In this document: piece by piece, positions 1 to 64,000 of the stretch
How positions within the stretch are numbered: the stretch's first letter is position 1
Layout of the letters: each line of letters opens with the position of its first letter
Source of the DNA: Escherichia phage ZX4221
Length of the DNA stretch: 64,000 bases
Sequence record: OR498728.1
Strand: one strand, 5' to 3'
Made by a program: the position numbers and the translations under genes
The notes under the pieces: generated by a model
Seen by the model: the letters and a program-made list of their open reading frames with translations, nothing else
The model's database searches: none
What the model was told of the DNA's origin: nothing

Positions 1-85
1 AAGGCTTTAATGCACCTCTTGTTGAGACAGGTGACTTAAGGGAGAACCTTGCTTATAAAATTTCTACTAAGAAGGGTATTAAAAA

Positions 86-487
86 ATGAGGCTCTTAAAC
101 AGACACAGCTTTGTAGTAAAGCGTAAAGTCTCTGAAGATGGTTATTATAATGATGATGGTGATTGGGTAGCTTCACAAGATATTGTAGAGGTTAACTGTA
201 AAGGTAATATCCAGCCGTATATCAAAGGTTCTGTAAAGAATGGTACACAGATTGCTTTACCGGAAGGTATTAGGCTTACCGATACAAGAATCCTGTATAC
301 CACATATAAACTTAGAACTTCAGATGATGTAGAGTGGAATGAGTCTGACATTGTTATGATTGATGGTCATGAGTATGAAGTATTTATGACTATGGATTGG
401 TCACAGCAATTAGCCCATACGTCCCATTATGAATATATCATTATTAGAAGGGATAAAATGAATGCAGTTAGAAACAGCAGAACTTGA
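86..487 (+). CDS. hypothetical virion/tail-associated protein
   Basis: ORF with AAGGG RBS; first gene of tightly packed structural operon upstream of sheath gene; no motif recognised. Confidence 0.3.
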   Translation: MRLLNRHSFVVKRKVSEDGYYNDDGDWVASQDIVEVNCKGNIQPYIKGSVKNGTQIALPEGIRLTDTRILYTTYKLRTSDDVEWNESDIVMIDGHEYEVFMTMDWSQQLAHTSHYEYIIIRRDKMNAVRNSRT

Positions 488-1061
488 AAAAGGTCTAGTT
501 AGAACCTTAGTGGATGTTATTGGTCACAGACTAGCTCGTGATAAAAATAATAGACCAAATGTAATTAGAGCTTACCCTTCTGATAACTCAAATGACAAAG
601 GTTTAAAACCTGACCAACCATTTATTACCGTATATTGTCAAGATGCTGCAACACCTTATGGTTGGGTTCTTGATAAGTTTGTTGAGGATGATGTAGTTTG
701 CTACAGAATTGCTTTTCAGATTCCAGTATTAATTACGGTGAATGGTAAAGGTGCTCACAGTATTATGCTTGAGCTTAAACAACGATTAGAGATGAGTTCA
801 GTCAGGGATTTAATTCTTGAAGAGACAGGAGCTACAGTTTTAGACACTGGAGCTATCCCAAATGACTACACTTATCTTAATACAGATTTCGAAAATTCTG
901 CACCTCTTGTTGTAACTCTTGTAAAAAATTCAGTCCTGAAAGATGAACGTGGAGGTATTATTGAACGTGTCATTGTTGATGGTGAATTAGTTTACGAAGA
1001 AGGACAAGAGCCACCAGAATATACTATCCATCTAGATGTAGACTCCAAAGGGGTAAAATAA
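462..1061 (+). CDS. hypothetical structural protein (possible tail completion/sheath stabiliser)
   Basis: ORF overlapping previous gene by 26 nt, ends ATGTGG-coupled to sheath gene; position only. Confidence 0.3.
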   Translation: MQLETAELEKGLVRTLVDVIGHRLARDKNNRPNVIRAYPSDNSNDKGLKPDQPFITVYCQDAATPYGWVLDKFVEDDVVCYRIAFQIPVLITVNGKGAHSIMLELKQRLEMSSVRDLILEETGATVLDTGAIPNDYTYLNTDFENSAPLVVTLVKNSVLKDERGGIIERVIVDGELVYEEGQEPPEYTIHLDVDSKGVK

Positions 1062-2414
1062 ATGTGGAATCCAATTGTTAATGTAGATATTACATTGAAC
1101 ACCGCAGGAACTACAAGAGAAGGTTTTGGGCTACCACTATTTTTAGCTTCAACAGATAACTTTGAAGAAAGAGTCCGTGGTTACACTTCCTTAACTGAAG
1201 TTGCTGAAGATTTCGATGAAAACTCTGCTGCATATAAGGCTGCTAAACAACTTTGGAGTCAGACTCCTAAAGTAACCCAGCTTTATATTGGTAGACGTGC
1301 TATGCAGTACACTGTATCAATTCCTGACTCTGTTACTGAAAGTACCGATTATTCTTTAACTGTAGCTGTTAGAGGTGGAGTTTCTCAACCATTCCAGTAC
1401 ACTTCACAGTCAGAAGATACTGCTGAGAAGGTGTTACAGCAGCTTAAAACACAGATTGAAGCAGAACCTTCTGTAAAAGACCTTGTTACTGTCAATGTAA
1501 CTGGTACTGGTGGTTCAGCAACAATGGTAATCACCAAAGCTGGTGACAACGACTTCGTGAAGGTTACTACTACAGCACAAACAGTGTCAATTGCAAGCAC
1601 AACTGCTGACACAGCATCGACTGCTCTGGCAGCTATTGAAGCTTATTCGACTGACTGGTATTTCATTGCAGCAGAAGACAGAACTCAACAGTTTGTCTTA
1701 GCAATGGCTTCTGAGATTCAAGCTCGTAAGAAGATTTTCTTTACAGCTAACTCTGATGTAGCAGCACTGCAAGGTACAGAATTAGCCAGTGCAAATGACG
1801 TTCCAGCACAACTTGCTAAGAATAAGTACACTCGTACAGTTTGCTTGTGGCATCACACAGCAGCAGAAGATTATCCAGAAATGGCATACATTGCTTATGG
1901 TGCTCCATATGATGCAGGTTCAATTGCTTGGGGTAACGCACAGTTAACTGGTGTAGCTGCTTCTCTACAGCCATCTAATCAAAGACCTCTGACAAGTATT
2001 CAGAAGTCAGCTTTAGATGCACGTCACTGTAACTTTATTGACCTTGATGGTGGTGTTCCAGTGGTTCGTAGAGGGATTACTTCTGGTGGGGAATGGATTG
2101 ATATCATCCGTGGTGTTGACTGGTTAGAATCAGACCTGAAAACTTCTCTGAGAGACTTGCTAATTAACCAGAAGGGTGGTAAGATTACTTATGATGATAC
2201 TGGTATTACCCGTATTCGTCAAGTCATTGAAACCTCTCTGCAAAGAGCAGTCAACAGAAACTTCCTGTCATCTTACACAGTTAATGTTCCTAAAGCCTCT
2301 CAAGTTGCTTTAGCAGACAAGAAAGCTCGTATCCTGAAAGATGTTACCTTCGCAGGTATCTTAGCAGGGGCTATCTTGGATGTTGACTTGAAAGGTACAG
2401 TGGCTTACGAATAA
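1062..2414 (+). CDS. tail sheath protein (putative)
   Basis: 450 aa, immediately upstream of 148 aa tube-sized ORF, chaperone pair and tape measure; canonical contractile-tail gene order; RBS AAGGGG. Confidence 0.55.
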   Translation: MWNPIVNVDITLNTAGTTREGFGLPLFLASTDNFEERVRGYTSLTEVAEDFDENSAAYKAAKQLWSQTPKVTQLYIGRRAMQYTVSIPDSVTESTDYSLTVAVRGGVSQPFQYTSQSEDTAEKVLQQLKTQIEAEPSVKDLVTVNVTGTGGSATMVITKAGDNDFVKVTTTAQTVSIASTTADTASTALAAIEAYSTDWYFIAAEDRTQQFVLAMASEIQARKKIFFTANSDVAALQGTELASANDVPAQLAKNKYTRTVCLWHHTAAEDYPEMAYIAYGAPYDAGSIAWGNAQLTGVAASLQPSNQRPLTSIQKSALDARHCNFIDLDGGVPVVRRGITSGGEWIDIIRGVDWLESDLKTSLRDLLINQKGGKITYDDTGITRIRQVIETSLQRAVNRNFLSSYTVNVPKASQVALADKKARILKDVTFAGILAGAILDVDLKGTVAYE

Positions 2415-2429
2415 TAGAGGTAAATTGGA

Positions 2430-2876
2430 ATGGCTATGTATCAGCAATATTCCCCTAAAGACGTTGTGTGTAGCTGGAATGGTATTGCCATTGAAGGCTT
2501 TGCCCCAGACTCATTCTTACGTCTACAGAGAACATCACCACTTGTGACACCAGTTGTAGGTGCAGGTGGTCAAGTTGCTCTGACAAGAAATGCAGACAAG
2601 ACAGGTACTATTGAGATTGAGCTAATGCAGACTTCTCTCTCTAATCAGATGCTTTCTGCAATTCAAGCTAAACAAGACAATATGGAACTTGAAGAAGATA
2701 TCTCTTCTAACTTCGTAATCTACGACCCATCAGGCTCTGTTCTGGCAACTGGTATTAATGCTTGGTTGCAGGAACTACCACAGATTGAACTTGGTCGTGA
2801 CCAGAACTCTAAAACTTGGATTTTTGGTTGTGAGAAGCTAGACTACACTTCTACAATTCCAGCGTCAAGTGTTTAA
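2430..2876 (+). CDS. tail tube protein (putative)
   Basis: 148 aa ORF between sheath-sized gene and chaperone/tape-measure genes; followed by strong terminator. Confidence 0.5.
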   Translation: MAMYQQYSPKDVVCSWNGIAIEGFAPDSFLRLQRTSPLVTPVVGAGGQVALTRNADKTGTIEIELMQTSLSNQMLSAIQAKQDNMELEEDISSNFVIYDPSGSVLATGINAWLQELPQIELGRDQNSKTWIFGCEKLDYTSTIPASSV

Positions 2877-2888
2877 TAAATCCTATAA

Positions 2889-2920
2889 GGGGGAGACTTT
2901 AAAAGGTCTTCCCCTTTTTT
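2889..2920 (+). terminator. rho-independent terminator-like hairpin
   Basis: GGGGGAGAC / GTCTTCCCC stem followed by TTTTTT. Confidence 0.6.
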
Positions 2921-2949
2921 GTTTCTTTTAAAAGTATTAAGGAATCACA

Positions 2950-3348
2950 ATGAAAACAGAAGCTAGAGTAATTAATGGTAAGAAAGTAAATATCGTTCTG
3001 CTTGGGGCAAGAGATGGTATTAAGATGTCTATGAAGTTGGGTAAAATTGTTGTTCCAACCTTTGCACAGATGCTGTCAAGCCTGACTGATAAAGATAAGA
3101 AAGAAGCTCCAATGGTTCCATTTAAAGAACTTGTTGAGGCTTGTTTTGACAGAATTGAAGAAATTAACCTTGAAGAAATGGCTACCCTGCTATTTCAAGG
3201 GGCAACTGTTGATGACTTCCCACTTAATATTGATACATACTTCCAAGCAAACTATGGCGAATTTATTGATTACTTAGCATTTGCGCTGGAGGCAAACTTC
3301 GGAAGTTTTTTCGAAGCAAGCATTTTCAAAAGCCTAACTTCTCAGTAA
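2950..3348 (+). CDS. tail assembly chaperone (putative, G-like)
   Basis: 132 aa ORF between tube and tape measure; contains slippery TTTTTTC near 3' end. Confidence 0.45.
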   Translation: MKTEARVINGKKVNIVLLGARDGIKMSMKLGKIVVPTFAQMLSSLTDKDKKEAPMVPFKELVEACFDRIEEINLEEMATLLFQGATVDDFPLNIDTYFQANYGEFIDYLAFALEANFGSFFEASIFKSLTSQ

Positions 3349-3350
3349 AC

Positions 3351-3589
3351 ATGGGTAACACTCTACAGACACCACTAACTGATGCTGCTGTAGAGGCAAC
3401 CTATGAAGAAGCAGACGAGATGAAATTTGTGCTTGCTATTTATGGTATGGAAGGGTGTAAAGAAACACTTGACCAACTCTTTGCTATGACATTCTCTGAT
3501 TTATTATCATTGAGACAATTTCTTGAAATTCAGAGGTCGTATAAAGAGGAAATTGCTTACAACGAACTTAGAAGAGCAGGAAAAATGTA

Positions 3590-3590
<1 letters not shown>
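3351..3590 (+). CDS. tail assembly chaperone frameshift extension (putative GT-like C-terminal part)
   Basis: 79 aa ORF in -1 frame relative to upstream ORF; -1 frame is open from 3270 through 3351; weak own RBS. Confidence 0.4.
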
Positions 3591-8977
<5,387 letters not shown>

Positions 8978-8978
<1 letters not shown>

Positions 8979-10447
8979 TGGCAGGATTAACTACAACAGG
9001 ATTACAAACTCTAAGATATCAGGAGATTTTTGATAATATCAAATCAAGACTTCTTAGAGATATTTCACCCAACCTTGACGTTTCTGAAGATAGCCAATTA
9101 GGACTCTTCCTAGCTTCAATTGCAAGGTCTTTAGCAGATACTCATGAGATTCTATCAGAAATCTACGATGGGGGTACAATTGATAAGGCTGAAGGCTTTA
9201 ACCTTGATGATATTACAGCTTTAAATGCGGTATACAGATATGTTGCTCAGGCAACAAGAGGTCAAGTTGAGTTTACTGGAACGACTGGTGCTACCATTCC
9301 TTCAACAACAAGATTAAGAAGTACTGCCGGAAACATCTTTTATCCAGTTAATAATATTACCCTTACTCCATCATATTGTGTTGAAGCTATCCTTGAAGTT
9401 AACTCTTTACGAACTGATGCAGATTATGTTATTATTATTGATAACGTCATTTTCTCATATAAACCAACCTCATCAGACACAATCACCACGCTTCTAACAA
9501 AATTAGCAGAAGCTATTAATGGTGGTATTGTAGCAAAAGCAGAAGTCATTAATGATGGAGCCTCACTAAGAGTCTATAAAGAAGAGGGTGATATCATTGC
9601 AAGAACAAACCCTATGGTTGTCACTGCAACAACATTTCTGACCTTTACAAAAATTACAACTATTTCAGATGTAGTAGCTGAAGAGGTTGGTGCTACCCCT
9701 GCTTTGGCTGGTACGCTTATTGAGATTGAGACAACTGTTGATGGTCTTGACAGTATTTATAACAGGTATGACTTAACAACTGGTAGAAACGAAGAAACTG
9801 ACACAGAACTTAGACAGAGATATTTAGAATCTTTAGCAGTTACTGGTGTAGGGACTTTGGATGCAATTGTAGCTGCTGTTAAAAGAGTTCAAGGTGTCTC
9901 AGATGCTTCAGGTGTTGAGAATGATACTGAAGAGACAAGCTCAGAAGGTCTTCCACCAAAATCTTTTAAGATTGTTGTAGTTGGTGGTCAAAATGATAAT
10001 GTTGCTCAAGCAATCTGGGATACAAAACCTGCTGGTATTAGGGCTTATGGCTCAATTTTTGGTACAGCCCATGATTTAGGTGGTTTGGCACATAATATTT
10101 ATTTTAGCAGACCAACACCAAAATACGCATTTGTTAAAGTCTCTTACTCTTTATATGATGAAGAAAGCTTGACAATCCCTGAAGAGGATATCAGAGACAG
10201 CATTGTACAAGGTATTAATGCTTATGGGAGAACTCTTAAGGTTGGTAATGATGTTATCCCTAACAGAATCTATGGATATATCTATGACGTAATTAAAGGT
10301 ATTGAGATTAATGAGGTTAAAGTAGCCTTATCAAACAGTCAATCAGTCCCACCTAGTGACGGGCAGTATACTACAGCAAGAATTACTGTTGACGGTGACC
10401 AATATACTGTTTGGGAAAGCAGCCAGTATACCATCACTAAGGAGTAA
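8978..10447 (+). CDS. baseplate J-like protein (putative)
   Basis: 489 aa following gp25-sized ORF; synteny. Confidence 0.45.
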
Positions 10448-10449
10448 TA

Positions 10450-11304
10450 ATGTTTGAAAAGATTGATAGTGTTTATTACAAAACACTTGATGAAAGGACT
10501 GTAACACAGTTTAAAGATAAATTTATCTATACAAGTATCTTGAAAGCAATCACTGATGAATTACAAACTCTAGAGGATGTTTGCTGGCAGATGCACACAG
10601 AGAGAAATATCAGGACGTCAGTAGGCCAACAACTTGATAACATTGGCTCACTGATTAAAGTTCCTAGACCTTTAGGTGCAGATGATGAAACATATAGGGC
10701 TATGCTTTATATCCAAATCTTCCTAAGACGCTCTGACACCACCCCAACATTCTTGCAAAAAGCAATTATGACGCTATATGGTGCAACTTTCTCTCAGATT
10801 TTTGAGCATATTACTCCTAAGACTGGTGGTATCGTTATCCGTATCAACACTAGAAAAAGCGTTCTAGATGCTGCATATACATTGTCAAAGATTTCTGCAA
10901 CAACTACTGGCTCCGCTGTCATCTTAAGAGATGTTACTTTAAATGGAACTGCTTGGACTCCTGTAGAGGTTGCTGATTCATCACTTGCTATTGTTGATGA
11001 TAAAGAGAACTGGTTTGTAACTGATGCTAACAGAGGTCTTGTCACAAATAACACTGGTGGCTCTCTGGAATCCAACTTAGTAGGTAGTCTTGCAGATGCT
11101 GGTGTTATTGATGGTTACTTTAGGGTTGACAGAACAGCAAACTCACAGAGTGATGATTATATGACTGTAGATAGGTCCAATAATAGTGGCTATTTCATCG
11201 TTGGTAAAGAAGCTATCGCAGGTGGTGCATATGGAATCATGGCTGAGGTTGCACAAATTGTCAAAGGCAGAAAAGATAAATCACAACAAGAAGGAAATTC
11301 TTAA
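10450..11304 (+). CDS. baseplate/tail fibre attachment protein (hypothetical)
   Basis: 284 aa between J-like and fibre genes. Confidence 0.35.
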
Positions 11305-11606
11305 TGGCAGTTTTAAATTGGTCTACAAATGAAGTAGATACTGATGGTAACCAGTTAAAAGTTTTACCACCACCGGAAGTTCAAGAGACAGGTCTTTTAA
11401 AGGGTGAACCTATGGGTAGGCAGTGGTTCAACTATATTATCAACTACCTGCTTAATAAAGTAAACGGCACTGTTGGTGAAGTTCGCTCATATGCAACTGA
11501 GCAACCAGATTTAGTGGCTAATGGCTGGAATCTGATTAAATCTGAGACAGGGACTGCATCAACAAGTACAGGAAACCTTTACACATATGAATATGTAGGA
11601 GCTTAA
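11304..11606 (+). CDS. hypothetical tail protein
   Basis: 100 aa coupled ORF. Confidence 0.3.
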
Positions 11607-11608
11607 TA

Positions 11609-12784
11609 ATGGCAGTAGGTGAAATTCAAATTAGTGCCTTGCCACAAGCGGCCTTACCAGTTGATTTAAGTGATATCTTCCACCTTAAGCAAGGTGTTGA
11701 GGATAAAAGATGTACGCTTGAACAGTTGTTAGCACCTCACGCATCTCTGAGGAATAATCCTCATGGTGTAACTAAATCACAAGTGGGTCTTGATAATGTT
11801 ATTAACTCTCTCCAATTAGTTGCAGCCAATAACTTGTCAGACATTGTGAATGTTGCTGAGGCAAGAGCAAATCTACAAATTATGTCGTCAGAAGAAGTGA
11901 ATAACTCAATTCAGCAACATATTGACGACAAAAGTAACCCACACAATACAACGAAAGCACAGGTAGGTTTAAGTAATGTTCAGAACTGGACAACATCTAA
12001 TCTGTACAATGAAGATGCTGATAAGTACGCTACCGCGAGAGCAGTGAATAATTTATACAAAGCTATTCAAGCATCATATCCAGTAGGGACTATTCACCTA
12101 TCTGTTAACTCTGCCAACCCATCCACTTACTTGCTTTGTGGAGGTACTTGGGAGTTAGTTTCTAAAGGTAGAGCACTGGTTGGTTATGATACAGATTCTA
12201 GACCTGTTGGTTCAACTTTTGGTTCTCAGACTGTAGTATTGACAAATAACAATTTACCAGCACATACTCACTCTATCTATCTAACAGGGGGTGGTCATAC
12301 ACACTCTGCAAGTGTATCTATCTCTAGTTTTGATTATGGTTCAAAGAGTACATCAACTTTTGACTACGGTACGAAGGCAACTAACAGTGCTGGTGCTCAC
12401 ACCCACACATTTAGTGGAACGACAAGTAATGCTGGTAACCACAACCATAGAGTACCTCTGAGGGGTAATGATAGAAGTGGGTCAAATGCTATTACCGCAT
12501 CTGCTGATGCTGGGGTTGGTAATGCTTCATATACTGACTTAGCTGGTGCTCACACCCATAGCTTCTCAGGTACAACTGCATCATCTGGTGCTCATAGTCA
12601 TACTGTTGCAATTGGTGCTCACAGCCACACTGTCAATATTGGTTCACACAGTCATACGGGCACTGTTACTGTTTCTAGCTCTGAGCATACACACTCAGGG
12701 ACATCTGGTTCTGTTGGTGGTGGTCAAGCTTTCAGTGTTGAGCAGCCATCTTTTGTAGTATATGTGTGGCAGAGAACAGCTTAA
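11609..12784 (+). CDS. tail fibre protein with His-x-His repeat tip
   Basis: N-terminal repeats NPHGVTKSQVGLDNV / NPHNTTKAQVGLSNV; C-terminal GAHTHTFSG, GAHSHTV repeats; C-terminus shared with next gene. Confidence 0.65.
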   Translation: MAVGEIQISALPQAALPVDLSDIFHLKQGVEDKRCTLEQLLAPHASLRNNPHGVTKSQVGLDNVINSLQLVAANNLSDIVNVAEARANLQIMSSEEVNNSIQQHIDDKSNPHNTTKAQVGLSNVQNWTTSNLYNEDADKYATARAVNNLYKAIQASYPVGTIHLSVNSANPSTYLLCGGTWELVSKGRALVGYDTDSRPVGSTFGSQTVVLTNNNLPAHTHSIYLTGGGHTHSASVSISSFDYGSKSTSTFDYGTKATNSAGAHTHTFSGTTSNAGNHNHRVPLRGNDRSGSNAITASADAGVGNASYTDLAGAHTHSFSGTTASSGAHSHTVAIGAHSHTVNIGSHSHTGTVTVSSSEHTHSGTSGSVGGGQAFSVEQPSFVVYVWQRTA

Positions 12785-12792
12785 TTTCTTTA

Positions 12793-12814
12793 CAGGGGCT
12801 TTGTAGCCCCTTTT
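12793..12814 (+). terminator. terminator-like hairpin
   Basis: GGGGCT-TTGT-AGCCCC then TTTT. Confidence 0.5.
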
Positions 12815-12830
12815 AAGAGGAAAATTTATA

Positions 12831-15380
12831 ATGGCAGATTACAAATTGAGTCAATTAAACTCAATCGACACAATTCGTTCAGAAGACCTATTGCACATCA
12901 GAGTTAAGAAAAGACCTGAAATGTTGGGTGACGAAGACCGTAGAATGACCTATCAAGACTTCTTAGCTTCCTTCAAACTAGAAAGGTTTGTTCAGATTGC
13001 TGGGAGTACTATGGTTGGGGATTTAGGTATTGTCAAGTTACTTTACGGTGGTAAGGCAGTATTTGACCCAACAGGCTCTTCTGAGATTACTATTGGGGAT
13101 ATTTTAAAGACTTTTAAAATTAACTCAAATGGGCTTAAACTCACTATTGCAGATGCCACAAGGTCGGCAACTGTTTATCATACTTTGAATAAACCAAGCC
13201 CTAATGAACTTGGTATGAGAACTAATGAAGAGAATGATGCAAGATATGCAAGGCTTGCTGTTACAAACACATTCTCTGGGACTCAGAACATTCAAGGTGA
13301 TGCTAACTTACTTCGCCTTAGAAACCGAAATGCAAACAATGCACAATACATTGAAGGTGTAAACCCAGATGGTTCAGCTAGATGGTGGGTTGGTATTGGT
13401 AGCAATGGTTCTGACGAAGTAAAACTGTACAATAACAAATACAACTCAGTCTTGACTGTTGCAAGTAATATCTCTGTTAATAAGTCTTTAGCAATCACTG
13501 GACAAGTCCAACCTTCAGATTTCTCTAACTTAGATGCTAGATACTTTACTCAGACAGTTGCTAATCAGAGATTTGCACAGTTAGCTGGCAATAATACTTT
13601 TACAGGTGCTAACACATTTAGGACTATGAGTGTTATTTCAAATGCTGCTGCTATCACACTGCAATGTGCATCAGCAAACGAATCACTGTATCTACTTGCA
13701 AAAGATTATGAAGGTGGAAACTTATGGTATCTTGGTAAAGGTAGTTCAGGTGCTGGTGTAACTATCTACAACTATACCACTAACACCTCTTTGGTCTTAG
13801 ATGCTGCTGGAGTATCAGCAAATAAAAATGTCAGAATCACTGGACAAGTTCAACCTTCAGATTGGGCTAACATTGACTCTAGATATATTCCGGCAGCAAC
13901 ATTAAGTACAATTGCAAGAACTAATGCAAGGAATACTTTTAATGGTGTACAGACAGTTGTTACGGATAATGAAGGTCTGATTGTTAAAAACTCTACTCAG
14001 AATAGACCATTATATATTCGTGGTGTGGACACTGCTAATGTATCAAGATGGTGGATTGGTGTTGGTGGTGCTGATACGAATGATGTTACCCTAAATAACA
14101 GTTATTCTGGAACCCAATTGGTTCTCGGGAATACAACATCATACATTAACAAAACATTGACTATTGCTGGACAAGTTCAACCTTCAGATTTTTCTAACTT
14201 AGATGCTAGATACTTTACGCAAAGTGCTAGTGATAGCAGATACCTAAGAATCAGAAGCACTAGCTTCAATGTGGGAAACACTGAGAAGTGGGCTAAAATT
14301 GCCACTGTTGTGATGCCACAATCAGCATCAACTGCTGTTATTGAGGTATTTGGTGGGTCAGGTTTTAATATTAATACACCACAACAAGCAGGTAAATGTG
14401 AAATTGTTCTGCGAACTTCAAATAACAATCCAAAGGGCTTAAATGTTGTTGCTTGGAGAACATCAGATAACACCATCGTCAGGGATATTGGTTATGTGAA
14501 TACTTCTGGAGACACCTATGATATTTACTATCTTGCTGGTACGTATCAAAACAGCACAACGACAAGGGTTCAGTCTTCTAGGAATGCAAGTGTACAGTTG
14601 TTTGAAGTCCCACAGACATTTGATGATGCTCCACAAGGTATTGTGAAGGGTACAATTGCAAAATACTACACAAGTTTGCAAAAACCAACCCCTTCAGATA
14701 TTGGTGCATACACTAAAGCAGAGACTGACCAGAAGATTGCAGATGCAATTAGTGACTCTACAGACCTGAATAAAATCTATCCAGTAGGTATTGTGACGTG
14801 GTTTAACAGCAATGTTAACCCTAATACAGCACTTCCTGGGTTAACTTGGACGTACCTGAACAATGGTGTTGGTAGAACTATTAGGATTGCAGCAGCAAAT
14901 GGTTCAGATGTTGCTACAACTGGTGGTTCAGATTCTGTAACGTTATCTGTTGGTAACTTACCTTCACACACGCATAGTTTCTATGCTACCACTTCATCAT
15001 TTGATTATGGTACTAAGACGACAAATACGACTGGCAACCATGCTCATGATAGAGGTAACATGGAAATTTCTGGTGTGTTTGGTTGGTTCAGAAGTGATAA
15101 CGGTGCATTCTACACTGCTAGTGGTGCATTTGTGATGGGTGGTAGTCAGGCTTCGCATGGCTTCACAGGCTCTAACTTCACTTATGGTGCGCCTGTTGAT
15201 TTCCACGCGTCAAGAACTTGGACAGGTGTAACCAACACGACTGGTAACCACGCCCACAGTGTAGGTATTGGCGCTCACAGCCACACAGTTAGTGGTAACA
15301 CAGGTGGTACTGGTTCTGGTTCAGCATTTAGTGTTACTAACCAGTTCTATAAGCTAATGGCTTGGGTAAGAACTGCTTAA
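12831..15380 (+). CDS. long tail fibre protein
   Basis: 849 aa; three internal repeats of ITGQVQPSDFSNLDARYFTQ; C-terminal HxH motifs and terminal AFSV...W.RTA shared with 11609..12784. Confidence 0.7.
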   Translation: MADYKLSQLNSIDTIRSEDLLHIRVKKRPEMLGDEDRRMTYQDFLASFKLERFVQIAGSTMVGDLGIVKLLYGGKAVFDPTGSSEITIGDILKTFKINSNGLKLTIADATRSATVYHTLNKPSPNELGMRTNEENDARYARLAVTNTFSGTQNIQGDANLLRLRNRNANNAQYIEGVNPDGSARWWVGIGSNGSDEVKLYNNKYNSVLTVASNISVNKSLAITGQVQPSDFSNLDARYFTQTVANQRFAQLAGNNTFTGANTFRTMSVISNAAAITLQCASANESLYLLAKDYEGGNLWYLGKGSSGAGVTIYNYTTNTSLVLDAAGVSANKNVRITGQVQPSDWANIDSRYIPAATLSTIARTNARNTFNGVQTVVTDNEGLIVKNSTQNRPLYIRGVDTANVSRWWIGVGGADTNDVTLNNSYSGTQLVLGNTTSYINKTLTIAGQVQPSDFSNLDARYFTQSASDSRYLRIRSTSFNVGNTEKWAKIATVVMPQSASTAVIEVFGGSGFNINTPQQAGKCEIVLRTSNNNPKGLNVVAWRTSDNTIVRDIGYVNTSGDTYDIYYLAGTYQNSTTTRVQSSRNASVQLFEVPQTFDDAPQGIVKGTIAKYYTSLQKPTPSDIGAYTKAETDQKIADAISDSTDLNKIYPVGIVTWFNSNVNPNTALPGLTWTYLNNGVGRTIRIAAANGSDVATTGGSDSVTLSVGNLPSHTHSFYATTSSFDYGTKTTNTTGNHAHDRGNMEISGVFGWFRSDNGAFYTASGAFVMGGSQASHGFTGSNFTYGAPVDFHASRTWTGVTNTTGNHAHSVGIGAHSHTVSGNTGGTGSGSAFSVTNQFYKLMAWVRTA

Positions 15381-15387
15381 TCCCTTG

Positions 15388-15416
15388 TTGACTGATTGTT
15401 AAGATGGTGTTAATAT
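15388..15416 (+). promoter_or_regulatory. sigma70-like promoter candidate (TTGACT-17-TAATAT)
   Basis: TTGACT at 15388-15393, 17 nt spacer, TAATAT at 15411-15416; overlaps 9 bp inverted repeat AAGATGGTG/CACCATCTT. Confidence 0.45.
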
Positions 15417-15459
15417 TCTTTATGGGTATTCTCACCATCTTGGCTGATGAGGTGATTAA

Positions 15460-15657
15460 ATGCCTACAATCCTAGCAATTCTTCTAAAAAATCTAGGTAG
15501 CTTCTTCTGGAAACTCATTTTATCCCTTCTAAGTGAATACATGATTGAGAAAGTGTTCTTTAAGCTTGCAAGATATCTTGCGAGTAAAACAGACACACCT
15601 ATTGATGATGAGTTCGTAGATAACTTAGAAAAAGCTTTTAAGGGGGAGAATAAATGA
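15460..15657 (+). CDS. small hydrophobic protein (hypothetical)
   Basis: 65 aa, hydrophobic N-terminus, RBS GAGGTG. Confidence 0.3.
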   Translation: MPTILAILLKNLGSFFWKLILSLLSEYMIEKVFFKLARYLASKTDTPIDDEFVDNLEKAFKGENK

Positions 15658-16025
15658 AGTGGCTAGAGGAAGCTTTTAAAAATAATATTGGTGCAATTGT
15701 AGTTGGTATTTTTAGTGTTATTGGGATGTATACCACCATGCAAGTCTCGGATGGTAAGCAAGAAGTGTCTGTCACAACAAAGTTACAGCAGCTAGATAAT
15801 TATAGCAAATCTAATTACTCAGCTATTCGTGATTTACAGTCTGACATGAGACTGATTCAGCTAGGGATGGAGAACCAGAAAGTTCAGTTAGAGAATGTTA
15901 AGGGTGAGAATGCAAAACTTACTAAGACTCTTGATAAATTCTCTGACAGTGTGAACAATCTGGCTCAATCAGTATCAGCCTTGCAAGCTATTACTGAAAA
16001 GAACACAAAGAATACTGAAAAATAA
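15654..16025 (+). CDS. membrane-anchored coiled-coil protein (hypothetical)
   Basis: 123 aa, single hydrophobic segment IGAIVVGIFSVIGMY then heptad-like region; ATGA overlap with previous ORF. Confidence 0.3.
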   Translation: MKWLEEAFKNNIGAIVVGIFSVIGMYTTMQVSDGKQEVSVTTKLQQLDNYSKSNYSAIRDLQSDMRLIQLGMENQKVQLENVKGENAKLTKTLDKFSDSVNNLAQSVSALQAITEKNTKNTEK

Positions 16026-16030
16026 AATTT

Positions 16031-16060
16031 AAGGCTCCTTTTTACGGGAGCCTTTTTGTT
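16031..16060. terminator. bidirectional terminator hairpin between convergent genes
   Basis: GGCTCC-TTTTTAC-GGGAGCC flanked by T-runs on both strands. Confidence 0.6.
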
Positions 16061-16960
16061 TTACTTGCCTACTGACAGAGGTGCTTCAATCTTACCTGCA
16101 TGTTGGTAGTTATTAATCCCACCAATAAAATCACTTGCTGTAAGATGTTTTAAGTCACTTAAAGTGTTAAGTGAGATACCAATCTCAAAAGTTGGTGCAT
16201 GGAACTCTTCATTGTTCATCAGTTCATAAACCTGTTTCATATGGTTCTGATAAATCTGAGTATCTCCAAAGACACCTATCAAGTACCGTGGAGTGTATCC
16301 AGTCATCTTACAAAGAACTTCCAGAATAAAACCGTAAGATGCAATATTAAACGGAAGTCCTAAAAAGGTGTCTACTGAACGTTGATACCATTGTAAGTCA
16401 ACTTCACCCTCGTTAGTGATATAAATCTGAAACAGAACATGACAAGGTGCTAAAGCCATTGAGTTTGCTGCAATATCTGCTGCATTCCAAGCATTAACAA
16501 GCATGTAACGGTCTGTGATATCACCCTTCATCTTCGCTACTAAGGTCTCTAGTTGGTCTACAACACAACCATTATGACCTTCAAAGTTTCTCCACTGAAC
16601 TCCGTAGATTCTTCCACCTGCATCTTCTAACCAATCTTGTTCAGAGGAATAATTAGAGCTTAACCAGCGTTTAAAATCGTCTGACCAGATTGTCCAGCGT
16701 TCTCCATCATTTTCACCCCAAGTACGGTAACGGAGTTCACCCAGCTTATTCTCACCGTTCAGAAACCATAAAGCTTCACCGATAACTTGTCGTGTAAACA
16801 CCTGTTTAGATGTTAAGAGTGGGAAACCAGTTCGCATATCAAAACGAAACTGAGGTGGAGCAAATGCAGAGATAACATCTCCAGTTCGTGTAGTACGCAG
16901 TTCACCAACTGATAAAACATGGTTCAGAATATTTTTGTAACTTGTATCTGCTTGTGACAT
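16061..16960 (-). CDS. thyA: thymidylate synthase
   Basis: 299 aa; active-site context LAPCHVLFQ and overall ThyA-like sequence. Confidence 0.8.
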   Translation of the reverse strand: MSQADTSYKNILNHVLSVGELRTTRTGDVISAFAPPQFRFDMRTGFPLLTSKQVFTRQVIGEALWFLNGENKLGELRYRTWGENDGERWTIWSDDFKRWLSSNYSSEQDWLEDAGGRIYGVQWRNFEGHNGCVVDQLETLVAKMKGDITDRYMLVNAWNAADIAANSMALAPCHVLFQIYITNEGEVDLQWYQRSVDTFLGLPFNIASYGFILEVLCKMTGYTPRYLIGVFGDTQIYQNHMKQVYELMNNEEFHAPTFEIGISLNTLSDLKHLTASDFIGGINNYQHAGKIEAPLSVGK

Positions 16961-16961
16961 A

Positions 16962-17507
16962 TCAAAAGTGTCCTTTTACTTGTGGTGTATAGATATCAAA
17001 AGTTGCTTTTCCATCTGCTGATGGTCTTGACTGAATCTTAGCGAAAATTTTACGGTCATGCAACTTGTCAAAGAAGTTCTCAAAAGGTAGATACACAGTT
17101 GCCTCTTCAGTAACTTCATGGAAAACTGTATGGAACACTACATCAGCATATGGTAAAGCACTGACAAGGATACCTGCACCACCAATTACGAAAACATCCT
17201 CTTCAATATTACTATCAAGATACTTTAAAAATGCTCCAAAAGAGTCTTTATGAGCTTTAGCAAACATAACATCATCTTTACTAAAATCTATACCGTAATA
17301 AGGCACAGAGTTTGTCAAGATAAGATTTTCACGTTCAGGTAAAGGTTTACTTCCCAGAGTCTTGAAAGTCTCGTTACCCATTACTACTAAATTGTCTTTA
17401 GTGAGTCTCTTAAACTCTTGCATATCCTCTTTATGTCGAGGCCACGGCATACCAGTTGGAGTACCAAACTCACCATTTTCACCACTTGCAAAGATTAATT
17501 TAATCAT
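16962..17507 (-). CDS. dihydrofolate reductase
   Basis: 181 aa; N-terminal MIKLIF..G.PW motif resembling phage/bacterial DHFR; adjacent to thymidylate synthase. Confidence 0.7.
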   Translation of the reverse strand: MIKLIFASGENGEFGTPTGMPWPRHKEDMQEFKRLTKDNLVVMGNETFKTLGSKPLPERENLILTNSVPYYGIDFSKDDVMFAKAHKDSFGAFLKYLDSNIEEDVFVIGGAGILVSALPYADVVFHTVFHEVTEEATVYLPFENFFDKLHDRKIFAKIQSRPSADGKATFDIYTPQVKGHF

Positions 17508-17764
17508 TTTGTAAACCCTTTCTTAATGAACCAGTTGATAACATTCTTCACAGCTTTATTGCTATGGTAGATTAAGTGTGGCGTAGGCTGGTATGAACCA
17601 TAAGCCCAGAAAGCAATAACTTCACTACACCCTGTACACCTTGTACTCTCTTCAGCAATATGACCGTTGACTATTTCACTTACCTCACCTTGTAAGTCTG
17701 TGCATCCACAATGTGGACAACGGATAGGTGCTCCGTCAGACTCATAGCAGTGTTCAATTTTCAT
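17504..17764 (-). CDS. small Zn-ribbon protein (hypothetical)
   Basis: 86 aa with CPHCGC...CTGC. Confidence 0.35.
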   Translation of the reverse strand: MKIEHCYESDGAPIRCPHCGCTDLQGEVSEIVNGHIAEESTRCTGCSEVIAFWAYGSYQPTPHLIYHSNKAVKNVINWFIKKGFTK

Positions 17765-18280
17765 TTATTTAACCTCAAAAACTGGTTCAAGAACCAATAT
17801 AAAATCTACACAGTCATCTTCTTCATCCAGAATACCATCAAAGTTCTTAGGAACGAAGTCGAAGAGGCTCATAACAAAACAGTCAGAAGTAACCCTGATA
17901 GTTCCTCCCATGTTCTCTACAGTCAACACTGTACGACTTTCTTTTACCTCTCTCAGAAGATTACTCACAAAGTCATCTAAGAAGTACTTCATCAGTGACT
18001 TAAAACCTTTAGGGTAATCTGTACCAGAGTATGTTTCAATCTGGGGTACAAGCTTAACATTTATACTAGTCTTTGTTAAGAATGTGCTAGAGAACATGCT
18101 ATCAGGTAACTTACAAACAGTCTTTCCAGTACCTTCATGCTCAATCTCAACAAAACCAGCTTCGTCGCCACATGTAACTATTTTAAAAGATGCTTCATTC
18201 TCATACTGTGAAGCCATAAACTTTTTAAGCATCACTTTAAGGAAATCTGCATGAGCATCTTGTAAGTATATATCAATCAT
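17765..18280 (-). CDS. hypothetical protein
   Basis: 171 aa ORF in compact minus-strand operon. Confidence 0.35.
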   Translation of the reverse strand: MIDIYLQDAHADFLKVMLKKFMASQYENEASFKIVTCGDEAGFVEIEHEGTGKTVCKLPDSMFSSTFLTKTSINVKLVPQIETYSGTDYPKGFKSLMKYFLDDFVSNLLREVKESRTVLTVENMGGTIRVTSDCFVMSLFDFVPKNFDGILDEEDDCVDFILVLEPVFEVK

Positions 18281-18293
18281 AGTTAATCACCTA

Positions 18294-18653
18294 TTATGGG
18301 AACAGACACTTGATGTCATCGTTTTTAAAAACAAAACTTGTGTAGTTGTGACCGTCAACATCCAGCCAAACCGCCTGAACATCTACACCATCAAGATTGT
18401 GGTGAAGCTCTTTGATGAAGTGGTCTTTCACAATCTGACTGCTGGTTGTTTCCAGCTTAATGTTTGAGATTGCTGAACCTACAGCCATATAACCCATGAC
18501 GCGTTTCTTCTCAGTATGCTTAATCTTACCATCTTTGTAGGCCATAATGAGATTGGAAAGAATCTTCACACCATAATATTTTTCAAGGTGAGTCGGTACA
18601 CCATAAAAACCTAATGCGAAGTTTTCAGAGTGGATAATGTTTTCACGTTTCAT
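18294..18653 (-). CDS. hypothetical protein
   Basis: 119 aa ORF. Confidence 0.35.
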   Translation of the reverse strand: MKRENIIHSENFALGFYGVPTHLEKYYGVKILSNLIMAYKDGKIKHTEKKRVMGYMAVGSAISNIKLETTSSQIVKDHFIKELHHNLDGVDVQAVWLDVDGHNYTSFVFKNDDIKCLFP

Positions 18654-18654
18654 A

Positions 18655-18954
18655 TTAATCTGCCAGCCTTAAATTAAAATTAACACCAAATTTTTCGCAT
18701 ACTTCCAACATATACTCAAGGGAGACATTACCAGTGAGGTGGATTATGTTGGATACACGAGCCTGAGAGATACCACAAATTTTAGCAACTTGCTCTTGGG
18801 AAAGACCTCTGGATTTAATCTCTCTCTTAAAACGATGTGCAACGAAATCTCTCATTTCGTCTACATCCATTGGACAAACATAACTCTCCATTTCAGCCTC
18901 TCTGTCAGCCTCCCAATCATCTTGTGGAGCATAAGGGTCAAAAACCTCATTCAT
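18655..18954 (-). CDS. helix-turn-helix DNA-binding protein (putative)
   Basis: HTH-like segment LSQEQVAKICGISQARVSNI; start moved to in-frame ATG at 18954 with GGAAG RBS. Confidence 0.45.
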   Translation of the reverse strand: MNEVFDPYAPQDDWEADREAEMESYVCPMDVDEMRDFVAHRFKREIKSRGLSQEQVAKICGISQARVSNIIHLTGNVSLEYMLEVCEKFGVNFNLRLAD

Positions 18955-19159
18955 CTTTCTTCTTCCGTTTGCGTGAAGTATCAATCAATGAATCTATGTT
19001 TGTAGCCCTAACCTTTTCACGTTCATCGTTAAGATAATCATCAAGAGCCTTTTCAATCTGTGAATCATCTTGACAGATAACTGTAAAGACTGTAAAGCCA
19101 TCTGTATCGTCAATTATCTTACCATAACCGCTTCTGGGATGTAACTTTTTAAGAGCCAT
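18947..19159 (-). CDS. hypothetical protein
   Basis: 70 aa, acidic with basic C-terminal tail. Confidence 0.3.
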   Translation of the reverse strand: MALKKLHPRSGYGKIIDDTDGFTVFTVICQDDSQIEKALDDYLNDEREKVRATNIDSLIDTSRKRKKKDE

Positions 19160-19160
19160 A

Positions 19161-19544
19161 TTAGATACCTGTGCAGCTTCTGTTTTCTAAGAAATATTCA
19201 ACACCGTACATAGATTTTTGCATCAAATCTTCTTTAAACTGGATACGATGGTTGAGCATAGCCTGTACATCAATATCGTCATGGTGCTTCTCTTTAATAT
19301 TTGCAGATTGCAGGAAATACTCTGCAAGAACACGATACTGATAGTCAGTCACCTTATCTGTCATCTCTGTCAAAGACTCTTCAGAGATTGGTTTAAGTAG
19401 CTCACCATTAGCTAGGGCAACACCTTTTACAATCTGGCAAGTGTCTTCTGGAACACCTGATAAGTCCACATTTGGAAGTTCTGTTGCATTGACTGGTAAA
19501 TTCATTGCCATAACCATTGCAGCAGCTAATAAAATCTTTTTCAT
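19161..19544 (-). CDS. secreted/periplasmic protein (hypothetical)
   Basis: N-terminal signal-peptide-like MKKILLAAAMVMAMNLPVNA. Confidence 0.4.
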   Translation of the reverse strand: MKKILLAAAMVMAMNLPVNATELPNVDLSGVPEDTCQIVKGVALANGELLKPISEESLTEMTDKVTDYQYRVLAEYFLQSANIKEKHHDDIDVQAMLNHRIQFKEDLMQKSMYGVEYFLENRSCTGI

Positions 19545-19593
19545 AATGACCTCAAAGTTATATTAAATTTTGTATTACATTGAGTATAAAAAT

Positions 19594-19632
19594 AAGCTAT
19601 AACACCTGACTTGTCAACAGACTTTATAGCTT
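19594..19632. promoter_or_regulatory. palindromic element in upstream region of minus-strand gene
   Basis: AAGCTATAA ... TTATAGCTT inverted repeat enclosing TTGACA (minus strand). Confidence 0.35.
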
Positions 19633-19661
19633 ATTTGGCAGATTTTTTATAAGGTTACTGC

Positions 19662-19727
19662 CATCCTTCCATACCAAACCTCACCTGACCTCGCCTAACC
19701 CTACCTTACCCCACCATACAGCACCTT
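19662..19727. repeat. pentamer-periodic C/A-rich array (ACCNN-like)
   Basis: ACC recurring at about 5 nt spacing; G-poor on plus strand. Confidence 0.6.
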
Positions 19728-19764
19728 ATTAAAACACCCTGTTTAAAGACCTTTTAAAAAGGTA

Positions 19765-19790
19765 AGTCTCATTTTAATGTAGCTGAGACT
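19765..19790. repeat. conserved hairpin copy 1 (AGTCTCA-loop-TGAGACT)
   Basis: 7 bp stem, loop TTTTAATGTAGC, followed by AACTACCCATAC; recurs at 19896 and 21279. Confidence 0.6.
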
Positions 19791-19801
19791 AACTACCCAT
19801 A

Positions 19802-19856
19802 CCTCACCCTACCAGACCCTACCAGACCAGACCTTACCCTACCAGACCCTACCGAA
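19802..19856. repeat. tandem pentamer array (11 x ACCNN)
   Basis: ACCCT ACCAG ACCCT ACCAG ACCAG ACCTT ACCCT ACCAG ACCCT ACCGA read directly. Confidence 0.7.
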
Positions 19857-19895
19857 CATCACTTAAAAACCCTCTTAGAAGACTCTTAAGTGATG
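19857..19895. repeat. inverted repeat ATCACTTAA...TTAAGTGAT copy 1
   Basis: 9 bp arms, about 19 nt loop; second copy at 21386-21424. Confidence 0.55.
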
Positions 19896-19923
19896 TAATC
19901 GAATTTTAATGTAGCTCCGATTA
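19896..19923. repeat. conserved hairpin copy 2 with compensatory stem (TAATCGa / TCCGATTA)
   Basis: same loop ATTTTAATGTAGC and same AACTACCCATAC tail as copy 1 but a different base-paired stem. Confidence 0.55.
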
Positions 19924-19932
19924 ACTACCCAT

Positions 19933-19981
19933 ACCTCACCTCACCCAACCATACCATGCCTTGCCAGACCGCACCTTACCT
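19933..19981. repeat. C/A-rich pentamer-periodic array
   Basis: CTCACCTCACCCAACCATACCATGCCTTGCCAGACCGCACCTTACC. Confidence 0.5.
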
Positions 19982-20011
19982 CATTAAAAGACCCTCTTAA
20001 AAGACCTTTTA

Positions 20012-20040
20012 AAAAGGAGCCTCCGAAGAGGCTACCTAGT
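20012..20040 (-). terminator. terminator-like hairpin for minus-strand gene 20045..20485
   Basis: AGCCTC-CGAA-GAGGCT; on minus strand followed by CCTTTTT. Confidence 0.5.
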
Positions 20041-20044
20041 CAAC

Positions 20045-20485
20045 TTAGAAAGGTTTTCTACGTTGCTTGTTAATGTTAGCTTTCATAGCAGCTAAATGGT
20101 TTTGCTGTTCAATCAGTCGTGAACGTTCTTGATGACTAAGCGCCATAGTGTTCACATTCTCAATTGCTTGAGTGGCTTGCTTTAAAGCTCGACCAATCTT
20201 ACCAGACATTTTGCGTTTTGCAATAGTTGCTTGATGCTTAGGTTCAACCACACGATAACCAACACCCATTGAAGCAACCAGGTAAATCTTCTCTTCTTTA
20301 AGAAGCTTTTCAATAAACTTCTCAAGTCGGTTTAGACGTGTAAGTGCATAAGCCTTCATTTCATCTTCGTACTTAACAATGTCACCTTGATAAGTTGGCT
20401 TCACAATACCTAAGAAGGTGTCCATCTCGGAATGTGATACAGTGTCGCCGTAACTAAACTTTGCTGCTAATGCTTTTGTATTCAT
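20045..20485 (-). CDS. hypothetical protein (repeat-flanked cassette gene 2)
   Basis: 146 aa, basic C-terminus; no motif recognised. Confidence 0.4.
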   Translation of the reverse strand: MNTKALAAKFSYGDTVSHSEMDTFLGIVKPTYQGDIVKYEDEMKAYALTRLNRLEKFIEKLLKEEKIYLVASMGVGYRVVEPKHQATIAKRKMSGKIGRALKQATQAIENVNTMALSHQERSRLIEQQNHLAAMKANINKQRRKPF

Positions 20486-20487
20486 AA

Positions 20488-21093
<606 letters not shown>

Positions 21094-21176
21094 TTAGTTG
21101 ATTGTTAAGTTGTTTGTAAAGAACCCTCAACAGAAGACTCTTTAGAAACTTGGTAGATTTTTAACGTGGCTACTAC

Positions 21177-21238
21177 CATCCACCCACACCGTGCCACACC
21201 ACACCACACCATACCCAACTCCACCTAATCCTACCACA
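21177..21238. repeat. C/A-rich pentamer-periodic array
   Basis: CCATCCACCCACACCGTGCCACACCACACCACACCATACCC... Confidence 0.6.
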
Positions 21239-21278
21239 CCTTATTAAAAGACCCTCTTAAAGACCTTTTAAAAAGATA

Positions 21279-21304
21279 AGTCTCATTTTAATGTAGCTGA
21301 GACT
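21279..21304. repeat. conserved hairpin copy 3 (AGTCTCA-loop-TGAGACT)
   Basis: identical to copy 1, with the same upstream AAGACCTTTTAAAAAG and downstream AACTACCCATAC. Confidence 0.6.
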
Positions 21305-21316
21305 AACTACCCATAC

Positions 21317-21385
21317 CGAACCTCACCGCACCATACTACACCTGACACCACCTTACACCACCGCACCATACCTGACCGAGCTACA
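21317..21385. repeat. C/A-rich pentamer-periodic array
   Basis: CTCACCGCACCATACTACACCTGACACCACCTTACACCACCGCACCATACC. Confidence 0.55.
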
Positions 21386-21424
21386 CATCACTTAAAAACC
21401 CTTTTCAAAGACTCTTAAGTGATG
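21386..21424. repeat. inverted repeat ATCACTTAA...TTAAGTGATG copy 2
   Basis: matches 19857-19895. Confidence 0.55.
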
Positions 21425-21478
21425 CTGGTGAGTACCCGTTGGTTTATGCTGCTCAGTATACTCACCAAATTTTCTATG

Positions 21479-21667
21479 TCAACAAATTTCTAATAAAGTT
21501 TTATGAAGATTTTGCTTAACAACCCGCCTCACATGCCTGTGCTCTTTCTTAATAAAGAGTGACCTCTTCTTGATAGAGCGCCTATTCTTGTAAGTGTTGC
21601 TAGGGTACTTATCATGAACCGGACAACAACTACCCGTATTTGTAAACTTGATAATCTCTCTTTTCAC
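21479..21667 (-). CDS. small basic protein (doubtful ORF)
   Basis: 62 aa, Lys/Arg-rich; weak support. Confidence 0.2.
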   Translation of the reverse strand: MKREIIKFTNTGSCCPVHDKYPSNTYKNRRSIKKRSLFIKKEHRHVRRVVKQNLHKTLLEIC

Positions 21668-22767
21668 TATTCATAATCCCTAATAACTAGCCCGACAGGG
21701 AACTGTAAAGAACCCTTACGAGTCATCTTCTGGAACTGTACTGTTAAAGGCTTCCCGATAAACTCATCAGGATGCTCAGCAAGATACTGTTTCTTCTCAT
21801 GAGTAGTCTTCCATGAGACATCTACAAAGACGTTAGGAAGAGTCTCTACAACGAACTTACCGTGGCCACGCTTATCAGTCTTTACACCAGTCACTTTAAA
21901 CTCTTCAGTGTGCATCTTCTTATGCTTAATCAAGAAGTATGAACGGTGACCACACTCGTAGAAAGATTCTTCAGAGATTGAGCGGTACATTGCACCTTCA
22001 AACTTAGCTTCAACCCACTTATCATGAGCTTCATCAAACTCTTCCCAAGAGTTAACACGGATAGTCTGTACAGGAACAACTCTACAGGTATCACCAAACT
22101 CAACAATGGGTGAGTTATCAATAACTTCACGACGCTCAGGCCAAGTTTTTGAATTGTCGCAGATATCATACCAGTAGAACTTAAGAAGGTGACGGTCTGG
22201 ATTGTCAGCATTCTTAATCATAGACACAATATCTTCTAAGTCCCAACCATGAGCATAAATCTCACCATCAAAGTCTTCTACTTGTGGATGCAATTTAAGC
22301 AACAAAAGCAAATCTGGGATTAGTTCTTCTGGGACGTTGTAAATAGTATTCTCACGAGAATAAGCCGTGAAGCTAACTAAATCAGCATCTCTTGAAATTC
22401 TACAACGTACACCATCAAGTTTTGGTTGAGCATCAGCAGGGAATATTAAATACTTTGCATGACTCACCTTTGCAGCATCATGAGCAAGCTGCACACCTAC
22501 CTTCTCAGTATTCTGTGCAGACTCTTTTGTGTAAGCATAACCTTTACGGTCAACTTGCTTTTTATACTTAGCAGCAACTTCAAAGAGAGCTTGCTGTTCA
22601 GCGTTACGCTCATTCTTTTTACCGATGTTTTTAGGTTCTGCTGTATACTCTTCAAACATCATCTTGCCATTTTCTTTACCGTAGGTTGTAATAACTTTGT
22701 CACCTACAGCAACACATGACCAGACATTGAAAGAGCCATCTTTATTTTGTTTGTACAGTATTGTCAT
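21667..22767 (-). CDS. ATP-dependent DNA ligase
   Basis: adenylation motif I KLDGVRC (KxDG); start placed at in-frame ATG 22767 preceded by GAGG RBS (ORF track start 22803). Confidence 0.7.
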   Translation of the reverse strand: MTILYKQNKDGSFNVWSCVAVGDKVITTYGKENGKMMFEEYTAEPKNIGKKNERNAEQQALFEVAAKYKKQVDRKGYAYTKESAQNTEKVGVQLAHDAAKVSHAKYLIFPADAQPKLDGVRCRISRDADLVSFTAYSRENTIYNVPEELIPDLLLLLKLHPQVEDFDGEIYAHGWDLEDIVSMIKNADNPDRHLLKFYWYDICDNSKTWPERREVIDNSPIVEFGDTCRVVPVQTIRVNSWEEFDEAHDKWVEAKFEGAMYRSISEESFYECGHRSYFLIKHKKMHTEEFKVTGVKTDKRGHGKFVVETLPNVFVDVSWKTTHEKKQYLAEHPDEFIGKPLTVQFQKMTRKGSLQFPVGLVIRDYE

Positions 22768-22960
22768 TTTTAACCTCTGAGTGATACCAAGTGTAACAAG
22801 CATTACATGCGTAAAGCTCTAAGTCATTTTTATCTGGTTTATGGAAACAGTTTGACCCACAACGACACCGGAATAGTTTACCATCAACACGAAGAATGAA
22901 TGTTTCAAGCTCACCATCTTCTGTAAGAACTGCGTTCTTAAATTTATCTTCTACAGTCAT
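22742..22960 (-). CDS. small Cys-rich Zn-finger protein (hypothetical)
   Basis: 72 aa with CRCGSNC...CNAC. Confidence 0.35.
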   Translation of the reverse strand: MTVEDKFKNAVLTEDGELETFILRVDGKLFRCRCGSNCFHKPDKNDLELYACNACYTWYHSEVKNDNTVQTK

Positions 22961-23163
22961 TTTCTCTTACCACCAATCTCTACGTCGATAACTTGAACAT
23001 CGCCAGCAACATCAAACTTATGAATGATGCTTTCCACAGTGTAAGTCCAACCCCCAATGCGAACCAACTCACCTTCTCGTGGGACGATTGGATTACGTTG
23101 AGCTACGGTTGTAGTGGAGTGAACAACATCATAACAGTAGATATAGTTTACTAGGACTTCCAT
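22957..23163 (-). CDS. hypothetical protein
   Basis: start trimmed to ATG at 23163 with GAGG RBS to avoid long overlap with lipoprotein gene. Confidence 0.3.
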   Translation of the reverse strand: MEVLVNYIYCYDVVHSTTTVAQRNPIVPREGELVRIGGWTYTVESIIHKFDVAGDVQVIDVEIGGKRK

Positions 23164-23173
23164 CGTAAAAACC

Positions 23174-23410
23174 TCACTCAATAACCGTAGTATGTGATTG
23201 ACTATTTTTATCATATCTATAAGATGTTGTTGTTTGAGAGTTTGGACATCTGACAACAACAATATCTGTGCTTATTGCATCACCATTTAACTTATAGACT
23301 TTGCAATCTTGCATCTCTGGTGGGAGGCTATAAGAAGCGTTTTTGTCCTCGTAAGAGGGATTACAGCCAGATAGAAAAATAACACCAAGCGCAATTACTA
23401 CTTTCCACAT
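23174..23410 (-). CDS. small lipoprotein (putative)
   Basis: signal peptide with lipobox-like LSGC (MWKVVIALGVIFLSGC). Confidence 0.45.
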   Translation of the reverse strand: MWKVVIALGVIFLSGCNPSYEDKNASYSLPPEMQDCKVYKLNGDAISTDIVVVRCPNSQTTTSYRYDKNSQSHTTVIE

Positions 23411-23426
23411 AATACTTCTCCTATTT

Positions 23427-23582
23427 ACTGTTCACGATGTTCTACTTCTCTGTACGTTCGTCGATAGTTTATAATAAGCTGTGCTAATTCGTTGCTTTTA
23501 ACATCTGAACGTAGCAGTTGCCAATCAAAACCTTTACCGACTCTTCCATATAAACTAAAGAATTTTACTTTGCGTTTCATTT
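23427..23582 (-). CDS. small basic ORF (51 aa, not in ORF track)
   Basis: MKRKVKFFSLYGRVGKGF... read from reverse complement; fills gap between neighbours. Confidence 0.2.
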
Positions 23583-23597
23583 TGGTGTTCCCAATAC

Positions 23598-23825
23598 TCA
23601 GAGGTCAACGCTAATACGTTCACCCTTAAGGACTCCTGTACGGTCTCTTGCAATCTTACCGTCAACAATAAGGATATGCGCAGACTTTAAAGATTCACTA
23701 TTAAAACCTTTTACGAACTTACTAGGCATCACCACAATAAGCATCTCTTGAATCAACTCTGGAGTGTAGCAATTATCGTGAAGTTGCTGAATAACGTCTG
23801 CAAGTGTCATTTTTGATGTCTCCAA
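23598..23825 (-). CDS. small protein, paralog A
   Basis: 75 aa; C-terminal GKIARDRTGVLKGERISV matches 24013..24231 product GKIAKDKTGYLKGERVNI. Confidence 0.4.
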   Translation of the reverse strand: METSKMTLADVIQQLHDNCYTPELIQEMLIVVMPSKFVKGFNSESLKSAHILIVDGKIARDRTGVLKGERISVDL

Positions 23826-24016
23826 TATTCAATATCAATAAGTTCTTGTGCAATGCTTTTCAGATTACCTTTCAAGAAAACCTTCTCAGAACCTGAAAGA
23901 GATGAATTGTCAATTAACCTGTTCATTCTCTCAAACAACTTCTGCTTACGGTTCTTGATAGTTTCCTTTGAAGCACCTTTCATCATCGCTGCATGGGTTC
24001 TTCCACGGTGGCTCAT
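23807..24016 (-). CDS. hypothetical basic protein
   Basis: 69 aa between the two paralogs. Confidence 0.3.
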   Translation of the reverse strand: MSHRGRTHAAMMKGASKETIKNRKQKLFERMNRLIDNSSLSGSEKVFLKGNLKSIAQELIDIEYWRHQK

Positions 24017-24231
24017 AGTAAACTCTCAATATTTACACGCTCACCTTTTAAGTAGCCTGTCTTATCTTTTGCGATTTTACCTCCAGCAATAAAGATATCT
24101 ACTCTACGTAGAACTTCAGGGTTTACCTTCAAATTCCTACAGCTACTGCAAAGAACAATAAACATCCCTTCAATCTCTTTTTGAGAATAACCTGCACATT
24201 GCAACTGAACTTCAATCTCTGAAAGTGTCAT
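24013..24231 (-). CDS. small protein, paralog B
   Basis: 72 aa; shares C-terminal motif with 23598..23825. Confidence 0.4.
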   Translation of the reverse strand: MTLSEIEVQLQCAGYSQKEIEGMFIVLCSSCRNLKVNPEVLRRVDIFIAGGKIAKDKTGYLKGERVNIESLL

Positions 24232-24292
24232 GTGACCTCCTATACAAGATATAGTATAAGGTACTCTTCCATGAGCACCTTGTCAATACTAA

Positions 24293-26992
24293 TTAGTGTA
24301 CTTCAAGCCAGCTTTTGCCAACCTTACCAGTACCTGTAACAAGCGTTTCTTTCTTAAGACCTAAGTTTTTAGAAGCTTGTCCATAATACCAGTCAGTAAC
24401 TGCTTTCACATCTGCCGTCATACTCTCTGGACATTCCCAACTCGTCTCGTCGTGATATGCGCAGAGCAAACGAGCACCAATAGCTGGTTGACGACCATTC
24501 AACTTCATCAAACCTTCGTCAATCATACGACGACAAGCAAGGTTAATCGCCTCATTTTGAATCTGAGCCTCTGAACCCATTAGCAAATAATTCAATAACT
24601 TATGTGGAGATTTACACCACAACCAAGCTCCAGCAACCCTTACAAAACCCCCTTTAGAGATTGCAGCAGTTTTACCAAACACCTCTTCAAGTGCCTTTTT
24701 AGTTGCTTTGTAGTCAGCTTCCAAGTCATCTAGCAACTTCTTAATTTTAGGCAAACGAATAAAGTAAGTCTGTTTAGTCAGTGCACCTTCCTGAGTAGTT
24801 GCAGCTTTAATCGTCTTAGCAAACTTCTCATCACCTGCACCGAACAGTAGTGCATAGATACCATTCTTAGCTTTCTTACGGCCCTTGCTAATCTCATGGA
24901 GAAGGTTCTCATCCTGAGTAGCTCGACAAGTCAAGATATCCTGCTCATCATTCAAGCTAAAGTAAATACTGTTCAGTGTGTGTGCATCAGTCCCTGAATA
25001 GACAACGTAAAGGTCGTTCTCAGAGTCATAGCGAAGGTACTTATCAATCTCTGGGTTGAGGTACTCATCAAAGTGTTTGCAGTAATAGCGTCCATCTTCT
25101 TGACGAATAAACTCAATCTCTTCTTTACCTTGCGTTACCGCTTTGGTGAAGTCTTTGTCACCCATAAAGTTACAAAGAAGAACTAGCTGGGCTGAGTTCA
25201 TGTCTACAGAGACAACGTTAGTACCTTCCTCACAAATCCATACTGCCCTCATTGGTTCCCCATAGACAGCAGCACCAGACGGTACGTTTACAATACCATA
25301 CTGTGTCATACGTCCAGTTGAAGTACCAAATACCATTGCACCAGCACTAAGGCGACCATCTGGACGAATCTGGTTCAACCAACCTTTTTCATCATCCTTT
25401 GAGTTCTCAATAGTTCTGCGTCGGTGCATCAAGGTATAGTACTTAGCAATCTTCTGTCCAAGCTCACCTTCAATCGTATCATAAGATGATTCAGTAAGTT
25501 TTGGTGAAGTACGGATTAAGCAAGGCTCAAGCAAATCTGTGTACTTCTTCACAGACCAGTTATGCTCAATGTATTGGACACCTTCATGTTCAACATAACT
25601 CAAACCACACCGTTCAACCATCTCCTGCCACTTAGGATGCTTGGTAATCATCTTTTTGTTGTCTTTGAAACGACAAACCTTAACAGGACGACCATCTGAG
25701 TCTTTCTTGTAGTTCCAGTCATCTGGAATCCAACCAACTGATTTCAAGTAGTCTTTAACAACTGCTACCTGAGTCATACGAGAAACTTCGAACTCAATTG
25801 GTGTATATGGTGCATCAATCAAACCTGTGTAGCGACTTGACTCAAGTTCAAAGTGGTTAACAACATGACTGTTATAGTACTTCACAGTCTTAACTGTTTT
25901 TACTGGCTTCCAGTCTTTGCACTTCTTACCAATCTTTGCATTCAACTCATTGCAAATTGCACGAGCATCCTTCATTGCTACAAAACCTTCCTTGTACTCT
26001 TCACCAGTTACAGAGTTGGTTGGGGTATAGCAATTCCGCTTTTCAATGTTAAAAATCTTGGTAGTTGGTTTACCAAATGGCTTGATTTCATATGTCTGCA
26101 TCTCACCGTTACGTACCTGTTGACGATACTTTGTCTTAGGGTACTTGGTAATTCTTTTCAGTCCATCTGCATGACCAAACGCTTCAACATACTCATTCCA
26201 AGCTTTTGCAAACTCTTCTCCAGTAACTTTACCTTTGGTTTTAATAGTTGGAGGAAGATGTGGTTCAACTTCTGAAGCAAGCTCATTAGTCAACTTGTCA
26301 AGTTCCTTTACATGGAACTCCATAAGCTCTTTATCAGCTTTCCAACCATTGATAGCCTGTTGACTCATCCAGAAAGATGTTTCTTTAGCTCGCATGTAGG
26401 TTTCATAAGTATCTACGCCACACTTCTTCAGCTTGAGATATTCATTATCCAGTGCACGTTTAGTTTTGGCGTTAATACGAATATCCTCTACGACACGAGT
26501 GAAGATTTCTGCATTCCACACACCCCAATGTTCAATCTCTGGTTTACGTACACCAACACGAGCACCCCATGCTGCCAAGCCATGAGCACCTTTATAGCCC
26601 TTTGGAGTTGGTCTATCCATCCACTGAACACGAGACTGGATAAGAGAATCCTGAAAGAAATTACTCCACGGCTTACACTTTGGATTATCAAAGTTCCATA
26701 AATCAGGTGCAATGTGATTGAAAACCCACCAGTCATAACCCAGACCATTATGGATGCAAAGTCGTTTTGCCTTTAACGCAAACTCAATACCTTCACGCAA
26801 ACCACCCTTGATGTACTTGGTGTATTTGTGACCGAGGATAGGCTCATCTGTAAAGACCCATACAGGTGGCTCTTCATCGTCAGATTTATAGTCTGCGAAA
26901 GCCATTACGTGCACTTTAGTGAACTCAAGGAGTAAACCATCAGTTTCTGTATCACCAACTAAATGTAAGTTTTTAAAATCTACGTTTTCCAT
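24293..26992 (-). CDS. DNA polymerase, family A, with 3'-5' exonuclease domain
   Basis: Exo I-like DTETDGL; motif A-like VDMNSAQLVLL; motif B-like RKKAKNGIYALLFGAG; motif C-like YHDE; start placed at ATG 26992 with GAGGGAG RBS. Confidence 0.8.
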   Translation of the reverse strand: MENVDFKNLHLVGDTETDGLLLEFTKVHVMAFADYKSDDEEPPVWVFTDEPILGHKYTKYIKGGLREGIEFALKAKRLCIHNGLGYDWWVFNHIAPDLWNFDNPKCKPWSNFFQDSLIQSRVQWMDRPTPKGYKGAHGLAAWGARVGVRKPEIEHWGVWNAEIFTRVVEDIRINAKTKRALDNEYLKLKKCGVDTYETYMRAKETSFWMSQQAINGWKADKELMEFHVKELDKLTNELASEVEPHLPPTIKTKGKVTGEEFAKAWNEYVEAFGHADGLKRITKYPKTKYRQQVRNGEMQTYEIKPFGKPTTKIFNIEKRNCYTPTNSVTGEEYKEGFVAMKDARAICNELNAKIGKKCKDWKPVKTVKTVKYYNSHVVNHFELESSRYTGLIDAPYTPIEFEVSRMTQVAVVKDYLKSVGWIPDDWNYKKDSDGRPVKVCRFKDNKKMITKHPKWQEMVERCGLSYVEHEGVQYIEHNWSVKKYTDLLEPCLIRTSPKLTESSYDTIEGELGQKIAKYYTLMHRRRTIENSKDDEKGWLNQIRPDGRLSAGAMVFGTSTGRMTQYGIVNVPSGAAVYGEPMRAVWICEEGTNVVSVDMNSAQLVLLCNFMGDKDFTKAVTQGKEEIEFIRQEDGRYYCKHFDEYLNPEIDKYLRYDSENDLYVVYSGTDAHTLNSIYFSLNDEQDILTCRATQDENLLHEISKGRKKAKNGIYALLFGAGDEKFAKTIKAATTQEGALTKQTYFIRLPKIKKLLDDLEADYKATKKALEEVFGKTAAISKGGFVRVAGAWLWCKSPHKLLNYLLMGSEAQIQNEAINLACRRMIDEGLMKLNGRQPAIGARLLCAYHDETSWECPESMTADVKAVTDWYYGQASKNLGLKKETLVTGTGKVGKSWLEVH

Positions 26993-27187
26993 TTTTACTC
27001 CCTCTAAAATCATTAACCTCATACATTACTGCAAAAAATTATAAAAAGCAAGTTGACAATGTACTTGACAAGGTGTTAATCTTTGCGAAGTGGGTTTTTA
27101 CTTAAAAGGTTACTTAACAGTTTAACTATACAGATACTTTAAAACTCTTAAAAGATTATTTAATAGCTTTTAAAAAGCTTTAAAGTA

Positions 27188-27206
27188 TAACGTATAGAAT
27201 ACGTTA
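27188..27206. promoter_or_regulatory. perfect 8 bp inverted repeat (operator-like) in divergent intergenic region
   Basis: TAACGTAT-AGA-ATACGTTA; neighbouring near-palindrome AGCTTTTAAAAAGCT; AT-rich region with TTGACA boxes at 27053 and 27065. Confidence 0.4.
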
Positions 27207-27249
27207 AGATAAAAGATTAAAACTTAATAGTTACTTAAAAGAGGCTTAC

Positions 27250-27672
27250 ATGCAGAAAATGTTTGTTCACCCAGACATAGCTGACTTTGTTAGAGCTTTG
27301 CAGAAGTTGGAAGAACTTGACATTGCTGCTCAACGGGAATATGCTCACCATCACAGGAGAATGGTTGATATACAACATGAAATAGAGTTGTCTGAAAACT
27401 ATGAAGATGACTTAAAATGCTCTGTATTTGAGCATATGAAAGATGTTGCTACAGCGAGACGTAAAGCTAAAGACACAGTTGCTTTACTAGATTCTCTTAA
27501 AAAGAGGTTGCAAAGTGGTACAGACCTGTGTAATCTAGCGTCACTGATTAATGATGTTGAAACTTCTTGGGATAGACATTACTATCCACGTTCTGAAAAG
27601 ACACTTGACTTTTCTTCATCCGAAAACTTAAAATGTTCTAGAAAGAAACTTAACCAACTGAGAGAGAAATAA
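27250..27672 (+). CDS. hypothetical protein
   Basis: 140 aa, first gene of plus-strand block. Confidence 0.35.
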   Translation: MQKMFVHPDIADFVRALQKLEELDIAAQREYAHHHRRMVDIQHEIELSENYEDDLKCSVFEHMKDVATARRKAKDTVALLDSLKKRLQSGTDLCNLASLINDVETSWDRHYYPRSEKTLDFSSSENLKCSRKKLNQLREK

Positions 27673-27673
27673 T

Positions 27674-28486
27674 ATGAACACTACTGTAGACCAAATGCTT
27701 AAAGAAAAAGGTATTGACGAAGCATTCTTAATCAATGCCGTAGAAAGCATGGCTATGATTCTTCGTGGAAACAACTACACAGAACGGTTTATGCCTGCAA
27801 GCTATAACTTGCCTAAAGACAAGTCTGATAACGGTGCTTTTGCAGAACAGGTTAACATGATGTTGACAGACACTTCACTAGCTCTGGCATCTATCGCTGT
27901 TGGTGTTGACGCACTTGCTGAGTTCATTTTTTATGAAATGCAAAAGAATGACTATATCAGGATGTCAGACGAAAATAAAGAGCTGTTGCTGACTCAGGAT
28001 AATGATTCCCTTATTGATACAATCATTGCATCAACAAGTGCTGTTATGGCTGCTCTTGAGAAGCGCATGGAAGAGAAGCTTTCACGATATGAAAAGTTTG
28101 ATTGGGGTGTAGAAGAGTTAACCCCACGAATCAGAGAGATTATCCAGCAAACTAAAGAGTCTTTAGCAGAAGCTGTGAAAGATGATTCTGTAGCTGATGT
28201 AGAACCACTACAGGTGAAGGTCGCTCTGATGATTCCAGCTATTTCTACAATGATGAATATCGTTGCACTAATCCAACTTGCTCAGATGTTGGGTGTAACC
28301 ATTGAGTTCGTTGAGGAGATGACTGGTGGTGTCAGTATGCAAGCAATCAATGATGTTTTGGTAAACATTGGTGCTTCAATCATTGAAGAGAAGCTTCGCA
28401 TTCACTTTGGTGACGATTTTGTGAAGCAAGTCTCAGCTATGGCTGAAAAAGAGCACTCACAAATTACTAGTGAACAACTTCACTAA
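27674..28486 (+). CDS. hypothetical protein
   Basis: 270 aa. Confidence 0.35.
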   Translation: MNTTVDQMLKEKGIDEAFLINAVESMAMILRGNNYTERFMPASYNLPKDKSDNGAFAEQVNMMLTDTSLALASIAVGVDALAEFIFYEMQKNDYIRMSDENKELLLTQDNDSLIDTIIASTSAVMAALEKRMEEKLSRYEKFDWGVEELTPRIREIIQQTKESLAEAVKDDSVADVEPLQVKVALMIPAISTMMNIVALIQLAQMLGVTIEFVEEMTGGVSMQAINDVLVNIGASIIEEKLRIHFGDDFVKQVSAMAEKEHSQITSEQLH

Positions 28487-28503
28487 GCATTTATAAATCT
28501 TAC

Positions 28504-28528
28504 AAGCCTCCTTAATTGGGGGCTTTTT
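28504..28528 (+). terminator. terminator-like hairpin
   Basis: AAGCCTCC-TTAATT-GGGGGCTT then TTTT (one mismatch). Confidence 0.4.
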
Positions 28529-28546
28529 AGTAATTAAGGGGATAAA

Positions 28547-29290
28547 ATGAGTAATATTATTGCGTTTACTGGGAAGGCACGTTCTGGAAAAGATACCTCA
28601 TGTTCTATTGTTAAGAATATCTTAGAAGATGAGTATGGCTACAATGTTGCAGTAATGGCCTATGCAGACAATCTTAAGCTGTCTGCATCAAAGATATTTG
28701 ACTTGACATGGAATGACCTGTACGGTGAAACTAAAGAGACTCCACAGGTTTTTGATTTATCATACTCTGAACTGATGTTCAAAGTTACAGAAGCTATGGA
28801 GTTCACCTTCAGAGATGAACGTTACCATATGGACTTTAAGCTTATGTCGGAGTTAACCGGACGATTAATCATGGAACTTAAGAAGGTTGCTAAGCCAACT
28901 CTATTGACACGTCTGGGATTTAGCAAGAAGTATAAATTCTCATCAAGACAAATTCAACAGATTTGGGGCACTGAAGTAATACGTAAAGTTATGGGTGACA
29001 AATTCTGGGCTAAAGACCTTGAAAAAAGAATGGTAAACTTCTTTGACGTTTGCTCACTTAGGAATCAAGAAGGTGTTGTTTTAATCAGTGACTTAAGGTT
29101 TGACTCTGAAGCTGAGTGGCTGAGTAGATTTGCACACCAGATTATTGAAGTAAAAAGAGACAATGTGGACAAGGTTTCATCACATGTTTCAGAAAATGGA
29201 ATTTCTACTAAATATGCGCGTGACATTATCCATAATAATGGTACTCTTGCAGACCTTGAAAGTAAGCTGAGAGCTATCCTGAAAATTTAA
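28547..29290 (+). CDS. deoxynucleoside monophosphate kinase (T4 gp1-like)
   Basis: P-loop FTGKARSGKDT at N-terminus and C-terminal resemblance to T4 dNMP kinase as recalled. Confidence 0.65.
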   Translation: MSNIIAFTGKARSGKDTSCSIVKNILEDEYGYNVAVMAYADNLKLSASKIFDLTWNDLYGETKETPQVFDLSYSELMFKVTEAMEFTFRDERYHMDFKLMSELTGRLIMELKKVAKPTLLTRLGFSKKYKFSSRQIQQIWGTEVIRKVMGDKFWAKDLEKRMVNFFDVCSLRNQEGVVLISDLRFDSEAEWLSRFAHQIIEVKRDNVDKVSSHVSENGISTKYARDIIHNNGTLADLESKLRAILKI

Positions 29291-29298
29291 AAGAGAGA

Positions 29299-29499
29299 AT
29301 GAAGATGAGAGTAAAAGATAATTTTAAGGTTATTGACCATCGTTTAGTGGAACTCTCATCTCTTTCCAATGAGGTAATGATTGAACGTCTTAAGAGAGTT
29401 GAATCACGAAGGAAAGAGATTGCAGATGAGATTCATGAACTGGACAAGATTGAAAATGGATTGAAGGCAGAACTACAACGAAGAGGTGCTAATGTCTAA
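29299..29499 (+). CDS. small coiled-coil protein (hypothetical)
   Basis: 66 aa. Confidence 0.3.
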   Translation: MKMRVKDNFKVIDHRLVELSSLSNEVMIERLKRVESRRKEIADEIHELDKIENGLKAELQRRGANV

Positions 29500-31477
29500 A
29501 GGTCGTAAATTGAAAGAGGCTGGTCAGTTTATTGGTCATTGTGCATGTCCACGTTGTGGTTCATCAGATGCTGGTTCAATCTACCATCATGACGATGATT
29601 CTTATTCAATGACTTGCTTTAGCTGTAACAAAGGTTTCCCAGAGTGGGATTTTGATAAAGGACAAATCGTGAGCACTTATTCTACTGGTTCAGATAATAA
29701 AAACCGTACTTTCCGTGGAATGGATTTAGACGATGTAAAAGAAAACCTAGAAGCAATGGACTTGAAAGATAGGAAGATTCCTGCAAAAGTCCTTGAACGT
29801 TTAGGTATCAAGGTTGACATTGATAGTGACGGTGAAATTGATGCACATTTCTATCCAACTTACAAACGTAATGAAGATGGCAAACTAGAACATGTTGGTT
29901 ATCGTGTTCGTCACCGTTACCCAGAAGACCATCCAAAAGAACACCTACGTGGTAAGTTAAAAGACTTTTCAGGTGGTGTTGGAGATATTAAAGGTGAACT
30001 GGCAATGTTCGGTTCATGGATTGCTCCAGAAGGTGGGAACCGACTGTTCATCTGGGAAGGTGAGATGGAATGTGCGACAGCTATCTACATGACTTCTTTG
30101 GCGATTAAAGATAAGTCTCGTCGTAAGAATTACTGTCACGTATCTGTTCCATCAGGTGCAAACATTAAGTCTATCAAAGACAACTATCAGTACATCACAT
30201 CATTTGATGAGATTTACTTGTGCTTTGATAACGATGAAGCAGGTGCTAAAGCTACCAAAGAGGCGGCTGGTATCCTACCTATTGAGAAGGTTCGTTTGTT
30301 CCAGTATCCAGAAGGTGTAAAAGACCTTAACGAATGGTGGACAAAGTTCTATAAAGAGAAAGACACAGTTCTGGAAGGATTTAAACAGCGTATCTACAAC
30401 GCACCTCGTTACTGCCCTGCTGGTATCAAGAACTTTGCAGATGGTTTTGAGGCAATGAAGAATCGTGGTCAGATTCCATTGATTCCTTTCCCAGAATCTT
30501 TCGGGGATTTGAACAGGTTGACTTATGGTGGTTATGGTTTAGGTGAGATTACAACTCTGGCAGCACCATCTTCAGTAGGTAAATCAGCATACACCCGTGA
30601 AATGATTTACACTGCTTGGAAGGAAACCGATTACAATATTGGTGTAATTCCAGTTGAAGATACCTATGAAGAGTTGATGGAGATGCTCTGTGCAATCCAC
30701 CTGAGCAAGCAGATTTCTGAGATTCCTTATGACGAACGTGATTGGGATGAATTAAAGGAAGCACACGCAGAACTATCTAAAGGTCGTCGTATCCACATCG
30801 TAGACCATCAAGGGGCAATTGACCAAGATAACCTGCTGGAATTTGTTGACTATCTTGTTAACAGTTTAGACTGTAAGATTATTATTCTTGACCCTATTAC
30901 GTTGGCTCTGTCACGTTCAGATACGGATGAAGAGGAAGTTTTGTCTGAACTATTGCGTCGTTGCAAACGCTACCAGTATGCACAGGTTAACGTCTGTCAC
31001 GTTCGTAAGAGTGCAGGTGGTCAGAAAGCTAACTCTGAAGGTGGGGATATTTCTGAAGAGGATATCAAGGGTTCTGGTGCATACTTCCAGATTTCCATGA
31101 ACAACATTCTGTTAATGCGTAACAAGGTTGACCCAGACCCTGTTAAGAAAAACTTGACAAAAATCAAGTTAACTAAGTGTCGTCGTCATGGTAAGTCAAC
31201 AGGTATTGCTGGACACACTTGGTACAATCCAGATACAGGCCGCCTTATCAAAGCTTCTGGATGTGGTGTTGACATTGATGGTGCAGCAGAAAATATCCGT
31301 CAACAGTTTGGCATTGGTGAAGCTGAAGACCATTACGATGACTCTTTACCTCATTATGAGGATGAAGTGTTTGACCGTGAGACTGGTGAAGTCTATACTG
31401 AAGAACAGCGTCAAAGCTCAACGATTCCACCTGTATTAAGTGAGGATGCAGATGACTGCCCGTTCGAAACTGAGTGA
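29486..31477 (+). CDS. DNA primase-helicase (T7 gp4-like)
   Basis: N-terminal Zn-binding CACPRCG...CFSCNKG; TOPRIM-like LCFDNDEAG; Walker A AAPSSVGKSAY. Confidence 0.8.
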   Translation: MLMSKGRKLKEAGQFIGHCACPRCGSSDAGSIYHHDDDSYSMTCFSCNKGFPEWDFDKGQIVSTYSTGSDNKNRTFRGMDLDDVKENLEAMDLKDRKIPAKVLERLGIKVDIDSDGEIDAHFYPTYKRNEDGKLEHVGYRVRHRYPEDHPKEHLRGKLKDFSGGVGDIKGELAMFGSWIAPEGGNRLFIWEGEMECATAIYMTSLAIKDKSRRKNYCHVSVPSGANIKSIKDNYQYITSFDEIYLCFDNDEAGAKATKEAAGILPIEKVRLFQYPEGVKDLNEWWTKFYKEKDTVLEGFKQRIYNAPRYCPAGIKNFADGFEAMKNRGQIPLIPFPESFGDLNRLTYGGYGLGEITTLAAPSSVGKSAYTREMIYTAWKETDYNIGVIPVEDTYEELMEMLCAIHLSKQISEIPYDERDWDELKEAHAELSKGRRIHIVDHQGAIDQDNLLEFVDYLVNSLDCKIIILDPITLALSRSDTDEEEVLSELLRRCKRYQYAQVNVCHVRKSAGGQKANSEGGDISEEDIKGSGAYFQISMNNILLMRNKVDPDPVKKNLTKIKLTKCRRHGKSTGIAGHTWYNPDTGRLIKASGCGVDIDGAAENIRQQFGIGEAEDHYDDSLPHYEDEVFDRETGEVYTEEQRQSSTIPPVLSEDADDCPFETE

Positions 31478-31547
31478 TAGTTATAAAAGAGAGGGGTTCA
31501 TACCCTTCTTTGAAGAAAAAAGTTTAAATAAATTTCAGGAAGAGTGT

Positions 31548-31576
31548 TTGACAAAGATTGATAGGTTCTATAGAAT
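31548..31576 (+). promoter_or_regulatory. sigma70-like promoter (TTGACA-17-TAGAAT)
   Basis: TTGACA 31548-31553, 17 nt spacer, TAGAAT 31571-31576. Confidence 0.5.
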
Positions 31577-31729
31577 GCTCCTCATGAAATGCGATGGGGA
31601 GGTTGCTATAAAAGAAGACTCCTACCAAAGCACGATTACAGTCATCATTACACTGCCTCAGCATAATATTAGTTGGCTGTTTATAATTAAAGAAAATGTG
31701 TTTGAATATCAAGTATATCGGAGAATATC

Positions 31730-31879
31730 ATGAAACACTCTAAAGCATTTGAAAAAGTTTTTGGGGATTCCTTAAAAGCCACTGCTGGCAAACCAGCAAA
31801 ATACTATGAAGAGAAGCGTGTAAGAACTGGAAAAACTGCACGCAAAGCAGCTTCTAAAGATAAGCACAACTTCCAGTAA
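31730..31879 (+). CDS. small basic ORF (49 aa, not in ORF track)
   Basis: MKHSKAFEKVFGDSLK...; GGAG RBS 7 nt upstream. Confidence 0.3.
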   Translation: MKHSKAFEKVFGDSLKATAGKPAKYYEEKRVRTGKTARKAASKDKHNFQ

Positions 31880-31886
31880 TTAATGT

Positions 31887-31915
31887 TTGACAATAGAGTA
31901 TCAACAAATTAGAAT
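31887..31915 (+). promoter_or_regulatory. sigma70-like promoter (TTGACA-17-TAGAAT) upstream of SSB-like gene
   Basis: GTTTGACAA...17 nt...TAGAAT, near-identical to promoter at 31548. Confidence 0.5.
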
Positions 31916-31951
31916 TGGTACTCTTCATAAATTGAGATAGAGGTTTAAATA

Positions 31952-32809
31952 ATGTCTAAAGTTGTTAAAATGAAAGCTCCGGTAGAGAAGTACAATGGTA
32001 CTGAACGTCAAACTCTGCGTTACCTGCTGAAAGATGTTTGGTTTTATTACCTGAACACTTCCCCACGTCCGGGAAAAGGTAAATCCATTGATAAGAAATT
32101 CCCAGGAAAAGACTGCAACTACAGTGTTTCAATTCTGGCAGAAGATGGTAACAAGCTGTTTAAAGAGTTCACTAAGTCTAAGAAAAACCCAGAAGGTTGG
32201 GATAAGGTTACTACTGAAGCAGTTGATGCAGATGACTTCGAAGAGAAGTTTGGTTGCAAACCACCTTTTGAAGCAGACACTTACTACATCTTGAAAGTAA
32301 GTCGTGCAGCAGCTTATAAAGATGGTGCTGTGTGGACAGCTAAACAGTCATTCCCTGTAATGCTGATTGAAGAAGTAAATGGTAAGCGTGTAGCTGTTAA
32401 ACAGCCGATGAAGAAAATCAAAGCTCAAGCATCTGATAAGCATGAAGATGACAAGAACTATGATGTAATTCATCCAGATATTGCAGTTGGTAACGGTTCT
32501 TTTGGTAGTGTGATTCTTTCTACTCACTTCTACACCTTTGAGAACAATGTTCTGACAAAACCTATTCAGGAACAGTTTATCATTGATACACTTGTACCTT
32601 ACACTGGTGGTAATGGTGCTAATGGCGAACCTGAACTGGATGAAGACGAACTGGCTATGCTTGGCCTTGATGGTGTTGAAGATAACGGTGAAATCACTGA
32701 AGAAGATGCAACAGACCACAAACCTTCGAATGATTCTGATGATGGTGACGATGAAGACTTACCAGACCCAGATGACGAAGAAGATGAAGACTTCGATACA
32801 GAAGACTAA
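31952..32809 (+). CDS. single-stranded DNA-binding protein (putative)
   Basis: 285 aa with extremely acidic C-terminal tail DDGDDEDLPDPDDEEDEDFDTED; between helicase and nuclease genes. Confidence 0.5.
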   Translation: MSKVVKMKAPVEKYNGTERQTLRYLLKDVWFYYLNTSPRPGKGKSIDKKFPGKDCNYSVSILAEDGNKLFKEFTKSKKNPEGWDKVTTEAVDADDFEEKFGCKPPFEADTYYILKVSRAAAYKDGAVWTAKQSFPVMLIEEVNGKRVAVKQPMKKIKAQASDKHEDDKNYDVIHPDIAVGNGSFGSVILSTHFYTFENNVLTKPIQEQFIIDTLVPYTGGNGANGEPELDEDELAMLGLDGVEDNGEITEEDATDHKPSNDSDDGDDEDLPDPDDEEDEDFDTED

Positions 32810-32826
32810 TCTCTAAAAGTTACTTT

Positions 32827-32856
32827 AAAGCCCTGTACTTAGTATGGGGCTTTTTC
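32827..32856 (+). terminator. terminator-like hairpin
   Basis: AGCCC...GGGGCT then TTTTT. Confidence 0.45.
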
Positions 32857-32871
32857 ATATGGAGAGTCACA

Positions 32872-33912
32872 ATGGAGAAGTATACGCTAACAAAACTTCC
32901 CGATTCAGTTACACATGTCTTTATTGACTCTGATAGTATTGCCTATAAGGGTGCTTGTGTAGTTGAGAAAGCAAAATATAAATACGTCAATAAACTCACA
33001 GCAGAAGAATCTGAACCATTTGATAATGCAAAAGATGCTGCAAGATGGTTAGCAGACCAGAGAATCCTTGTAGAAGAGCTTGGCCTAACATTTGATGAAG
33101 ATGAATGGGAAAGACAGACTTGGAAAGAAGCTAAGAGTGAAAAAGAAGCTATAATGGCGACTCAGCAGGTTCTTCAGGAATGGCTTAAGGTTGTTGGTAA
33201 AGAAAGAACTTGGGTAGGTTACTTAACAGAGAAGGGTGTACATAAACATAAAGACGTTAAAGGTCTTGAGCACCAATATCAAGGTAACCGTAAAGATGCC
33301 GTCACACCAACACACTTAGTCGCTTGTCGTGAATATCTTTTATCCAGACCAGAGTTCAAACTCTTAAAGGGAGGCTTCGAAGCCGATTCCATCGTAATTG
33401 CTAAAGCTGAAAAGATGGGTAAGAAGGCTGCTCTTATGAGTATTGACAAAGACCTTCGACAAGCTGAAGGTACTTATTGCATTGATATGACTTATGAAAA
33501 GTCACCACTAATTTTTATTGCTGATAATAATGTTGGTGATATCTGGGATTGTCCTATCAAATCAAAACCAAAAGCTGCAAAAACAGTTGGTGTAGGTTTT
33601 AAATTTTTGTGTTATCAGGCTGTTGCTGGAGATAATGCAGATAACTACTTTGGCCTTAAAGGTGCTGGAAAAGTAGCTGTGATGAATGCTTTAGATGGTA
33701 AAGAGACTTATAAAGAGTGTCTTGATGCTATCTATGAACTCTATGCTAAAAAAGAGTCTTATACCTATGTATCGTGGGATGGACAGACTGTTACCAAAAC
33801 ACCATTAGAGTTAATGGAACAGCATTTCTGGATAGCATATCAAGAGAGAAATCCAAAAGATAATTTCTCTTTTAAGAAATATAATTGGGAGCCGTGTATG
33901 AATGAAGATTAA
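32872..33912 (+). CDS. 5'-3' exonuclease / RNase H (FEN-family, T4 RNase H-like)
   Basis: N-terminal VFIDSDSIAYKGA, central acidic cluster ADSIVIAKAEKMG...SIDKD, and GDNADNYFGLKGAGK helix-hairpin-helix-like segment. Confidence 0.6.
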   Translation: MEKYTLTKLPDSVTHVFIDSDSIAYKGACVVEKAKYKYVNKLTAEESEPFDNAKDAARWLADQRILVEELGLTFDEDEWERQTWKEAKSEKEAIMATQQVLQEWLKVVGKERTWVGYLTEKGVHKHKDVKGLEHQYQGNRKDAVTPTHLVACREYLLSRPEFKLLKGGFEADSIVIAKAEKMGKKAALMSIDKDLRQAEGTYCIDMTYEKSPLIFIADNNVGDIWDCPIKSKPKAAKTVGVGFKFLCYQAVAGDNADNYFGLKGAGKVAVMNALDGKETYKECLDAIYELYAKKESYTYVSWDGQTVTKTPLELMEQHFWIAYQERNPKDNFSFKKYNWEPCMNED

Positions 33913-34399
33913 AGGATTTGGCAATTGTCCTACCTATGGTCATTGGGTATCTTTATGTGGGGAAGTTGACCCCACTAAACATTTTGGTTTTGTCTATTTA
34001 GTACACTGTAAGAAAACCGGACAATATTATATTGGAAAGAAACAGCTTAATAGCGTGACCAAAAGAAAAGTTGCTGGCAAGACTCGGAAGAAAGTAGTCA
34101 CTAAGGAGAGTGATTGGATGACTTATGAGACTTCTTCTGAGTATATTAAAAAAGATATTGAGAACTTTGGAAAAGAATTTTTTGACTTTTACATTATCCA
34201 AACCTACTACACGAAAGGTGGTCTAGTTTATGGTGAAGCAAACCTCCAACATAAATTCGATGTAATGACAAAAAGGATTGACTCTAAGCTCAGACTCTTC
34301 TACAATGCCAATATTGCAGCAATTAAGTTTATCACTAAAGAAACTTATGAAGATGCTGAAAAAAGAATCCATAAGGTAATGAAAGCAAATTGTGCTTGA
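33902..34399 (+). CDS. GIY-YIG nuclease-like protein (tentative)
   Basis: GFVYLVHCKKTGQYYIGKK resembles a GIY...YIG module. Confidence 0.35.
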   Translation: MKIKGFGNCPTYGHWVSLCGEVDPTKHFGFVYLVHCKKTGQYYIGKKQLNSVTKRKVAGKTRKKVVTKESDWMTYETSSEYIKKDIENFGKEFFDFYIIQTYYTKGGLVYGEANLQHKFDVMTKRIDSKLRLFYNANIAAIKFITKETYEDAEKRIHKVMKANCA

Positions 34400-34405
34400 T
34401 AACTA

Positions 34406-34651
34406 TTGAGAGAGAATAAAATGTTTAACAAAAGTAAAGCTGTGAGTCATGTAGCAAAGGTTGACAGCAAGATTGAAGAACTTGAGCGCATTCTTGCAAA
34501 TGCCAGAGAGTCAATAATTAAAGAGGTTGAAGCTGTTGAATCTCAAATGCAGCACCTAATGCTTAAACGTCAAGAGTTACGTGAGCATCTGGAATATATT
34601 GAAACACGAGAGCTAAAAGTTAACAGATTTTTAAGGAGTCCGAATGTTTAA
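34406..34651 (+). CDS. small coiled-coil protein (hypothetical)
   Basis: 81 aa. Confidence 0.3.
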   Translation: MRENKMFNKSKAVSHVAKVDSKIEELERILANARESIIKEVEAVESQMQHLMLKRQELREHLEYIETRELKVNRFLRSPNV

Positions 34652-35399
34652 CTCAAGAGAATCAGTAAAAAACTGGAATCTTCGTTGCGGAAACACCCAA
34701 AAGCAACCTTACAGTGATGAGTATTGGGAATCTTTGAAATCCCAATCTCTGTGTATGCTTGAAGAAGCAAAAGAGCTTGTAAAAGCAATTGAAGAGAAAG
34801 ACCCCATTGAGACACTGGATGCTCAGGCAGATTTGCAATACGTTCTTGACGGTCTGATTTATCTGTCACAACATGACCACAATGGCGCTATGGAAGCTGT
34901 TTGTCATAATAATGACCTGAAGTATACAGACAACTATGAAGAAGCTTTAAAGCGTCTTGCAGATGTTGAGAAGCGTACTGGTCAAGAGTGTATCATCAGA
35001 ATGTCAGTGGTTGATGGTAAAGAATGGTATGCGATTGTCCGTGCAGCCGATGGGAAGATTATGAAGCAATCAAATCTCCCTAAAGTACAGCTTGGTGAAT
35101 ACATTGTAGAGCTTGAAAGCCAAGAACTTTTTGTGGTAGTATCTGAGACATGCGTTATCTGCAAAGGTATTGTAGGTAGCTTAAAGGATTTGGGTGTAGA
35201 TGGTTTTGTAGAAGTTAATCCAATTACCTCTAAAGCAGATAAAGATTTCTGTAAAGAGAATGGACTATGGATTGCAGATATTGTCTACTACGATGGTGAG
35301 CAGTTCCATGTAACCTCATACCCGAAACTGAATTATGATGCTAATAACCTGAAGTGCTGGTTAAAAGGGGTTGGTTATAATGGATTCACAGAACATTAA
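34644..35399 (+). CDS. hypothetical protein
   Basis: 251 aa; no motif recognised. Confidence 0.3.
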   Translation: MFNSRESVKNWNLRCGNTQKQPYSDEYWESLKSQSLCMLEEAKELVKAIEEKDPIETLDAQADLQYVLDGLIYLSQHDHNGAMEAVCHNNDLKYTDNYEEALKRLADVEKRTGQECIIRMSVVDGKEWYAIVRAADGKIMKQSNLPKVQLGEYIVELESQELFVVVSETCVICKGIVGSLKDLGVDGFVEVNPITSKADKDFCKENGLWIADIVYYDGEQFHVTSYPKLNYDANNLKCWLKGVGYNGFTEH

Positions 35400-35703
35400 T
35401 AAAGAAGGTGTGGCTCAGAAGAGCCACTTCTCAAACTACAATATTTCTATGACGGTGTTTATGAATGACCCGTTACTTGAGAAGTATGGTGAGACTCCAG
35501 ATACACTTCTGGATAATGAACAAGTTTTAAAAGCAGTCCTGTACAAATATGGGATTGATATTGAGAAAGAGTATTCCTTTGAAATCTGCCAACACAGAAA
35601 TACTTTTGGTAAAGTTGTGATGGCTCCACTCTTCATGGGTGTAGAAAGAACTGACTATGGTTGGTTATATCTAAAAAGAAACTTGGAGAAATACCGTGTC
35701 TAA
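35371..35703 (+). CDS. hypothetical protein
   Basis: 110 aa. Confidence 0.3.
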   Translation: MVIMDSQNINKEGVAQKSHFSNYNISMTVFMNDPLLEKYGETPDTLLDNEQVLKAVLYKYGIDIEKEYSFEICQHRNTFGKVVMAPLFMGVERTDYGWLYLKRNLEKYRV

Positions 35704-36037
35704 AGCAAAAAAGTTATCTTATGATGACATTATCTCAGGTGCTAAGTTAGGTGTTGACAGTATCGGACAAGACGTTAAGCACGGAGACACAGTTATGTAC
35801 TGTGATGACCGAAGAGGGAGAAGTGCAATCTTGTTTGGAAGGATTGTTTGCAAGATGCGAGGTAATTACGTTGTTGCAGACATGGATGTGAACGTTACAC
35901 AAAAACTTGAAACACTTATGGATGATAATACATCATCATCATGGTTCTTCCTGAATTGTATGCACACTTCTTCAGTCACAAAAGTAAGTGATAAGTTTTA
36001 CGATATGTGGCAGAATGAGCAAATTTTCAAGATTTAA
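35696..36037 (+). CDS. hypothetical protein
   Basis: 113 aa. Confidence 0.3.
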   Translation: MSKAKKLSYDDIISGAKLGVDSIGQDVKHGDTVMYCDDRRGRSAILFGRIVCKMRGNYVVADMDVNVTQKLETLMDDNTSSSWFFLNCMHTSSVTKVSDKFYDMWQNEQIFKI

Positions 36038-36040
36038 ACT

Positions 36041-36066
36041 AGGGAGCCTCTTTGGAGGCTCTTTTC
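36041..36066 (+). terminator. rho-independent terminator-like hairpin
   Basis: GAGCCTC-TTTG-GAGGCTC then TTTT. Confidence 0.6.
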
Positions 36067-36083
36067 ATCTGTAGGATTTAAAA

Positions 36084-38318
36084 ATGATTAAGACAATTAA
36101 AAAATCAAACGGTACAGTAGTAAACTTTGACCCAGAAAGACTGAATAAGTGGGCATCATGGGCAGATAAGCGTGGTATTATCTGGTCAGAAGTCACTATG
36201 GAAGCTATGAAACGTGTCTATGAAGGTTGCACTACAAAAGAGATGCACCAAGCCATGATTGATGTTTGTGTTGATAAACAAACTCAAGAGTACTCAGATA
36301 TGGCTGGACGGCTACTGCTGGGAATTATCTACAAAGAAGCCTTTGGAGGCTTTACTAAGGTTCCTACGTTGGTTACCTTCGTTAAAAATATGGAGAGAGC
36401 AGGACTTTGGGAGAAGATGGACTATTCTCAGGAAGAGCTTGAATATCTGCAAGGGTACATTGTACACTCAAAAGATATCTCTTACGGTTATGCAGTCCTG
36501 AAACAGTTCAGAGACAAGTATGGTATCCGTGATATTAAAACGGGAAGACTTTTTGAGTCACCACAATTTATGTTTATGGGTATGGCTATGAAAGCCTTTG
36601 AGAAGCAACCAAAGCACCGTAGACTGCAAGATGTTATCAAGCTGTACACTTACCTATCTGACCTGAAGATTAACGCTCCTACGCCTTATCTGAATGGTTT
36701 AAGAGCTACTAAATCAGGTTATGCGTCATGCTGTTTGATTAAGGCGAATGATACCGCTGAATCACTTGGTATTGCTGCAAAGGTTGCTTATGATATGACT
36801 ACAAAGCAAGCTGGTATTGGGATGCTGATGGAGACTCGTACTATTGGTGATGGTATCCGTCAAAATACTATTGAGCACATGGGTAAACTACCTTATTACA
36901 AGCTTGTACGTTCATCTGTAGAGGCAAACAAACAAAAGAGCCGTGGTGGTTCAGCTAACAACTTCTACACCGCTCTAGACCCGCAGATTGAAGATTTACT
37001 GCGTTTGAAGCACCCTACAACGGTTCCTTCGAAACGTATTAACGAGATGGACTACTCATTTGGTACAAATGATTATTTCTGGCAGTGTGTTCAATATGAT
37101 ACAGACTGGTTGCTATTCTCTTACAAGGATGCACCAAAGCTCTATGACATGTTCTACACAGCATCTGCTGATGAGTTTGCTATGGCAGTTGGTCACGCAG
37201 TACATTCAGGTGTTAAGCACAGACGGGTGAAGGCTCGTGAAATTGCTAAACTGTTTATCCAGCAGCGTTATGCAACAGGCCGTGTGTACCCATTCTTCAC
37301 GAATAATGCAAACACACATACACCATTTAAAGAGCCTTTGAAGATGTCAAACCTTTGTATGGAAATTGTGTTGCCAGTGTACGGCTTTGAGAAAGAGACA
37401 GACCTTTACAGAGATGATGCTGTGAAAGAGGATGGTGAGGTAGCTCTTTGCTTCCTAGCTAGTTTGGTTGCAGGGAGAATTTCAGAAGATGAATACGCTG
37501 ACGTTGCTTATTATGCTCTTGCAATGGTTGACTCCGTTATTGACCTTATGGATTATCCGTATCCGTCGATGCGTAACCATGTTCAGAAGCGTCGTTCTGT
37601 TGGTATTGGCCTTACAAATGTGGCTCATTACCTTGCAAAAAACTACGTGAACTACTCTTCAAGAGCAGGTAAGACGAAGCTTCATGAGCTTGCTGAAATG
37701 CACTCTTACTACTTACACGAAGCTTCTTTAAGACTTGCTAAAGAACGTGGTGTACCTGAGTATATGCAGTTCACTAAGTATCCTGAAGGTTGGGTTCCTC
37801 CGAAGACAGCTAACAGGAAGATTGATGAGAAGCATGATGCAAAACTTCGTTATGATTGGGATGACTTAGCACAACGTATTAAAGAAAATGGTGGAATCCG
37901 TAACTCTGTATTAGAAGCTTACATGCCTAATGAGAGTTCTTCACTGGCAACTAATACGACAAACGGCTTGTACCCAATTCGTGACTTTATTTTAACTAAA
38001 AAGTCTGCAACTGGTAACGTACTGTTTATTGTTCCAGATTACGAAGAGTTGAAGTATGTCTATGAAATTGCTTGGGATATTGACACCTTTGACCTGATTG
38101 ATTGTTATGCAATTGTTCAAAAGTTCACTGGTCAAGCTATCTCTTCAGATTTCTATGTTGACTACGCAAAAGCTAAGAAGGTATCATTGGCTCAAGCTTT
38201 GAAGTATATGATTTATGCCAACTCAGTAGGTATGAAAACCATGTACTACCTTAACAGTCGCATTGGTGTAGGTAAATCTGCACTACAAGATGCTTATTGC
38301 GAGGGTTGTGGTGTTTAG
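36084..38318 (+). CDS. nrdA: ribonucleotide reductase class Ia large subunit
   Basis: 744 aa; ATP-cone-like N-terminus IKKSNGTVVNFDPERL; C-terminal Cys pair CEGCGV; followed by nrdB-like gene. Confidence 0.8.
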   Translation: MIKTIKKSNGTVVNFDPERLNKWASWADKRGIIWSEVTMEAMKRVYEGCTTKEMHQAMIDVCVDKQTQEYSDMAGRLLLGIIYKEAFGGFTKVPTLVTFVKNMERAGLWEKMDYSQEELEYLQGYIVHSKDISYGYAVLKQFRDKYGIRDIKTGRLFESPQFMFMGMAMKAFEKQPKHRRLQDVIKLYTYLSDLKINAPTPYLNGLRATKSGYASCCLIKANDTAESLGIAAKVAYDMTTKQAGIGMLMETRTIGDGIRQNTIEHMGKLPYYKLVRSSVEANKQKSRGGSANNFYTALDPQIEDLLRLKHPTTVPSKRINEMDYSFGTNDYFWQCVQYDTDWLLFSYKDAPKLYDMFYTASADEFAMAVGHAVHSGVKHRRVKAREIAKLFIQQRYATGRVYPFFTNNANTHTPFKEPLKMSNLCMEIVLPVYGFEKETDLYRDDAVKEDGEVALCFLASLVAGRISEDEYADVAYYALAMVDSVIDLMDYPYPSMRNHVQKRRSVGIGLTNVAHYLAKNYVNYSSRAGKTKLHELAEMHSYYLHEASLRLAKERGVPEYMQFTKYPEGWVPPKTANRKIDEKHDAKLRYDWDDLAQRIKENGGIRNSVLEAYMPNESSSLATNTTNGLYPIRDFILTKKSATGNVLFIVPDYEELKYVYEIAWDIDTFDLIDCYAIVQKFTGQAISSDFYVDYAKAKKVSLAQALKYMIYANSVGMKTMYYLNSRIGVGKSALQDAYCEGCGV

Positions 38319-38370
38319 TTTTAATAACTATGAGGGTCGTAAAAGACCCTCTAAAATTAACTTTGGAGAA

Positions 38371-38631
38371 ACTATGAAAGACCTAATAGAAAAACATGAG
38401 AGACCAATATACCTGTTCTACAAACCCCGCAAAACATTATACTACGTGAGCAGCACAGGCATCATGATAAAGCAGAATGATGACTTATGGGTAACTGGAG
38501 CCTCTTACATCTCTACAGCAGATGGTAAAATCTACGCAAGACCTTACGAGATGTTCAATGAAGAAAATTGGGAAGTTTTAGACAGAAAACAAGCCTTAGA
38601 GATGATAAAGAAAGGAGAAATCACACTATGA
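38371..38631 (+). CDS. hypothetical protein between nrdA and nrdB
   Basis: start at internal ATG with GGAG RBS; ATGA overlap with nrdB start. Confidence 0.3.
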   Translation, partial: TMKDLIEKHERPIYLFYKPRKTLYYVSSTGIMIKQNDDLWVTGASYISTADGKIYARPYEMFNEENWEVLDRKQALEMIKKGEITL

Positions 38632-39701
38632 TTAACCAACACCCAATCTTTTTAGGTGGTGAAAGAAAAACATTTGACTCCCTTAATAAACACTACCCAA
38701 AAATCTTTGAGCTATACAAACAACAAAAAGCGCAAGACTGGTCAGAAGATGAGTTCCCTTTTGAACAATCACGTCTTGATTTTGAGAGTGTGCCAGCATC
38801 AATGTCAGGTGTAATGCTTGAGATTCTTAAGTGGCAGTGGGAAGCAGATACCCAAGTTGCTAAGAGTTTAGCGTTTGCCTTTGCACCATTTATCTCTGAT
38901 GACATTTATGCAACTGCAATTATGAAGCAGTCTGAGATTGAAAACCTACATGCTCTCACTTACTCGGAGATTGTAAGGCAATGTATTAAAAACCCTGAAA
39001 CAATCTTAGATGAGATTAACCAGAATATTGCTGTGCAAGACCGATTAAAAACTGTGAATCGTGTTCTTGAAGAATTGCTGGACGAAGGTATAAACTATCG
39101 GCTGAGTTATGTCCGTGACTCACTTCTGGACAAAGACCCTTTACACTTCCATAAAGTGATTTTAAAAGGTCTATTTGCAGTGACTGCACTTGAAGGTATA
39201 TCTTTTATGGCATCCTTTGCGTGTACTTTTGCACTTGATGCTCAAGATAAATTTCAAGGTATTGCTCAAGCTGTCCAGAAGATTATGCTTGATGAAATCC
39301 TTCACACTAAAATTGATATTGAAGTTTTAAAAGAAACTTTAAGAGATGATGAGTGGCAAAAAGCTTTCCAACAAATTCTTCCAGAGATTAAAGTAATCTT
39401 AGATGAAGTAGTTGAAAGTGAAGAGAAATGGTCGTATTATATCTTCTCCGAAGGACGTGCTGTAGTTGGGTTAAATACAAAGCTTCTTCATGAGTGGGTT
39501 TACTATAATGCTGCCCCACTGTATGATATGTTTGGCATTCCCAGAGATTTTGTAGCTCCTAAAGAACCACCTTTGAAGTATATGATTAAGAAGATGGAAA
39601 TTGATAAAGAGCAGAATGCTAATCAGGAGCAACAGAACGGTGCGTATTTATTGAATACTGTTGTAGATGATTTGAATAGTGGATTTTTAGAGGTTCCTTA
39701 A
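38628..39701 (+). CDS. nrdB: ribonucleotide reductase class Ia small subunit
   Basis: 357 aa; start placed at ATG 38628 (ATGA coupling); size and synteny with nrdA. Confidence 0.75.
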   Translation: MINQHPIFLGGERKTFDSLNKHYPKIFELYKQQKAQDWSEDEFPFEQSRLDFESVPASMSGVMLEILKWQWEADTQVAKSLAFAFAPFISDDIYATAIMKQSEIENLHALTYSEIVRQCIKNPETILDEINQNIAVQDRLKTVNRVLEELLDEGINYRLSYVRDSLLDKDPLHFHKVILKGLFAVTALEGISFMASFACTFALDAQDKFQGIAQAVQKIMLDEILHTKIDIEVLKETLRDDEWQKAFQQILPEIKVILDEVVESEEKWSYYIFSEGRAVVGLNTKLLHEWVYYNAAPLYDMFGIPRDFVAPKEPPLKYMIKKMEIDKEQNANQEQQNGAYLLNTVVDDLNSGFLEVP

Positions 39702-39943
39702 TGACTTATGTAATTTACTCCAAAACTGGATGCCCTCAGTGTGAGACTGCAAAGAATTTTGCAAAAGCTCGTGGTATTGACCATGTTGTAAGAATGTTGG
39801 GGCAGGATTATGAACTGTCAGACCTGATTGATATTGCACAGATGCCAGTTCGTCAGATGCCATTCATCATGAAAACTGATGGTCAAAATCTAAAACCTGT
39901 TGGAACGCTACAGAATTTCATGGCAGAGGTGAATAATGCTTAA
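39701..39943 (+). CDS. nrdH: glutaredoxin-like protein (NrdH-like)
   Basis: 80 aa with CPQC redox motif directly after nrdB. Confidence 0.6.
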   Translation: MTYVIYSKTGCPQCETAKNFAKARGIDHVVRMLGQDYELSDLIDIAQMPVRQMPFIMKTDGQNLKPVGTLQNFMAEVNNA

Positions 39944-40142
39944 ACGCCTTTGGGAAGGCTTGGTTGTTGATGCACCAGCCATTGTGATTGGTATGCTTGT
40001 TGTTAACCTATTTACTGATTTTGAACAAGGTTCATTGTTTGGAGCCATGTTACTATGGGTTATCTTTGAAATATTAGAGATACAGCTAGGCATTACTGAA
40101 AAACTAAGAAAACTTGTTTCGAAGTTTTCTAAAAAGATTTAA
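39936..40142 (+). CDS. small membrane protein (hypothetical)
   Basis: 68 aa, two hydrophobic segments. Confidence 0.25.
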   Translation: MLKRLWEGLVVDAPAIVIGMLVVNLFTDFEQGSLFGAMLLWVIFEILEIQLGITEKLRKLVSKFSKKI

Positions 40143-40148
40143 AATGAA

Positions 40149-40171
40149 AGGGTCTCTTCGGAGACCTTTTT
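40149..40171 (+). terminator. rho-independent terminator-like hairpin
   Basis: GGTCTC-TTCG-GAGACC then TTTTT. Confidence 0.6.
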
Positions 40172-40190
40172 AGCATGTAAAGGGGCAATA

Positions 40191-42335
40191 ATGAACAAAG
40201 TACAGATTATTAAAAAGAACGGCTCACTTGAAGAACCTGATATCAAAAAAGTTTTAGCAGCAGTAACTAAGTCAGCTAACAGAGTTGGGTATAAAGAACT
40301 CCCACCAGATGTTACCCAAGCTCTTGAGTCAGCATTTATGAGGATTCTGGTAAAGTCCACTAAGCAGAATAATTTGCTCATCTCGGTAAACGATATTCAC
40401 AGTATTGTTGAAGGTGCTTTGGCAGAAGTCAATCACGAGATTTATGAGTCTTACTCAACATACAGAAATTACCGTAAAGAGGTTGCTCAAAATTGGGATG
40501 AGCTTTACCAAAAGACTAAAGACACACTCTTCTTAGGTGACCGTGAAAACGCTAACTTTGACAGTAGTTTAATTTCTACAAAAGGCTCAATTATTCGTGG
40601 TTACCTGACTAAAGAAATCTTTAAACAGTACCATTTAACACCAGAGGAACTTGAAGCCATTGAAAAAGGGTTTATCTACATCCATGACTTAAGAGACCTA
40701 ATTTTTGGTGGGATTAACTGTTGCCTGTTTGACATTGGTAGAGTACTGAAAGGTGGCTTTGAAATGTCTGGCATCGAATACTGTGAACCGAAGTCTGTAC
40801 TGTCAGCCTTACAGGTTATCGGTGATGTAGTTCTTTCAGCAACTGCACAGCAATTTGGTGGCTTTACTTTAGCAGAGATTGACAAGGTGCTTGTACCGTA
40901 TGCTAAGAAGTCTCTACGCTATCATGCTGAGAAAGCAGCATCTTACGGTATTCCTAAAGAACATTACCATAATTATGTCATGGAGCAGCTACAGATTGAA
41001 TTAACTCAAGGTTTCCAGTCACTAGAGATGAAGCTAAATACTGTACCTTGTAGCCGTGGTGATTTCGCATTCACAACTTTAACATTTGGTTTACTTGACT
41101 CAGACATGTCTAATGAAGACAACCGACTACAATACATGATTGCAAACACCATTCTTGATGTTCGCATGAATGGACAAGGTAAGAGCAAGAAGCCTGTTGT
41201 ATTCCCTAAACTGGTTTATATTCATGACCAGAAGAGACACGATGAGAATATCTGTCAAGGTCAACTGTACAGTAAAGCTATTGAGTGTTGCTCTAAAGCT
41301 ATGTATCCAGATTTCTTAAGTGTATCTGGTCATGGTGCTGTAGCAGAGGCTTTTGAGCGTTCTGGCAAGGTAATTTCACCGATGGGTTGCAGAGCTTTCT
41401 TATCCCCATATCTTAACGAGAATGGAGAAGAGTTCTACGTTGGTCGTGCTAATATTGGTGCTGTATCTTTGAACTTACCTATGATTTACCAGTATTCTAA
41501 AGAGAATGGTTTAGATTTCTGGAAAGAACTTGATAAGTACCTAGAGATGATTCGCAGCTTCCACAAGAAACGCTACGAAATGATTGCTAATATGTCAGCA
41601 AGTTCTAACCCTCTTGCATTCACACAAGGTGGTTTGTACAAAGGAACTAAAAAACCTACCGACAAGGTTGGTTGGGATATCGTGAAGTCCTTCACAGCTT
41701 CTTTTGGGGTTACTGCGCTTGATGAGTTGTCTGTTCTTGCTGAAGGTAAACGACTCCATGAAGTTGGAAGTTCTAGTTTTGCATACGATGTTCTGGCATA
41801 CATTAACATGAAAACTGAAGAGTTTAAGAATGAAGATGGCTTCCTGTATGCAGTATATGGCACTCCAGCAGAGTCATTGTGTGGAACTCAGCTAAAACAG
41901 TTCAGAGATATGTTTGGTGTTATCAAAGGCGTTTCTGACAAGGAATACTTTACAAACAGTTTCCATATGAATGTTGCAGCAAACATTTCACCATTTGAGA
42001 AGCAGGACTTAGAAGAGCCATTCTTCCACATCTGTAGAGGTGGCAGAATCCAGTATGTAAGGGTAGCTAACCCAGAAAACTTAACAGCACTTAAAAGTTG
42101 TATTACCAGAGGGATGTTGAAAGGTTTTTATCAGGGGCTTAACTTTGACTTAGCAATCTGTGAGCATTGTGGTAACAGACCAAAGGCTGATGTTGAAGAA
42201 TGTGAGGTTTGCCATTCACATGATATCTCTGTGATTAACAGGGTGTGTGGTTATCTTGGATGGACTAAGATTAAAGGTGAATCCCGAATGAATGATGCAA
42301 AAATTGCTGAGATTCGTGACAGAGTTTCTATGTAA
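40191..42335 (+). CDS. nrdD: anaerobic ribonucleoside-triphosphate reductase
   Basis: 714 aa; ATP-cone N-terminus; C-terminal Zn site CEHCG...CEVCH and glycyl-radical motif RVCGY. Confidence 0.85.
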   Translation: MNKVQIIKKNGSLEEPDIKKVLAAVTKSANRVGYKELPPDVTQALESAFMRILVKSTKQNNLLISVNDIHSIVEGALAEVNHEIYESYSTYRNYRKEVAQNWDELYQKTKDTLFLGDRENANFDSSLISTKGSIIRGYLTKEIFKQYHLTPEELEAIEKGFIYIHDLRDLIFGGINCCLFDIGRVLKGGFEMSGIEYCEPKSVLSALQVIGDVVLSATAQQFGGFTLAEIDKVLVPYAKKSLRYHAEKAASYGIPKEHYHNYVMEQLQIELTQGFQSLEMKLNTVPCSRGDFAFTTLTFGLLDSDMSNEDNRLQYMIANTILDVRMNGQGKSKKPVVFPKLVYIHDQKRHDENICQGQLYSKAIECCSKAMYPDFLSVSGHGAVAEAFERSGKVISPMGCRAFLSPYLNENGEEFYVGRANIGAVSLNLPMIYQYSKENGLDFWKELDKYLEMIRSFHKKRYEMIANMSASSNPLAFTQGGLYKGTKKPTDKVGWDIVKSFTASFGVTALDELSVLAEGKRLHEVGSSSFAYDVLAYINMKTEEFKNEDGFLYAVYGTPAESLCGTQLKQFRDMFGVIKGVSDKEYFTNSFHMNVAANISPFEKQDLEEPFFHICRGGRIQYVRVANPENLTALKSCITRGMLKGFYQGLNFDLAICEHCGNRPKADVEECEVCHSHDISVINRVCGYLGWTKIKGESRMNDAKIAEIRDRVSM

Positions 42336-42489
42336 AACTTGACAAGGTGGTGTGAGTCTTGATAGGCTTACATCACCTTTTTTATTGGATGTTAGATATG
42401 GCAGAGAGTATTATTGGGTTGTTCATAGGTTCTGTCTTACTAGGGTTCTTTTTAGGACTCTCTTATTGTGAATTGAGAGATAAGTTAAA

Positions 42490-42690
42490 ATGTTTAAAAT
42501 ATCAAAAACGTTGATATACATACTCCACATTCTAATCTTCTTCTTTGGGGTTAGTGTTATGGTATGGGGTTTTTCAGACCCACAATGGAGTTTATCATAT
42601 CATGGACAAATGGATTTATGGTCATGCTTCAAACCATTTTTAGGGTTAGCTATAGCATTCAGTGCATTACCAACTAGGGTGAAATTATGA
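42490..42690 (+). CDS. small membrane protein (hypothetical)
   Basis: 66 aa, hydrophobic. Confidence 0.25.
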   Translation: MFKISKTLIYILHILIFFFGVSVMVWGFSDPQWSLSYHGQMDLWSCFKPFLGLAIAFSALPTRVKL

Positions 42691-43082
42691 TTAAGTTGAA
42701 CCAAAAACAGTTAGAGTGGATTAAAGACTACGCCTCAGAGTGTGGCTCTTGCGAAAAGAATCACGTAAAATACTCAACATTCCATACAGTCTTCACATTG
42801 TACATCAGCGACAATGTTCTAAGTGATTCCGTGGAAGACGGTGTAGCGTTACCTAATGAGTTACTTGATAAACTAGCTGTAGTCACTGGAACTTGGTCTG
42901 AAGAAGACGGTCATGAATTATCTGATGATGTTGTCTTCTACACTCTTGAAAACATCATGAATCCAGAGTACATTATGCTAATGACTTGTGCACAAGACTG
43001 TGTGCCATTACAAAACTTCATTAAAGAACACTGTGAAGAATTTATTACTAAACAGGTTCCTTGTCAGGTAGTGTTTGAATAA
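42687..43082 (+). CDS. hypothetical protein
   Basis: 131 aa, Cys-containing. Confidence 0.3.
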   Translation: MIKLNQKQLEWIKDYASECGSCEKNHVKYSTFHTVFTLYISDNVLSDSVEDGVALPNELLDKLAVVTGTWSEEDGHELSDDVVFYTLENIMNPEYIMLMTCAQDCVPLQNFIKEHCEEFITKQVPCQVVFE

Positions 43083-43117
43083 GTAAAACAATTAAATAAT
43101 ATTGGTGAGGTAACTAG

Positions 43118-43603
43118 ATGAATTACATGGAGATTCGACCATTTGACACAGCTAATGGTGAAGGGGTTCGTGTAAGCCTCTTCGTAGCTGGCTGTAAACA
43201 TCACTGTGAAGGCTGCTTTAACAGGGAGTCTTGGAAGTTTAATGCTGGTAAAGAGTTTACTTATGCAAACCTCTACGGCATCATTAAGTTAATGGATGAT
43301 AATGCTATCAGTGGGCTGTCAATACTTGGTGGGGAACCTCTGGATGACAGAAACATTCAAGAGGTCACCAACATATGCAAGCGTATTAAAACTGTTTATC
43401 CAGAAAAGTCTATATGGCTTTGGACAGGTTTTCAACTACACGAAAAAATTCATCTAGATGTGATGAAATATGTTGACGTGGTAATTGATGGTAAGTATGA
43501 TTCTTCTAAACCAACAGTTAAACCATACCGTGGCTCTGATAACCAAAACCTCTGGAGAAAAGAATATGGGTGGCAAGGCGATTGTCAATGGCGAGCAGAA
43601 TGA
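43118..43603 (+). CDS. nrdG: anaerobic RNR activating enzyme (radical SAM)
   Basis: 161 aa with CKHHCEGC (CxxxCxxC) near N-terminus; downstream of nrdD. Confidence 0.75.
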   Translation: MNYMEIRPFDTANGEGVRVSLFVAGCKHHCEGCFNRESWKFNAGKEFTYANLYGIIKLMDDNAISGLSILGGEPLDDRNIQEVTNICKRIKTVYPEKSIWLWTGFQLHEKIHLDVMKYVDVVIDGKYDSSKPTVKPYRGSDNQNLWRKEYGWQGDCQWRAE

Positions 43604-43841
43604 TTATTCTGGCAAGTGGACTTATGACATCAACAAGTTAGATGCCTGGATTATTTATACAAGAGAAAAATTTGGTGCACATTCATTATGTGCTCTTGCA
43701 ACGATTGTAAAGAATGTCACCTTTGTCATACACGAGTCAGATAAATTTGGAGACTTCTACAGGATTCAAAACATGAGAGAGGGTATCACTCCAATAGGAA
43801 TCACTGAAGAAGAACTTCATAAGTTCTGCATTAAACTTTAA
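43566..43841 (+). CDS. hypothetical protein
   Basis: start placed at internal ATG 43566; upstream part of track ORF overlaps nrdG. Confidence 0.3.
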   Translation: MGGKAIVNGEQNDYSGKWTYDINKLDAWIIYTREKFGAHSLCALATIVKNVTFVIHESDKFGDFYRIQNMREGITPIGITEEELHKFCIKL

Positions 43842-43856
43842 TGAGAGAGACTAAAA

Positions 43857-44123
43857 ATGGGAATTTTAGGTAATATGAAGGCTGGCTTCTTGAAGGCACT
43901 GGCAAAAGCAGCAGCAATCATTTCTATGACTGGAAAGCAGGTTGGTGTAGATGCTTCAGCAGTTGCACAAGTTCTTGCAAGCCAAATTGAACAGCAGCCT
44001 TACATCCACGTAGGACGTGGGAAAGGTGGTAAAAAACAAGCACATCGACCAACTGGTGCAGCAGCTATTAAACGGGCAGCTAAGAAAGCTCGTAACCGTA
44101 AACGTAATAAGAAGGCTAAATAA
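43857..44123 (+). CDS. small protein with highly basic C-terminus (hypothetical)
   Basis: 88 aa ending KRAAKKARNRKRNKKAK. Confidence 0.3.
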   Translation: MGILGNMKAGFLKALAKAAAIISMTGKQVGVDASAVAQVLASQIEQQPYIHVGRGKGGKKQAHRPTGAAAIKRAAKKARNRKRNKKAK

Positions 44124-44125
44124 TC

Positions 44126-44446
44126 ATGAGCAAAGTTTATAACACTCGTAAATTACAGATTTTCGTACTGTGCCAGTTTATGGCTAAAGAGCATAACTAC
44201 TACTATTGTGGTACAGGGTTCATTAGTGATGATGACGGCTCATATCTACCGTTCAAAGAGGCTGTAAAGCTCTTCAATGAAGAGGAAAGCTCTAAGAAAG
44301 ATATTGAAAAGGTTAAGCTAACCTACAGCAAGAAAGATAAGAAGATTATCTGCCTAGATAACTTTGTAAAAGTTACTGGAGAAGCAAAAGAGTTTATGGA
44401 TGAGAGTGAAATCTCGTTCACAAGCATCTTGAAAGTAGCTCAGTAA
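44126..44446 (+). CDS. hypothetical protein
   Basis: 106 aa. Confidence 0.3.
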   Translation: MSKVYNTRKLQIFVLCQFMAKEHNYYYCGTGFISDDDGSYLPFKEAVKLFNEEESSKKDIEKVKLTYSKKDKKIICLDNFVKVTGEAKEFMDESEISFTSILKVAQ

Positions 44447-44467
44447 ACAGATACTATAAGGGGACTG

Positions 44468-44496
44468 TAAAGGTTCCCTTTTTTATTTTGGAGATA
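44468..44496 (+). terminator. terminator-like hairpin
   Basis: AAGGGGA...TTCCCTT then TTTTTT. Confidence 0.45.
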
Positions 44497-44498
44497 AT

Positions 44499-45014
44499 AT
44501 GTATCTGTCAAATTTGAAACGTTCTGCTGCAATGTCTGTCCTAAGACTGAGCTTTGAGGAACGTCAAGAGTTCATTGACTCCCACCAATACGACCCTTCT
44601 AACTCAAATCACATGATTCTCTGGAATCGTGACAGTACTCGTGAAAGAGCACTATTCCGCTATTACCCACATTACACCATAGATAATCTGTATGAATGTT
44701 TTGTTGTGAAGAACACCATTGCAGTGCTCAATAAGCTTTGTAGATACACAGGTAATCAAACCTTCACATTAGGTCACCACAAGCCTGTTACAAAAGGTGG
44801 TGAGCATCACTGTACAAACTGGTTTATCCAAACTAAAGCTGATAACCAGAGGCAAGGCGATAGCCTTCTAAGTGCTCCTAAGATGACCTATGAAGAGCAA
44901 GAGAAATATATCAAAAATAATATGCCAGATGTGCTTGACAACAACTATACAGATTTGGCAATATCTCTCCTGTTGAAGTTCGAGACAGTTTATAGGGCAA
45001 CTTACAATGGCTAA
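44499..45014 (+). CDS. HNH nuclease-like protein (tentative)
   Basis: GHHKPVTKGGEHHCTNW resembles an HNH core. Confidence 0.35.
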   Translation: MYLSNLKRSAAMSVLRLSFEERQEFIDSHQYDPSNSNHMILWNRDSTRERALFRYYPHYTIDNLYECFVVKNTIAVLNKLCRYTGNQTFTLGHHKPVTKGGEHHCTNWFIQTKADNQRQGDSLLSAPKMTYEEQEKYIKNNMPDVLDNNYTDLAISLLLKFETVYRATYNG

Positions 45015-45285
45015 AGAGAAGTGGGAGATTTTACCATTAGTGAGTGAAGGTGGTAACGGTTGTGAGATGTACATGATACGAGGTCATGTTCCAGAACCAA
45101 TTGCACTTGAGATGGTAAACAATTTTACAGATGGTTCTTACAAAGACTTAGGAGAACCAACTGTCAAGCAACAATGGGTTAAACCTGTACCAGACAGCAC
45201 AGGTAACTGTAGTGTACTTTATCACGTTGTAGACCCTGCAAAATGCAAATCTGCAATGGCAGTAACAAACATAACCTTTGATTGA
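45007..45285 (+). CDS. hypothetical protein
   Basis: 92 aa. Confidence 0.3.
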   Translation: MAKEKWEILPLVSEGGNGCEMYMIRGHVPEPIALEMVNNFTDGSYKDLGEPTVKQQWVKPVPDSTGNCSVLYHVVDPAKCKSAMAVTNITFD

Positions 45286-46180
45286 GAGAGAGAAAACTAT
45301 GAAAACTGTTATTGAAGTAGTTGTCACCGCACAAGAGAAATTCTTCCACACAGAAAAATTTAATATCATCCAATTCCCATCTGGAGAAATTGGTGGAAAC
45401 TTCTCTGAAGATTTTGTTAAGTTTACTGAGCGTAATGCTGGTAACATTGACAATGTTATACTCACTGTGCAGGGATATGATAAAGATACACTGTTTGCAT
45501 TAGCTTTGGCTAAGGATGCCGTTGACAGTCTTGTTCCATACAAATCAGCGATGAAAACCGTTGTTTTCGGGTTCTTACCGAATGCTAGATATGACCGCCA
45601 TATGTTCAAAGGTGATTCAGCAGCACTGAAAGCTTTTGCCAACCTCGTTAATGCAATGGGTTTTGATGCAGTATGTGCTCTTGACCCTCACAGTAATGTT
45701 GCAGAAAACTTATTTAAGTGCTTTCAGAGCATGAAGCAAAAAGATGTAGCAGCACACTTTGCAAGTGACCCACGCATTGACTTCTTGGTAGCCCCAGATG
45801 CAGGTGCAGCTAAGAAGACTGAAGAGACTGCTAAAGAGGTGGATAAACCATACGTCACAATGTCTAAAGTACGCAACCTTAAGACTGGTGAAATTACTGG
45901 TATGCGAATCCTTGATGCTGTTGATTTGACCGATAAAACTGTCATGATTCTTGATGATATTTGTGATGGAGGCCGAACCTTCATAGAAGCAGCTAAACAT
46001 CTTCGTGAAGCAGGTGCAAAACGTGTGGAACTCTATGTAACTCATGGCATTTTCTCTAAAGGTGTTGAAAACTTACTTGACAATGGTATTGACCATATCT
46101 ACACTACAAACTCTTTAGGGGAAGCTAAAGACCGTGGCTTAACACCTTATGCCCAAGTTACTGTAGTAACCATTGATTGA
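45278..46180 (+). CDS. ribose-phosphate pyrophosphokinase family protein (Prs-like)
   Basis: C-terminal half aligns by eye with Prs PRPP-binding region: VMILDDICDGGRTFIEAAKHLREAGAKRV. Confidence 0.75.
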   Translation: MIEREKTMKTVIEVVVTAQEKFFHTEKFNIIQFPSGEIGGNFSEDFVKFTERNAGNIDNVILTVQGYDKDTLFALALAKDAVDSLVPYKSAMKTVVFGFLPNARYDRHMFKGDSAALKAFANLVNAMGFDAVCALDPHSNVAENLFKCFQSMKQKDVAAHFASDPRIDFLVAPDAGAAKKTEETAKEVDKPYVTMSKVRNLKTGEITGMRILDAVDLTDKTVMILDDICDGGRTFIEAAKHLREAGAKRVELYVTHGIFSKGVENLLDNGIDHIYTTNSLGEAKDRGLTPYAQVTVVTID

Positions 46181-46188
46181 AACTTTAT

Positions 46189-46214
46189 AGGGGGCTTCAA
46201 AGCCCCATTTTGAG
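46189..46214 (+). terminator. terminator-like hairpin
   Basis: GGGGCTT-CAA-AGCCCC then ATTTT. Confidence 0.45.
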
Positions 46215-46226
46215 AGAGATTAAAAG

Positions 46227-48008
46227 ATGACTAAATCACTTTATGCAGTACCAGCAGGTTTAAACGCAGATGCTTACAAATCTGGTCACATTTACCAGTA
46301 TCCTAGTGCAACAGAATACTTGATGTTCAACCTTACACCACGTAGTGATAAATGGTTTAACAGTCCTTTAGCAATTGACGGTGTAGTGGCTTTTGGTATT
46401 CAACGTTTTGTTAAAGATTACTTGATAGACCACTGGAACGCCACCTTCTTTGAACGTGACAAAAAAGAAGCAATTGACGAAATCTTAGAAGTCATGAACG
46501 GTGTTCTGGGTAAAGATGCTATTGGTCGTGAACATTGGGAAGCACTTCACGACTTAGGTTATCTACCAGTTGAAGTATACGCTGTAGAAGAAGGCACAGT
46601 TGTTCCTATGCGTGTACCAATGATTGTCTTCCAGAACACTGTTTCAGGTTTCCATTGGGTAGCTGGGTATCTGGAAGATGCTTTCTCTGCTGAGATTTGG
46701 AAGGCTTGTACTATTGCAACTATTGCATTGCACTACAAACGTATCTGTAAGAAGTGGTCTGACCTTACTTGTGATAACGACTTACATTTGCCTTATCAGT
46801 GCCATGACTTTGCTATGCGTGGTATGTCCGGCTTTACTGATGACGCATTTAACGCTGTAGGACACTTAACCAGCTTTAAAGGTACTGATAGCTTCCCTGC
46901 TGTATATACAGCTAAACGCATCTATGGACAGTCCTACCCAATCTCTGATATTGGTAGCTCTGTACCAGCTACTGAACACTCTGTAATGTGTGCAAACATT
47001 GCTTGGGAAGGTGGTAATGAGTTGATTGAAGAAGAAAGACGCTTTAAAGGTGAGTTACAAACCTTCCGTCGTTTCTTAACAGAAACTTACCCAACTGGTA
47101 TTGCAAGTGTTGTTTCAGACACTTATAACTTCTGGAGAACTGTATCAGAAATCTTACCAGCACTTCGTAAAGAGATTATGGAACGTGACGGCAAACTGGT
47201 AATTCGTCCTGACTCTGGTGACCCTGTACATATTGTCACAGGTTATAAAGCAATCCACTTAGAGTGTGCTAAAAAGGCTTACTATGAACACCTAAGCAAG
47301 CTGGAAGCCAGCGACACAATGCTGAATGCTGTTCTGAACATGAAGCTTGAAAACATCAACTATGGTATTGCTGGATGGCTACTGTCAGAAGGCTACGAGA
47401 TGGTTGTTGACAGAGAAGACTTTGAAGTTGCTGATACAGTGTTGTTGAAAAATGCTTATATGGTTGGCTCTGCAAACGTTGTAACACGTCCTGTAGCAGA
47501 GATTGATGGGGCTATTAAGACCTTGTATAACATCTTTGGAGGGACTATCAACTCTAAAGGCTTTAAGGTACTGGATGAGCACATTGGCCTCATCTATGGC
47601 GACTCTATCACGTTGGAACGTGCAAACGAAATCCTTAAGCGTTTGTATGAAATGGGTTTTGCAAGCTCTAACGTAGTGTTTGGTGTAGGTTCTTACACTT
47701 ACCAGTACATGACTCGTGACACCTTTGCATTTGCTGTCAAAGCAACTCTTGCAAGCATTGGTGGTAAAGAGATTATGCTTGCAAAAGACCCTAAAACAGA
47801 TAGTGGTGTTAAGAAGTCTGCTTTTGGTGGTGTAGCACCTATGTGGGATGGTGATAAGCTGAAAGCTGTAGATGGCTATGGATTCCAGAGCTTTGAAGAT
47901 GTACTTGAGCATCCAGCTTGTGCTTTACGTTTAGTCTTTAGCGAATCTGAGCAGTTTGGCTACACAACTCTTGGTGATATTCGAAATAATATTGACAAGC
48001 AACTCTAA
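46227..48008 (+). CDS. nicotinamide phosphoribosyltransferase family protein (NAMPT/NadV-like)
   Basis: several blocks match NAMPT as recalled: DAYKSGH, HDFAMRGMS...FKGTDS, SVPATEHSVM, SVVSDTYNFW, IRPDSGDP. Confidence 0.8.
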   Translation: MTKSLYAVPAGLNADAYKSGHIYQYPSATEYLMFNLTPRSDKWFNSPLAIDGVVAFGIQRFVKDYLIDHWNATFFERDKKEAIDEILEVMNGVLGKDAIGREHWEALHDLGYLPVEVYAVEEGTVVPMRVPMIVFQNTVSGFHWVAGYLEDAFSAEIWKACTIATIALHYKRICKKWSDLTCDNDLHLPYQCHDFAMRGMSGFTDDAFNAVGHLTSFKGTDSFPAVYTAKRIYGQSYPISDIGSSVPATEHSVMCANIAWEGGNELIEEERRFKGELQTFRRFLTETYPTGIASVVSDTYNFWRTVSEILPALRKEIMERDGKLVIRPDSGDPVHIVTGYKAIHLECAKKAYYEHLSKLEASDTMLNAVLNMKLENINYGIAGWLLSEGYEMVVDREDFEVADTVLLKNAYMVGSANVVTRPVAEIDGAIKTLYNIFGGTINSKGFKVLDEHIGLIYGDSITLERANEILKRLYEMGFASSNVVFGVGSYTYQYMTRDTFAFAVKATLASIGGKEIMLAKDPKTDSGVKKSAFGGVAPMWDGDKLKAVDGYGFQSFEDVLEHPACALRLVFSESEQFGYTTLGDIRNNIDKQL

Positions 48009-48022
48009 AAGTATATGATAAG

Positions 48023-48045
48023 AGGCTCCTACGGGAGCCTTTTTA
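48023..48045 (+). terminator. rho-independent terminator-like hairpin
   Basis: GGCTCC-TAC-GGGAGCC then TTTTT. Confidence 0.6.
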
Positions 48046-48061
48046 ATTTCTGGAGAAGATT

Positions 48062-48397
48062 ATGAAAATCAAAGAAATGAATATCAATATTGTCTTAGAA
48101 GAACGTTGGGAGAACATCAAGACGCCTGAAAATGGTCATAAGTTCCTCAACAAAATCTTAGTAGCAGCCAAAGAAGAACTGACTGGTAAGGTTGCAGCAG
48201 CAATCACAATAAAGGTGTGTGTAAAGGGTCTTCCAGACAATCACCAATTTGCACTTGACGAGTTTAAAGAAAGCTTCTACAATCCAAACAAACAGATGCT
48301 TGAAAGTAACTTTGCAGTATCTACAAGTATCGTCCATGACAGAAGCTTTATCCTTTACAAGAATATGAGAGGTGAGTCATGCAAGCATATTGGATAG
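48062..48397 (+). CDS. hypothetical protein
   Basis: 111 aa. Confidence 0.3.
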   Translation: MKIKEMNINIVLEERWENIKTPENGHKFLNKILVAAKEELTGKVAAAITIKVCVKGLPDNHQFALDEFKESFYNPNKQMLESNFAVSTSIVHDRSFILYKNMRGESCKHIG

Positions 48398-48555
48398 AAA
48401 TTTTACTGTCACTTGGTAGCGTAGCAGTATTTGTTTACCTTCTTTGCAAGTACTATGCAGAGCACAAAAAATGTGACTTCTGTGATGGAGAAGGTTATAC
48501 AAGAGCAGGTTGTTGCCCTATGTGTGGTGGTTCTGGTAAAATGTTTAATAAGTAA
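48379..48555 (+). CDS. small membrane Zn-finger protein (58 aa, not in ORF track)
   Basis: hydrophobic N-terminus then CDFCDGEG...CCPMCGGSG. Confidence 0.3.
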   Translation: MQAYWIEILLSLGSVAVFVYLLCKYYAEHKKCDFCDGEGYTRAGCCPMCGGSGKMFNK

Positions 48556-48583
48556 TTTAACAGTAAACTAAGAGGAAAGTATT

Positions 48584-50950
48584 ATGCGCATGGTAAATGA
48601 CCACGCAGAAGTGATTAAGAGTTCAACTTCTTTAGAGACGTCTCAAGCACAGATTACAATGACACCTGAAATGTTCAGCCTTTTGAGTTCTGGTGTATAT
48701 ACCTTTAAAGAAAGGGCAGTTATTCGTGAACTGTCATGTAACGCAGTAGATGCTCAGAAAGAAGCTGGAAAAGAGAACATCCCGTTCCATGTGCATTTAC
48801 CTACTCGTTTTGAGCCTTACTTTGAAGTTCGTGATTTTGGAACTGGATTGACTCATGATAAAGTTATGAGTTTGTATCTAAATTACGGGGCTTCTACGAA
48901 GAATGACTCTAATGACTACATTGGTGCAATGGGTATCGGCTCAAAATCCCCATTTGCAATTGCTCAGTCATTCACAGTATCTAGCTATGTTGATGGTGTT
49001 GTCAATAAGTACTCTGTTTACCTTGAGAATGGTATCCCTCAAGTAACTAAGCTGACCACTAACCCAACAAAAGAACCTAATGGTTTAGCTGTACGTGTAG
49101 CAGTTGCTGACCACCGTATTTCAAAGTTCTTTGAAGAAGCTGGTCACGTATACTCATACTTTGCTGTAAAACCAGAAAGTAATATCGAGTACGACGATGT
49201 ATTAGCAGACATGAATGTCATTGCCCGTGAAGAAGGTGTTTATGATGCCATGATTCATAAGCAAAGCTGGCGCTCTAGTGGTAACAGGACAGAGTTTAAT
49301 GTGGTGATGGGTAACATCGCCTACCCTGTTAACATGGAAGCACTACTTGGTGATGATTTCTTCAAAGTCTTGCCAGAGTTTTTCCGTAGGAGCGTAGACC
49401 TTGTAAACATCTATATGCCTATTGGTTCAGTTGCTATTGCAGCTTCTCGTGAAGCATTGCAGATGAATGATACAACAAAAAATGTTATCATTGAGGCTAC
49501 TAAAAAGATAACTGAAGCAATTACAAAGGATGTTATCAAGAAAGTTAATAGCCAACCTACACTCATGGATGCTGCACAGGCTTATGCTGAGTTACGTTTA
49601 AACTCACGAGAGATGTTTAATGCTGTGTGTCCAAAACTAGAGTGGGGAGGCGTTAAGCTTGATTCTTTGGAAGAAGAATTGCTAAACATTCGTCGTGGAA
49701 TTATCTACGCAGAAGACGGCTCAGTTATCTATGAACGTGATGGTAAAGGTAATATTAAGGTTGATAGGAACGGAAACAATATCCCTAAAGTAGATTATCT
49801 TTATAATCCAGTTGCTTATGTTAAGTTCAACTCTTTAGAAAGTAAGATTCGTGCAACAGCACTTTCCTACACTCAAGAGGCAAGTATGTTCAATATCTTT
49901 GGCGCAATGCGCAAAAGCCAAATTGAACAGTTTTTGTTTGTTATCAATGACCGTCGCAATAAAAATGGTACTGAGAAGACTGTAGGACGCAACCAAATCT
50001 TGCGTGGTGCATGTCGAGACTATGCCAGTGAGTCAAGTCTGTTTCACAGATATAATGGTATTGTCTTTGTATTCTCTAATGAGGAAGAGCTAGATGATTT
50101 AATCAATCTGCACAAACTTGATAAAAGCTTGTTAAAGATTGTGAAGATGTCTGATAAGGAACACCATTACCAGCGTAAAGAAGCTGTAAGAGGTGTTGTA
50201 AAACTCTGGAAAGCTGTTCCAGCAGAAGGTGTAGCTTCATACAAAGAGGTGTCAGAAGACTTAGATACGATTGAAGAGCCTCAGCTTTATATTAAGGCAG
50301 TAGGCGACACAGTTGATGGCGAATGTTTTTGCTCATCTCCAGAAGATGTAGCTAAGTCAGTTGCCAATGTCATTGAAAAGACAGTCTATGTTTTCCGAAA
50401 AGCAAATTGGAAAAAGATACCAGAAGACTGGATTGAAGTAGATGAGAAGCTCTTGAACGACAGCTTAACTGGTATTCACTGGATTAATCATAACAGGTAC
50501 ATGACACGTATCTATATGAATGGTGTCCTAGACCTTACAAGCAGTTGGATTATTGCCAGAAACTTTACGTTCAATAACAGGAAGATTTCTCGTGGCTATT
50601 GCTATTCACGAGACACAAACAAAACTATCTTCTTAGAAGGTAATGAAGATGCTGTTGAGGCAATGTTTGGTAAAATCCAATACGTTGCTGCACCGTTTGC
50701 ATACACTTACACTATTAGTGTGTTGCAAGATTTGAAAAGGTGTCTTGACAATGATACAAAGCTGTACAAGAAAATTAAGAAAGCTGGTGACCGTATGGTT
50801 ATTAAGGTGACAAACTATCTTTTAAAAAGAAAACAAGAAAACTTCTTGCTTTCTCATTTAGATTGGAATAAAGTGTCACCCATCGAAGTGAGTAAGTTCT
50901 TAGGCTTTGATGTGAAGTGTGTTCCAGAAGGGACTACAATTTACGATTAA
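48584..50950 (+). CDS. rIIA: rIIA-like protein (GHKL ATPase-like N-terminal domain)
   Basis: 788 aa; N-terminal RELSCNAVDA resembles GHKL N-box; followed by rIIB-sized gene. Confidence 0.6.
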   Translation: MRMVNDHAEVIKSSTSLETSQAQITMTPEMFSLLSSGVYTFKERAVIRELSCNAVDAQKEAGKENIPFHVHLPTRFEPYFEVRDFGTGLTHDKVMSLYLNYGASTKNDSNDYIGAMGIGSKSPFAIAQSFTVSSYVDGVVNKYSVYLENGIPQVTKLTTNPTKEPNGLAVRVAVADHRISKFFEEAGHVYSYFAVKPESNIEYDDVLADMNVIAREEGVYDAMIHKQSWRSSGNRTEFNVVMGNIAYPVNMEALLGDDFFKVLPEFFRRSVDLVNIYMPIGSVAIAASREALQMNDTTKNVIIEATKKITEAITKDVIKKVNSQPTLMDAAQAYAELRLNSREMFNAVCPKLEWGGVKLDSLEEELLNIRRGIIYAEDGSVIYERDGKGNIKVDRNGNNIPKVDYLYNPVAYVKFNSLESKIRATALSYTQEASMFNIFGAMRKSQIEQFLFVINDRRNKNGTEKTVGRNQILRGACRDYASESSLFHRYNGIVFVFSNEEELDDLINLHKLDKSLLKIVKMSDKEHHYQRKEAVRGVVKLWKAVPAEGVASYKEVSEDLDTIEEPQLYIKAVGDTVDGECFCSSPEDVAKSVANVIEKTVYVFRKANWKKIPEDWIEVDEKLLNDSLTGIHWINHNRYMTRIYMNGVLDLTSSWIIARNFTFNNRKISRGYCYSRDTNKTIFLEGNEDAVEAMFGKIQYVAAPFAYTYTISVLQDLKRCLDNDTKLYKKIKKAGDRMVIKVTNYLLKRKQENFLLSHLDWNKVSPIEVSKFLGFDVKCVPEGTTIYD

Positions 50951-50955
50951 AGTGT

Positions 50956-50985
50956 TTGACAAGGGGCTTTGAAGCCCCTTAGAAT
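50956..50985 (+). promoter_or_regulatory. promoter candidate TTGACA-18-TAGAAT with terminator hairpin in spacer
   Basis: TTGACA 50956-50961; GGGGCTTTGAAGCCCC palindrome; TAGAAT 50980-50985. Confidence 0.4.
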
Positions 50986-51029
50986 ATCCTTACAAAATGA
51001 TTTATTAACTGACAAGAGAGAGTAATAAG

Positions 51030-52139
51030 ATGACTACTAAAACTAAAGCACAGATTGACGCAGAAATTTACAAACTGGTTAAAGAAGGTAAGCTGACTAA
51101 AACAGCTATTGCACAGAAGTTCAATACTTCAACCCGTTCAGTTGGTCGTGCTGTAGAGCGTCATGAAGCAACCTTAAAAGGTAAGAAAAAGGTAGCTTCG
51201 ACACCAGCTAAGAAGACTTTGAAGCAAGTTGCTAAGTCAGTTAAAAAGAAAGCTGGAAAACCAGTTGAAAAGGTTGTTAAAGACACTGTACAGAAAGTTC
51301 CAGTAAATAAACTGCACGAAGCTATGCAGAAAGATGACAAGATTGAGTACATGATTACTGGCGACTCTGTAATTATGACTTACGGTTCAGAATCTGAAAT
51401 TGTTGAGTCTACTCATCCGAACTATCAAGAGATTGTAGTTCACGTTGTGAAAGGTGAGTTCAAGAAAGCATTTGAACTGATGAACATTCGTAAGTCTATC
51501 GAAAACTTCACTCAGGGTGCTATCACAATCAAAGGTGACAAGCTATTCTACGGTGCTGTTGAGATGCGTTCTACTCTGGTTGACCGTATCCTTCACATGA
51601 TGAAGACTGGTGATAAAGGTTTTGAACGCCTTGTAATGTTCTTCGAAAAACTGATGGAAAACCCATCTAAAGATTCTGTAGAACAACTTTGGGGATTCGT
51701 ATCTCACCTTGATGTTGAAATTGATGAAGAAGGCTACATCATTGGTTGGAAGAAAGTCTCTACTCGTGAAGGCAAGCTGGTTGACTCTCACACCTACAAA
51801 GTACCTAATGATTTGGGTAACATTGTAGAAATGCCACGTTGGATGGTTGATAACAACCGTAACGTAACTTGCTCTCAGGGTCTTCATGTTGGTGCTTGGG
51901 ATTATGTTCGTTGCTTCTCAGGCGATACAATCCTGAAGGTTCGTGTCCATCCACGAGATGTTGTATCTGTTCCGACTGATTACAACGATATGAAGATGCG
52001 TTCATCCCGTTATGAAGTTGCAGCAATCGTTGATAATCAACGTAAAGTGCTGAAAGCATGGGACGGTAAGACTGAAGCTTTGCATGTCATCGTTGGCACT
52101 GCTGGTGAACTCATCTCCCAACGCAAACGTGAAATCTAA
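51030..52139 (+). CDS. rIIB: rIIB-like protein (putative)
   Basis: 369 aa directly downstream of rIIA-like gene; synteny and size only. Confidence 0.45.
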   Translation: MTTKTKAQIDAEIYKLVKEGKLTKTAIAQKFNTSTRSVGRAVERHEATLKGKKKVASTPAKKTLKQVAKSVKKKAGKPVEKVVKDTVQKVPVNKLHEAMQKDDKIEYMITGDSVIMTYGSESEIVESTHPNYQEIVVHVVKGEFKKAFELMNIRKSIENFTQGAITIKGDKLFYGAVEMRSTLVDRILHMMKTGDKGFERLVMFFEKLMENPSKDSVEQLWGFVSHLDVEIDEEGYIIGWKKVSTREGKLVDSHTYKVPNDLGNIVEMPRWMVDNNRNVTCSQGLHVGAWDYVRCFSGDTILKVRVHPRDVVSVPTDYNDMKMRSSRYEVAAIVDNQRKVLKAWDGKTEALHVIVGTAGELISQRKREI

Positions 52140-52155
52140 TAAGTAATTTCTTAAA

Positions 52156-52179
52156 AGGCTGCTTCGGCGGCCTTTTTTA
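52156..52179 (+). terminator. terminator-like hairpin
   Basis: GGCTGC-TTCG-GCGGCC then TTTTTT. Confidence 0.5.
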
Positions 52180-52202
52180 TTTGTATTTTGTGCAGAGTGC
52201 TG

Positions 52203-52208
52203 TATAAT
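52203..52208 (+). promoter_or_regulatory. consensus -10 hexamer TATAAT (TG-prefixed) upstream of transglycosylase gene
   Basis: GCTGTATAATTG with weak TTGTAT -35-like box upstream. Confidence 0.35.
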
Positions 52209-52239
52209 TGTTGTCACGATAAACTAAACAGGAGAACCA

Positions 52240-52788
52240 ATGAAGAAATTGATTCTAGGCTTGTGCTTAATGTTTACAGCACACTTATCTTATGCAGTTG
52301 ACTGCCCAGAGCTATCAATTAGCCAAAAAGTTAACATGTTAAAAGCTTACCAATATGGTGAGAATAATATGGGTAAAGGTTGGGGTATCACTCTAGCTGC
52401 TATAGCCTTACAAGAGTCAGAGTTAGGTCTGAAGGTAGAGAATAAAAAGACCCATGACTATGGTATCTTCCAGAATCACTTGAAGACTGTTGTAAAGCGT
52501 AACAAAATTAGTCCTAATGTGGCTAAAAAGAAACTCTTAAAAGATTTTGACTATGCTGCAAAGGAAACACACAAAGAGCTTGAGTTTTGGACGAAGGTAC
52601 ATGGTCAACCAAAGTCAAAGAAGACTTTACAAAAAGTTTTAGCATCATATAATGCTGGGTATTCGTACAAAATCCCTAAAGCTAAGAAATACTCTCAAGA
52701 TGTCTACAACAATATGAAAGTCATCGCTCAATGTGAATTTGCAACAAACATTTCTAAGGTAAATCATGAAAAAATTAAGAAAGTCTGA
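52240..52788 (+). CDS. lytic transglycosylase (SLT-domain) with N-terminal signal peptide; candidate endolysin
   Basis: signal-like MKKLILGLCLMFTAHLSYA; catalytic-like ESELG, YGIFQ and SYNAGYS motifs. Confidence 0.55.
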   Translation: MKKLILGLCLMFTAHLSYAVDCPELSISQKVNMLKAYQYGENNMGKGWGITLAAIALQESELGLKVENKKTHDYGIFQNHLKTVVKRNKISPNVAKKKLLKDFDYAAKETHKELEFWTKVHGQPKSKKTLQKVLASYNAGYSYKIPKAKKYSQDVYNNMKVIAQCEFATNISKVNHEKIKKV

Positions 52789-53461
52789 TGAAGTACTGTG
52801 CCATGCTTACGACTTGCATCCTCATGAGTTAGGTCTTGATTCCTGTGTATGGACTCCAGAACAGTGCAGAGATTTTGAAGATACTGCAAGAGAAGTTGTA
52901 TGTTCACTTGAAGAGTTCCACACATCAGAACCAATTGTGAACGTTGTGGACAAAGAGACTGGACAATCTATAGGTGTAAGACGTGACAGTTTAGTCATAG
53001 TCAATAAAGACCTTGTAGAAAAAGGTAACCTCATCTTAGCAGATATTGATGGTGTTCTTACAAATTTTAATCACGAAGATTGCTCAACGGAATTGACTGA
53101 TGGGTCATTCTCACAGTACACTAATCTTCTTGACTCTGTAAGAGCAAAACCAACGTATGTTTTCAGTATCATTGATGCAATTGCTAATCATGCTGCCATT
53201 GGACTCTTGACAGCTAGAGGTGAATCCCAGAGAATACCTACTGAGATGTTTTTAAGGCATAACATAGAGCATGATTACATGCTTTTTATGCGTGGTTTTG
53301 GAACTAACTCTATAGATGCAGAAAGTTTGAAAGTGAGGATGATTCAGTCTTGCATTCTTCCTTACTTTAATATAGTATGTTTTATAGAAGATACAGAGAA
53401 GAATGTTCAGAAGGTAAACAGAATCCTTCCGCACATTAAAACTATGTTAGTAAAACATTGA
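52766..53461 (+). CDS. HAD-superfamily phosphatase-like protein (tentative)
   Basis: LADIDGVLT resembles HAD motif I (DxDG). Confidence 0.35.
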   Translation: MKKLRKSDEVLCHAYDLHPHELGLDSCVWTPEQCRDFEDTAREVVCSLEEFHTSEPIVNVVDKETGQSIGVRRDSLVIVNKDLVEKGNLILADIDGVLTNFNHEDCSTELTDGSFSQYTNLLDSVRAKPTYVFSIIDAIANHAAIGLLTARGESQRIPTEMFLRHNIEHDYMLFMRGFGTNSIDAESLKVRMIQSCILPYFNIVCFIEDTEKNVQKVNRILPHIKTMLVKH

Positions 53462-53471
53462 GAGAAAACTT

Positions 53472-53936
53472 ATGAACAATATCATTACGGTAGCACTGGA
53501 CGTTACGGCAAACAAATCTGAAGTAGTTCGTAACATTATCAAAAGCAACTTTGAGGGTAAAATCTTCCGTGCTGTCAATGTAAAAGCAGACGGTAACATC
53601 CGAGAGTATCGTGCTCTTCTGAATGTTAAGAAACACGTCAAAGGTGCTGGTTCAACGACTGCACACAAAGAAAACCTGATGACTATCTATGATATGGGTA
53701 TGGCTTCAGAGTTAGGTGCTGAAGGTATCGTTAAAGAAGGTGCTCCGTATCGCTCTTTCAATCTGGAAACTGCTCTTATGCTTTCCTTTACAAGTGGTTC
53801 TAAAACAACTACTTATCTCTTTACTGATGCTGCAACGGTATCTGCTATTAAGGATAGCACTGTCAAAGCTGGGGTAGCTGCTGCTGCAAAAGCTTCTTCG
53901 ATGGCTGCAAATGTCCTTGCTAAAGTCCTCGGTTAA
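53472..53936 (+). CDS. hypothetical protein
   Basis: 154 aa. Confidence 0.3.
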   Translation: MNNIITVALDVTANKSEVVRNIIKSNFEGKIFRAVNVKADGNIREYRALLNVKKHVKGAGSTTAHKENLMTIYDMGMASELGAEGIVKEGAPYRSFNLETALMLSFTSGSKTTTYLFTDAATVSAIKDSTVKAGVAAAAKASSMAANVLAKVLG

Positions 53937-53946
53937 GGTTAAGATA

Positions 53947-53970
53947 CAGGCTCCTTCGGGAGCCTTTTTC
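53947..53970 (+). terminator. rho-independent terminator-like hairpin
   Basis: GGCTCC-TTCG-GGAGCC then TTTTT. Confidence 0.6.
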
Positions 53971-53988
53971 ATTTCAGGAGATTGTTAA

Positions 53989-54336
53989 ATGACATTTAAA
54001 GAGTTCTGTCAAGCTACTTTCATAATTGTTTTCTTAGTTGGGGCAGGTGTCTGGGGAGGATACTCTTACAGAGACTACCAAGTTGCTGAAGCTGAGTTAA
54101 GCAATGAGAAACTAATAAGTGTTGCTAAAGACGCTTATCAGGAAGGTTTAGCCACACTGAGCACCAATTACAAAAATGATTTGAAAGATGTGCTTGCTAA
54201 GAATAAGCATACAAAAGAGGTACTAACATATGAAAAAACTAAGCCAGAGTTTTATAATGTTTGTGTTACTGATAATTATGTCAGGGTGTTCAACGAACAA
54301 AGTGAACAGTACATTCAAAAACTCCCAAGTAAGTGA
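53989..54336 (+). CDS. i-spanin-like protein (putative)
   Basis: 115 aa with N-terminal transmembrane segment FIIVFLVGAGVWGGYSY; overlaps following lipoprotein gene in another frame. Confidence 0.4.
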   Translation: MTFKEFCQATFIIVFLVGAGVWGGYSYRDYQVAEAELSNEKLISVAKDAYQEGLATLSTNYKNDLKDVLAKNKHTKEVLTYEKTKPEFYNVCVTDNYVRVFNEQSEQYIQKLPSK

Positions 54337-54499
54337 GAGTGACAAGTACACTCAAGAGGAGTCAAGATTCACTGTCAAAGGTAATACTGGTAGTGATGTG
54401 GCAGCAGCCCTTGAGTTTTATCGTGATGGTTTTTACCAGTGCACAATCAAAGCTAATAACCTGATTGATATGATTTTATTAGGAAATAAACAGCAATGA
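54230..54499 (+). CDS. o-spanin-like outer-membrane lipoprotein (putative)
   Basis: 89 aa, lipobox-like IIMSGC after signal peptide; start embedded in previous gene. Confidence 0.45.
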   Translation: MKKLSQSFIMFVLLIIMSGCSTNKVNSTFKNSQVSESDKYTQEESRFTVKGNTGSDVAAALEFYRDGFYQCTIKANNLIDMILLGNKQQ

Positions 54500-54765
54500 C
54501 AGAGAATGAAGATACTTTCTATGTAGAAGGGTACTTACTACTACCACGACCAAAAGAAACTTATATGCGGGTTGATTTCTCACCAACCATTATGGATAAC
54601 GTGATGTGCCATATCTTTATGCAAGGTGTCACAGCACAGCTTAAGCATGTTGGTAAAGAGTGCAAAATAAAGGTTGACACTCATCCAGAAATCAAAGAGA
54701 ATCACTACACATGGTTCTTACCAGACTCTAAAGAAATCTTAGCAGTTCTTAAAACGAGGAAGTGA
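54496..54765 (+). CDS. hypothetical protein
   Basis: 89 aa, ATGA coupling. Confidence 0.3.
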   Translation: MTENEDTFYVEGYLLLPRPKETYMRVDFSPTIMDNVMCHIFMQGVTAQLKHVGKECKIKVDTHPEIKENHYTWFLPDSKEILAVLKTRK

Positions 54766-55094
54766 CTATGCAGATTAATGGAAGAGACTTTGTAGCTGTT
54801 TACTACGAGAAAGATAAAGAAGTTGGCGTAGCACAAGTATCTTATGGTAATGGTAAGTGGTTGTATGGAACAATCGCAGTAGTCGGAACAAGGAGTGATA
54901 CAAAAACTTTTAAAGATTGTGTTGACCTTCTTGAAGAATCCATCCACAATCATTGGTGTCTGATATGGATGACTGACAACGAAGTGATAGAACGCTTCAA
55001 AAAGATTGGTATCAACATTGATAGCATTGAGCATGTTGACTTGTATGAGCTAACTGAGAAGGTAAACTATGAAAGTAATACTAGCCAGAGATAA
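54762..55094 (+). CDS. hypothetical protein
   Basis: 110 aa, coupled. Confidence 0.3.
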   Translation: MTMQINGRDFVAVYYEKDKEVGVAQVSYGNGKWLYGTIAVVGTRSDTKTFKDCVDLLEESIHNHWCLIWMTDNEVIERFKKIGINIDSIEHVDLYELTEKVNYESNTSQR

Positions 55095-55302
55095 AAAGAC
55101 CCGCAAGATTGTACGTTCAGCAGTATTCATAGGGAGAGATGAAGTCGTCCCGTTTGCAGGGGAAGATGTGCTAACTTATAAGAAGGTTTTAAAACGTAAA
55201 TTCAGTGACCGTTTACGTGGCTTCATCTCTGAACCATTAGAAGATTTCAAAAGTCGCTGTGGCGAAGGCATCATCATTCAAGAGGCAATTATTCATGGCT
55301 GA
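55069..55302 (+). CDS. hypothetical protein
   Basis: 77 aa. Confidence 0.3.
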   Translation: MKVILARDKKTRKIVRSAVFIGRDEVVPFAGEDVLTYKKVLKRKFSDRLRGFISEPLEDFKSRCGEGIIIQEAIIHG

Positions 55303-55495
55303 TTTCTGCAAAGATTGTGCTATCGAAATGTTTGGACGTGATACAGGTGACTTAAAAGGTCTTATCACTGAAGATGACTTTAAAGCTGGTTATGCAATGC
55401 CAGTAATCTGTGAAGGTTGTGGGTGCATCTGGGTAGACCACGAAGGACAGCGTGTAAAACCTTCAGAAGATAAAGAATCTTGGGAGAGATGTTAA
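55295..55495 (+). CDS. small Cys-rich protein (hypothetical)
   Basis: CKDC ... CEGCGC; start placed at ATG 55295. Confidence 0.3.
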   Translation: MADFCKDCAIEMFGRDTGDLKGLITEDDFKAGYAMPVICEGCGCIWVDHEGQRVKPSEDKESWERC

Positions 55496-56281
55496 ATGGG
55501 TATTGTAAAAATCATCAAAGGTGATATCTTTGACGCATTTGATAAAGGTAAATTTGATATCATTGGTCATGGTTGCAACTGTATGAATTTCATGGGTGCA
55601 GGTATTGCAGCAACTATTTCTAAGCGTTATCCAAAAGTGTATGATACTGACACAGAAGTTTACCTGTTTGCAGGTGGCATTCGCCACAAACCTTGTGAAA
55701 ATTTACTCGGTAATTTCTCTGTAGCACGTTTAAAACAAGGTCGTATAGCTAACCTTTACACCCAACTCCATACTGGTAAAGATGCCCGATACAGTGCTTT
55801 AGAGTCATCTTTGAAGCAGCTTAACAGATACTGTGAAGTCAATCAGTTGAAGAAAGTCGGGTTACCTATGATTGGTGCAGGTATCGGTGGGCTAGACCCT
55901 CAAGCCGTCACAGTCATCATCAATCAGGTGATGAAGAGTGTAGATGTTTATCTGTATGTCTATGAAGGAGAGATGTACCACAAGTTACGCTCAGGTTGGA
56001 AGAACTACTGTGAACCAGAGTACTTTGCAGGTGTAGTTGTCTTCACAGATAACGCAGTTACCCTCTTCAGACGAAGAAAAGGTAAGATACATCAAAGTAA
56101 CCCTCCGGTTGAAAAGATGTCTCTAAGTAACGCTCTAGTTACCCACCTGTCGAAGAGCAACCACAGGATTGCTGTAACATTTGGTAGTGATGCAGAAACT
56201 TATATCTATGCAAGAACTGATGAGGATATCGAGACAGTTTTTTCTTCACCAGAAGTTACCTTCTTAGACGCAAAGAACTAA
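55496..56281 (+). CDS. macrodomain protein (ADP-ribose binding/hydrolase-like)
   Basis: IKGDIF, FDIIGHGCNCMNFMGAGIAATI and VGLPMIGAGIGGLD match macro-domain signature blocks as recalled. Confidence 0.55.
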   Translation: MGIVKIIKGDIFDAFDKGKFDIIGHGCNCMNFMGAGIAATISKRYPKVYDTDTEVYLFAGGIRHKPCENLLGNFSVARLKQGRIANLYTQLHTGKDARYSALESSLKQLNRYCEVNQLKKVGLPMIGAGIGGLDPQAVTVIINQVMKSVDVYLYVYEGEMYHKLRSGWKNYCEPEYFAGVVVFTDNAVTLFRRRKGKIHQSNPPVEKMSLSNALVTHLSKSNHRIAVTFGSDAETYIYARTDEDIETVFSSPEVTFLDAKN

Positions 56282-56337
56282 GAAACTCTGTAGAATATTC
56301 ACAATAGACTAAGCCTTTCTTATCTGGTAGATTTTTC

Positions 56338-56550
56338 AGGTAAGGAGGGCTTTTTCATTTCAGGATTGTGCAGGTAGAGTTCTGTAGAGAAGTCTGTAGA
56401 GAGAATTTTGAACTCCAAAGAGAAAATTCATTTTCAAACTGTGCAGGTAATCTCCAAAGAGCTTTTTCATTTTCAAAACGTGCAGAGAAAAATCAGGTCG
56501 GGCAAGAAAAATCATTTTAGAATTGTGCAGGTAGGTGGGTGCAGGTGGGG
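56338..56550. repeat. iteron-like degenerate direct repeats (TTCATTTTCA..TGTGCAGGTA)
   Basis: GTGCAG motif at about 56370, 56442, 56472, 56527 and 56539, each preceded by TTCATTTT-like sequence; CTGTAGAG repeated three times. Confidence 0.55.
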
Positions 56551-56719
56551 ATGTCGCCATTTCTCACAAGGCTACCACATCTGGAAATAAAAGTCAACAG
56601 AAAAATTTGTAGCGGATTGAAAAATAATTCTTGATTGTAGTTCTGTTTTGTGGTAGTCGCGCGCACCCGTTTCATTACAATTTTTGCAAAAAAAAAAAAA
56701 AATATTTTTAAAATTCCTA

Positions 56720-56798
56720 TTGACTCTTTGAGTATGGTTATCTAATATTTGCATCAGACGGGCAAGCAAGCCCACTTCCTAAACTGGAGAATCTAAAA
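56720..56798 (+). promoter_or_regulatory. strong sigma70-like promoter (TTGACT-17-TAATAT) with A15 tract upstream and leader hairpin
   Basis: TTGACT 56720-56725, TAATAT 56743-56748, hairpin GGGCAAGCAAGCCC, conserved RBS region CCTAAACTGGAGAATCTAAAAATG. Confidence 0.55.
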
Positions 56799-57005
56799 AT
56801 GCTTTACAGTCGTGAATTGATGGTTACAACTAACGTTAACACAAAGGTAAAACGTTTTTACATGCAAATTTGTGACGTATGGTCTAGAATATCAGAGGCT
56901 GACTATTGCAACTATGTAGAAACGGCTATTAATTCTAATTGCTACCTTACAAGAAACACTAAGAAATTTACAAGGCAGACAGCGATTTACTACTACGACA
57001 AATAA
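56799..57005 (+). CDS. small early protein (hypothetical)
   Basis: 68 aa; conserved leader/RBS cassette. Confidence 0.4.
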   Translation: MLYSRELMVTTNVNTKVKRFYMQICDVWSRISEADYCNYVETAINSNCYLTRNTKKFTRQTAIYYYDK

Positions 57006-57093
57006 AGTACTTTACAGGGGGCTTAAAAGTTGATATCTTAAGCCCCAGATAAAGAGCTTTACTAAATTAACCCTTAAACTAGGAGATTCAAAA
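57003..57093 (+). repeat. intergenic cassette type A (hairpin GGGGCTTAA..TTAAGCCCC + conserved RBS)
   Basis: AAGTACTTTACAGGGGGCTT...AGCCCCAGATAAAGAGCTTTAC...TAAACTAGGAGATTCAAAAATG. Confidence 0.6.
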
Positions 57094-57474
57094 ATGGCTT
57101 ATCGTGCACCGAAATTCATCAACAAAGACAACTTCCGCAACGCACTGGAGAAGTCACTTGATGAAAAATTTAACGGCAAATTGATTGTTGTCCACGCATT
57201 CAATTTTAAGTATGATATTAACGGGAATAAAATCAACCATTACACGGCAACCATGTTAGATGGCACGCTATCAAGTGAAAAAGCCGTACTGAATGCACTT
57301 GCAGGACGTGGTAAAAACCTGATAAGATGCGATAAGAGACGTTATCAGGGTGGCGCATATGGTTATGATGATGCTGTTTATCATCTTGAAAATATGGGCT
57401 ATTCAGTGGAAAAAGCTGGAGTGTCTCAAATAATCGGCAGTGACGGCTATGTGACAATTTTCAAAATTAACTGA
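57094..57474 (+). CDS. small early protein (hypothetical)
   Basis: 126 aa. Confidence 0.45.
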   Translation: MAYRAPKFINKDNFRNALEKSLDEKFNGKLIVVHAFNFKYDINGNKINHYTATMLDGTLSSEKAVLNALAGRGKNLIRCDKRRYQGGAYGYDDAVYHLENMGYSVEKAGVSQIIGSDGYVTIFKIN

Positions 57475-57562
57475 TAAAGTACTTTACAAGGGGCTTATAG
57501 TTCGATAAAGTAAGCCCCAGATAAAGAGCTTTACCACTCAATCCTAAATTGGAGATTCTAAA
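57475..57562 (+). repeat. intergenic cassette type A
   Basis: CTGATAAAGTACTTTACAAGGGGCTTATAGTTCGATAAAGTAAGCCCCAGATAAAGAGCTTTACCACT...GGAGATTCTAAAATG. Confidence 0.65.
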
Positions 57563-57820
57563 ATGGCTATTATCAAAAACGTTGTAATTGCTGCAAAAAC
57601 TCGTGATGACGCTCGCGTTATGGCTAAAAAGTTATGCGGAAAAGTTGTTGACAACGGGAAACAATCTGCTGTAAGGTGGAGCGTGAAGGCTGATAAACAA
57701 CTAACCTTAAAACGCAGTTCAAACAATCTTTTTAAAGGTGTAAAATCACTCGGTAAAGTGAACGTGTTTACCAAAAAAGGCTATAAAATGCACTTATCAT
57801 TAACTGGCAATTTAATCTGA
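57563..57820 (+). CDS. small early protein (hypothetical, basic)
   Basis: 85 aa. Confidence 0.45.
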   Translation: MAIIKNVVIAAKTRDDARVMAKKLCGKVVDNGKQSAVRWSVKADKQLTLKRSSNNLFKGVKSLGKVNVFTKKGYKMHLSLTGNLI

Positions 57821-57908
57821 TAAAGTACTTTACAGGGGGCTTAAAAGCTGATATCTTAAGCCCCAGATAAAGAGCTTTACCACTAAATCCTAAACTGGAG
57901 ATTCAAAA
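57821..57908 (+). repeat. intergenic cassette type A
   Basis: same cassette with variant hairpin loop. Confidence 0.65.
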
Positions 57909-58421
57909 ATGAAAACTGTAGACGCTACCTTTGAAGTTGTAAAAGAAAAATTCACCATTATTTATGAAGCTGTCAATTGCTTTGAAGCAAGCCATAATCT
58001 CGATAATTGGGAGTTTACAAACGACCATCAAGGCGGTGTGACTGTTAAAAATCCTAACTGTCAGCATAATGATTTTAAATATGCAATCCCTTTGCATTAC
58101 AGCCTTAAACAGCTTTCAAGTGACTATGCAAAACAAGGCCGCGATAATCCATCGAAAGAGGCTTACACGAGCTTACAGAAAGAACTAGAAAGAGATTTAG
58201 AGGCTTCAGAGTATAACCTTGCCGCGAAAGTTGTGGATGCAAACGGTAGCACGGTTTTAGAAAGTTTTTATCTTGGTTATGCTTTCGATTGGTGCTATCG
58301 TGACGGTGATGATTTAGAGGATAGACTAAAAGAAGAGGTGAACAACGCAGACGCAGAATCTGAAGTATTAGAACGTTTGGAATCGTTGAAAGACTCAGTG
58401 ATGAATATCTTTAAGAACTAA
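57909..58421 (+). CDS. small early protein (hypothetical)
   Basis: 170 aa. Confidence 0.45.
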   Translation: MKTVDATFEVVKEKFTIIYEAVNCFEASHNLDNWEFTNDHQGGVTVKNPNCQHNDFKYAIPLHYSLKQLSSDYAKQGRDNPSKEAYTSLQKELERDLEASEYNLAAKVVDANGSTVLESFYLGYAFDWCYRDGDDLEDRLKEEVNNADAESEVLERLESLKDSVMNIFKN

Positions 58422-58511
58422 ATAGATTTCTTTACACGGGGTTATCAAGCTGGTAGGATAGCCCCAGATAAAGAGATTTATCACTAAATCCTTAAACTAG
58501 GAGATTCAAAA
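58422..58511 (+). repeat. intergenic cassette type A (divergent copy)
   Basis: TTTCTTTACACGGGGTTATC...GATAGCCCCAGATAAAGAGATTTATCACTAAATCC...GGAGATTCAAAAATG. Confidence 0.55.
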
Positions 58512-58808
58512 ATGAAACTATCAAATAAAGTCCGTGAAAATCTAAGCAAGTTGCTTAATAAAATTGATTTCATTGAAACATCAAGGAATAGTCATGATGT
58601 TATGGAATGGTTACACGGAAAAATCAAAGGTCGTCGTGTAGTGATTTGCTTATGGAATAGTTGCAGGGAATATAAAAAACCTGTATTACAAGTCAATATC
58701 TATGATGATACTTTTAAAAGCCCTGTAAAGTCTAAAAGCGATTTATTAGAATCTTATGAGATAACTGTAAATGGCAAGGTATCACGTAAAGAGGAAGCAC
58801 CATGTTAA
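58512..58808 (+). CDS. small early protein (hypothetical)
   Basis: 98 aa. Confidence 0.45.
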   Translation: MKLSNKVRENLSKLLNKIDFIETSRNSHDVMEWLHGKIKGRRVVICLWNSCREYKKPVLQVNIYDDTFKSPVKSKSDLLESYEITVNGKVSRKEEAPC

Positions 58809-59134
58809 TGATGGGTATCACTGCAATCATTGCCATTATAGCACTTTACAAGGCTTATAGCGCATATAATTTGGCAAGTAAGGCAATCACGCAGCAGGTC
58901 AATAATAACCTTGTAATGAGCTTTCTGGAGCGTTTAAGCGATGAACAAATAAAACGGTTAGAAATGAGCTTCAGATTTCAATCAAAAACTTATCAAATCA
59001 GCGACATTTTCAAAGATGATTTTCAGCTTGTCGATGATTATAACTCTCTGATAAATGCTTTAAATATCAGTGATTTAAAAGATTATCATGCTGTAATAGT
59101 TCAAGAATTGAGCAAACGAAAAAATTCCTCTTGA
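58802..59134 (+). CDS. small membrane-anchored protein (hypothetical)
   Basis: 110 aa, N-terminal hydrophobic segment; overlaps previous gene by 7 nt with no cassette between. Confidence 0.4.
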   Translation: MLMMGITAIIAIIALYKAYSAYNLASKAITQQVNNNLVMSFLERLSDEQIKRLEMSFRFQSKTYQISDIFKDDFQLVDDYNSLINALNISDLKDYHAVIVQELSKRKNSS

Positions 59135-59140
59135 TTTTGG

Positions 59141-59224
59141 TTTTTAAAACAAGTAAATTACTAATCAACGGGGAGGTAATGACCTTCCCCACTAAGTAAA
59201 GTCCTTAAACTAGGAGATTCAAGA
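59141..59224 (+). promoter_or_regulatory. intergenic cassette type B: promoter TTGATT-17-TAAATT + leader hairpin + conserved RBS
   Basis: -35 59141-59146, -10 59164-59169, hairpin GGGGAGGTAATGACCTTCCCC. Confidence 0.55.
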
Positions 59225-59383
59225 ATGTTTTGTGCAGGTGATAAAGTTGTCTGGAATGATATAGATGACGGTTTATGTACGAAAGTTGTTGTTATCTTAG
59301 AAATTGATTATATCACTGGTGTTGCAACTGTAGCAGATAATGATATAATCTTTGATGTCTTAATTAGTGAACTGTCAAAATAA
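59225..59383 (+). CDS. small early protein (52 aa, not in ORF track)
   Basis: MFCAGDKVVWNDIDDG...; preceded by type B cassette. Confidence 0.4.
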   Translation: MFCAGDKVVWNDIDDGLCTKVVVILEIDYITGVATVADNDIIFDVLISELSK

Positions 59384-59407
59384 AACCTTAAACTAGGAGC
59401 TTTTAAA

Positions 59408-59680
59408 ATGTACACTACTAACAACGGTCGCACTTTAAACATAACCCTACGCCACTATGTGAACGGTGTAATGCACTTCGAGGATTTACAAGCTGAACAA
59501 CATATATTGGATTGGCAAGTAGCAGGACTCCAAAAAACTGCTACCGGATACGGGAAAAAGATTCCAACTAGTTGGAAAGTTCACTATGAAGGACGTTTGC
59601 GCAGAATTTATCAAGATGTTTACAGCAATAGCGCAGCAAGTTACATCATGGTAAAAGGTAAAAAGCTGCATTTAGTGTAA
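59408..59680 (+). CDS. small early protein (hypothetical)
   Basis: 90 aa; partial cassette AAACCTTAAACTAGGAGCTTTTAAAATG upstream. Confidence 0.4.
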   Translation: MYTTNNGRTLNITLRHYVNGVMHFEDLQAEQHILDWQVAGLQKTATGYGKKIPTSWKVHYEGRLRRIYQDVYSNSAASYIMVKGKKLHLV

Positions 59681-59765
59681 AGTACTTTACAAGGGGCTTA
59701 TAGTTCGATAAAGTAAGCCCCAGATAAAGAGCTTTACCACTCAATCCTAAATTGGAGATTCTAAA
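59681..59765 (+). repeat. intergenic cassette type A
   Basis: near-identical to 57475-57562. Confidence 0.65.
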
Positions 59766-60170
59766 ATGGCTATTAATAACCGTGAGTTATCAATCTTAAA
59801 AGCACGTTTGACCGTTAACCGGATTAATGTTATTACATCATCAGCACCGGATGAAACATTGCACAACATTATCGGGAAGATTCAAAGTGTTATCTTAGAC
59901 GTTGAAAACGTAAAAAACTCATTGTCTGACGTTGCAGCAGGTATCACGCTAGACGGTGCACAATATGAAATGGCTGACATGTTAGGCAAATCAAAGGTAA
60001 TGAATAAAGAGCTTGATTTAAAAATGTTTCGTTTTGCTGTTAAAGTGTGGCTATCTGTTGAGTATGACGCAAATTTTGCAATCGCTGACTTTTTCGCAAC
60101 ATGGTTGCAACGTAATTTAACAAATCATGATTTTCGTGATGTCTGTGATGCAATTTATGCAGAACTCTAA
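59766..60170 (+). CDS. small early protein (hypothetical)
   Basis: 134 aa. Confidence 0.45.
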   Translation: MAINNRELSILKARLTVNRINVITSSAPDETLHNIIGKIQSVILDVENVKNSLSDVAAGITLDGAQYEMADMLGKSKVMNKELDLKMFRFAVKVWLSVEYDANFAIADFFATWLQRNLTNHDFRDVCDAIYAEL

Positions 60171-60180
60171 AAAAATTTTG

Positions 60181-60274
60181 TTGACACTGGTTTTTAAAAC
60201 AAGTAAATTACCAATCAACGGGGAGGGAATGAACTTCCCCACTAAATAAAGTCCTTAAACTAGGAGATTCAAAA
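60181..60274 (+). promoter_or_regulatory. intergenic cassette type B: promoter TTGACA-17-TAAATT + leader hairpin + RBS
   Basis: -35 60181-60186, -10 60204-60209, hairpin GGGGAGGGAATGAACTTCCCC. Confidence 0.6.
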
Positions 60275-60472
60275 ATGGCTATTATTAATGGTTTAAACAT
60301 TGAAACTACTCATATCAAAGATATCAAAGTTGGCGATATAGTCCTTTTTCACGGCGTAGAAAAAACCGTCACTGAAAAGGATATCAAGGAGGATTCATTC
60401 ATGGGTCGGACGCTTTTCGGTGATTCTTATTGCTTAGGTTACCTTGCAGTTTTAAAAGTTGTAAAAAATTAA
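60275..60472 (+). CDS. small early protein (hypothetical)
   Basis: 65 aa. Confidence 0.4.
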   Translation: MAIINGLNIETTHIKDIKVGDIVLFHGVEKTVTEKDIKEDSFMGRTLFGDSYCLGYLAVLKVVKN

Positions 60473-60564
60473 CTGATAAAGTACTTTACAAGGGGCTTAT
60501 AGTTCGATAAAGTAAGCCCCAGATAAAGAGCTTTACCACTAAATCCTAAACTGGAGATTCTAAA
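60473..60564 (+). repeat. intergenic cassette type A
   Basis: near-identical to 57475-57562. Confidence 0.65.
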
Positions 60565-61107
60565 ATGAAATGCTTTCACGGTACTACTCAAGAAAACTTT
60601 ACCAACCTGCTTAATAACGGTGATAAACCATCAGGCGCATGGAATTGTTCGGATATGGACGGCAATTTTTACGTGTATCCAGAAAATAAAATCTATGGCG
60701 ACGATGAGGAAGAAATAATCTCTGAAGGTATCCAGCAGGCTCTAGGTAATGCAGCTATCACCGCAGCTTTCCAGATGAAAACCCAAAATATTGTTATCTT
60801 AGAACTTGATATCCCAGAGGATGACCTAAATGATGATTATTCTTGTGATAATATGTCGAGCGTGGCAAGTTTTACAGAGTATTTTGATATAAGCTGGATT
60901 AAAAAGGTTTACATCACTGAATTTAATGCTATGTTTTCACCTTTTTGTCTTCCTTCACTGGATAACCCAAATTTAAACTATCTTGATGAGTCTCTGGAAC
61001 TTCTCGCTAAAAGTGTTCAACAATCAGACAGTATTCAGGTTTTTTGTGACATCATGGATACACTAACAGGAAACATTGCAGAAGAGGATTTAAAGAGCTT
61101 TTTCTAA
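60565..61107 (+). CDS. small early protein (hypothetical, acidic)
   Basis: 180 aa. Confidence 0.45.
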   Translation: MKCFHGTTQENFTNLLNNGDKPSGAWNCSDMDGNFYVYPENKIYGDDEEEIISEGIQQALGNAAITAAFQMKTQNIVILELDIPEDDLNDDYSCDNMSSVASFTEYFDISWIKKVYITEFNAMFSPFCLPSLDNPNLNYLDESLELLAKSVQQSDSIQVFCDIMDTLTGNIAEEDLKSFF

Positions 61108-61173
61108 AAACCTATGCAATCACCTTATAAACACTATTCAGCCCCTACAAGGGGCTTCTAGGAGGCTTTAATC

Positions 61174-61407
61174 ATGCTTACAACCGTTTACCTCATCCTT
61201 TCTATTTGTAATGGTCATTCGTGCGATTTTAAAGGGCTTGAGGAGTTTACAGGAAGTAAAGAAAATGCTATTCAAGTTTGCCAGATAGCAAGGCAAGACT
61301 ATCCCGCCAGTGATGATATTCAATGCTACTTTAAGACAGAAGATGACGATGGAATCTATTTCGACAGTGTTGATGGTCAATATGAAATTATCATTGAAAA
61401 AGACTAG
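61174..61407 (+). CDS. small early protein (hypothetical)
   Basis: 77 aa; hairpin GCCCCTACAAGGGGC and AGGAGG RBS upstream. Confidence 0.4.
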   Translation: MLTTVYLILSICNGHSCDFKGLEEFTGSKENAIQVCQIARQDYPASDDIQCYFKTEDDDGIYFDSVDGQYEIIIEKD

Positions 61408-61498
61408 ACAAGCCTGATAAAAGTCTGTAAATTACACATCAACGGGGAGGGAATGACCTTCCCCACTAAATAAAGTCCTTAAACTAGGAGATTCAAAA
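61405..61498 (+). promoter_or_regulatory. intergenic cassette type B: promoter TAGACA-17-TAAATT + leader hairpin + RBS
   Basis: -35 61405-61410, -10 61428-61433; -35 overlaps the stop of the upstream gene. Confidence 0.55.
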
Positions 61499-61840
61499 AT
61501 GGCTTATGTAACCGTAATTACCGATAAAGAGGATTCATCTTGGTCAACTCAAGTAAGTGACAAGATGTCACCTATGCAGTGCCTAAAATACTTTGAGCAG
61601 TGGAATAAAGGAGAGGATATCAGCCCCTTTCAAGTGATGCAGATTATCCATACAGACAACGAAGGGATTAAAACGGTTTTAAATAGTGAGCACTACGCAA
61701 CCCGATTTGAAACGAGATGTAAAACGATGAAGTTATTACGTGAATCCGGTTATGCCCATATCGCCGCGTTAATCTGGGATGACCTGCTAAAAAGTCAGCG
61801 TATCAGCTATGTAAAACCTGAAAAAATATTCATCAGTTAA
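61499..61840 (+). CDS. small early protein (hypothetical)
   Basis: 113 aa. Confidence 0.45.
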   Translation: MAYVTVITDKEDSSWSTQVSDKMSPMQCLKYFEQWNKGEDISPFQVMQIIHTDNEGIKTVLNSEHYATRFETRCKTMKLLRESGYAHIAALIWDDLLKSQRISYVKPEKIFIS

Positions 61841-61969
61841 TCAACAACTTACAAAAAACTTTTAAAAAAGTATTGACAATACCCCTTGACATTGGTAACT
61901 TTGTTCGAGGGGGTTTATCTAAAAGGGATTAACTTAAAAGATTCTTTATAGATAAACTTAAAAAATTAC

Positions 61970-62060
61970 TTGCAATCAGATATCAAAACAAGTAAATTAC
62001 TAATCAACGGGAGGGAATGACCTTCCCCACTAAGTAAAGTCCTAAACTGGAGAATCTAAA
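61970..62060 (+). promoter_or_regulatory. intergenic cassette type B: promoter TTGCAA-17-TAAATT + leader hairpin + RBS
   Basis: -35 61970-61975, -10 61993-61998; extra TTGACA boxes and a CCCC/GGGG hairpin at 61873-61900. Confidence 0.55.
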
Positions 62061-62591
62061 ATGAATAAGTTCAAAGCTATCAACTTCATTCGTTCAAATG
62101 CTGTAATGTCTAAACCTGTTAAAGATACCTATGAATTTCGCTGCAATGGTGTGCACTTTGCAACCATCACCAAATCAGAAAACGGGGCTTATTACGTTCA
62201 TCGTCGTAATGCTGCAACCGTTGTAGTCTCACATTTTATGCAAGCTGTAGCGGAATTATTACCGCTATTCTTAGAGATTTATCTAGATGATTGCAAAAAC
62301 GTTCACAGCCACGTTAAAAACCTTTTAAACGGTTATAAAATGGCTTATGAGCGTTCTATCAAGTCCTTAAACAAGTTCTATAAAGCCCCTGTAAATACCG
62401 TTTCAATGGCCTACGGCGTAGGTGGCTGGACTGTTAACCTTTCTCTAGTGGAAGAAATCGAGCTTTACGACCATCGACCTAGCGGTTACTCTAAGACACT
62501 TGGTGAAGGTTTAACGTTCAATATCAAGAACTTAGAAAAAACTTTAAAAGATATTGAAAAAGATATTGACGAGACAATCAAAAGTCTGTAA
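62061..62591 (+). CDS. small early protein (hypothetical)
   Basis: 176 aa. Confidence 0.45.
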   Translation: MNKFKAINFIRSNAVMSKPVKDTYEFRCNGVHFATITKSENGAYYVHRRNAATVVVSHFMQAVAELLPLFLEIYLDDCKNVHSHVKNLLNGYKMAYERSIKSLNKFYKAPVNTVSMAYGVGGWTVNLSLVEEIELYDHRPSGYSKTLGEGLTFNIKNLEKTLKDIEKDIDETIKSL

Positions 62592-62657
62592 ATTGTCAAT
62601 CAACGGGGAGGGAATGACCTTCCCCACTAAGTAAAGTCCTAAACTGGAGATTCAAAA
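62566..62657 (+). promoter_or_regulatory. intergenic cassette type B: promoter TTGACG-17-TAAATT + leader hairpin + RBS
   Basis: -35 62566-62571 (inside 3' end of upstream gene), -10 62589-62594, hairpin 62605-62625. Confidence 0.6.
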
Positions 62658-62906
62658 ATGGCAACTATCCGCGCAATTGTAAATTCTTATGGCTGCTACA
62701 CTCTGGACGTTAAATTTGATATAGGTGGGACTGATGAGTGTTTCGAACTGGTGAAGACAGTCATTAAACAAGTTATCCCAGACTATAACCCTACTGATGA
62801 CTTCTGGAAAGATGCAGTAAAAGAGGCGCTGAACGATGAATATCATTACCATTATTGGGGTGATTTGATTGTCTCCCTGTACTACAATAAACAAGGTTGC
62901 AACTAA
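62658..62906 (+). CDS. small early protein (hypothetical)
   Basis: 82 aa. Confidence 0.45.
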   Translation: MATIRAIVNSYGCYTLDVKFDIGGTDECFELVKTVIKQVIPDYNPTDDFWKDAVKEALNDEYHYHYWGDLIVSLYYNKQGCN

Positions 62907-62915
62907 TCGACGCAA

Positions 62916-62995
62916 CGGGGCTAAATAGCCCCAGATACCTTTACAGCCCCTTTATATAGATTCGATAGAGTCTATCTCATAGGGGCTTTTTTACG
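62916..62995 (+). terminator. compound hairpin/terminator at end of small-gene cluster
   Basis: GGGGCTAAATAGCCCC, then CCCCTTTATATAG...CTCATAGGGGC followed by TTTTTT. Confidence 0.45.
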
Positions 62996-63399
62996 TCCTA
63001 TCAAATCCCTTATACAACCCTTTCCCTTTCCTTTCCAGAATCTTACTAGACCTTAAAAAGCAATAACTCTATAGCTTACTCTATAGCCTTTTATTAAATC
63101 AACTTAAATATAAGCCCATAACCCGAAAGGGAAGGGCAACCATTAATTGGTATTGTTACCAATCCCTTAAACGCTCTATAAAGCCCTATAACGGCCTTAT
63201 TAACCTAACTTAAGGGATTGCATTACCTCACTCTAAAAAGCCCTTTATAGAGCTTTCTAGAGCCTTAAAAGAATCTTATAAGGGTGTGAGCTTTATCATC
63301 TCGTTAGAATTCTTGTGAATAACTAAACAACCCCTTGATAGTCACTAAAAAGTGTGTTATAGGGGCTTTAAAGTTACTTTGAAGTAGCTTAAAAGTTAC

Positions 63400-63990
63400 G
63401 TAAATGCTAGCCCCCTTAACATTTTCTTAACAATTTCTTAACAACCCCTACATAGTTATGCTTTTAAGGCACTTGTTAGCAACTTGTTAGCCCCTTGTTA
63501 AATATCTGTTAAGACCACGTAAAAGCCTTGTAAGAGTCTTTAGCATAGCCTTTAAAGCCTCTGTAAAGCCCTATAAAGAGGTGTTTGTATAGTTGGGGTG
63601 TAATTACTAGGAAGAGACTTAAAAGAGCTTACAAAGAGCTATAGAGAGCTTTTAAGAGGGCTATTTAGAGAATCACTAAGAGGGAAAGGGAACGATAAGA
63701 AAAGAGATAGTGACCATGTTAATAGCTTGTTAAAAAGATTAAACACTTGTTAGGAACTTGTTAATTATCTTAACAAAATAACTCTTAAAAATTAACTTGT
63801 TAGCTCTTGTTAGTCATCTGTTAAGACTCTGTAAAGTCTATGTATCAACTGTTAAGAACTTGTTACACCCTTGTTAGTTCTGTTAAGAATCTGTTAAGAC
63901 CTCTGAAGAGATGTTAAGAGGATGTAGTAGCTGTTAAGAGATTGTTAAGGATATTTTAAAATTCTGCAAAGTACTTGTAAGGGAGCTGTT
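63400..63990. repeat. dense array of degenerate heptamer repeats (CTTGTTAG / CTGTTAAG / TTGTAAG)
   Basis: about 20 copies in about 590 bp; no ORF of 60 aa or more on either strand from 62916 to 64000. Confidence 0.6.
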
Positions 63991-64000
63991 AAGGGCTACC

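Follow-up and report, generated by a model that had tools for sequence, protein, structure and literature searches.

The ORF located at 55496-56281 in the window (the whole 64,000-nt stretch of DNA that was analysed) encodes a macrodomain fused to an orphan C-terminal domain. Judging by comparison with its family, the product probably hydrolyses ADP-ribose conjugates at C1'' and thereby serves in anti-defence; the reversal of DarT2 modification is tentatively suggested as its main job. A preliminary description of this DNA had taken the whole 261-aa product as a macrodomain; this holds for residues 1-156, but the remaining 40% is a separate C-terminal domain. The proposal that the protein could reverse host ADP-ribosylation-based defence or process NAD derivatives appears to be supported by data since published on two family relatives, T4 Tk.4 and Vibrio-phage Adpp. 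The gene contains the following features:

55496..56281, + strand: complete ORF, 261 aa plus stop, ATG to TAA (phrog_335, E=7e-115)
55496..55963, + strand: macrodomain, residues 1-156 (Pfam PF01661; AlphaFold2 model and Foldseek; profile versus PDB)
55568..55582, + strand: H25-G-C-N28-C29 motif (family alignments)
55595..55618, + strand: first glycine-rich (diphosphate-binding) loop, G34-A-G-I-A-A-T-I41 (alignment, profile versus PDB)
55751..55765, + strand: N86-L-Y-T-Q90 motif, invariant in 28/28 aligned family members
55871..55891, + strand: second glycine-rich loop, I126-GAGIGG-132 (alignment, profile versus PDB)
55964..56278, + strand: C-terminal domain, residues 157-261 (six beta strands plus two helices, the second of them C-terminal)

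The window was attributed to a Felixounavirus (Felix O1-like phage). The macrodomain gene was found in approximately 200 Felixounavirus records with a nucleotide identity of 80-97% (at least 90% in 192 of them), and the phage context assumed earlier is therefore correct. These records label the gene as "phosphatase" or "macro domain protein"; the orthologs include Felix O1 ORF29 and AYO145A gp014, annotated as a phosphatase.

A Pfam search revealed a match of residues 25-141 to the Macro family PF01661 (30.1 bits, E=5e-7), which is above the cut-off of 22 bits. When the family profile was compared with PDB sequences, human TARG1 (E=3.6e-17), Poa1p (9e-16) and M. tuberculosis DarG (8e-15) were obtained. 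Modeling using AlphaFold2 gave pLDDT values of about 90 or more for the macro part (residues 11-120), and a Foldseek search with this model showed a three-layer alpha/beta/alpha macro fold, with a probability of 1.00 to TARG1 (E=8e-11, target TM 0.85), T. aquaticus DarG (TM 0.83) and Poa1p (TM 0.76). Profile, motifs and predicted fold agree, and the N-terminal part is a true macrodomain, far beyond chance, as had been recognized from the letters of the sequence.

Both signature blocks noticed in the preliminary description, GAGIAATI and IGAGIGG, are present at the positions given above, and the first of them is preceded by D21-I22-I23. Residues H25, G26, N28 and C29 are invariant in all 28 aligned family members. 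N28 aligns with the active-site Asn of T. aquaticus DarG (N22) and PhiKZ AdfM (N23), as these residues are named in PMC13309987. In our alignment, H25 corresponds to H32 of TARG1 and presumably also to H23 of Poa1p. Thus, the ADP-ribose-binding elements, namely both Gly-rich loops and N28, are conserved. Q90 stands where TARG1 (K84) and PhiKZ AdfM (K78), and by extension T. aquaticus DarG (K80), carry the catalytic Lys, and G131 aligns to D125 of TARG1. Since this Lys is Gln family-wide, the chemistry cannot be transferred from those enzymes.

The best matches among curated models were the DarG macro models (NCBIfam E=1e-14, PADLOC E=8e-15). Nevertheless, assignment to the DarG2 antitoxin was rejected: the score with NCBIfam NF048014 was 54.4 bits versus a cut-off of 250, only positions 2-153 of the 338 in the model were matched, the catalytic Lys is replaced by Q90, and there is neither a DarT-binding domain nor a darT neighbour. 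A TARG1/OARD1-type glycohydrolase was rejected as well, the dyad Lys84/Asp125 being aligned to Q90/G131 in the profile alignment. Given the invariant Gln at the catalytic Lys position, the protein is neither DarG nor TARG1. PhiKZ gp104 (the chimallivirus AdfM) and the DarG2 macrodomain (PDB 5M3E, 5M3I) have the same fold (TM 0.81-0.83), share the Asn equivalent to N28 and, like the Felixounavirus protein, contain a second loop of the shape G-x-G-x-G-G-L-D; however, PhiKZ gp104 is 24% identical to the Felixounavirus protein and has Lys where the latter has Gln. The highest-ranking matches by structure and by profile, human TARG1/OARD1 and yeast Poa1p, each consist of a single domain and serve other roles in cells.

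The macrodomain belongs to the phage family Tk.4/"phosphatase" (phrog_335), which is represented in approximately 3,000 phage records. The gene is an ordinary addition to this widespread family and nothing new in kind; the C-terminal domain is the sole unusual feature of the protein. T4 Tk.4 (AdfM) is 36% identical to the Felixounavirus protein (blastp 85-86 bits, E ~1e-24; also found by tblastn). The two proteins have in common the invariant motifs HGCNC, MGxGxA, NLYTQ and P.IGxGIxGG as well as Gln at the position of the TARG1/DarG Lys. In contrast to the Felixounavirus protein with its extra 105-aa C-terminal domain, Tk.4 is a stand-alone 159-aa domain, and in T-even genomes its gene is flanked by vs and tk. 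Knock-out of tk.4 made T4 sensitive to DarTG2 (bioRxiv 10.1101/2025.11.20.689424, where Tk.4 was named AdfM). This genetic evidence was obtained for T4 Tk.4, which the Felixounavirus protein resembles in sequence.

The second published function is that of Adpp of the Vibrio phage Gary, which converts ADPR-1''P to ADPR and is needed for NARP1 to overcome aRES (bioRxiv 10.64898/2026.01.28.702374). Proteins of the Adpp type (Gary and its ortholog Pontus gp172) share with the Felixounavirus protein a Poa1p-like, Gln-type macrodomain in which the His/Asn motif and the Gly loops are retained. The Pontus protein, from a phage of the same genus as Gary with the same Adps-macro-Namat gene order, is 28% identical and contains the motifs H.CNC, Y-G-Q and IGCGLAGG. 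Adpp differs in having Y-G-Q in place of Y-T-Q and in the absence of the C-terminal domain, and the Adpp type showed the lowest identity to the Felixounavirus protein in the set compared (58 bits). Pairwise similarity did not discriminate "AdfM-like" from "Adpp-like" members, the relationships being star-like. In the Pakpunavirus Henu5, the macro gene is located beside Namat, with one short ORF between them, and in a metagenomic relative this macro type is fused to a cREC "cyclic-phosphate processing" domain.

The surroundings of the gene include the following features:

45278..46180, + strand: Adps (Prs-like ADPR-pyrophosphate synthetase), first NARP1 enzyme (Pfam Pribosyltran/Pribosyl_synth; AYO145A annotation)
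46227..48008, + strand: Namat (Nampt-like nicotinamide ADPR-transferase), second NARP1 enzyme (Pfam NAPRTase/NAMPT_N)
55295..55495, + strand: Cys-rich 66-aa ORF (CxxC...CxxC; match to phrog_2210 of unknown function)
56311..56352, + strand: terminator-like hairpin and T-run closing the transcription unit whose last gene is the macrodomain gene

The "NAD-salvage-like pair" that had been pointed out in the same genome is indeed present, at ~45278-46180 and 46227-48008, but it was identified as NARP1, which is not classical salvage and which was discovered and defined in Bas63, a Felixounavirus. Adps ends 9.3 kb upstream of the macrodomain gene on the same strand. The macrodomain gene starts 7.5 kb after the Namat stop, at a distance of about 16 ORFs, and the interval contains rIIA, rIIB and terminators. 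Assignment to the Adpp/NARP1-AP type calls for a gene inside the Adps-Namat operon or no more than two genes away from it, and the macrodomain gene falls outside this range. Since it is 7.5 kb away and in another transcription unit, its link to NARP1 consists in the common genome only.

The macrodomain gene is located downstream of rIIA/rIIB among genes with sigma-70-like promoters and is followed by the terminator, which is annotated at the equivalent position in the AYO145A record. The stop codon of the Cys-rich ORF abuts its start (TAAATG), so the two genes are probably co-translated. Four of the ORFs adjoining the macrodomain gene had no Pfam family and matched solely PHROGs of unknown function, and no Rfam family was matched in the repeat-rich intergenic stretch that follows the gene. 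Within the genus, a replacement allele with 39% identity was found at this locus, with flanks that are 87-95% identical; such a swap is as expected for a gene engaged in an arms race.

Gene 95 of Bas63, annotated as a putative phosphatase, is the probable ortholog of the macrodomain gene, as judged only by annotation and position. In PhageMaP data it was non-essential, with fitness values of 0.62-1.13 in the retrieved conditions on laboratory hosts, and this dispensability is as expected for an accessory counter-defence gene. PhageMaP reported no defence phenotype for gene 95; it did not mention DarTG, and it predates the description of aRES. Neither Felixounavirus nor Bas63 is mentioned in the aRES and HIDEN-SEQ preprints.

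The C-terminal domain is under purifying selection and occurs solely fused to this macrodomain, in Ounavirinae-type phages. An HMM search against 1.8 billion representatives and a BFVD structure search revealed no sequence or fold relatives of this domain; the BFVD search returned the SUSP2 ortholog only, and P0029 and P0031 from the HMM search were ortholog fragments. A 2,374-aa repeat protein, P0030 (10 stretches, E=1.5e-14), was rejected as a repeat-inflated chance match, its tandem adhesin-like repeats matching a short G/V/T-rich stretch of the domain.

For the Felixounavirus protein, activity as an enzyme, the substrate, expression at an early stage and any contribution of the C-terminal domain are what we infer. 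As an anti-defence enzyme of the Tk.4/Adpp family (Poa1p-like), probably expressed early, it would bind the ADP-ribose moiety through residues 1-156, whose two Gly-rich loops form the canonical cleft, with N28 contacting the distal ribose. The group at C1'' of this ribose would be hydrolysed to leave free ADP-ribose. The reaction is expected to proceed without the TARG1/DarG catalytic Lys, since Q90 replaces it and H25 does not vary among the family members. The main substrate in vivo may be ADP-ribose of the DarT2 type attached to thymidines in the replicating ssDNA of the phage. Its removal would allow replication to resume, as has been proposed for T4 Tk.4 (AdfM). A likely second substrate would be ADPR-1''-phosphate, and ADPR from either source could be recycled to NAD+ by the NARP1 of the phage. 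The C-terminal domain probably adds a macromolecular contact, with the target or with a host defence protein, so that the protein would parallel the two-domain logic of DarG2 (PMC11825919). Such an extra domain is unnecessary in a small-molecule phosphatase, and we count it, with its resemblance to the DarG2 layout, in favour of DarT2 reversal, which is also favoured by the distance of the gene from NARP1, the similarity to Tk.4, the matches to DarG macro models and the allele replacement.

The protein could instead be a dedicated ADPR-1''-phosphate phosphatase working in trans with NARP1, that is, a split NARP1-AP, which we consider possible though rather doubtful. The RES-domain defence aRES splits NAD+ by phosphorolysis into nicotinamide and ADPR-1''P, the latter being unusable by Adps; the macrodomain would strip the 1''-phosphate, and Adps and Namat would then rebuild NAD+. 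The enzyme might also rescue ADPR-phosphate by-products of the unstable ADPR-PP intermediate. ADPR-1''P phosphatase is the only biochemical activity demonstrated in the family (Gary Adpp; bioRxiv 10.64898/2026.01.28.702374), and Poa1p, which has the same activity, is among the top fold and profile matches. The presumed correspondence of its H23 to H25 and the absence of the catalytic Lys found in relatives that deconjugate DNA and proteins point in the same direction. So do the Pontus gene between Adps and Namat, whose product has matching motifs, the proximity of the Henu5 gene to Namat, the metagenomic cREC fusion, the presence of NARP1 in this genome and its discovery in a Felixounavirus, the detection of ADPR-cyclic-phosphate in NARP1-active cells, and the occurrence of aRES in E. 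coli, Klebsiella and Enterobacter. Against this, bona fide Adpp genes are intra-operon, whereas this gene lies past rIIA/rIIB and terminators; of the proteins compared, those of the Adpp type share the least identity with this one; and a small-molecule role leaves the C-terminal domain and the allelic replacement unexplained. Moreover, T-even phages, which account for most of the family, retain it; none of them is known to encode NARP1, and a function separate from NARP1 is therefore required in their case.

Reversal of ADP-ribosylation on other macromolecules was considered as well: CmdTAC-type modification of mRNA, protein targets of host toxins or marks left by a phage-encoded transferase. 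The structural neighbours TARG1 and SCO6735 take ADP-ribose off proteins, E. coli is known to have a defence in which an ADP-ribosyltransferase targets RNA (PMC11618068), and an accessory domain could confer target specificity. This reading is nevertheless improbable, with no such activity on record for any family relative, the TARG1 dyad K84/D125 aligned to Q90/G131, and no ADP-ribosyltransferase annotated in the inspected parts of the related genome AYO145A. Phage macrodomains have been predicted to act mostly on soluble ADPR derivatives (PMC9503650), and the loss of the known catalytic Lys would agree with a non-catalytic binder or sponge for immune signals (Thoeris cyclic-ADPR isomers, His-ADPR). 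However, H25, N28 and Q90, which are putatively catalytic, do not vary among the 28 aligned members and one member, Adpp, is catalytically active, which argues for an enzyme. Clearance of ADPR-phosphate in RNA repair was considered together with the sponge, because an ORF matching the phrog "polynucleotide kinase" (Pnk-like) is located at 52766-53461, 2 kb upstream; but this gene is in a separate transcription unit, and no Tpt1/KptA-type source of ADPR-1'',2''-cyclic phosphate was seen. Both of these roles appear very unlikely.

With DarT2 reversal retained as the tentative main job, a bolder and improbable extension is that the C-terminal domain acts against defence in its own right, by binding and blocking DarT2, an NADase, a further ADP-ribosyltransferase or some other defence protein of the host, making the protein a convergent, non-homologous analogue of two-domain DarG, or else that one Gln-type site serves both DarT2-modified DNA and ADPR-1''-phosphate and feeds ADPR into NARP1. 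If the toxin-binder version were true, hydrolase and toxin binder would be combined in one protein and the 39%-identical allele would reflect the tracking of variable host toxins.

Macrodomains, carried by about 41% of myoviruses (PMC9503650), rank with the most frequent accessory genes that large phages have, and their ties to specific defences date only from 2025. The Tk.4/phrog_335 family now has two published functions, as anti-DarTG2 "AdfM" and as NARP1-helper "Adpp", and none of its members has the Lys that is regarded as essential in DarG. Felixounaviruses carry this enzyme as well as NARP1, and genetic tools exist for Bas63; their protein is thus a junction for asking whether the family is bifunctional and what the orphan C-terminal domain adds. 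Felix O1-like phages are in use for biocontrol and therapy against Salmonella and E. coli, and the host defences that they can neutralise therefore bear on the prediction of host range. The relationship with T-even phages was already flagged in the original Felix O1 record, which describes the protein as homologous to the "tk-vs intergenic 17.5 kDa protein" of T4.

The ORF at 55496–56281 of Escherichia phage ZX4221 encodes a macrodomain protein of a large, previously annotated phage family.

Features of the locus and of the NAD+-related genes in the window
45278–46180, Adps, annotated as ribose-phosphate pyrophosphokinase
46227–48008, Namat, annotated as nicotinamide phosphoribosyltransferase
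55295–55495, 66-aa Cys-rich ORF (CKDC...CEGCGC, zinc-ribbon-like; phrog_2210, no function given)
55496 (ATG) to 56281 (TAA), + strand, macro ORF, 261 aa, from ORF reading
55637–57061, mosaic segment with its breakpoint inside the macro gene, from comparison with phage EcoM2; 87–95% identity resumes from 57061
56311–56352, terminator-like hairpin in the window sequence, matching the terminator of phage AYO145A
56346–56549, four direct copies of a ~28–34-nt unit directly 3' of the terminator, within intergenic region 56282–56798
56990–57093, 57462–57565, 57808–57911 and ~58420–58517, ~100-nt repeat ahead of consecutive small ORFs that follow the macro gene

Both signature blocks named in the preliminary description were found in the product, namely G34-AGIAATI-41 (nt 55595–55618) after D21-I-I23, and I126-GAGIGG-132 (nt 55871–55891). 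The Pfam Macro profile (PF01661) matched with 30.1 bits (E = 5e-7; gathering cut-off 22), and a phmmer search of PDB sequences found TARG1/OARD1 and both solved DarG macrodomains. A 28-member family profile matched the PDB sequences of TARG1 (3.6e-17), SCO6735 (2e-16), Poa1p (9e-16) and M. tuberculosis DarG (8e-15). The AlphaFold2 model had a mean pLDDT of 83.9 (~90 or more over most of residues 11–120), and its comparison with solved structures using Foldseek yielded TARG1 (E = 8e-11, target TM 0.85), T. aquaticus DarG (TM 0.83) and Poa1p (TM 0.76). The Pfam, profile and structural matches are beyond chance, and the macro fold and the ligand-binding motifs are retained; the macrodomain originally proposed was thus correctly recognized, and is ordinary. 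Counter-defence functions have lately been published for relatives, and this protein can be regarded as a new family member with a putative function.

The protein was attributed to phrog_335 ("phosphatase", E = 7e-115) of the PHROGs database, and a tblastn search of 50,697 phage records with residues 1–159 gave matches in 3,013 of them, including T-even tk.4 at 33–37% identity. At the nucleotide level, the ORF matched 200 phage records at 80–97% identity, 192 of which reached at least 90%; nearly all belong to Felixounavirus, Felix O1-like myoviruses that infect Escherichia and Salmonella. Homologues are labelled "phosphatase", "putative phosphatase", "macro domain protein" or "hypothetical", and likeness to the T4 "17.5 kDa protein in tk-vs intergenic region", i.e., Tk.4, had been pointed out in the first Felix O1 record. 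An alignment of 28 relatives drawn from a 5.8-billion-protein database showed invariant H25, G26, N28, C29, M33, G36, A38, D52, G72, N86-L-Y-T-Q90, P124, G127 and G129; the same motifs are common to T-even Tk.4 proteins. A metagenomic relative, P0020 (339 aa), combines a Gln-type macrodomain of the phrog_335 kind with a cREC_REC "cyclic-phosphate processing receiver" domain (PF20274, E = 5e-7), a fusion hinting that some family members might process ADPR cyclic-phosphate or 1''-phosphate.

Profile alignment to TARG1 paired Q90 with the catalytic K84, and G131 with D125. Direct alignment placed ...NLYTQ... of the studied protein and Tk.4 against ...FPTK... of PhiKZ gp104 and ...LITK... of TARG1, with N28 aligned to the Asn of PhiKZ (N23) and DarG (N22). 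Although the fold is shared, an enzyme of the DarG, TARG1 or PhiKZ type was rejected because of this active-site alignment and the Gln at their Lys position. The macro protein of Vibrio phage Pontus, a phage of the same genus as Gary with the same Adps–macro–Namat arrangement, contains HQCNC, NVYGQ and PLIGCGLAGGDW. Since Gln occurs alike in Tk.4, the NARP1-embedded Pontus protein and the protein studied here, it characterizes the phage family as a whole, which is a point for specialists. Enzymatic activity has been demonstrated for one class of members of this Gln-type family. Invariant H25 presumably corresponds to Poa1p H23, according to our own alignment; H23 is mutated in deposited Poa1p structures.

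A transposon screen identified tk.4 as the single T4 gene needed against DarTG2; a clean knock-out sensitised T4 to DarTG2, the gene was named adfM, and enzymatic removal of ADP-ribose from DNA was proposed on genetic grounds (bioRxiv 10.1101/2025.11.20.689424). Chimallivirus PhiKZ gp104, independently also named AdfM, strips ADP-ribose off DarT2-modified TNTC ssDNA in vitro. "AdfM" therefore currently denotes two different macrodomain subfamilies: gp104 is Lys-type, DarG-like and biochemically validated, whereas Tk.4 is Gln-type and Poa1p-like, with genetic support only. Adpp of Vibrio phage Gary, a Poa1p-like macro protein inside NARP1 operons, converts ADPR-1''-phosphate, which the RES-domain defence aRES generates, to ADPR, from which Adps and Namat can rebuild NAD+ (bioRxiv 10.64898/2026.01.28.702374). 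Tk.4 is ~39% identical to this Adpp type, so one family now carries two proposed functions.

The NAD-salvage-like pair of the preliminary description does exist (45278–46180 and 46227–48008), but its identity is the NARP1 pathway, Adps plus Namat. NARP1, which rebuilds NAD+ from ADPR and nicotinamide, was discovered experimentally as genes 79–80 of Bas63, a Felixounavirus (bioRxiv 10.1101/2024.02.11.579819). In the window, 7.5 kb containing rIIA/rIIB and terminators separate the Namat stop from the macro start codon. The ORF at 52766–53461 (231 aa; phrog_3970) goes by "polynucleotide kinase" in relatives. It contains ILADIDGVL, a HAD-like motif of the form DxDGV, and gave no Pfam match; it resembles T4 Pnkp-like proteins in the phosphatase half only. 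Several defence systems made genes 79/80 more essential in the PhageMaP screen of Bas63. Gene 95 ("putative phosphatase"), 10 genes past rIIA/B (genes 84/85), is most probably the ortholog of the macro gene, judging by annotation and position. In the conditions covered here its fitness scores are 0.62–1.13 (essential genes score <0); the main text does not name it among defence-screen matches, and the paper does not mention DarTG.

The C-terminal domain (residues 157–261) was found by tblastn in 242 phage records, all Ounavirinae-type (Felixounavirus, Suspvirus and the Mordin/Sf13-17 group) and fused in every case; remoter fusion proteins occur in Pectobacterium phages. An HMM of 12 such domains, run against 1.84 billion representative proteins, recovered just such fusion proteins or fragments and one match dismissed as spurious (repeat-inflated). 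AlphaFold2 modeled the domain alone (pLDDT 77.8, pTM 0.71) as six strands flanked by an N-terminal and a C-terminal helix; a BFVD search returned the SUSP2 ortholog alone, and the domain bears no resemblance to the one with which DarG binds DarT. Its pI among orthologs is neutral to acidic (4.6–7.3). Its dN/dS was 0.05, 0.12 and 0.30 versus AYO145A, Felix O1 and SUSP2, respectively (macro part: 0.05, 0.08 and 0.16). It is a real, constrained domain, and as an orphan it deserves specialists' attention.

In EcoM2 (Felixounavirus, sequence L009), the macro gene lies at the same position with flanks 87–95% nucleotide-identical to the window. Similarity collapses from codon ~47–48 into the downstream intergenic region, and between 55637 and 57061 EcoM2 has a diverged macro allele, whose full-length product is 39% identical in amino acids, and an intergenic region that differs from the window's. 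Cassette replacement is common in counter-defence genes and equally usual in phage mosaics, so it is weak evidence for counter-defence.

All-against-all BLASTP comparison of macro proteins (bits)
Studied protein vs Tk.4, 85–86
Studied protein vs Henu5 (Pakpunavirus), 75
Studied protein vs Pontus, 58
Tk.4 vs Pontus, 85–87
Tk.4 vs Henu5, 87–90
EcoM2 allele vs Henu5, 85.5
PhiKZ gp104 vs any of these (studied protein, Tk.4, Henu5, Pontus, EcoM2), 17–38.5

The protein probably acts against host defence as a catalytically active, C1''-directed ADP-ribose hydrolase. As the relationships are star-like, similarity cannot choose between DarT2-modified DNA and ADPR-1''-phosphate as its substrate. Reversal of DarT2 modification is proposed only tentatively. 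A macromolecular target of this type is favoured by the distance and the genes and terminators separating the macro gene from Namat, by the extra domain, superfluous for a small-molecule phosphatase, and by the allelic replacement. It is also favoured by the T-even phages, the largest clade of the family, which are not known to carry NARP1.

A dedicated Adpp-like role is rated somewhat less likely than DarT2 reversal. In its favour, ADPR-1''-phosphate conversion is the sole activity measured within the family, the Poa1p-like His is present and the Lys absent, and the same genome encodes NARP1. Macro genes also adjoin NARP1 in two unrelated phage genera (in Henu5, one short ORF lies between macro and Namat), and one relative is fused to the cREC domain. 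The DarT2 and ADPR-1''-phosphate roles are not mutually exclusive, since they share their chemistry: the C1'' substituent is removed and ADPR released. Whether one or two substrates are used, in a phage that also has NARP1, is a question for specialists.

The AYO145A ortholog, gp014, closes a series of small ORFs that comes after rIIA/rIIB, with sigma-70-like promoters around it and a rho-independent terminator next; this layout suggests early expression of the macro ORF. The stop codon of the 66-aa Cys-rich ORF abuts the macro start codon (TAAATG). Felix O1, AYO145A, SUSP2 and EcoM2 all conserve this ORF in the corresponding place, and its product could be a partner of the macro protein. The repeats 3' of the terminator share the core TCATTTYMRAANYGTGCAG, which precedes GTA in three of the four copies; a further GTGCAGGT is also present. 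No other site in the 64 kb carries the core, for which chance would give 0.09 matches. Over its initial ~205 nt the spacer is ~96% identical to Felix O1, and over its initial ~255 nt ~97% identical to AYO145A, a conservation exceeding that of synonymous sites of the adjacent gene (dS 0.2–0.47 vs Felix O1). Rfam gave no match to this repeat region, and none of its ORFs is convincing; it may function as a protein-binding array or as a non-coding RNA. The ~100-nt repeats further downstream are 64–85% identical to one another and are probably repeated early promoter/leader regions.

Follow-up and report, generated by a model that had tools for sequence, protein, structure and literature searches.

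Iteron-type systems, in which a protein binds a set of direct repeats, include the lambda ori with its four O-binding repeats, the iterons of plasmids and T4 oriE; classical iterons are spaced by ~22 bp, and the lactococcal phages c2 and sk1 likewise have non-coding, repeat-bearing origins. Repeated sites serve transcription as well, as in the multi-site regulatory nucleoprotein complex that p4 and p6 of the virulent phage phi29 form at the early/late switch, or in the T4-type promoter-early stem-loop cassettes, which represent repeated early-promoter cassettes. PAK_P1-like phages have repeated 41-nt promoters (PMC4309531), and the injection stop signal (iss) region of T5, which spans more than 1 kb, is full of inverted repeats and palindromes and contains eight paired DnaA boxes (Davison, bioRxiv 10.1101/866236). 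For Felix O1-like phages, the genome paper on Felix O1 states that how transcription is controlled over time is not understood. The repeats listed in the papers on Felix O1 and UAB_Phi87 do not include the array described here, which appears to be undescribed so far.

Our analysis covers a window of 64,000 nucleotides from Escherichia phage ZX4221 (OR498728.1), a genome of the Felixounavirus type (Felix O1-like myovirus), and centers on the spacer at 56282-56798 between the stop codon of a macro-domain gene and the ATG that opens a small-gene cluster (Table 1). Read from left to right, this spacer comprises a terminator, unit 1 of a repeat array, a filler, units 2-4, a variable stretch, a block of ~95 bp, an A15 run, a UP element with its promoter, and a leader. 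The macro-domain gene is the last of the upstream operon and the array always lies immediately 3′ of it, an adjacency kept in SUSP1, Sf14, Erwinia M7, SB18 and the metagenomic contig L038, while the genes further upstream vary by lineage between a zinc-ribbon-like ORF, a spanin-like lipoprotein and a Dam-like methylase. The small genes from 56799 onward correspond to Felix O1 genes ~12-23. An initial annotation had described ~420 bp of this spacer as having no convincing ORF, and this is borne out, as only short ORFs occur, on both strands, and their frames are closed across relatives; its description of the spacer holds overall, with small corrections to copy counts and to the position of the A15 run.

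Table 1. Features of the spacer and its flanking genes, in window coordinates.
Feature	Position	Strand	Sequence or detail	Basis
Macro-domain ("phosphatase") gene	55496-56281	+	261-aa ORF	Pfam Macro 5e-07; phrog_335 7e-115
Intrinsic terminator of upstream operon	56311-56352	+	17-pair stem, then TTTCATTTCA	terminator scan
Repeat unit 1	56343-56380	+	core 56352-56376, TTTTCATTTCAGGATTGTGCAGGTA	51.0 bits against the units' own matrix
Filler	56376-56412	+	12-bp tandem, AGAGTTCTGTAG / AGAAGTCTGTAG	conserved only within Felixounavirus
Repeat unit 2	56416-56453	+	core 56425-56449, AATTCATTTTCAAACTGTGCAGGTA; preceded by CTCCAAAGAG	41.5 bits
Repeat unit 3	56455-56492	+	core 56464-56488, TTTTCATTTTCAAAACGTGCAGAGA; preceded by CTCCAAAGAG	44.0 bits
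Repeat unit 4	56500-56537	+	core 56509-56533, AAATCATTTTAGAATTGTGCAGGTA; preceded by GGTCGGGCAAGA	38.2 bits
Variable segment	56534-56590	+		52% pairwise identity over 56546-56590
Partial extra copy	56539-56549	+	3′ half only, GTGCAGGTGGG	repeat search; clade-specific
Conserved ~95-bp block	56591-56685	+		conservation profile and block alignment
A15 run	56688-56702	+		A5 in all 22 other distinct sequences aligned
UP element	56698-56714 (-57 to -41)	+	AAAAATATTTTTAAAAT	16/17 specified positions match the consensus, in register
Sigma-70-type promoter	56720-56748	+	TTGACT-17-TAATAT	promoter scan
5′ leader	56759-56801	+	hairpin GGGCAAGCAAGCCC, Shine-Dalgarno GGAG, ATG	sequence; leader common to other cassettes
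First small gene	56799-57005			phrog_5293

The array consists of four direct repeats with the core TTTTCATTTTCAAnnTGTGCAGGTA, all in the same orientation and each forming a unit of ~38 bp. The exact 10-mer TGTGCAGGTA terminates units 1, 2 and 4, and CGTGCAGAGA terminates unit 3; the units are 64-82% identical to one another, with gaps of 13-48 bp that are conserved between phages. In the repeat search their start-to-start spacings are 73, 39 and 45 bp, units 1 and 2 lying at about twice the ~37-bp spacing because the 36-bp filler occupies the slot where Erwinia phages have another unit. Unit 3 is the most conserved, with columns that are nearly invariant in 27 sequences, and the 5′ half of unit 4 resembles Erwinia unit 3, GGTCTGGCAAGA. 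Where four to five copies had been counted initially, four are full units and the fifth is only GTGCAGGTGGG, which lacks the T-rich half and is absent from wV8, SUSP1 and Sf14. Of the three reported copies of the 8-mer CTGTAGAG, two are exact (at 56382 and 56394) whereas the third, at 56288, reads CTGTAGAA. This 8-mer occurs 14 times in the window against 2.5 expected, its 12 other copies lying inside genes with no shared context, and it is not conserved outside Felixounavirus.

The repeats are confined to this one locus. The exact 10-mer TGTGCAGGTA is found three times on both strands of the 64 kb (0.22 expected), each time in the array, and the skeleton TCATTT-N7-GTGCA has exactly four exact sites in the window, which are the four array units. 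In a fuzzy search of the 64 kb with a 25-nt consensus, the four units match at 2-5 mismatches and nothing else does better than 6-7. Scored with a weight matrix derived from 59 distinct units, the four copies reach 38-52 bits, whereas the runner-up stops at 15 bits, whether the window or the complete UAB_Phi87 genome (87.6 kb) is scanned. The genome-wide motif search proposed in the initial annotation thus places the repeats above background frequency, since they occur nowhere but in the array.

On its left the array is entwined with the end of the upstream operon. The GC-containing hairpin followed by a T-run at 56311-56352 is a strong intrinsic (rho-independent) terminator, annotated at the same place in Tribble, wV8 and KhF3, and its T-tract doubles as the T-rich half of unit 1. 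In the predicted RNA fold, this hairpin is the dominant structure. On its right the array gives way to the variable segment, which in most relatives is a C-rich, G-poor tract (for example CCCACCACCCTCTTACTCCCCCTCCTCCC) and in the window's clade has other sequence, and then to the ~95-bp block, which is absent from Erwinia phages. Within this block lies a 12-nt GC mini-hairpin (56657-56668) whose stem varies on both sides between genera, being CGTG/CACG in wV8 and CGCA/TGCG in Sf14.

Further to the right, the promoter scan confirms the near-consensus promoter at 56720 that had been noticed from the sequence, and with its hexamers, 17-bp spacing and A/T-rich UP element it looks like a genuine, strong, host-type sigma-70 promoter. 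The consensus against which the UP element was compared is reportedly that of Estrem et al. 1998, and the element is conserved in relatives. The A15 tract is real as well, but it lies at 56688-56702 rather than at 56686-56700 and does not stand as a separate feature, being an expansion, particular to this lineage, of the promoter's UP element, which has A5 in relatives. The promoter is the first of at least five similar "type B" cassettes in the small-gene cluster, each a promoter-plus-leader unit of ~109 bp, with further copies at 59121, 60171, 61960 and 62556; a second cassette type, with a terminator hairpin embedded in TTTACA...TATCTT, is present in five to six copies. Because the AT-rich tract and the promoter are parts of the cassette, they are ordinary components of the early-gene cluster, and because the cassette recurs at least four more times without the array, the array is no standard part of that promoter. 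The direct repeat annotated as DR_6 in wV8 is likewise the promoter cassette stretch and not the array. The likeness to PAK_P1-like phages and to the T4-type cassettes therefore concerns the right-hand part of the spacer, where the UP element, TTGACT-17-TAATAT and leader hairpin make up a recurring early-promoter cassette like the 41-nt promoter repeats (PMC4309531). In contrast to both, the four-unit array has no promoter consensus and is not repeated along with the cassettes.

Comparison across phages underscores how strongly the units are retained while their surroundings change. The 2.2 kb around the array match 251 phage records, nearly all of them Felixounavirus, that is, Felix O1-like myoviruses of Escherichia, Salmonella and Shigella, the best being 92-94% identical. 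With the spacer as query, a sensitive search matches 288 phage records, and in the Erwinia phages, 28 records of which have the array, only the array itself (query 146-248) matches. Aligned across Felixounavirus, Suspvirus, Mooglevirus and Kolesnikvirus (the last exemplified by Erwinia phage M7 and Salmonella phage SB18), the units form conserved islands, and the order of macro gene, gap of ~460-510 bp and small genes is kept in SUSP1 (Suspvirus), Sf14 (Mooglevirus), Erwinia M7 and SB18. Among 26 aligned sequences, pairwise identity is 93% at the 12 fixed core positions, 85% over the 18-nt cores, 71% in the inter-unit spacers and, in the macro gene, 61% at third codon positions. When enteric phages are compared with Erwinia phages, identity is 70-75% in the cores and about 35% in the surroundings. 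An IMG/VR pattern scan matched 43 DNA stretches, about thirty of which bear the array, almost all on contigs of 84-94 kb, the remainder being unrelated chance matches, several in coding repeats. One of these contigs, L038, lacks any close relative in culture; its genes run collinear with those of the window at protein identities of 31-58%, and five units follow its macro gene. An apparent insertion within the array of another contig (L042) was set aside, as that contig joins GC-rich non-phage sequence and is probably a chimeric metagenome contig.

All lineages examined have three to five units, and each unit is built from two parts that evolve differently. The 3′ half, (A/T)5-TCATTTTCAA-N3-GTGCA followed by (G/T)(G/A), is deeply conserved, while the 5′ half is uniform within a genome and lineage-specific between genomes: CTCCAAAGAG in enteric phages, GGTCTGGCAAG-like in Erwinia phages (a form also seen in unit 4 of Felixounavirus) and GGAAACGAT in L038. 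The spacing amounts to 37, 37 and 39 bp in Erwinia phages, 38-39 bp in L038, and 39-45 bp in enteric phages apart from one gap of 73-77 bp, about two unit lengths, that falls where Erwinia phages carry a unit. No other non-coding element found in the region is as well conserved as the array, which occurs only once in the genome, and the comparison supports strong purifying selection on its repeats across the whole phage subfamily, which fits the earlier suggestion that they form a cis-acting protein-binding array.

Taken together, a unit that is unique in the genome and conserved across the subfamily points to a docking site for protein, and we consider it probable that the locus is an oriented, multi-site protein-binding array acting at the DNA level. 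There is strong support for an array that acts as double-stranded DNA rather than as coding or structured-RNA sequence, its units serving as oriented sites for a sequence-specific protein, within a composite control region in which the terminator closes the rII-to-macro operon and the strong host-type promoter with its full UP element opens the terminal cluster of small early genes. The ancestral array may have had five units, in a tandem of ~38-bp units in which geometry is important. Since enteric phages retain the missing-unit slot as a double-length gap, we infer a complex whose geometry is fixed and which contains more than one copy of the binder. The binder is probably encoded by the phage, given that the 5′ half changes in concert in each lineage and that the host genome has no such sites.

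The HTH protein that had been put forward as a candidate binder (18655-18954, minus strand, HTH_3) does not fit this role: it is found in 260 records, none of them from Erwinia phages, so it is not detectable in the Erwinia phages that bear the array. Dimers of Cro/C1-type HTH proteins, moreover, usually bind palindromes and not direct repeats, which further disfavors it. A conserved DNA-binding gene in the neighborhood was also sought; a zinc-ribbon-like ORF of 66 aa that precedes the macro gene is not conserved in Erwinia phages or L038 and was rejected. By-eye comparison with the motifs of DnaA, CRP, IHF, Fis, Fur, OmpR, PhoB, LexA, sigma-54, sigma-E and sigma-32 yielded none that suits all units.

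As to what the bound array would do, our tentative guess at its most likely role is an iteron-type replication origin or a loading site for the replisome. Such an origin finds support in the unique array, its iteron-like design, the terminator-insulated gap and the adjoining strong promoter, whose transcription would help origin activity; a unique locus where one binding sequence is repeated in direct orientation is among the marks of an iteron origin. Like lambda ori, plasmid iterons, T4 oriE and the c2 and sk1 origins, the array has same-orientation repeats with about 20-25 conserved bp at a unique non-coding site next to transcription signals, and within a lineage its repeats vary together, in the way that iterons follow their initiator. 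Unlike these origins, it has no initiator gene in or beside it; no DnaA or IHF sites were found, and no separate AT-rich unwinding element is apparent. The genes flanking the array encode the macro-domain protein and lineage-variable small proteins, none of them an initiator of the Rep type. The one tract that is very rich in AT, 56688-56716, coincides in register with the promoter's UP element. DnaA boxes show no enrichment (80 found, 96 expected), and the spacer has only one box, with one mismatch. The units also differ from classical iterons in being 37-45 bp apart rather than about 22 bp, and they are not helically phased.

GC skew follows gene orientation and is featureless at 56.4 kb, and the cumulative minimum falls at about 26-27 kb, beside an AT-rich divergent promoter region (27023-27249) that adjoins the DNA polymerase gene and is an equally good origin candidate. 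The literature on origins, iterons and transcriptomes of Felix O1-like phages yielded nothing relevant. Of the initial proposal of an origin or regulator-binding array, the binding-array character stands, but origin and regulator are not separable in silico.

The second role to be weighed, which we regard as possible if somewhat unlikely, is that of a transcription boundary or regulatory complex, in which a phage protein coats the array behind the terminator, 190-370 bp upstream of the first early promoter, and either blocks read-through that comes from the long operon upstream and would enter the early cluster and the genome end, or switches the promoter at the early-to-middle transition. The position of the array exactly between terminator and promoter agrees with this idea, as does the sharing of the terminator T-tract by unit 1; the uniform polarity of the units fits a polar block, the C-rich, G-poor tract that follows the array in most lineages could be a backup Rho entry site, and the cluster to be guarded is transcribed toward the physical end of the genome. 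A parallel exists in phi29 p4/p6, in that the array also presents several spaced, A/T-tract-rich sites between transcription units, although p4 sites are inverted repeats overlapping promoters and the array is made of direct repeats 190-370 bp from the nearest promoter. Against a regulatory complex, the promoter cassette has at least four more copies that work with no array beside them, the units lie a long way upstream for the usual mode of promoter control, and a simple roadblock needs neither conserved spacing nor a two-part unit. The only recognizable regulator, moreover, is the HTH_3 protein, which was not found in array-bearing Erwinia phages.

Improbable, in our view, is the idea that the units are promoters in tandem, read by a modified or alternative RNA polymerase holoenzyme, or that each unit gives rise to a short non-coding RNA. 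Phages often put several promoters in tandem before early regions, as T7 does with A1-A3, and together with the repeated promoters of PAK_P1-like phages this offers a precedent; on the opposite strand, two Erwinia units can be read as TTGCCA-17-GAAAAT or TGAAAT. However, the scan detects only the promoter at 56720, no consistent -35/-10 pair is shared across lineages on either strand, and the unit motif is absent elsewhere in the genome, for which reasons we also rejected a general promoter motif or promoter family. The RNA version fares no better, as the spacer has no Rfam match at E<=5 and its consensus fold (-7.5 kcal/mol) has no compensatory change at any of 24 pairs. The fold z-score is 0.0 for the bottom strand, and the -2.6 of the top strand is owed to the terminator. 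A structured non-coding RNA was rejected on the same grounds.

A further role, that of an entry-stop or tether site, turns on where the genome ends. The UAB_Phi87 paper reports experimentally determined terminal repeats of 608 bp and terminal SpeI fragments of 4322 and 2819 bp. Less the repeat, these fragments amount to 6533 bp, and one in-silico fragment fits, of 6568 bp at 13014-19582 of UAB_Phi87, which corresponds roughly to the window from 59.6 kb to past its end and not to 56.4 kb. Two placements of the repeat are compatible with this, a 1.6-kb non-coding region (window ~63.3-63.9 kb) or the small-gene cluster (about 61.8-62.4 kb), and the former is preferred because the pEP20 record starts exactly at window position 64000. 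We therefore favor a physical end near 63.3-64.0 kb, with the array about 5.5-7.5 kb from the end under either placement. A genome terminus, packaging site or direct terminal repeat at the array itself was accordingly rejected, the array not being at the experimentally determined ends of UAB_Phi87 when these are mapped onto the window. The break of the EC106 record just 3′ of unit 4 was likewise rejected as a terminus, being an assembly gap in which about 215 bp with the repeated promoter cassette are missing.

With the end so placed, the array would form a polar DNA-protein barrier that bounds, on the inner side, a terminal early module of ~7.5 kb (about 8.6% of the genome), pausing or anchoring the incoming DNA until the module genes are expressed, or insulating the genome end. 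We judge this decidedly improbable, and the resemblance to the T5 iss would lie only in position, about 8.6% from the end, and conservation. Both are conserved non-coding repeats at the inner edge of a terminal early-gene block that takes up about 8% of the genome, the array lies about 7.5 kb from the mapped physical end with the first promoter of the module just on its terminal side, and, as in the T5 iss, conservation is higher in the repeats than in the variable genes next to them. Unlike the T5 iss, the array has four simple direct repeats without DnaA-box pairs; the hallmarks of a T5-type injection stop are lacking from the spacer, which has no DnaA-box cluster, no large inverted repeats or palindromes, and only short, weak inverted repeats. 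The module genes are also transcribed outward, unlike the main T5 pre-early block, and two-step DNA transfer has not, to our knowledge, been reported for Felix O1-like myoviruses. If true, an entry-stop site would nevertheless be the cis site of an early-infection step new to these phages, following the logic of the T5 iss with other components and bound by a DNA-binding protein of a new, two-part kind.

Highly improbable, and already disfavored by the comparison, is a functionless relic, in which the units are decayed duplications of the terminator tail that persist only through linkage or because they offer homology when modules are exchanged. In its favor, the tail of another terminator (53964-53979) is identical to the T-rich half CTTTTTCATTTCAGGA, a weak unit-like site follows the rIIB terminator (52165-52202), and the spacer borders both a conserved and a mosaic module. 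A relic is at odds, however, with core positions that surpass coding sequence in conservation across genera while the spacers drift, with retention of the array in the L038 lineage despite its divergent proteins, and with 5′ half-sites that change in concert.

The proposal that the spacer is a small protein-coding gene is almost certainly wrong: various pipelines annotate its short ORFs as genes in several relatives (wV8 gp13, Tribble_125, Shy_0013/13a/13b, Phi87_48-50, Sf14 gp039), but these calls fall on differing strands and frames, indels between genera are of 2, 4 and 2 nt and not multiples of three, and frame analysis refutes a coding reading. In that analysis, at least one stop interrupts each of the six frames of the window spacer and at least two do so in Erwinia phages. 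No frame stays open across relatives, most lineages having stops in all six, while a segment of the macro gene, used as a control, has frame 1 open, so that the possibility of the region being coding in relatives, which would have counted against the initial annotation, finds no frame conserved among lineages to rest on. The "hypothetical proteins" annotated in this spacer in many GenBank records are probably spurious. Two other classes were considered and rejected: a CRISPR array, because units only 64-82% identical are too divergent and their gaps are conserved between phages, and borrowing from host or plasmid, as no copy of the array was found in E. coli genomes and plasmids.

Felix O1-like phages are used in Salmonella typing and in biocontrol and therapy cocktails, and one of them, Bas63, belongs to the BASEL collection; its array lies at ~64.1-64.4 kb, and intergenic knock-outs have been made in it in the PhageMaP study. 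Being both the best-conserved non-coding element found in the region and unique in the genome, the array offers a precise target of 200 bp for origin mapping, protein pull-downs and engineering. A plasmid bearing the array might titrate the binder and so inhibit the phage, and the array may be a site to spare when payloads are placed in these genomes.

An alternative origin candidate lies at 27 kb, where a very AT-rich divergent intergenic region separates the DNA polymerase gene (minus strand) from the next plus-strand operon. This region holds two TTGACA hexamers side by side together with repeated CTTAAAAG motifs, and it coincides with the cumulative GC-skew minimum. The sole perfect DnaA box in the window falls within the terminal region dense in short repeats, which carries about 25 copies of CTTGTTAG / CTGTTAAGA, CCCTATAAAG-type units and a tandem repeat. 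The physical end of the genome, together with the direct terminal repeat of 608 bp, probably lies in this terminal region; window position 64000 is the exact start of the pEP20 record. Upstream of the HTH_3 operon, a second repeat-rich region contains C-rich 10-bp repeats (five of ACCCTACCAG and five of ACCCCACCTT) in two ~120-bp copies. This second region is similar to the C-rich tract found 3' of the array of direct repeats in most relatives.

Features of the window and of L038 discussed in the text
Feature	Position	Size or number	Description
Second repeat-rich region	19650-20020		non-coding; upstream of operon with HTH_3 gene
Divergent intergenic region	27023-27249	227 bp	very AT-rich
Unit-like site	52165-52202	single; 15 bits	weak; TTTTTTATTTGTATTTTGTGCAGAG
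Terminator tail	53950-53979		GCCTTTTTCATTTCAGGA
ORF	55295-55495	66 aa	immediately 5' of macro gene
Mini-hairpin	56657-56668	12 nt	GC; in conserved block
Type A cassette	56990-62660	~103 bp; 5-6 copies	intergenic
Type B cassette	56990-62660	~109 bp; 4-5 copies	intergenic; UP element, TTGACA, TAAATT, leader hairpin
Terminal repeat-rich region	62990-64000	~1 kb	non-coding
DnaA box	63314-63322		perfect; minus strand
Tandem repeat	63794-63919	62 bp	in terminal region
Array units	L038 600-1060	five	in two clusters

Around the array, the 66-aa ORF preceding the macro-domain gene looks like a zinc ribbon on the strength of its two CxxC pairs; it is conserved in enteric Ounavirinae and not conserved in Erwinia phages or L038. 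Two types of intergenic cassette alternate through the small-gene cluster, of which type A, a terminator-like hairpin (GGGGCTTAA...TTAAGCCCC) flanked by TTTACA and TATCTT, is similar to the promoter-early stem-loop cassettes of T4-type phages. Within the conserved block that follows the array, the stem of the mini-hairpin is altered on both sides between genera (CGTG/CACG, CGCA/TGCG, GCG/CGC), and TTTCATT comes after the hairpin. Selection could be acting on this element as a small hairpin in DNA or RNA. The 8-mer CTGTAGAG occurs 14 times in the whole window against 2.5 expected, a count reached in none of 100 shuffles. Since 12 of these copies are intragenic and lack common flanks, codon usage is the probable cause of the excess.

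Two matching records carry what look like assembly artefacts. The EC106 'complete genome' record (ON210138.1), opened within the array-bearing spacer, is missing ~215 bp comprising the conserved block and promoter cassette, and in another array-bearing locus (L042, 4420-4621) GC-rich non-phage sequence takes over after unit 3. Judged by eye, the reverse strand of this sequence resembles the beginning of mukB from E. coli. L038 (IMGVR_UViG_3300045988_063805) is an uncultivated 88-kb phage that is collinear with the window although its proteins are only 31-58% identical; in it a Dam-like methylase gene precedes a short macro gene. Its array units are followed by at least nine TTAACA repeats, like those of the window's terminal region.

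Elsewhere in the window, the weak unit-like site lies directly 3' of the rIIB terminator, overlaps a promoter-like TTTGTA-17-TATAAT and is kept in the 87.6-kb relative UAB_Phi87. Moreover, 16 nt of the terminator tail GCCTTTTTCATTTCAGGA are identical to the start of unit 1, an identity that points to terminator tails as the source of the T-rich half in the array units.

Follow-up and report, generated by a model that had tools for sequence, protein, structure and literature searches.

The type A units of the ORFan array

The window analysed, a stretch of 64,000 nucleotides from Escherichia phage ZX4221 (OR498728.1) assigned to Felixounavirus (Felix O1-like phage), carries on its + strand an array of ORFans (56720-62990) that runs from a first sigma-70-like promoter (TTGACT-17-TAATAT, 56720-56748) to a closing U-tract terminator (about 62943-62990). 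No function is known for any of the 10 array ORFs tested, and no + strand terminator was found inside the array by the terminator-scan criteria, so that transcriptional read-through is to be expected; another canonical U-tract terminator of the same genome lies at 56311-56352. Six near-identical copies of a unit of about 90 bp, type A, separate small early genes of the array, each of them beginning at the stop codon that closes one ORF and ending at the ATG that opens the following one, with ORFans on both sides. Interleaved with them are the type B cassettes (about 59119, 60169, 61393, 61960 and 62554), in which TTGACA-17-TAAATT is followed by a hairpin, GGGGAGG..CCTTCCCC.

The six type A copies claimed in an earlier note were all recovered in place, on the + strand. 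Pattern searches of the window found GGGGCTTA-N13-TAAGCCCCAGATAAAGAG five times (0.00 expected) and CCCCAGATAAAGAGCTTTAC, allowing up to 3 mismatches, six times (0.02 expected), and a repeat search distributed the copies between families D1 and D6. A covariance model trained on copies from relatives returned exactly six strong + strand matches in the 64-kb window, with scores of 72-91 bits (57000-57064, 57472-57536, 57818-57882, 58420-58483, 59675-59739 and 60474-60538). Cassette 1 (57003-57096, 90.8 bits) extends from the TAA of a 68-aa ORF (57003-57005) to the ATG of a 126-aa ORF (57094), with the SD GGAG at 57082-57085 and a predicted 5'UTR of 47 nt. Cassettes 2 (57472-57565, 88.5 bits) and 3 (57818-57911, 89.5 bits) begin with TGA codons (57472-57474 and 57818-57820) and lead to an 85-aa ORF (ATG 57563, SD 57551-57554) and a 170-aa ORF (ATG 57909, SD 57897-57900), respectively. 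The other three begin with TAA: cassette 4, a class II variant (58419-58514, 72 bits; TAA 58419-58421), precedes a 98-aa ORF (ATG 58512, SD 58500-58503), cassette 5 (59678-59768, 86.3 bits; TAA 59678-59680) a 134-aa ORF (ATG 59766, SD 59754-59757), and cassette 6 (60470-60567, 88.5 bits; TAA 60470-60472) a 180-aa ORF (ATG 60565, SD 60553-60556). Cassette 4 had been described as keeping the common flanks around a different stem; its stem is indeed different (GGGGTTATC/GATAGCCCC), but its 5' flank differs too (ATAGATTTCTTTACA).

Among relatives, the indel breakpoints are located within the cassettes. With respect to the window, phage P54 carries an extra gene between two cassette copies, at 60463-60568 (cassette 6), while IME338 lacks the 85-aa gene that cassettes 2 and 3 enclose and shows further breakpoints within the shared RBS segment. 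One downstream gene occurs with different upstream partners across relatives.

A promoter-like core

By promoter scan, all six window copies read TTTACA-17-TAnnnT, with TG before the -10 in three of them. In cassettes 1 (core 57011-57047) and 3 (57829-57865), the -35 TTTACA (57011-57016 and 57829-57834) is separated by 17 nt from the -10 TATCTT (57034-57039 and 57852-57857), which is preceded by TGA, and the predicted start sites are A57047 and A57865. Cassettes 2 (57483-57519), 5 (59686-59722) and 6 (60485-60521) combine TTTACA (57483-57488, 59686-59691 and 60485-60490), at the same spacing, with the -10 TAAAGT (57506-57511, 59709-59714 and 60508-60513) and predicted starts at A57519, A59722 and A60521. 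The core of cassette 4 (58431-58466) consists of TTTACA (58431-58436), a 17-nt spacer, TGG before the -10 TAGGAT (58454-58459), and a 6-nt discriminator leading to a predicted +1 at A58466.

The same geometry recurs in relatives, whose 143 copies yielded 106 distinct cores: TAnnnT follows TTTACA in 105 of these, at 17 nt (98 cores) or 18 nt (7), and an A is located 6-7 nt past the -10, so that type A resembles a sigma-70 promoter with a G+C-rich stem-loop in its spacer and discriminator. There are 11 different TAnnnT hexamers, and TGn precedes 59 of the 105 (56%). Although it occupies a loop position not required by the structure, the TA of the -10 never varies, whereas the remaining loop columns do. 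Thus, of the earlier description of a kept stem with a varying loop, the part on the loop has to be amended, since the invariant TA is followed, four bases on, by a T that is at least 90% conserved. Class II copies differ in length by 1 nt, a change located downstream of the -10 that therefore preserves the 17-nt spacer. In Kolesnikvirus copies, TTTACA is followed at 17 or 18 nt by TAGTAT, TAGTCT, TACCAT or TAATCT, and hybrid cassettes of this genus have TTGCAA in place of TTTACA, at an equal distance from another hairpin.

The suggestion that type A might carry a -10-only or phage-modified promoter at the upstream TAAAGTAC was not borne out: this hexamer has no conserved -35, and its T(-7) is missing from two of the four copies in Kolesnikvirus and from a few in Felixounavirus. 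The embedded sigma-70-type promoter appears complete, the -35 being the invariant TTTACA of CTTTACA and the -10 the TAnnnT towards the 3' side of the "loop". The likeness to type B, in which TAAATTAC is the -10, therefore does not reflect positional equivalence.

By RT-PCR in Felix O1, which gives a coarse timing, ORF16 and ORF20, placed directly after type A copies, were maximal at 5 min. The same held for ORF21 and ORF22, which are driven by type B; for ORF17, another gene preceded by type A, the maximum came at 25 min. The promoter prediction made by the Felix O1 authors did not report the type A sites, and a literature search for a transcriptome of phages like Felix O1 yielded none. Against a promoter, a hairpin-forming G+C-rich spacer and a GCCCC discriminator are unusual in strong sigma-70 promoters. 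Furthermore, TTTACA and T(-7) also lie within the RNA helix, and part of their conservation could therefore be structural.

An extended hairpin maintained by compensatory changes

All six window copies fold as an extended hairpin, with z-scores of -3.7 to -4.6, in which the flanks lengthen a G+C-rich apical stem-loop (-10 to -16 kcal/mol) into an interrupted helix of about 20 bp. In cassette 1 (57003-57061, apical stem-loop 57018-57046; MFE -24.3 kcal/mol, z -3.78), the flanking helices are CUUUA/UAAAG and UAAAGU/GCUUUA. Equivalent structures were obtained for cassettes 2 (57472-57536, apical 57490-57518; -25.3, z -3.79), 3 (57818-57882, apical 57836-57864; -25.6, z -3.72), 5 (59674-59741, apical 59693-59721; -29.0, z -4.64) and 6 (60474-60538, apical 60492-60520; -25.3, z -3.75). 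The class II hairpin of cassette 4 (58422-58481) has 13 contiguous lower pairs and the apical stem GGGGUUAUC/GAUAGCCCC (58438-58465), and its + strand folds at -28.7 (z -4.58) whereas the - strand reaches only -21.4 (z -1.82).

The check proposed in the earlier note, stem covariation across relatives, gave a positive answer: the type A stem is maintained by compensatory changes in Felixounavirus, Mooglevirus and Kolesnikvirus, 95.7% of the cells are paired, and no shuffle reached the observed covariation score. After re-registering the class II copies, pair 24-46 was CG (62), UG (42) or UA (1), pair 26-44 was UA (81) or AU (25), pair 28-43 AU (79) or UA (21), and pair 29-42 AU (34), UG (29), CG (23) or UA (15), counts which, given the shared descent of the copies and recombination among them, over-state the number of independent events. 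Outer helix pair 8-61 is GC (83), UA (14) or GU (2), where UA may derive from a single event, and Kolesnikvirus stems have GGUG/CACC where others have GGGG/CCCC. In the + sense, G·U occupied 88 cells and A·C or C·A only 5, a bias that supports the RNA-level role suggested earlier. For the copy found most often, the minus strand is no less stable when folded (-32.1 kcal/mol), and this strand argument therefore depends on the variants bearing G·U.

Interpretation and comparison with known systems

Taken from sequence, the evidence points to type A as a probable member of the PeSL (promoter-early stem-loop) kind of regulatory cassette, a composite of an early promoter and an RNA hairpin. On DNA, it would act as a sigma-70-type early promoter driving the downstream ORFan, with, in order, an A/T-rich stretch containing the upstream stop codon, the -35 TTTACA, a 17-18-bp spacer, often TGn, and the -10 TAnnnT; transcription would start at the A of AGATAAAG and a standard leader of about 45 nt would lead to the SD (CCTAAACTGGAG-N8-ATG). 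The G+C-rich inverted repeat would occupy spacer and discriminator, so that the stem-loop would end at about -1, outside the cassette's own transcript, and be made only in read-through RNA from upstream promoters. In such RNA, CUUUA of the -35 region, together with an upstream UAAAG, would pair with the first leader bases (UAAAG...CUUUA) into the interrupted helix. This helix may mark off the upstream message at its 3' end, by blocking 3' exonucleases, by serving as an RNase III-type processing site cut close to the promoter's +1, or by attenuation. Since the unit of about 90 bp stands ahead of many unrelated ORFans, its copies would offer sites for homologous recombination that inserts, deletes and re-orders genes.

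Some of the same evidence might be read differently. The stem-loop could be a terminator or attenuator that stops or lowers upstream transcription and insulates each ORFan module, a lesser but appreciable possibility which, as a role for the hairpin, is compatible with the composite cassette. When inserted between a promoter and lacZ, a PeSL stem-loop (RB49/phi1) lowered expression about as much as rrnB T1, overlapping promoter-terminators are reported to be common in bacteria (10.64898/2026.08.19.745784), and the strength of the G+C-rich stem is in keeping with this. As had been noted earlier, however, the hairpin is not followed by a U-tract (one T in the 10 nt after it, AGATAAAGAG), and the terminator scan was negative at all copies in a genome that does have canonical U-tract terminators, which argues against a canonical terminator; the conserved lower helices would also be unnecessary for intrinsic termination. 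An unlikely reading, near that of the earlier note, is that type A is purely an RNA element, an intercistronic processing or stability hairpin of polycistronic early transcripts (cut by RNase III or RNase E, for instance, or holding off 3' exonucleases) whose -35/-10 likeness is incidental. Covariation with + sense G·U bias, the expected read-through and the location of TTTACA itself within the helix would suit it, as would a two-turn interrupted helix fitting the RNase III reactivity epitopes (PMC1540722), but it leaves unexplained the invariant TA and frequent TG in an unpaired loop, the TAnnnT common to 11 different hexamers, the 17-18-nt distance to TTTACA persisting through indels and genus-level divergence, and the substitution of TTGCAA for TTTACA.

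Quite improbable is a DNA-level role in which the near-palindromes TAAAGnnCTTTA flanking the hairpin are operators for a phage regulator, for instance in early-transcription shut-off. Both flanks are highly conserved 5+5 inverted repeats, and their positions, one over the -35 and the other at +3 to +14, would suit repression. Nevertheless, within-site pairs 8-11 and 58-61 each showed 19 unpaired cells and no double changes, 14 of those substitutions being compensated across the sites (pair 8-61, G-C to U-A), and Kolesnikvirus AAAAG with CUUUU is another cross-site compensation; moreover, the sites are 47 bp (about 4.5 helical turns) apart and no candidate protein was identified. Many near-identical copies, breakpoints within them and shuffled neighbours could also be expected of a selfish or neutral repeat, small mobile or homogenised by gene conversion (MITE- or REP-like), with no regulatory role. 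This is hardly credible for a unit of constant orientation and constant register from stop codon to RBS and ATG, with neither target duplications nor terminal inverted repeats apart from the hairpin, not present in any of 5,426 complete E. coli genomes, and conserved in three genera with compensatory changes and preserved promoter geometry.

The composite cassette can be compared with several systems. Type B shares with type A the ORFan array, the orientation, the RBS segment (CCTTAAACTAGGAG-N8-ATG) and the combination of promoter and G/C hairpin, but it has TTGACA-17-TAAATT, lacks the extended two-turn helix, and its hairpin lies just past the predicted +1, hence at the 5' end of its own transcript. 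The T7 early region reportedly contains RNase III processing sites, R0.3 to R1.3, which resemble type A in being intercistronic, about two helical turns long, with an internal loop and no U-tract, in a polycistronic early operon. Several T7 R sites adjoin a promoter for the same gene; there the helix stands beside the promoter, whereas in type A it is superimposed on the predicted one, and the sequences are unrelated. Cleavage by RNase III in T7 gives the upstream mRNA a protective 3' hairpin (Pertzev and Nicholson 2006, PMC1540722). In promoter-coupled terminators (Fletcher et al. 2026, bioRxiv 10.64898/2026.08.19.745784), one segment likewise provides an upstream stem-loop and a downstream promoter, with transcription start and termination (or 3' end) lying a few bases apart; there the -35 is contributed by the stem-loop, with a T-tract in the spacer preceding the downstream -10, whereas the type A stem-loop lies between -35 and +1 and has no T-tract. 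The geometry of locus L086 (about 15692-15760) is nearer to these promoter-coupled terminators. As in T4 MotA/AsiA-dependent middle promoters (Hinton 2010, PMC2988021), some type A copies have a MotA-box-like (A/T)TGCTTTA and a TAnnnT -10; a middle promoter of this type was rejected, given a box-to--10 distance of about 19 bp versus 11-13 bp and the presence of TGCTTTA in a minority of copies only.

PeSL cassettes were first described in T4-like phages (RB49/phi1, PST and nt-1; Arbiol et al. 2010, PMC2839356; Comeau et al. 2014, PMC4122927), with the stem-loop mostly between -35 and -10 or over the -10; they proved to be strong promoters, and terminator activity and mini-circle formation were also demonstrated. 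Cassettes of this kind have apparently not been reported before in Felix O1-like phages; in the genome paper on Felix O1, the type A units appear only as direct repeats. Type A, as read from its sequence, differs from PeSLs in belonging to Ounavirinae instead of Tevenvirinae, in its unrelated sequence with TTTACA as -35, in forming a single sequence family in three genera, and in having a predicted -35 region and predicted first transcribed bases that extend the stem-loop to a helix of about 20 bp with covariation and + sense G·U bias. Both share a stop codon in an A/T-rich stretch, sigma-70-like -35 and -10, a G/C-rich stem-loop, an SD and a start codon, both are repeated ahead of ORFans in plastic early regions, and in both the indel or replacement breakpoints of close relatives fall within the cassettes.

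Cassette copies and the early ORFan array

The six copies of the type A cassette, a spacer unit of about 90 bp which the earlier note had listed at 57003, 57475, 57821, 58422, 59681 and 60473, were all present on the + strand. Two type A core patterns matched 5 and 6 times, where shuffled sequences predict 0.00 and 0.02, and a covariance model from relatives returned exactly six strong + strand matches in the 64 kb. Every unit fills the gap between two ORFs, including the stop codon of the first and the ATG of the second: the upstream stop codon lies in or adjoining (A/G)TAAAG at the 5' end, and the 3' end carries GGAG-N8-ATG, 44-47 nt past the predicted +1. IMG/VR was then scanned with a degenerate pattern, giving 81 stretches, from which a profile search plus a regular-expression parse recovered 143 copies. 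Among these, 106 distinct sequences of the 65-nt core and 54 distinct hairpin regions occur. Non-Felix contigs returned by the pattern scan, which the profile search did not recover, were treated as chance matches, and a covariance-model alignment (A2) into which minus-strand matches had been mixed was left out of the counts. In the alignment of copies CTTTACA, GGGG, CCCC and AGATAAAG were invariant, as was a TA dinucleotide within the apparently variable loop, and a T four bases past this TA was at least 90% conserved.

Among 5,426 complete E. coli genomes none contained the unit, and a host REP-like repeat was rejected on this result. An Rfam search of 55000-64000 at a permissive threshold gave no family at its gathering score, the sole match being a chance-level mir-22 (20.9 bits against a gathering score of 48, E = 0.4). 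Felix O1 has the same sequences, which its genome paper lists only as repeats, "57 bp direct repeats" separating genes 15/16 and 19/20 and "39 bp repeats" separating genes 18/19 and 20/21; those repeats were assigned no function and are absent from the promoters predicted there.

Sequence matches place the window in Felixounavirus, subfamily Ounavirinae. The region 56700-61200 matched 248 phage records, nearly all Felixounavirus of Escherichia, Salmonella, Shigella or Citrobacter, phage skuden being the best (91% across the full query). Downstream of a phosphatase gene, small ORFs follow one another on the + strand, and the cassettes sit in this array, which the first promoter (56720) opens and a U-tract terminator near 62943-62990 closes. 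None of the 10 array ORFs tested matched Pfam, and all 10 were assigned to function-unknown PHROG families. Type A cassettes interleave, all co-oriented, with type B cassettes, in which TTGACA-17-TAAATT is followed by a GGGGAGG..CCTTCCCC hairpin. Ordinary U-tract terminators stand at both borders of the array in this genome, and none was found inside it on the + strand by the terminator-scan criteria.

Other elements were recorded in and around the array. At 61868-61912, upstream of type B cassette 4 and in the 220-nt spacer preceding a 176-aa ORF, there is a third promoter/hairpin composite (TTGACA-17-TAACTT between ACCCC...GGGGT arms). A plain intergenic hairpin at 61140-61173 (AGCCCCTACAAGGGGCT), with neither promoter-like hexamers nor a U-tract, ends 2 nt ahead of the SD AGGAGG of a 77-aa ORF. 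At 62907-62990 a degenerate cassette remnant, GGGGCTAAATAGCCCC-AGATA-CCTTTACA, is joined to the U-tract terminator that ends the array, the counterpart of Felix O1 t23. Between the post-phosphatase terminator and the first early promoter lie three direct repeats of about 34 nt (56413-56530; CTCCAAAGAG..TTTTCATTTTCAAAnnGTGCAG), spaced 39 and 45 nt; a C-rich stretch and 15 consecutive A residues come after them. Four similar repeats occupy the equivalent site in Mooglevirus (~9880-10090 of that contig) and in the Kolesnikvirus Erwinia phage vEam_W_25 (~9850-10020), and these could be iterons or regulator sites. Elsewhere, 19674-21424 holds five copies of a unit of about 89 nt, in which TTAAAAGACCCTCTTAAAGACCTTTTAAAAAGG comes after heptad-like C-rich repeats (CCnnACC...); 15000-32000 contains no tRNA genes.

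Comparison of relatives located several rearrangements at the cassettes. At cassette 6 (60463-60568) the alignment with phage P54 is interrupted and its segments overlap, and P54 carries an extra 249-bp gene flanked by two cassette copies. IME338 lacks the 85-aa gene that separates cassettes 2 and 3 in the window, and its further breakpoints lie where cassette 4 begins or within the RBS segment common to types A and B. Over all copies, one downstream gene occurs behind differing upstream genes, a qualitative result drawn from a crude Hamming clustering of upstream and downstream partners. The P54 record (PV390658, vB_EcoM_P54) is labelled Tequatrovirus and its matched region is Felixounavirus-like, and Felix O1-like sequence also occurs in GU169904 (Staphylococcus phage SA1, 147 kb); the former is likely mislabelled and the latter likely chimeric.

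Some junctions and gene starts also deserve mention. In one IMG/VR contig (~6868) an RBS-ATG is joined directly to CTTTACATGGGG of a type A cassette, and the 68-aa ORF at 56799 of the window starts ATGCTTTACA, both suggesting recombination within the CTTTACA motif. In vEam_W_25 a type A cassette (13690-13754) lies inside the annotated 5' end of gp111, whose annotated start is probably wrong. The annotated ATG of ORF19 in Felix O1 (NC_005282, 3984) falls in a type B hairpin loop (GGGGAGGGAatgACC...), upstream of the conserved SD, and is probably mis-annotated too.

A probable promoter within the cassette

Consensus scanning placed TTTACA and TAnnnT 17 nt apart in all six window copies, with TAAAGT, TATCTT or TAGGAT as the -10 hexamer and a TG ahead of it in three. 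TAnnnT was present in 105 of the 106 distinct cores (98 at 17 nt and 7 at 18 nt from TTTACA), which together contained 11 different -10 hexamers, preceded by TGn in 59 cores. The A of AGATAAAG lies 6-7 nt past the -10 hexamer, the usual position of a start site. The positions mattering most in a sigma-70 -10 element are T-12, A-11 and T-7, and it is with these that the conserved loop positions coincide, the middle three being free to vary. Class II copies, which have a different stem (for example cassette 4, at 58422), keep the 17-nt spacer because their one-base length difference is downstream of the -10. The arrangement recurs in the distant genus Kolesnikvirus, whose four copies in the Erwinia phage read TTTACA-17/18-TAGTAT, TAGTCT, TACCAT or TAATCT, and whose hybrid cassettes have TTGCAA in place of TTTACA at an equal distance from another hairpin.

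Type A precedes ORF16, ORF17 and ORF20 in Felix O1. By RT-PCR in that phage, ORF16 and ORF20 reached their maximum at 5 min, as did ORF21 and ORF22, which type B drives, and ORF17, ORF19 and ORF23 peaked at 25 min; this weak evidence does not point to a separate temporal class for type A. Literature searches found no transcriptome or TSS map of any Felix O1-like phage.

Other placements or kinds of promoter were considered. The earlier note had suggested a -10-only promoter, at the upstream TAAAGTAC. That site has no conserved -35, a TGn precedes it only where the stop codon is TGA, and its T(-7) is lost in the TAAAGA/AAAAGA of Kolesnikvirus and in TAGACC/TAAAGC variants; the suggestion had misplaced the -10 and overlooked the embedded pair (TTTACA-17/18-TAnnnT). 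A second promoter starting from the 3' CTTTAC(C) finds no acceptable -10 at 16-18 nt downstream, and its -10 would land in GGAGATTC, removing the SD. Some copies recall the T4 MotA box, (a/t)(a/t)(a/t)TGCTTtA with its centre at -30 and 11-13 bp from a TAnnnT -10 (PMC2988021), but CTTTA ends about 19 bp ahead of the -10, the wrong spacing for a MotA-dependent middle promoter, and TGCTTTA is confined to a minority, the variant copies with ...GTGCTTTACA or ...TTGCTTTACA. An N4-type hairpin promoter for a virion RNA polymerase was set aside, the Felix O1 genome paper describing no phage RNA polymerase. On its sequence, the most probable identity of type A is that of a host-type early promoter, and we consider it likely that the whole unit is a composite of promoter and RNA hairpin. 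We hold any particular role of the hairpin with much less confidence.

The hairpin and its possible roles

The apical stem, of 9-10 bp, lies between the -35 and the +1. All 54 distinct hairpin regions folded, at about -10 to -16 kcal/mol except for one outlier (-6.3 kcal/mol). Since the MAFFT alignment mis-registers the class II 3' arm, so that uncorrected inner-stem counts under-state pairing, pairs were recounted with a shifted register. The corrected counts were CG 62, UG 42 and UA 1 for pair 24-46; UA 81 and AU 25 for 26-44; AU 79 and UA 21 for 28-43; and AU 34, UG 29, UA 15 and CG 23 for 29-42. GGUG...CACC in Kolesnikvirus likewise replaces the GGGG...CCCC of Felixounavirus. Compensatory changes in relatives, the check that the earlier note had proposed for its conserved hairpin, thus maintain the stem. 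Of the non-Watson-Crick cells, 88 were G·U when read in the + sense and 5 were A·C or C·A, which on the opposite strand would be G·U. Such an excess is the pattern expected of a stem selected as + strand RNA and is not expected from a DNA cruciform or a minus-strand RNA, which supports the RNA-level role put forward previously. The variant copy at 58414-58514 folds at -28.7 kcal/mol on the + strand against -21.4 on the minus, and the commonest copy folds well on either.

All six window copies were predicted to fold further, into a three-part hairpin (z-scores -3.7 to -4.6), in which UAAAG(U) pairs with (G)CUUUA in the lower helix, CUUUA of the -35 region pairs with UAAAG at +3 to +7 of the predicted transcript in the middle helix, and the apical stem caps the structure. 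In every copy the predicted helices measure 9 + 5 + 6 bp, about 20 bp in total, and are interrupted by one 3x3 internal loop and one 1x1 mismatch. A possible reason for the invariance of AGATAAAG is that it must stay complementary to the promoter-constrained -35 region. Because both flanks are near-palindromic, a DNA operator was also tested: the within-site pairs 8-11 and 58-61 had 19 broken cells each and 0 compensated, whereas the cross-site pair 8-61 was GC in 83, UA in 14 and GU in 2. The Kolesnikvirus flanks pair AAAAG with CUUUU. This substitution pattern favours a long-range RNA helix over an operator, though few independent events may lie behind the counts.

As the stem's last C directly precedes the predicted start, mRNA begun at the cassette itself would lack the hairpin, which would form only in read-through RNA from upstream promoters. 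What it would do there has several possible answers. A G/C-rich hairpin is what an intrinsic terminator begins with, but no U-tract lies 3' of it, AGAUAAAGAG standing there instead, and the terminator scan was blank at all copies, as the earlier note's doubts about a terminator had anticipated. Given that U-tract terminators do occur at the array borders, efficient intrinsic termination here is unlikely. E. coli RNase III substrates consist of about two turns of dsRNA, often with an internal loop confining cleavage to one strand, and the RNase III sites of phage T7 are cut once, which leaves a protective hairpin at the 3' end (PMC1540722). All six predicted helices have the two turns of a T7 R-site type substrate, and the interrupted helix fits the E. 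coli RNase III reactivity epitopes, so a processing role may be inferred from the modelled fold. Simple shielding of the RNA against 3' exonucleases, or a partial attenuation like that described for the stem-loops of T4-like phages, would be no less plausible.

A more specific, and doubtful, proposal is that the cassette is doubly coded, a promoter overlaid on an RNA processing site and conserved across three Ounavirinae genera. The -35 hexamer region and the first transcript bases would form the two strands of the lower stem of the two-turn helix, which would be present in read-through transcripts only. This helix would be cleaved at or adjoining the +1 of the promoter itself, by host RNase III or some other factor specific for dsRNA. 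Monocistronic mRNAs of read-through origin and newly initiated ones would then share an identical 5' end, and each upstream message would gain a protective 3' hairpin.

Significance and comparison with known systems

Whichard et al. (2010), who logged the units as direct repeats only, were unable to say how Felix O1 transcription passes terminators or is timed. Read as promoters, the cassettes would give most early-array ORFans their own transcription start, and would improve the annotation of about 250 sequenced Felix O1-like phages. These phages are widely used in the typing and biocontrol of Salmonella and E. coli. Cassettes of this modular-shuffling kind would not be restricted to T4-like phages, supporting repeated promoter cassettes as a general means for virulent phages to acquire, drop and rearrange accessory early genes. 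Promoter elements superposed on an RNA helix with a + sense G·U signature may also serve as a model of compact dual-use regulatory sequence.

Bacterial promoter-coupled terminators and the T7 RNase III sites are functional analogues of type A and unrelated to it. The former geometry was seen in vEam_W_25 at ~15692-15760, where a canonical terminator (GGGGCTTTACAGCCCC-TTTTT) has TTTACA in its loop and TATACT 18 nt downstream. The closest counterparts are the promoter-early stem-loops (PeSLs) of T4-like phages (PMC2839356, PMC4122927), in which a sigma-70-like promoter is combined with a stem-loop mostly between the -35 and -10 or overlapping the -10, and which stand ahead of ORFans in hyperplastic regions and mediate modular shuffling. 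Judged from sequence, type A matches them point by point in anatomy, setting and recombination behaviour: it has a sigma-70-like -35/-10 pair at about 17-bp spacing, a stable G/C-rich stem-loop within or adjoining the promoter, a 5' stop codon in an A/T-rich region and a 3' SD and start codon, and it is clustered before ORFans in a plastic region with indel breakpoints in the cassettes. We found no paper applying the PeSL concept to Felix O1-like phages. Type A differs from PeSLs in its sequence, in its host, an Ounavirinae phage and not a T4-like one as in the original definition, and in a stem-loop extended into a two-turn helix through the promoter's own flanks; given this host, type A would be the same kind of element as a PeSL, in a different sequence family.

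What the first reader, a model, noticed from the sequence alone, without database searches (positions are those of the whole stretch)
56799..62906. Cluster of about 15 small genes with individual regulatory cassettes: candidate host-takeover or anti-defence region
About 6 kb encodes small proteins (52-180 aa) with no motif I can recognise, nearly all preceded by a type A or type B cassette and an almost invariant translation initiation region CCT(T)AAACT(A)GGAGATTC(A/T)AAAATG. In lytic phages such modular arrays of small independently expressed genes are typically early genes for host shut-off or defence evasion, and are common places to find uncharacterised inhibitors. One product (58802-59134) has an N-terminal membrane anchor.
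Basis: inference. Interest (0 to 1): 0.65.

Follow-up and report, generated by a model that had tools for sequence, protein, structure and literature searches.

The report
Shuffling early-gene cassettes in Felix O1-like phage
This 6-kb stretch of a Felix O1-like coliphage holds 15 small accessory genes, most carrying their own copy of a repeated promoter-plus-hairpin cassette that also serves as a recombination site for adding and removing genes; this layout is already known from T4-like phages, so it is a tidy but fairly ordinary case.

Summary
The window is a Felixounavirus, about 90% identical to phage skuden. Positions 56799-62906 hold 15 same-strand ORFs of 52-180 aa. Eleven are preceded by a type A (6) or type B (5) cassette, and 13 carry a cluster-specific translation initiation region.

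Each cassette is a sigma-70-type promoter joined to a GGGG...CCCC hairpin and a GGAG ribosome site. In A the promoter is TTTACA-N17-TAnnnT; in B it is TTGnnn-N17-TAAATT. The promoter hexamers stay invariant while the spacer and loop vary, and the stems show compensatory and U·G changes across three genera.

In 7 relatives, 13 of 16 listed indel gaps have junctions inside a repeated cassette or initiation region. This matches the "PeSL" cassettes described only for T4-like phages. Felix O1's authors listed the repeats in 2010 without interpreting them.

No product matches Pfam or NCBIfam, and PHROGs families are all "unknown". One product (60565-61107) folds as an ADP-ribosyltransferase-like domain. 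One has an N-terminal hydrophobic segment. The Felix O1 orthologue of the last gene was found in virions.

"Early accessory region" is supported. "Host take-over or anti-defence" remains plausible but unproven.

The parts
56311..56360 (+). Intrinsic terminator closing the upstream operon (left border of the cluster)
   Evidence: One search finds a 17-pair stem followed by a T run. It matches terminator t13 of Felix O1 (PMC3185647).
56720..56748 (+). Promoter of gene 1, TTGACT-N17-TAATAT
   Evidence: 9 of 12 consensus positions. It is followed by the small hairpin GGGCAAGCAAGCCC at 56760-56773 and by the shared initiation region.
56799..57005 (+). Gene 1, 68 aa
   Evidence: phrog_5293, unknown. 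Corresponds to Bas63_0098 and Felix O1 ORF15.
57006..57093 (+). Type A cassette: TTTACA-N17-TATCTT at 57011-57039, with the hairpin GGGGCTTAA/TTAAGCCCC spanning the spacer and -10 element, then AGATAAAGAGCTTTAC and the initiation region
57094..57474 (+). Gene 2, 126 aa, pI 9.3
   Evidence: Absent from Felix O1 and Alf5.
57475..57562 (+). Type A cassette (TTTACA-N17-TAAAGT at 57483-57511)
57563..57820 (+). Gene 3, 85 aa, very basic (pI 10.6, charge +14.6)
57821..57908 (+). Type A cassette (57829-57857)
57909..58421 (+). Gene 4, 170 aa, acidic (charge -15). Its Felix O1 orthologue ORF16 peaks at 5 min.
   Evidence: Conserved as far as the Erwinia and Hafnia phages.
58422..58511 (+). Type A cassette, divergent subfamily (TTTACA-N17-TAGGAT at 58431-58459; stem GGGGTTATC/GATAGCCCC with a U·G pair)
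58512..58808 (+). Gene 5, 98 aa
58802..59134 (+). Gene 6, 110 aa, N-terminal hydrophobic segment. Overlaps gene 5 by 7 nt, so it is probably translationally coupled and has no cassette of its own.
59131..59224 (+). Type B cassette: TTGATT-N17-TAAATT, then ACTAATCAAC, then the hairpin GGGGAGGTAATGACCTTCCCC and the initiation region
59225..59383 (+). Gene 7, 52 aa, acidic. Present only here and in skuden among the genomes compared, and flanked by two copies of the initiation region.
59408..59680 (+). Gene 8, 90 aa, preceded by the initiation region only
59681..59765 (+). Type A cassette (59686-59714)
59766..60170 (+). Gene 9, 134 aa. Its Felix O1 orthologue ORF20 peaks at 5 min.
60171..60274 (+). 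Type B cassette (TTGACA-N17-TAAATT at 60181-60209)
60275..60472 (+). Gene 10, 65 aa
60473..60564 (+). Type A cassette (60485-60513)
60565..61107 (+). Gene 11, 180 aa, charge -24. ADP-ribosyltransferase-like fold. Orthologue of Bas63 g107.
   Evidence: PMC11482910
61174..61407 (+). Gene 12, 77 aa, acidic. Preceded by a different hairpin (AGCCCCT-aca-AGGGGCT) and AGGAGG; no A or B cassette.
61405..61498 (+). Type B cassette (TAGACA-N17-TAAATT at 61405-61433)
61499..61840 (+). Gene 13, 113 aa. Its Felix O1 orthologue ORF21 peaks at 5 min.
61970..62060 (+). Type B cassette (TTGCAA-N17-TAAATT), at the end of a 220-nt spacer
62061..62591 (+). Gene 14, 176 aa. Its Felix O1 orthologue ORF22 peaks at 5 min.
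62566..62657 (+). Type B cassette (TTGACG-N17-TAAATT at 62566-62594). Its -35 element lies inside the end of gene 14.
62658..62906 (+). Gene 15, 82 aa, acidic. Its Felix O1 orthologue gp23 was detected in virions.
62917..62992 (+). Right border: a degenerate A-like remnant (GGGGCTAAATAGCCCCAGATACCTTTACA), then a true terminator (a stem plus six T's)
   Evidence: -28 kcal/mol, z -4.1. Corresponds to Felix O1 terminator t23.

Best explanation
The region is the hyperplastic early accessory-gene region of a Felix O1-like myovirus. It is organised by repeated composite cassettes of the PeSL type (promoter-early plus stem-loop).

Shown here: each cassette joins a host sigma-70-type promoter, a G/C-rich hairpin and a fixed GGAG initiation region.

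Inferred:
- Host RNA polymerase starts at each cassette soon after infection, so every gene or gene pair is expressed on its own.
- The type A hairpin sits in the promoter spacer and -10 element. It is therefore present only on read-through RNA from upstream, where it would act as an attenuator or 3' end stabiliser.
- The type B hairpin lies 2-3 nt after the likely start site. It would form the 5' end of the mRNA, where a terminal hairpin would protect against 5'-end-dependent decay.

Shown by comparison: the roughly 90-bp cassettes, and the roughly 25-bp initiation region alone, act as portable homology. Recombination between copies deletes, inserts and swaps gene modules without disturbing their neighbours' expression.

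The cargo is a changeable set of small proteins that probably act on the host. One is an ADP-ribosyltransferase-fold protein, one is membrane-anchored, and one may be carried in the virion. Their targets are unknown.
For: Identity of the phage. The region is Felixounavirus, 88-92% identical to many records.

Promoters.
- All 11 cassettes carry a promoter match at a fixed position.
- In 47 type A copies from 11 genomes, the -35 element is TTTACA in 46. The hexamer 17 bp downstream (18 bp in two copies) is always TAnnnT, although it takes 11 different sequences.
- In alignment A1 the invariant columns are exactly those promoter positions.
- In 41 type B copies, TTG and TAAnnT are fixed, the spacer is kept at 17 bp in nearly all copies while its sequence differs completely, and TCAAC before the hairpin is invariant.

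Hairpins.
- The A stem is 98.1% paired, against at most 57% in slid controls. It has one GC-to-UA compensatory column (8 of 33 copies) and one CG/UG column.
- There are 27 distinct B hairpin variants. The 25 extracted whole all fold, at -9 to -16 kcal/mol; two were cut short by the extraction pattern.

Recombination.
- Gene-order maps show presence and absence bounded by cassettes of the same type.
- In 13 of 16 indel gaps listed across 7 relatives, the single cassette of one genome aligns to both flanking cassettes of the other. The overlap is 58-97 nt for A and B, and 23-35 nt for the initiation region alone.
- Loop variant, initiation-region variant and even A versus B type differ between genomes at orthologous positions.

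Spread. A occurs at 1429 places in 287 phage records, including Erwinia and Hafnia phages. B occurs at 1413 places in 245 records.

Precedent. PeSLs are described with the same parts, the same hairpin positions, GGGG...CCCC stems with G·T pairs, and consensus TTTACW-N17-TAYWAT or TTGACA-N17-TATAAT. Reporter assays showed promoter and terminator activity (PMC2839356; PMC4122927).

Timing and dispensability. See PMC3185647 and PMC11482910.

Against: - No transcription start or end has been mapped for any Felix O1-like phage. I found no transcriptome.
- The cassette hairpins lack the U tract of an intrinsic terminator. The scan flags only the border terminator on the + strand, so 'terminator' is not established here.
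- Promoter-like matches over the whole region are only modestly above shuffled sequence (41 against 26.8, sd 5.0). The case rests on position and conservation, not on counts.
- RT-PCR timing is mixed. Four cluster genes peak at 5 min and three at 25 min. The same table lists several structural genes at 5 min, so it is a coarse guide.
- The compensatory change in the A stem may be a single event in one lineage.
- PeSLs were defined in T4-like phages. This phage is unrelated, so common descent of the cassettes is not implied.
Confidence: 0.72

Rival explanations
1. The cassettes are mainly a co-regulation device. The palindromes TAAAG-N2-CTTTA, one over the -35 element and one at the start of the transcript in type A, would be operators for a phage DNA-binding protein. 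The candidate is the XRE-type helix-turn-helix protein at 18655-18954 (-), the orthologue of Bas63-035. The mini-hairpin that hides part of the GGAG site would be a target for translational shut-off. On this view, recombination between copies is a by-product.
For: - The palindrome occurs twice per type A cassette and nowhere else (9 matches against 0.15 expected).
- AGATAAAGAG after the hairpin is the most conserved stretch across three genera.
- The initiation region is specific to this cluster.
- It folds as CCU[UAAACU]AGG or UCC[UAAACU]GGA.
- The two variants differ by a paired T and A insertion: 63 and 41 copies, with no mixed form among 104.
- The phage encodes an XRE-like regulator.
Against: - Nothing links the regulator to these sites.
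- Type B has no such palindrome.
- The mini-hairpin has only 3 base pairs.
- Perfect linkage of two indels 8 nt apart is also expected from shared ancestry alone.
- This reading does not explain the junction pattern, and it can coexist with the main explanation.
Confidence: 0.2
2. The hairpins are RNA processing or stability elements rather than transcription attenuators. They would be 3' protective hairpins left after cleavage in the A-rich stretch that follows (type A), and 5'-terminal protective hairpins (type B).
For: - There is no U tract after either hairpin.
- U·G pairs occur in 17 of 33 A stems, which indicates folding of the + strand RNA.
- The B hairpin begins 2-3 nt after the invariant TCAAC, which lies 7-8 nt past the -10 element.
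- Both hairpins are followed by a conserved (A/G)TAAAG.
Against: - No cleavage or half-life data exist.
- A PeSL stem-loop reduced reporter expression about as much as a strong terminator (PMC2839356).
- The protective role of 5'-terminal hairpins is taken from general E. coli mRNA-decay knowledge and was not tested here.
Confidence: 0.3
3. The cluster is not a host take-over or anti-defence set. It would be a mixed bag of dispensable genes, some structural or late, that happens to sit behind early-looking promoters.
For: - Felix O1 gp23, the orthologue of gene 15, was found in purified virions with 53% coverage.
- Three genes peak at 25 min.
- No cluster gene is named in the preprint text among the counters or triggers found for 12 defence systems in Bas63.
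Against: - The Bas63 cryo-EM paper does not mention gp98-gp111.
- A small virion-carried acidic protein could be an injected factor.
- Only 12 defence systems and 4 laboratory hosts were tested.
- Gene 11 has a host-modifying type of fold, and its Bas63 orthologue matters on S17-1.
Confidence: 0.2
4. The cassettes are selfish mobile mini-elements, or attC-like sites used by a dedicated recombinase. This would make the region an integron-like array.
For: - Hairpin structure is conserved while the loop sequence varies.
- Each module is a single gene with its own cassette.
- The PeSL authors themselves drew the comparison with integrons (PMC2839356).
Against: - No integrase or transposase is reported in Felixounavirus genomes (PMC8300805).
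- Copies occur only in this one cluster and in one orientation.
- There are no target-site duplications.
- Overlaps of 23-97 nt at the junctions fit plain homologous recombination.
Confidence: 0.04

Closest known systems
PeSL cassettes (promoter-early stem-loop) of T4-like phages RB49/phi1, T4/PST and KVP40/nt-1 (Arbiol et al. 2010, PMC2839356; Comeau et al. 2014, PMC4122927)
   Same: - Same order of parts: the stop codon of the upstream gene in an AT-rich stretch, a sigma-70-type -35/N17/-10 promoter, a G-run/C-run hairpin, then a Shine-Dalgarno site and ATG.
- Same hairpin positions: between the -35 and -10 elements or over the -10 (like type A), or just after the -10 (like type B).
- Stems with G·T pairs.
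- About 90-100 bp long, confined to variable regions full of small genes of unknown function.
- Indels between close relatives are bounded by the cassettes.
   Different: - The host phage belongs to another subfamily (Ounavirinae), with no T4-type transcription factors reported (PMC3185647).
- There are two sharply defined cassette types plus a cluster-specific initiation region that is itself a recombination site.
- All copies lie in one 6-kb array.
- Promoter, terminator and mini-circle activity have not been tested for these copies.
Phage accessory regions, i.e. hotspots of variable counter-defence genes (Silas et al., bioRxiv 10.1101/2023.04.06.535777)
   Same: A cluster of small, fast-changing, mostly dispensable genes between conserved blocks.
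   Different: No gene here has a shown counter-defence function. That work defines such regions by gene turnover, not by a repeated cassette.
ADP-ribosyltransferase fold: the Tpt1/KptA NAD+ lobe, Arr, DarT, toxin A subunits (comparison for gene 11 only)
   Same: - The N-terminal FHGTtxENF aligns with the LFHGTAEKNF of Runella Tpt1.
- The family-invariant residues are H5, Y36 and D91.
   Different: - No Pfam or NCBIfam match.
- Only about 80-105 of 180 residues align.
- The RNA-binding lobe of Tpt1 is absent.
- The catalytic residues were not superposed and activity is unknown.
Repeats listed in the Felix O1 genome paper (Whichard et al. 2010, PMC3185647)
   Same: The paper's 57-bp repeat (CTTTACATGGGGCTTAAAAGTCTGTAAAGTAAGCCCCAGATAAAGAGCTTTACCACT) is type A. 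Its 39-bp repeat (TTGACACTGGTTTTTAGATAGATTAAATTACACATCAAC) is the promoter half of type B.
   Different: The paper listed them as direct repeats only and named other sequences as candidate promoters.

Membership tests
PeSL (promoter-early stem-loop) regulatory cassette | Sigma-70-type promoter with a spacer of about 17 bp | tested here: met
   - type A has TTTACA in 46 of 47 copies and TAnnnT in all 47.
- the invariant columns are the promoter positions.
- in type B, TTG and TAAnnT are invariant and the spacer varies in sequence but is 17 bp in nearly all copies.
PeSL (promoter-early stem-loop) regulatory cassette | Stable G/C-rich stem-loop within or next to the promoter | tested here: met
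   - 98.1% of A-stem cells are paired and one column is compensatory.
- 27 B variants; the 25 extracted whole fold at -9 to -16 kcal/mol.
- single-sequence folds.
PeSL (promoter-early stem-loop) regulatory cassette | Upstream stop codon in an AT-rich stretch at the 5' end; Shine-Dalgarno site and ATG at the 3' end | tested here: met
   read directly from the sequence.
PeSL (promoter-early stem-loop) regulatory cassette | Confined to a hyperplastic region of small genes of unknown function that are largely dispensable | tested here: met
   - copies occur only in the cluster.
- no known function for any product.
- variable gene content between relatives.
- PMC11482910: dispensability in Bas63. 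The cluster spans the end of a uniformly non-essential segment and the start of one with varying essentiality.
PeSL (promoter-early stem-loop) regulatory cassette | Indels between close relatives have their junctions in the cassettes (modular shuffling) | tested here: met
   - 13 of 16 listed gaps, with overlaps of 23-97 nt.
- cassette variants are exchanged at orthologous positions.
PeSL (promoter-early stem-loop) regulatory cassette | Measured promoter and terminator activity; circular excision products | not testable with these tools
   This needs reporter fusions and inverse PCR on infected cells.
PeSL (promoter-early stem-loop) regulatory cassette | Host genome is a T4-like myovirus (the scope of the original description) | tested here: not met
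   Ounavirinae, Felixounavirus. I therefore file it as PeSL-like, a new host lineage, without implying common descent.
Intrinsic (Rho-independent) terminator | G/C-rich hairpin followed directly by a U tract | tested here: not met
   flags only 56311-56352 on the + strand. The cassette hairpins are followed by AGATAAAG or ACTAAATAAAG.
ADP-ribosyltransferase superfamily (gene 11, 60565-61107) | The split beta-sheet NAD+-binding fold | tested here: met
   - model pLDDT 93.7, pTM 0.89.
- a viral protein annotated DarT at E 1.2e-3 and one annotated as a rifampin ADP-ribosyl transferase (Arr) at a non-significant E 0.79.
ADP-ribosyltransferase superfamily (gene 11, 60565-61107) | Catalytic H-Y-E/D or R-S-E residues in the right structural positions | tested here: inconclusive
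   H5 (with G6 and T7), Y36 and D91 are invariant or nearly so in 52 diverse members. FHGT aligns with the HGT of Tpt1 at a non-significant E of 0.64. No residue-level superposition was available.
ADP-ribosyltransferase superfamily (gene 11, 60565-61107) | Sequence match to a curated family model | tested here: not met
   no Pfam or NCBIfam family. PHROGs places it in phrog_3303, of unknown function.
Known anti-defence or host shut-off proteins | Homology to a characterised inhibitor, or a phenotype on a defined defence system | tested here: not met
   - no homology.
- PMC11482910 names no g98-g111 gene among the counters or triggers it found; only g107 is named, as conditionally important on S17-1.

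The most novel reading that the evidence does not exclude
The array could be more than passive homology. It could be a dedicated gene-cassette exchange and co-regulation system shared by the whole Ounavirinae subfamily. In this reading the structure-conserved hairpins and the cluster-specific initiation hairpin are recognised by phage factors, which switch the whole set off together and favour exchange of modules between co-infecting phages. Its cargo would include a previously unclassified family of small H-Y-D-type ADP-ribosyltransferases (275 clusters at 50% identity) that modify a host or defence target.
Probability: 0.12. Interest if true: 0.7.

Novelty: new member of a known kind. Interest (0 to 1): 0.38.

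Why it matters
- It extends the PeSL principle beyond T4-like phages. In that principle, regulatory cassettes double as recombination joints for accessory genes. The extension covers a second, unrelated and therapeutically used myovirus subfamily that includes Felix O1 and Bas63.
- It explains repeats that have sat uninterpreted in the Felix O1 genome paper since 2010.
- It gives phage engineers natural, self-expressing insertion slots.
- It gives a rational list of about 15-20 interchangeable small genes to screen for host-directed or counter-defence activity. The first to test would be the ADP-ribosyltransferase-fold protein and the possibly virion-carried gene 15 product.
- It does not open a new kind of biology.

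Tried and rejected
Protein searches that found no function.
- Pfam, NCBIfam and PHROGs scans of all 15 products gave nothing informative.
- Sequence searches of genes 4, 11 and 14 against solved structures gave nothing significant.
- The word-based homologue searches for genes 11 and 4 returned only Ounavirinae hypothetical proteins.

Structure work on gene 11.
- The afdb50 library was not available.
- Genomic context and names of distant gene 11 relatives were uninformative.

Other searches.
- Rfam gave no real match; the mir-22 hit at E 0.4 is chance.
- I found no transcriptome for Felix O1-like phages.
- No supplementary fitness tables were held for the PhageMaP preprint.

Readings considered and rejected.
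- Hairpin promoters for a phage RNA polymerase, as in N4: Felix O1 encodes no RNA polymerase and the host consensus is present.
- A MotA-type middle promoter: the GCTTA inside the type A stem was the only resemblance, and no such factor is reported.
- MITE-like or transposon elements: single orientation, single locus, no transposase.

Correction. My first script for the -10 check mis-anchored on GTAC. It was corrected.

Full report
**What the window is.** The 6.3 kb around the finding matches 255 phage records at 60-95% identity. Nearly all are Felix O1-like myoviruses of Escherichia, Salmonella, Shigella and Citrobacter. The best match is Escherichia phage skuden, at 90% identity over 100% of the query.
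- The finding corresponds to skuden_99 to skuden_85.
- In Bas63 (JohannRWettstein) it corresponds to bas63_0098 to bas63_0111.
- In Felix O1 it corresponds to ORF15 to ORF23.
- Every one of these genes is annotated "hypothetical protein".

**Check of the observation.** Fifteen + strand ORFs of 52-180 aa fill 56799-62906. The sequence upstream of each and the repeat families give this census:
- Type A precedes genes 2, 3, 4, 5, 9 and 11.
- Type B precedes genes 7, 10, 13, 14 and 15.
- Gene 1 has its own promoter (TTGACT-N17-TAATAT), a small hairpin and the common initiation region.
- Gene 8 has only the initiation region.
- Gene 6 overlaps gene 5.
- Gene 12 has another hairpin and an AGGAGG site.

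The initiation region occurs 13 times in two forms, only between 56778 and 62653 and only on the + strand. There are no other copies in 64 kb even with three substitutions. One form gives 7 matches against 0.27 expected. A profile search finds full-length A and B copies only inside the cluster, both here and in Bas63 positions 50-87 kb. The product of 58802-59134 has the most hydrophobic 19-residue stretch of the set, at its N-terminus.

**Anatomy of the cassettes.**

Type A reads, in order:
- the stop codon of the upstream gene inside TAAAGTACTTTACA, whose core TAAAGTACTTTA is a 12-bp palindrome;
- the -35 element TTTACA;
- a 17-bp spacer that begins the hairpin GGGGCTTA...TAAGCCCC;
- a -10 element that lies in the loop and the 3' arm;
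- AGATAAAGAGCTTTACC;
- the initiation region.

Type B reads, in order:
- a -35 element TTGACA, TTGATT, TTGCAA, TTGACG or TAGACA;
- 17 bp of unrelated spacer;
- TAAATT;
- ACnAATCAAC;
- the hairpin GGGGAGGGAATGACCTTCCCC;
- ACTAA(A/G)TAAAGTCC;
- the initiation region.

The consensus scan places a promoter match at the same relative position in all 11 cassettes. The weaker -10 variants (TATCTT, TAGGAT) are preceded by an extended -10 TG.

**Are the promoters and hairpins under selection?** I collected 47 type A and 41 type B copies from this window and ten relatives in three genera: Felixounavirus, Mooglevirus and Kolesnikvirus.
- In type A, TTTACA is present in 46 of 47 copies.
- The hexamer 17 bp downstream (18 bp in two copies) is TAnnnT in all 47, although it takes 11 different sequences.
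- The invariant columns of the alignment are those promoter positions plus the stem and AGATAAAGA.
- The eight-pair A stem is 98.1% paired, against at most 57% when the partner columns are slid.
- One column changes GC to UA in all eight Erwinia and Hafnia copies. Another is CG in 16 copies and UG in 17. The U·G pairs fit folding of the + strand RNA. The compensatory change may be a single event.
- In type B, TTG, TAAnnT and TCAAC are fixed, while the spacer differs completely between subfamilies and stays 17 bp in nearly all copies.
- There are 27 distinct B hairpin variants, several with length changes on both arms and one with a G-to-T plus C-to-A double change. The 25 that my extraction captured whole all fold, at -9 to -16 kcal/mol. 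The other two were cut short by the search pattern, not by the sequence.
- Single-sequence folds give z-scores of -1.1 to -3.1.

Neither hairpin is followed by a U tract. The true terminators at the two borders are: 56311-56360 and 62946-62992.

**The cassettes are recombination joints.** Gene-order maps show that differences between relatives are whole modules bounded by cassettes of one type:
- Alf5 reads 1-A-5. Felix O1 reads 1-A-4 and 9-B-13.
- skuden has an extra gene between two B copies, after gene 14.
- VpaE1 lacks gene 4.
- Gene 7 is present only here and in skuden.
- The Erwinia and Hafnia phages carry some of the same genes in a different order.

At nucleotide level the alignments listed 16 indel gaps across 7 relatives. 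In 13 of them the single cassette of one genome aligns to both flanking cassettes of the other. The overlap is 58-97 nt for A and B, and 23-35 nt where only the initiation region is repeated, as around gene 7. Six of the 13 are the same gene 7 difference seen in six genomes. The three exceptions are a complex replacement in SP2 and the replaced gene 1 region in humlepung and VpaE1, where the overlap with a cassette is only partial or absent.

This is the footprint of homologous exchange between direct repeats. In addition, the loop variant, the initiation-region variant and even the cassette type differ between genomes in front of the same gene. Gene 15 exists as two alleles, 62% and 91% identical to the window's copy. 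Type A is found at 1429 places in 287 phage records, including Erwinia and Hafnia phages. Type B is found at 1413 places in 245 records.

**Comparison with what is known.** Arbiol et al. (PMC2839356) and Comeau et al. (PMC4122927) described "PeSLs" in T4-like phages. Their features are:
- cassettes of about 100 bp, made of a strong sigma-70-type promoter and a stem-loop "generally involving GGGG...CCCC", with G·T pairs;
- the stem-loop placed between the -35 and -10 elements, over the -10, or just after it;
- an AT-rich 5' part that includes the upstream stop codon, and a Shine-Dalgarno site and ATG at the 3' end;
- concentration in hyperplastic regions of small non-essential ORFs;
- marking of the indels between close relatives;
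- production of small circles by recombination.

Their reported consensus promoters, TTTACW-N17-TAYWAT and TTGACA-N17-TATAAT, are close to types A and B here. Every sequence-level feature of that definition is met here. The activity assays cannot be done with these tools. The host lineage differs: PeSLs have been described only in T4-like myoviruses, and a full-text search for the term found no use of it for Felix O1-like phages. The Felix O1 genome paper listed a 57-bp and a 39-bp direct repeat, which are type A and the promoter half of type B. It did not interpret them and proposed other sequences as promoters.

**Timing and dispensability.**
- Felix O1 RT-PCR placed ORF16, 20, 21 and 22 (genes 4, 9, 13, 14) and the flanking ORF13 at maximum 5 min.
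- ORF17, 19 and 23 (genes 5, 8, 15) peaked at 25 min, and none of the cluster peaked at 60 min.
- That table also lists several structural genes at 5 min, so it is a coarse guide.
- g107 was more important on strain S17-1.
- No g98-g111 gene is named in the text among the counters or triggers found for 12 defence systems.
- The fitness tables themselves were not available.

**The products.**
- None matches Pfam or NCBIfam, and all PHROGs families are "unknown function".
- Charges are extreme for several: gene 11 at -24, gene 4 at -15, gene 12 at -11 and gene 3 at +14.6.
- Gene 11 (60565-61107, 95% identical to Bas63 g107) has only Ounavirinae relatives by word search. A profile search finds 275 clusters at 50% identity, all stand-alone proteins of about 175-200 aa.
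- In that family H5, W26, Y36, D91 and S93 are invariant, and G6, T7, S29, C94, N96 and M97 nearly so.
- With the deep alignment the model reaches pLDDT 93.7 and pTM 0.89.
- The N-terminal FHGTTQENF aligns with LFHGTAEKNF at the start of the NAD+ lobe of Runella Tpt1, but not significantly (E 0.64).
- This agrees with the preprint's remark of "slight structural homology" to that enzyme, so it is not new. Activity and target are unknown.
- Felix O1 gp23 (9679 Da, 4 peptides, 53% coverage in whole-virion mass spectrometry) is ORF23. I calculate an average mass of 9684.6 Da for its 82 aa. It is the orthologue of gene 15. That gene's product may therefore travel in the particle. The Bas63 cryo-EM paper does not mention gp111.

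**How it most likely works.**

Shown:
- repeated cassettes with conserved promoter hexamers, conserved hairpins and a cluster-specific initiation region;
- module-wise gain, loss and exchange at the cassettes.

Inferred:
- Host RNA polymerase fires at each cassette early in infection.
- Read-through RNA folds the type A hairpin.
- Type B transcripts start 2-3 nt before their hairpin. From general knowledge of E. coli mRNA decay, that would protect the 5' end.
- The uniform initiation region gives every newly acquired gene a working ribosome site.

Open questions:
- whether the hairpins attenuate transcription, as shown for one PeSL, or act on RNA stability;
- whether the TAAAG-N2-CTTTA palindromes are recognised by phage factors such as the XRE-type protein at 18655-18954;
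- whether the three-pair hairpin that covers part of GGAG is recognised in the same way. Its two forms differ by a paired T and A insertion, with 63 and 41 copies and no mixed form.

**Verdict.** The reading "early, independently expressed accessory genes" is supported. "Host take-over or anti-defence" is a reasonable expectation for part of the cargo but is not shown, and one gene product is virion-associated in Felix O1. The real addition is that the cassettes are PeSL-like recombination joints conserved across Ounavirinae. That makes this a new member of a known kind, of moderate interest.

Noticed in passing
window 55496-56281 (+): The gene just upstream of the cluster encodes a macrodomain protein (Pfam Macro, E 5e-7). 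Its best NCBIfam match is the macrodomain of the DarG antitoxin, a DNA ADP-ribosyl glycohydrolase (E 1e-14, below the family cut-off). It has an extra C-terminal domain of about 100 aa and is annotated 'putative phosphatase' in relatives. It could remove ADP-ribose marks laid down by DarT-type defences. It sits 4 kb from the ADP-ribosyltransferase-fold gene 11.
   Followed up: partly
window 62658-62906 (+) and L003:5558-5806: Felix O1 gp23, the orthologue of gene 15 at 65% identity, is listed among virion proteins by whole-phage mass spectrometry (PMC3185647). The reported 9679 Da fits the 82-aa ORF. It is a small acidic protein encoded in an early-type cluster yet present in particles, so it may be an injected protein.
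   Followed up: partly
window 56340-56545 (+): Four copies of a repeat of about 30-45 nt, (T)TTCATTTTCA-N3-4-TGTGCAGGTA, follow directly after the border terminator. A similar TTGTGCAG follows another terminator at 52156-52195. The exact motif is not found elsewhere in the window. Its function is unknown. Bas63 annotates two small - strand ORFs in the same place.
   Followed up: partly
window 63000-64000: Downstream of the cluster lies a gene-free stretch at least 1 kb long within the window (about 1.6 kb in Bas63, 70.5-72.2 kb). It is packed with short repeats of 10-11 bp period (CTTGTTAG, CTGTTAAGA, CTATAAAG) and lies between converging transcription units. The helical phasing suggests an array of protein-binding sites, such as an origin or a packaging or regulatory region.
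   Followed up: partly
window 19674-21424: Five copies of a repeat of about 89 nt. Each is made of 7-bp CCNNACC-type units followed by TAAAAGACCCTCTTAAAAGACCTTTTAAAAAGG (families D3, D4 and D11), between - strand genes.
   Followed up: no
window 18655-18954 (-): A protein of about 100 aa with an XRE-type helix-turn-helix (LSQEQVAKICGISQARVSNII). It is the orthologue of Bas63-035, a 'putative transcriptional regulator' reported to trigger the DRT7 defence system (bioRxiv 10.64898/2026.04.18.719102). It is a candidate for binding the palindromes in type A cassettes, but that is untested.
   Followed up: partly
L011 (VpaE1), L003 (Felix O1), L006 (Alf5): The Gifsy-encoded defence protein GiPD474 blocks Felix O1 and Alf5 but not VpaE1 (PMC12724215). 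VpaE1 carries cluster genes 2 and 3, which both sensitive phages lack. With only three phages and many other differences between them, this is a lead only.
   Followed up: partly
GU169904.1, 130-135 kb (hit H3): The record named 'Staphylococcus phage SA1' (147 kb) carries this Felix O1-like region at 90% identity. The record is probably a mixed or mislabelled assembly.
   Followed up: no
window 61841-61969: The 220-nt spacer before gene 14 holds two overlapping TTGACA motifs (61873 and 61887) and a short G-rich element in addition to the type B cassette. There may be an extra promoter, but the scan did not score one.
   Followed up: no
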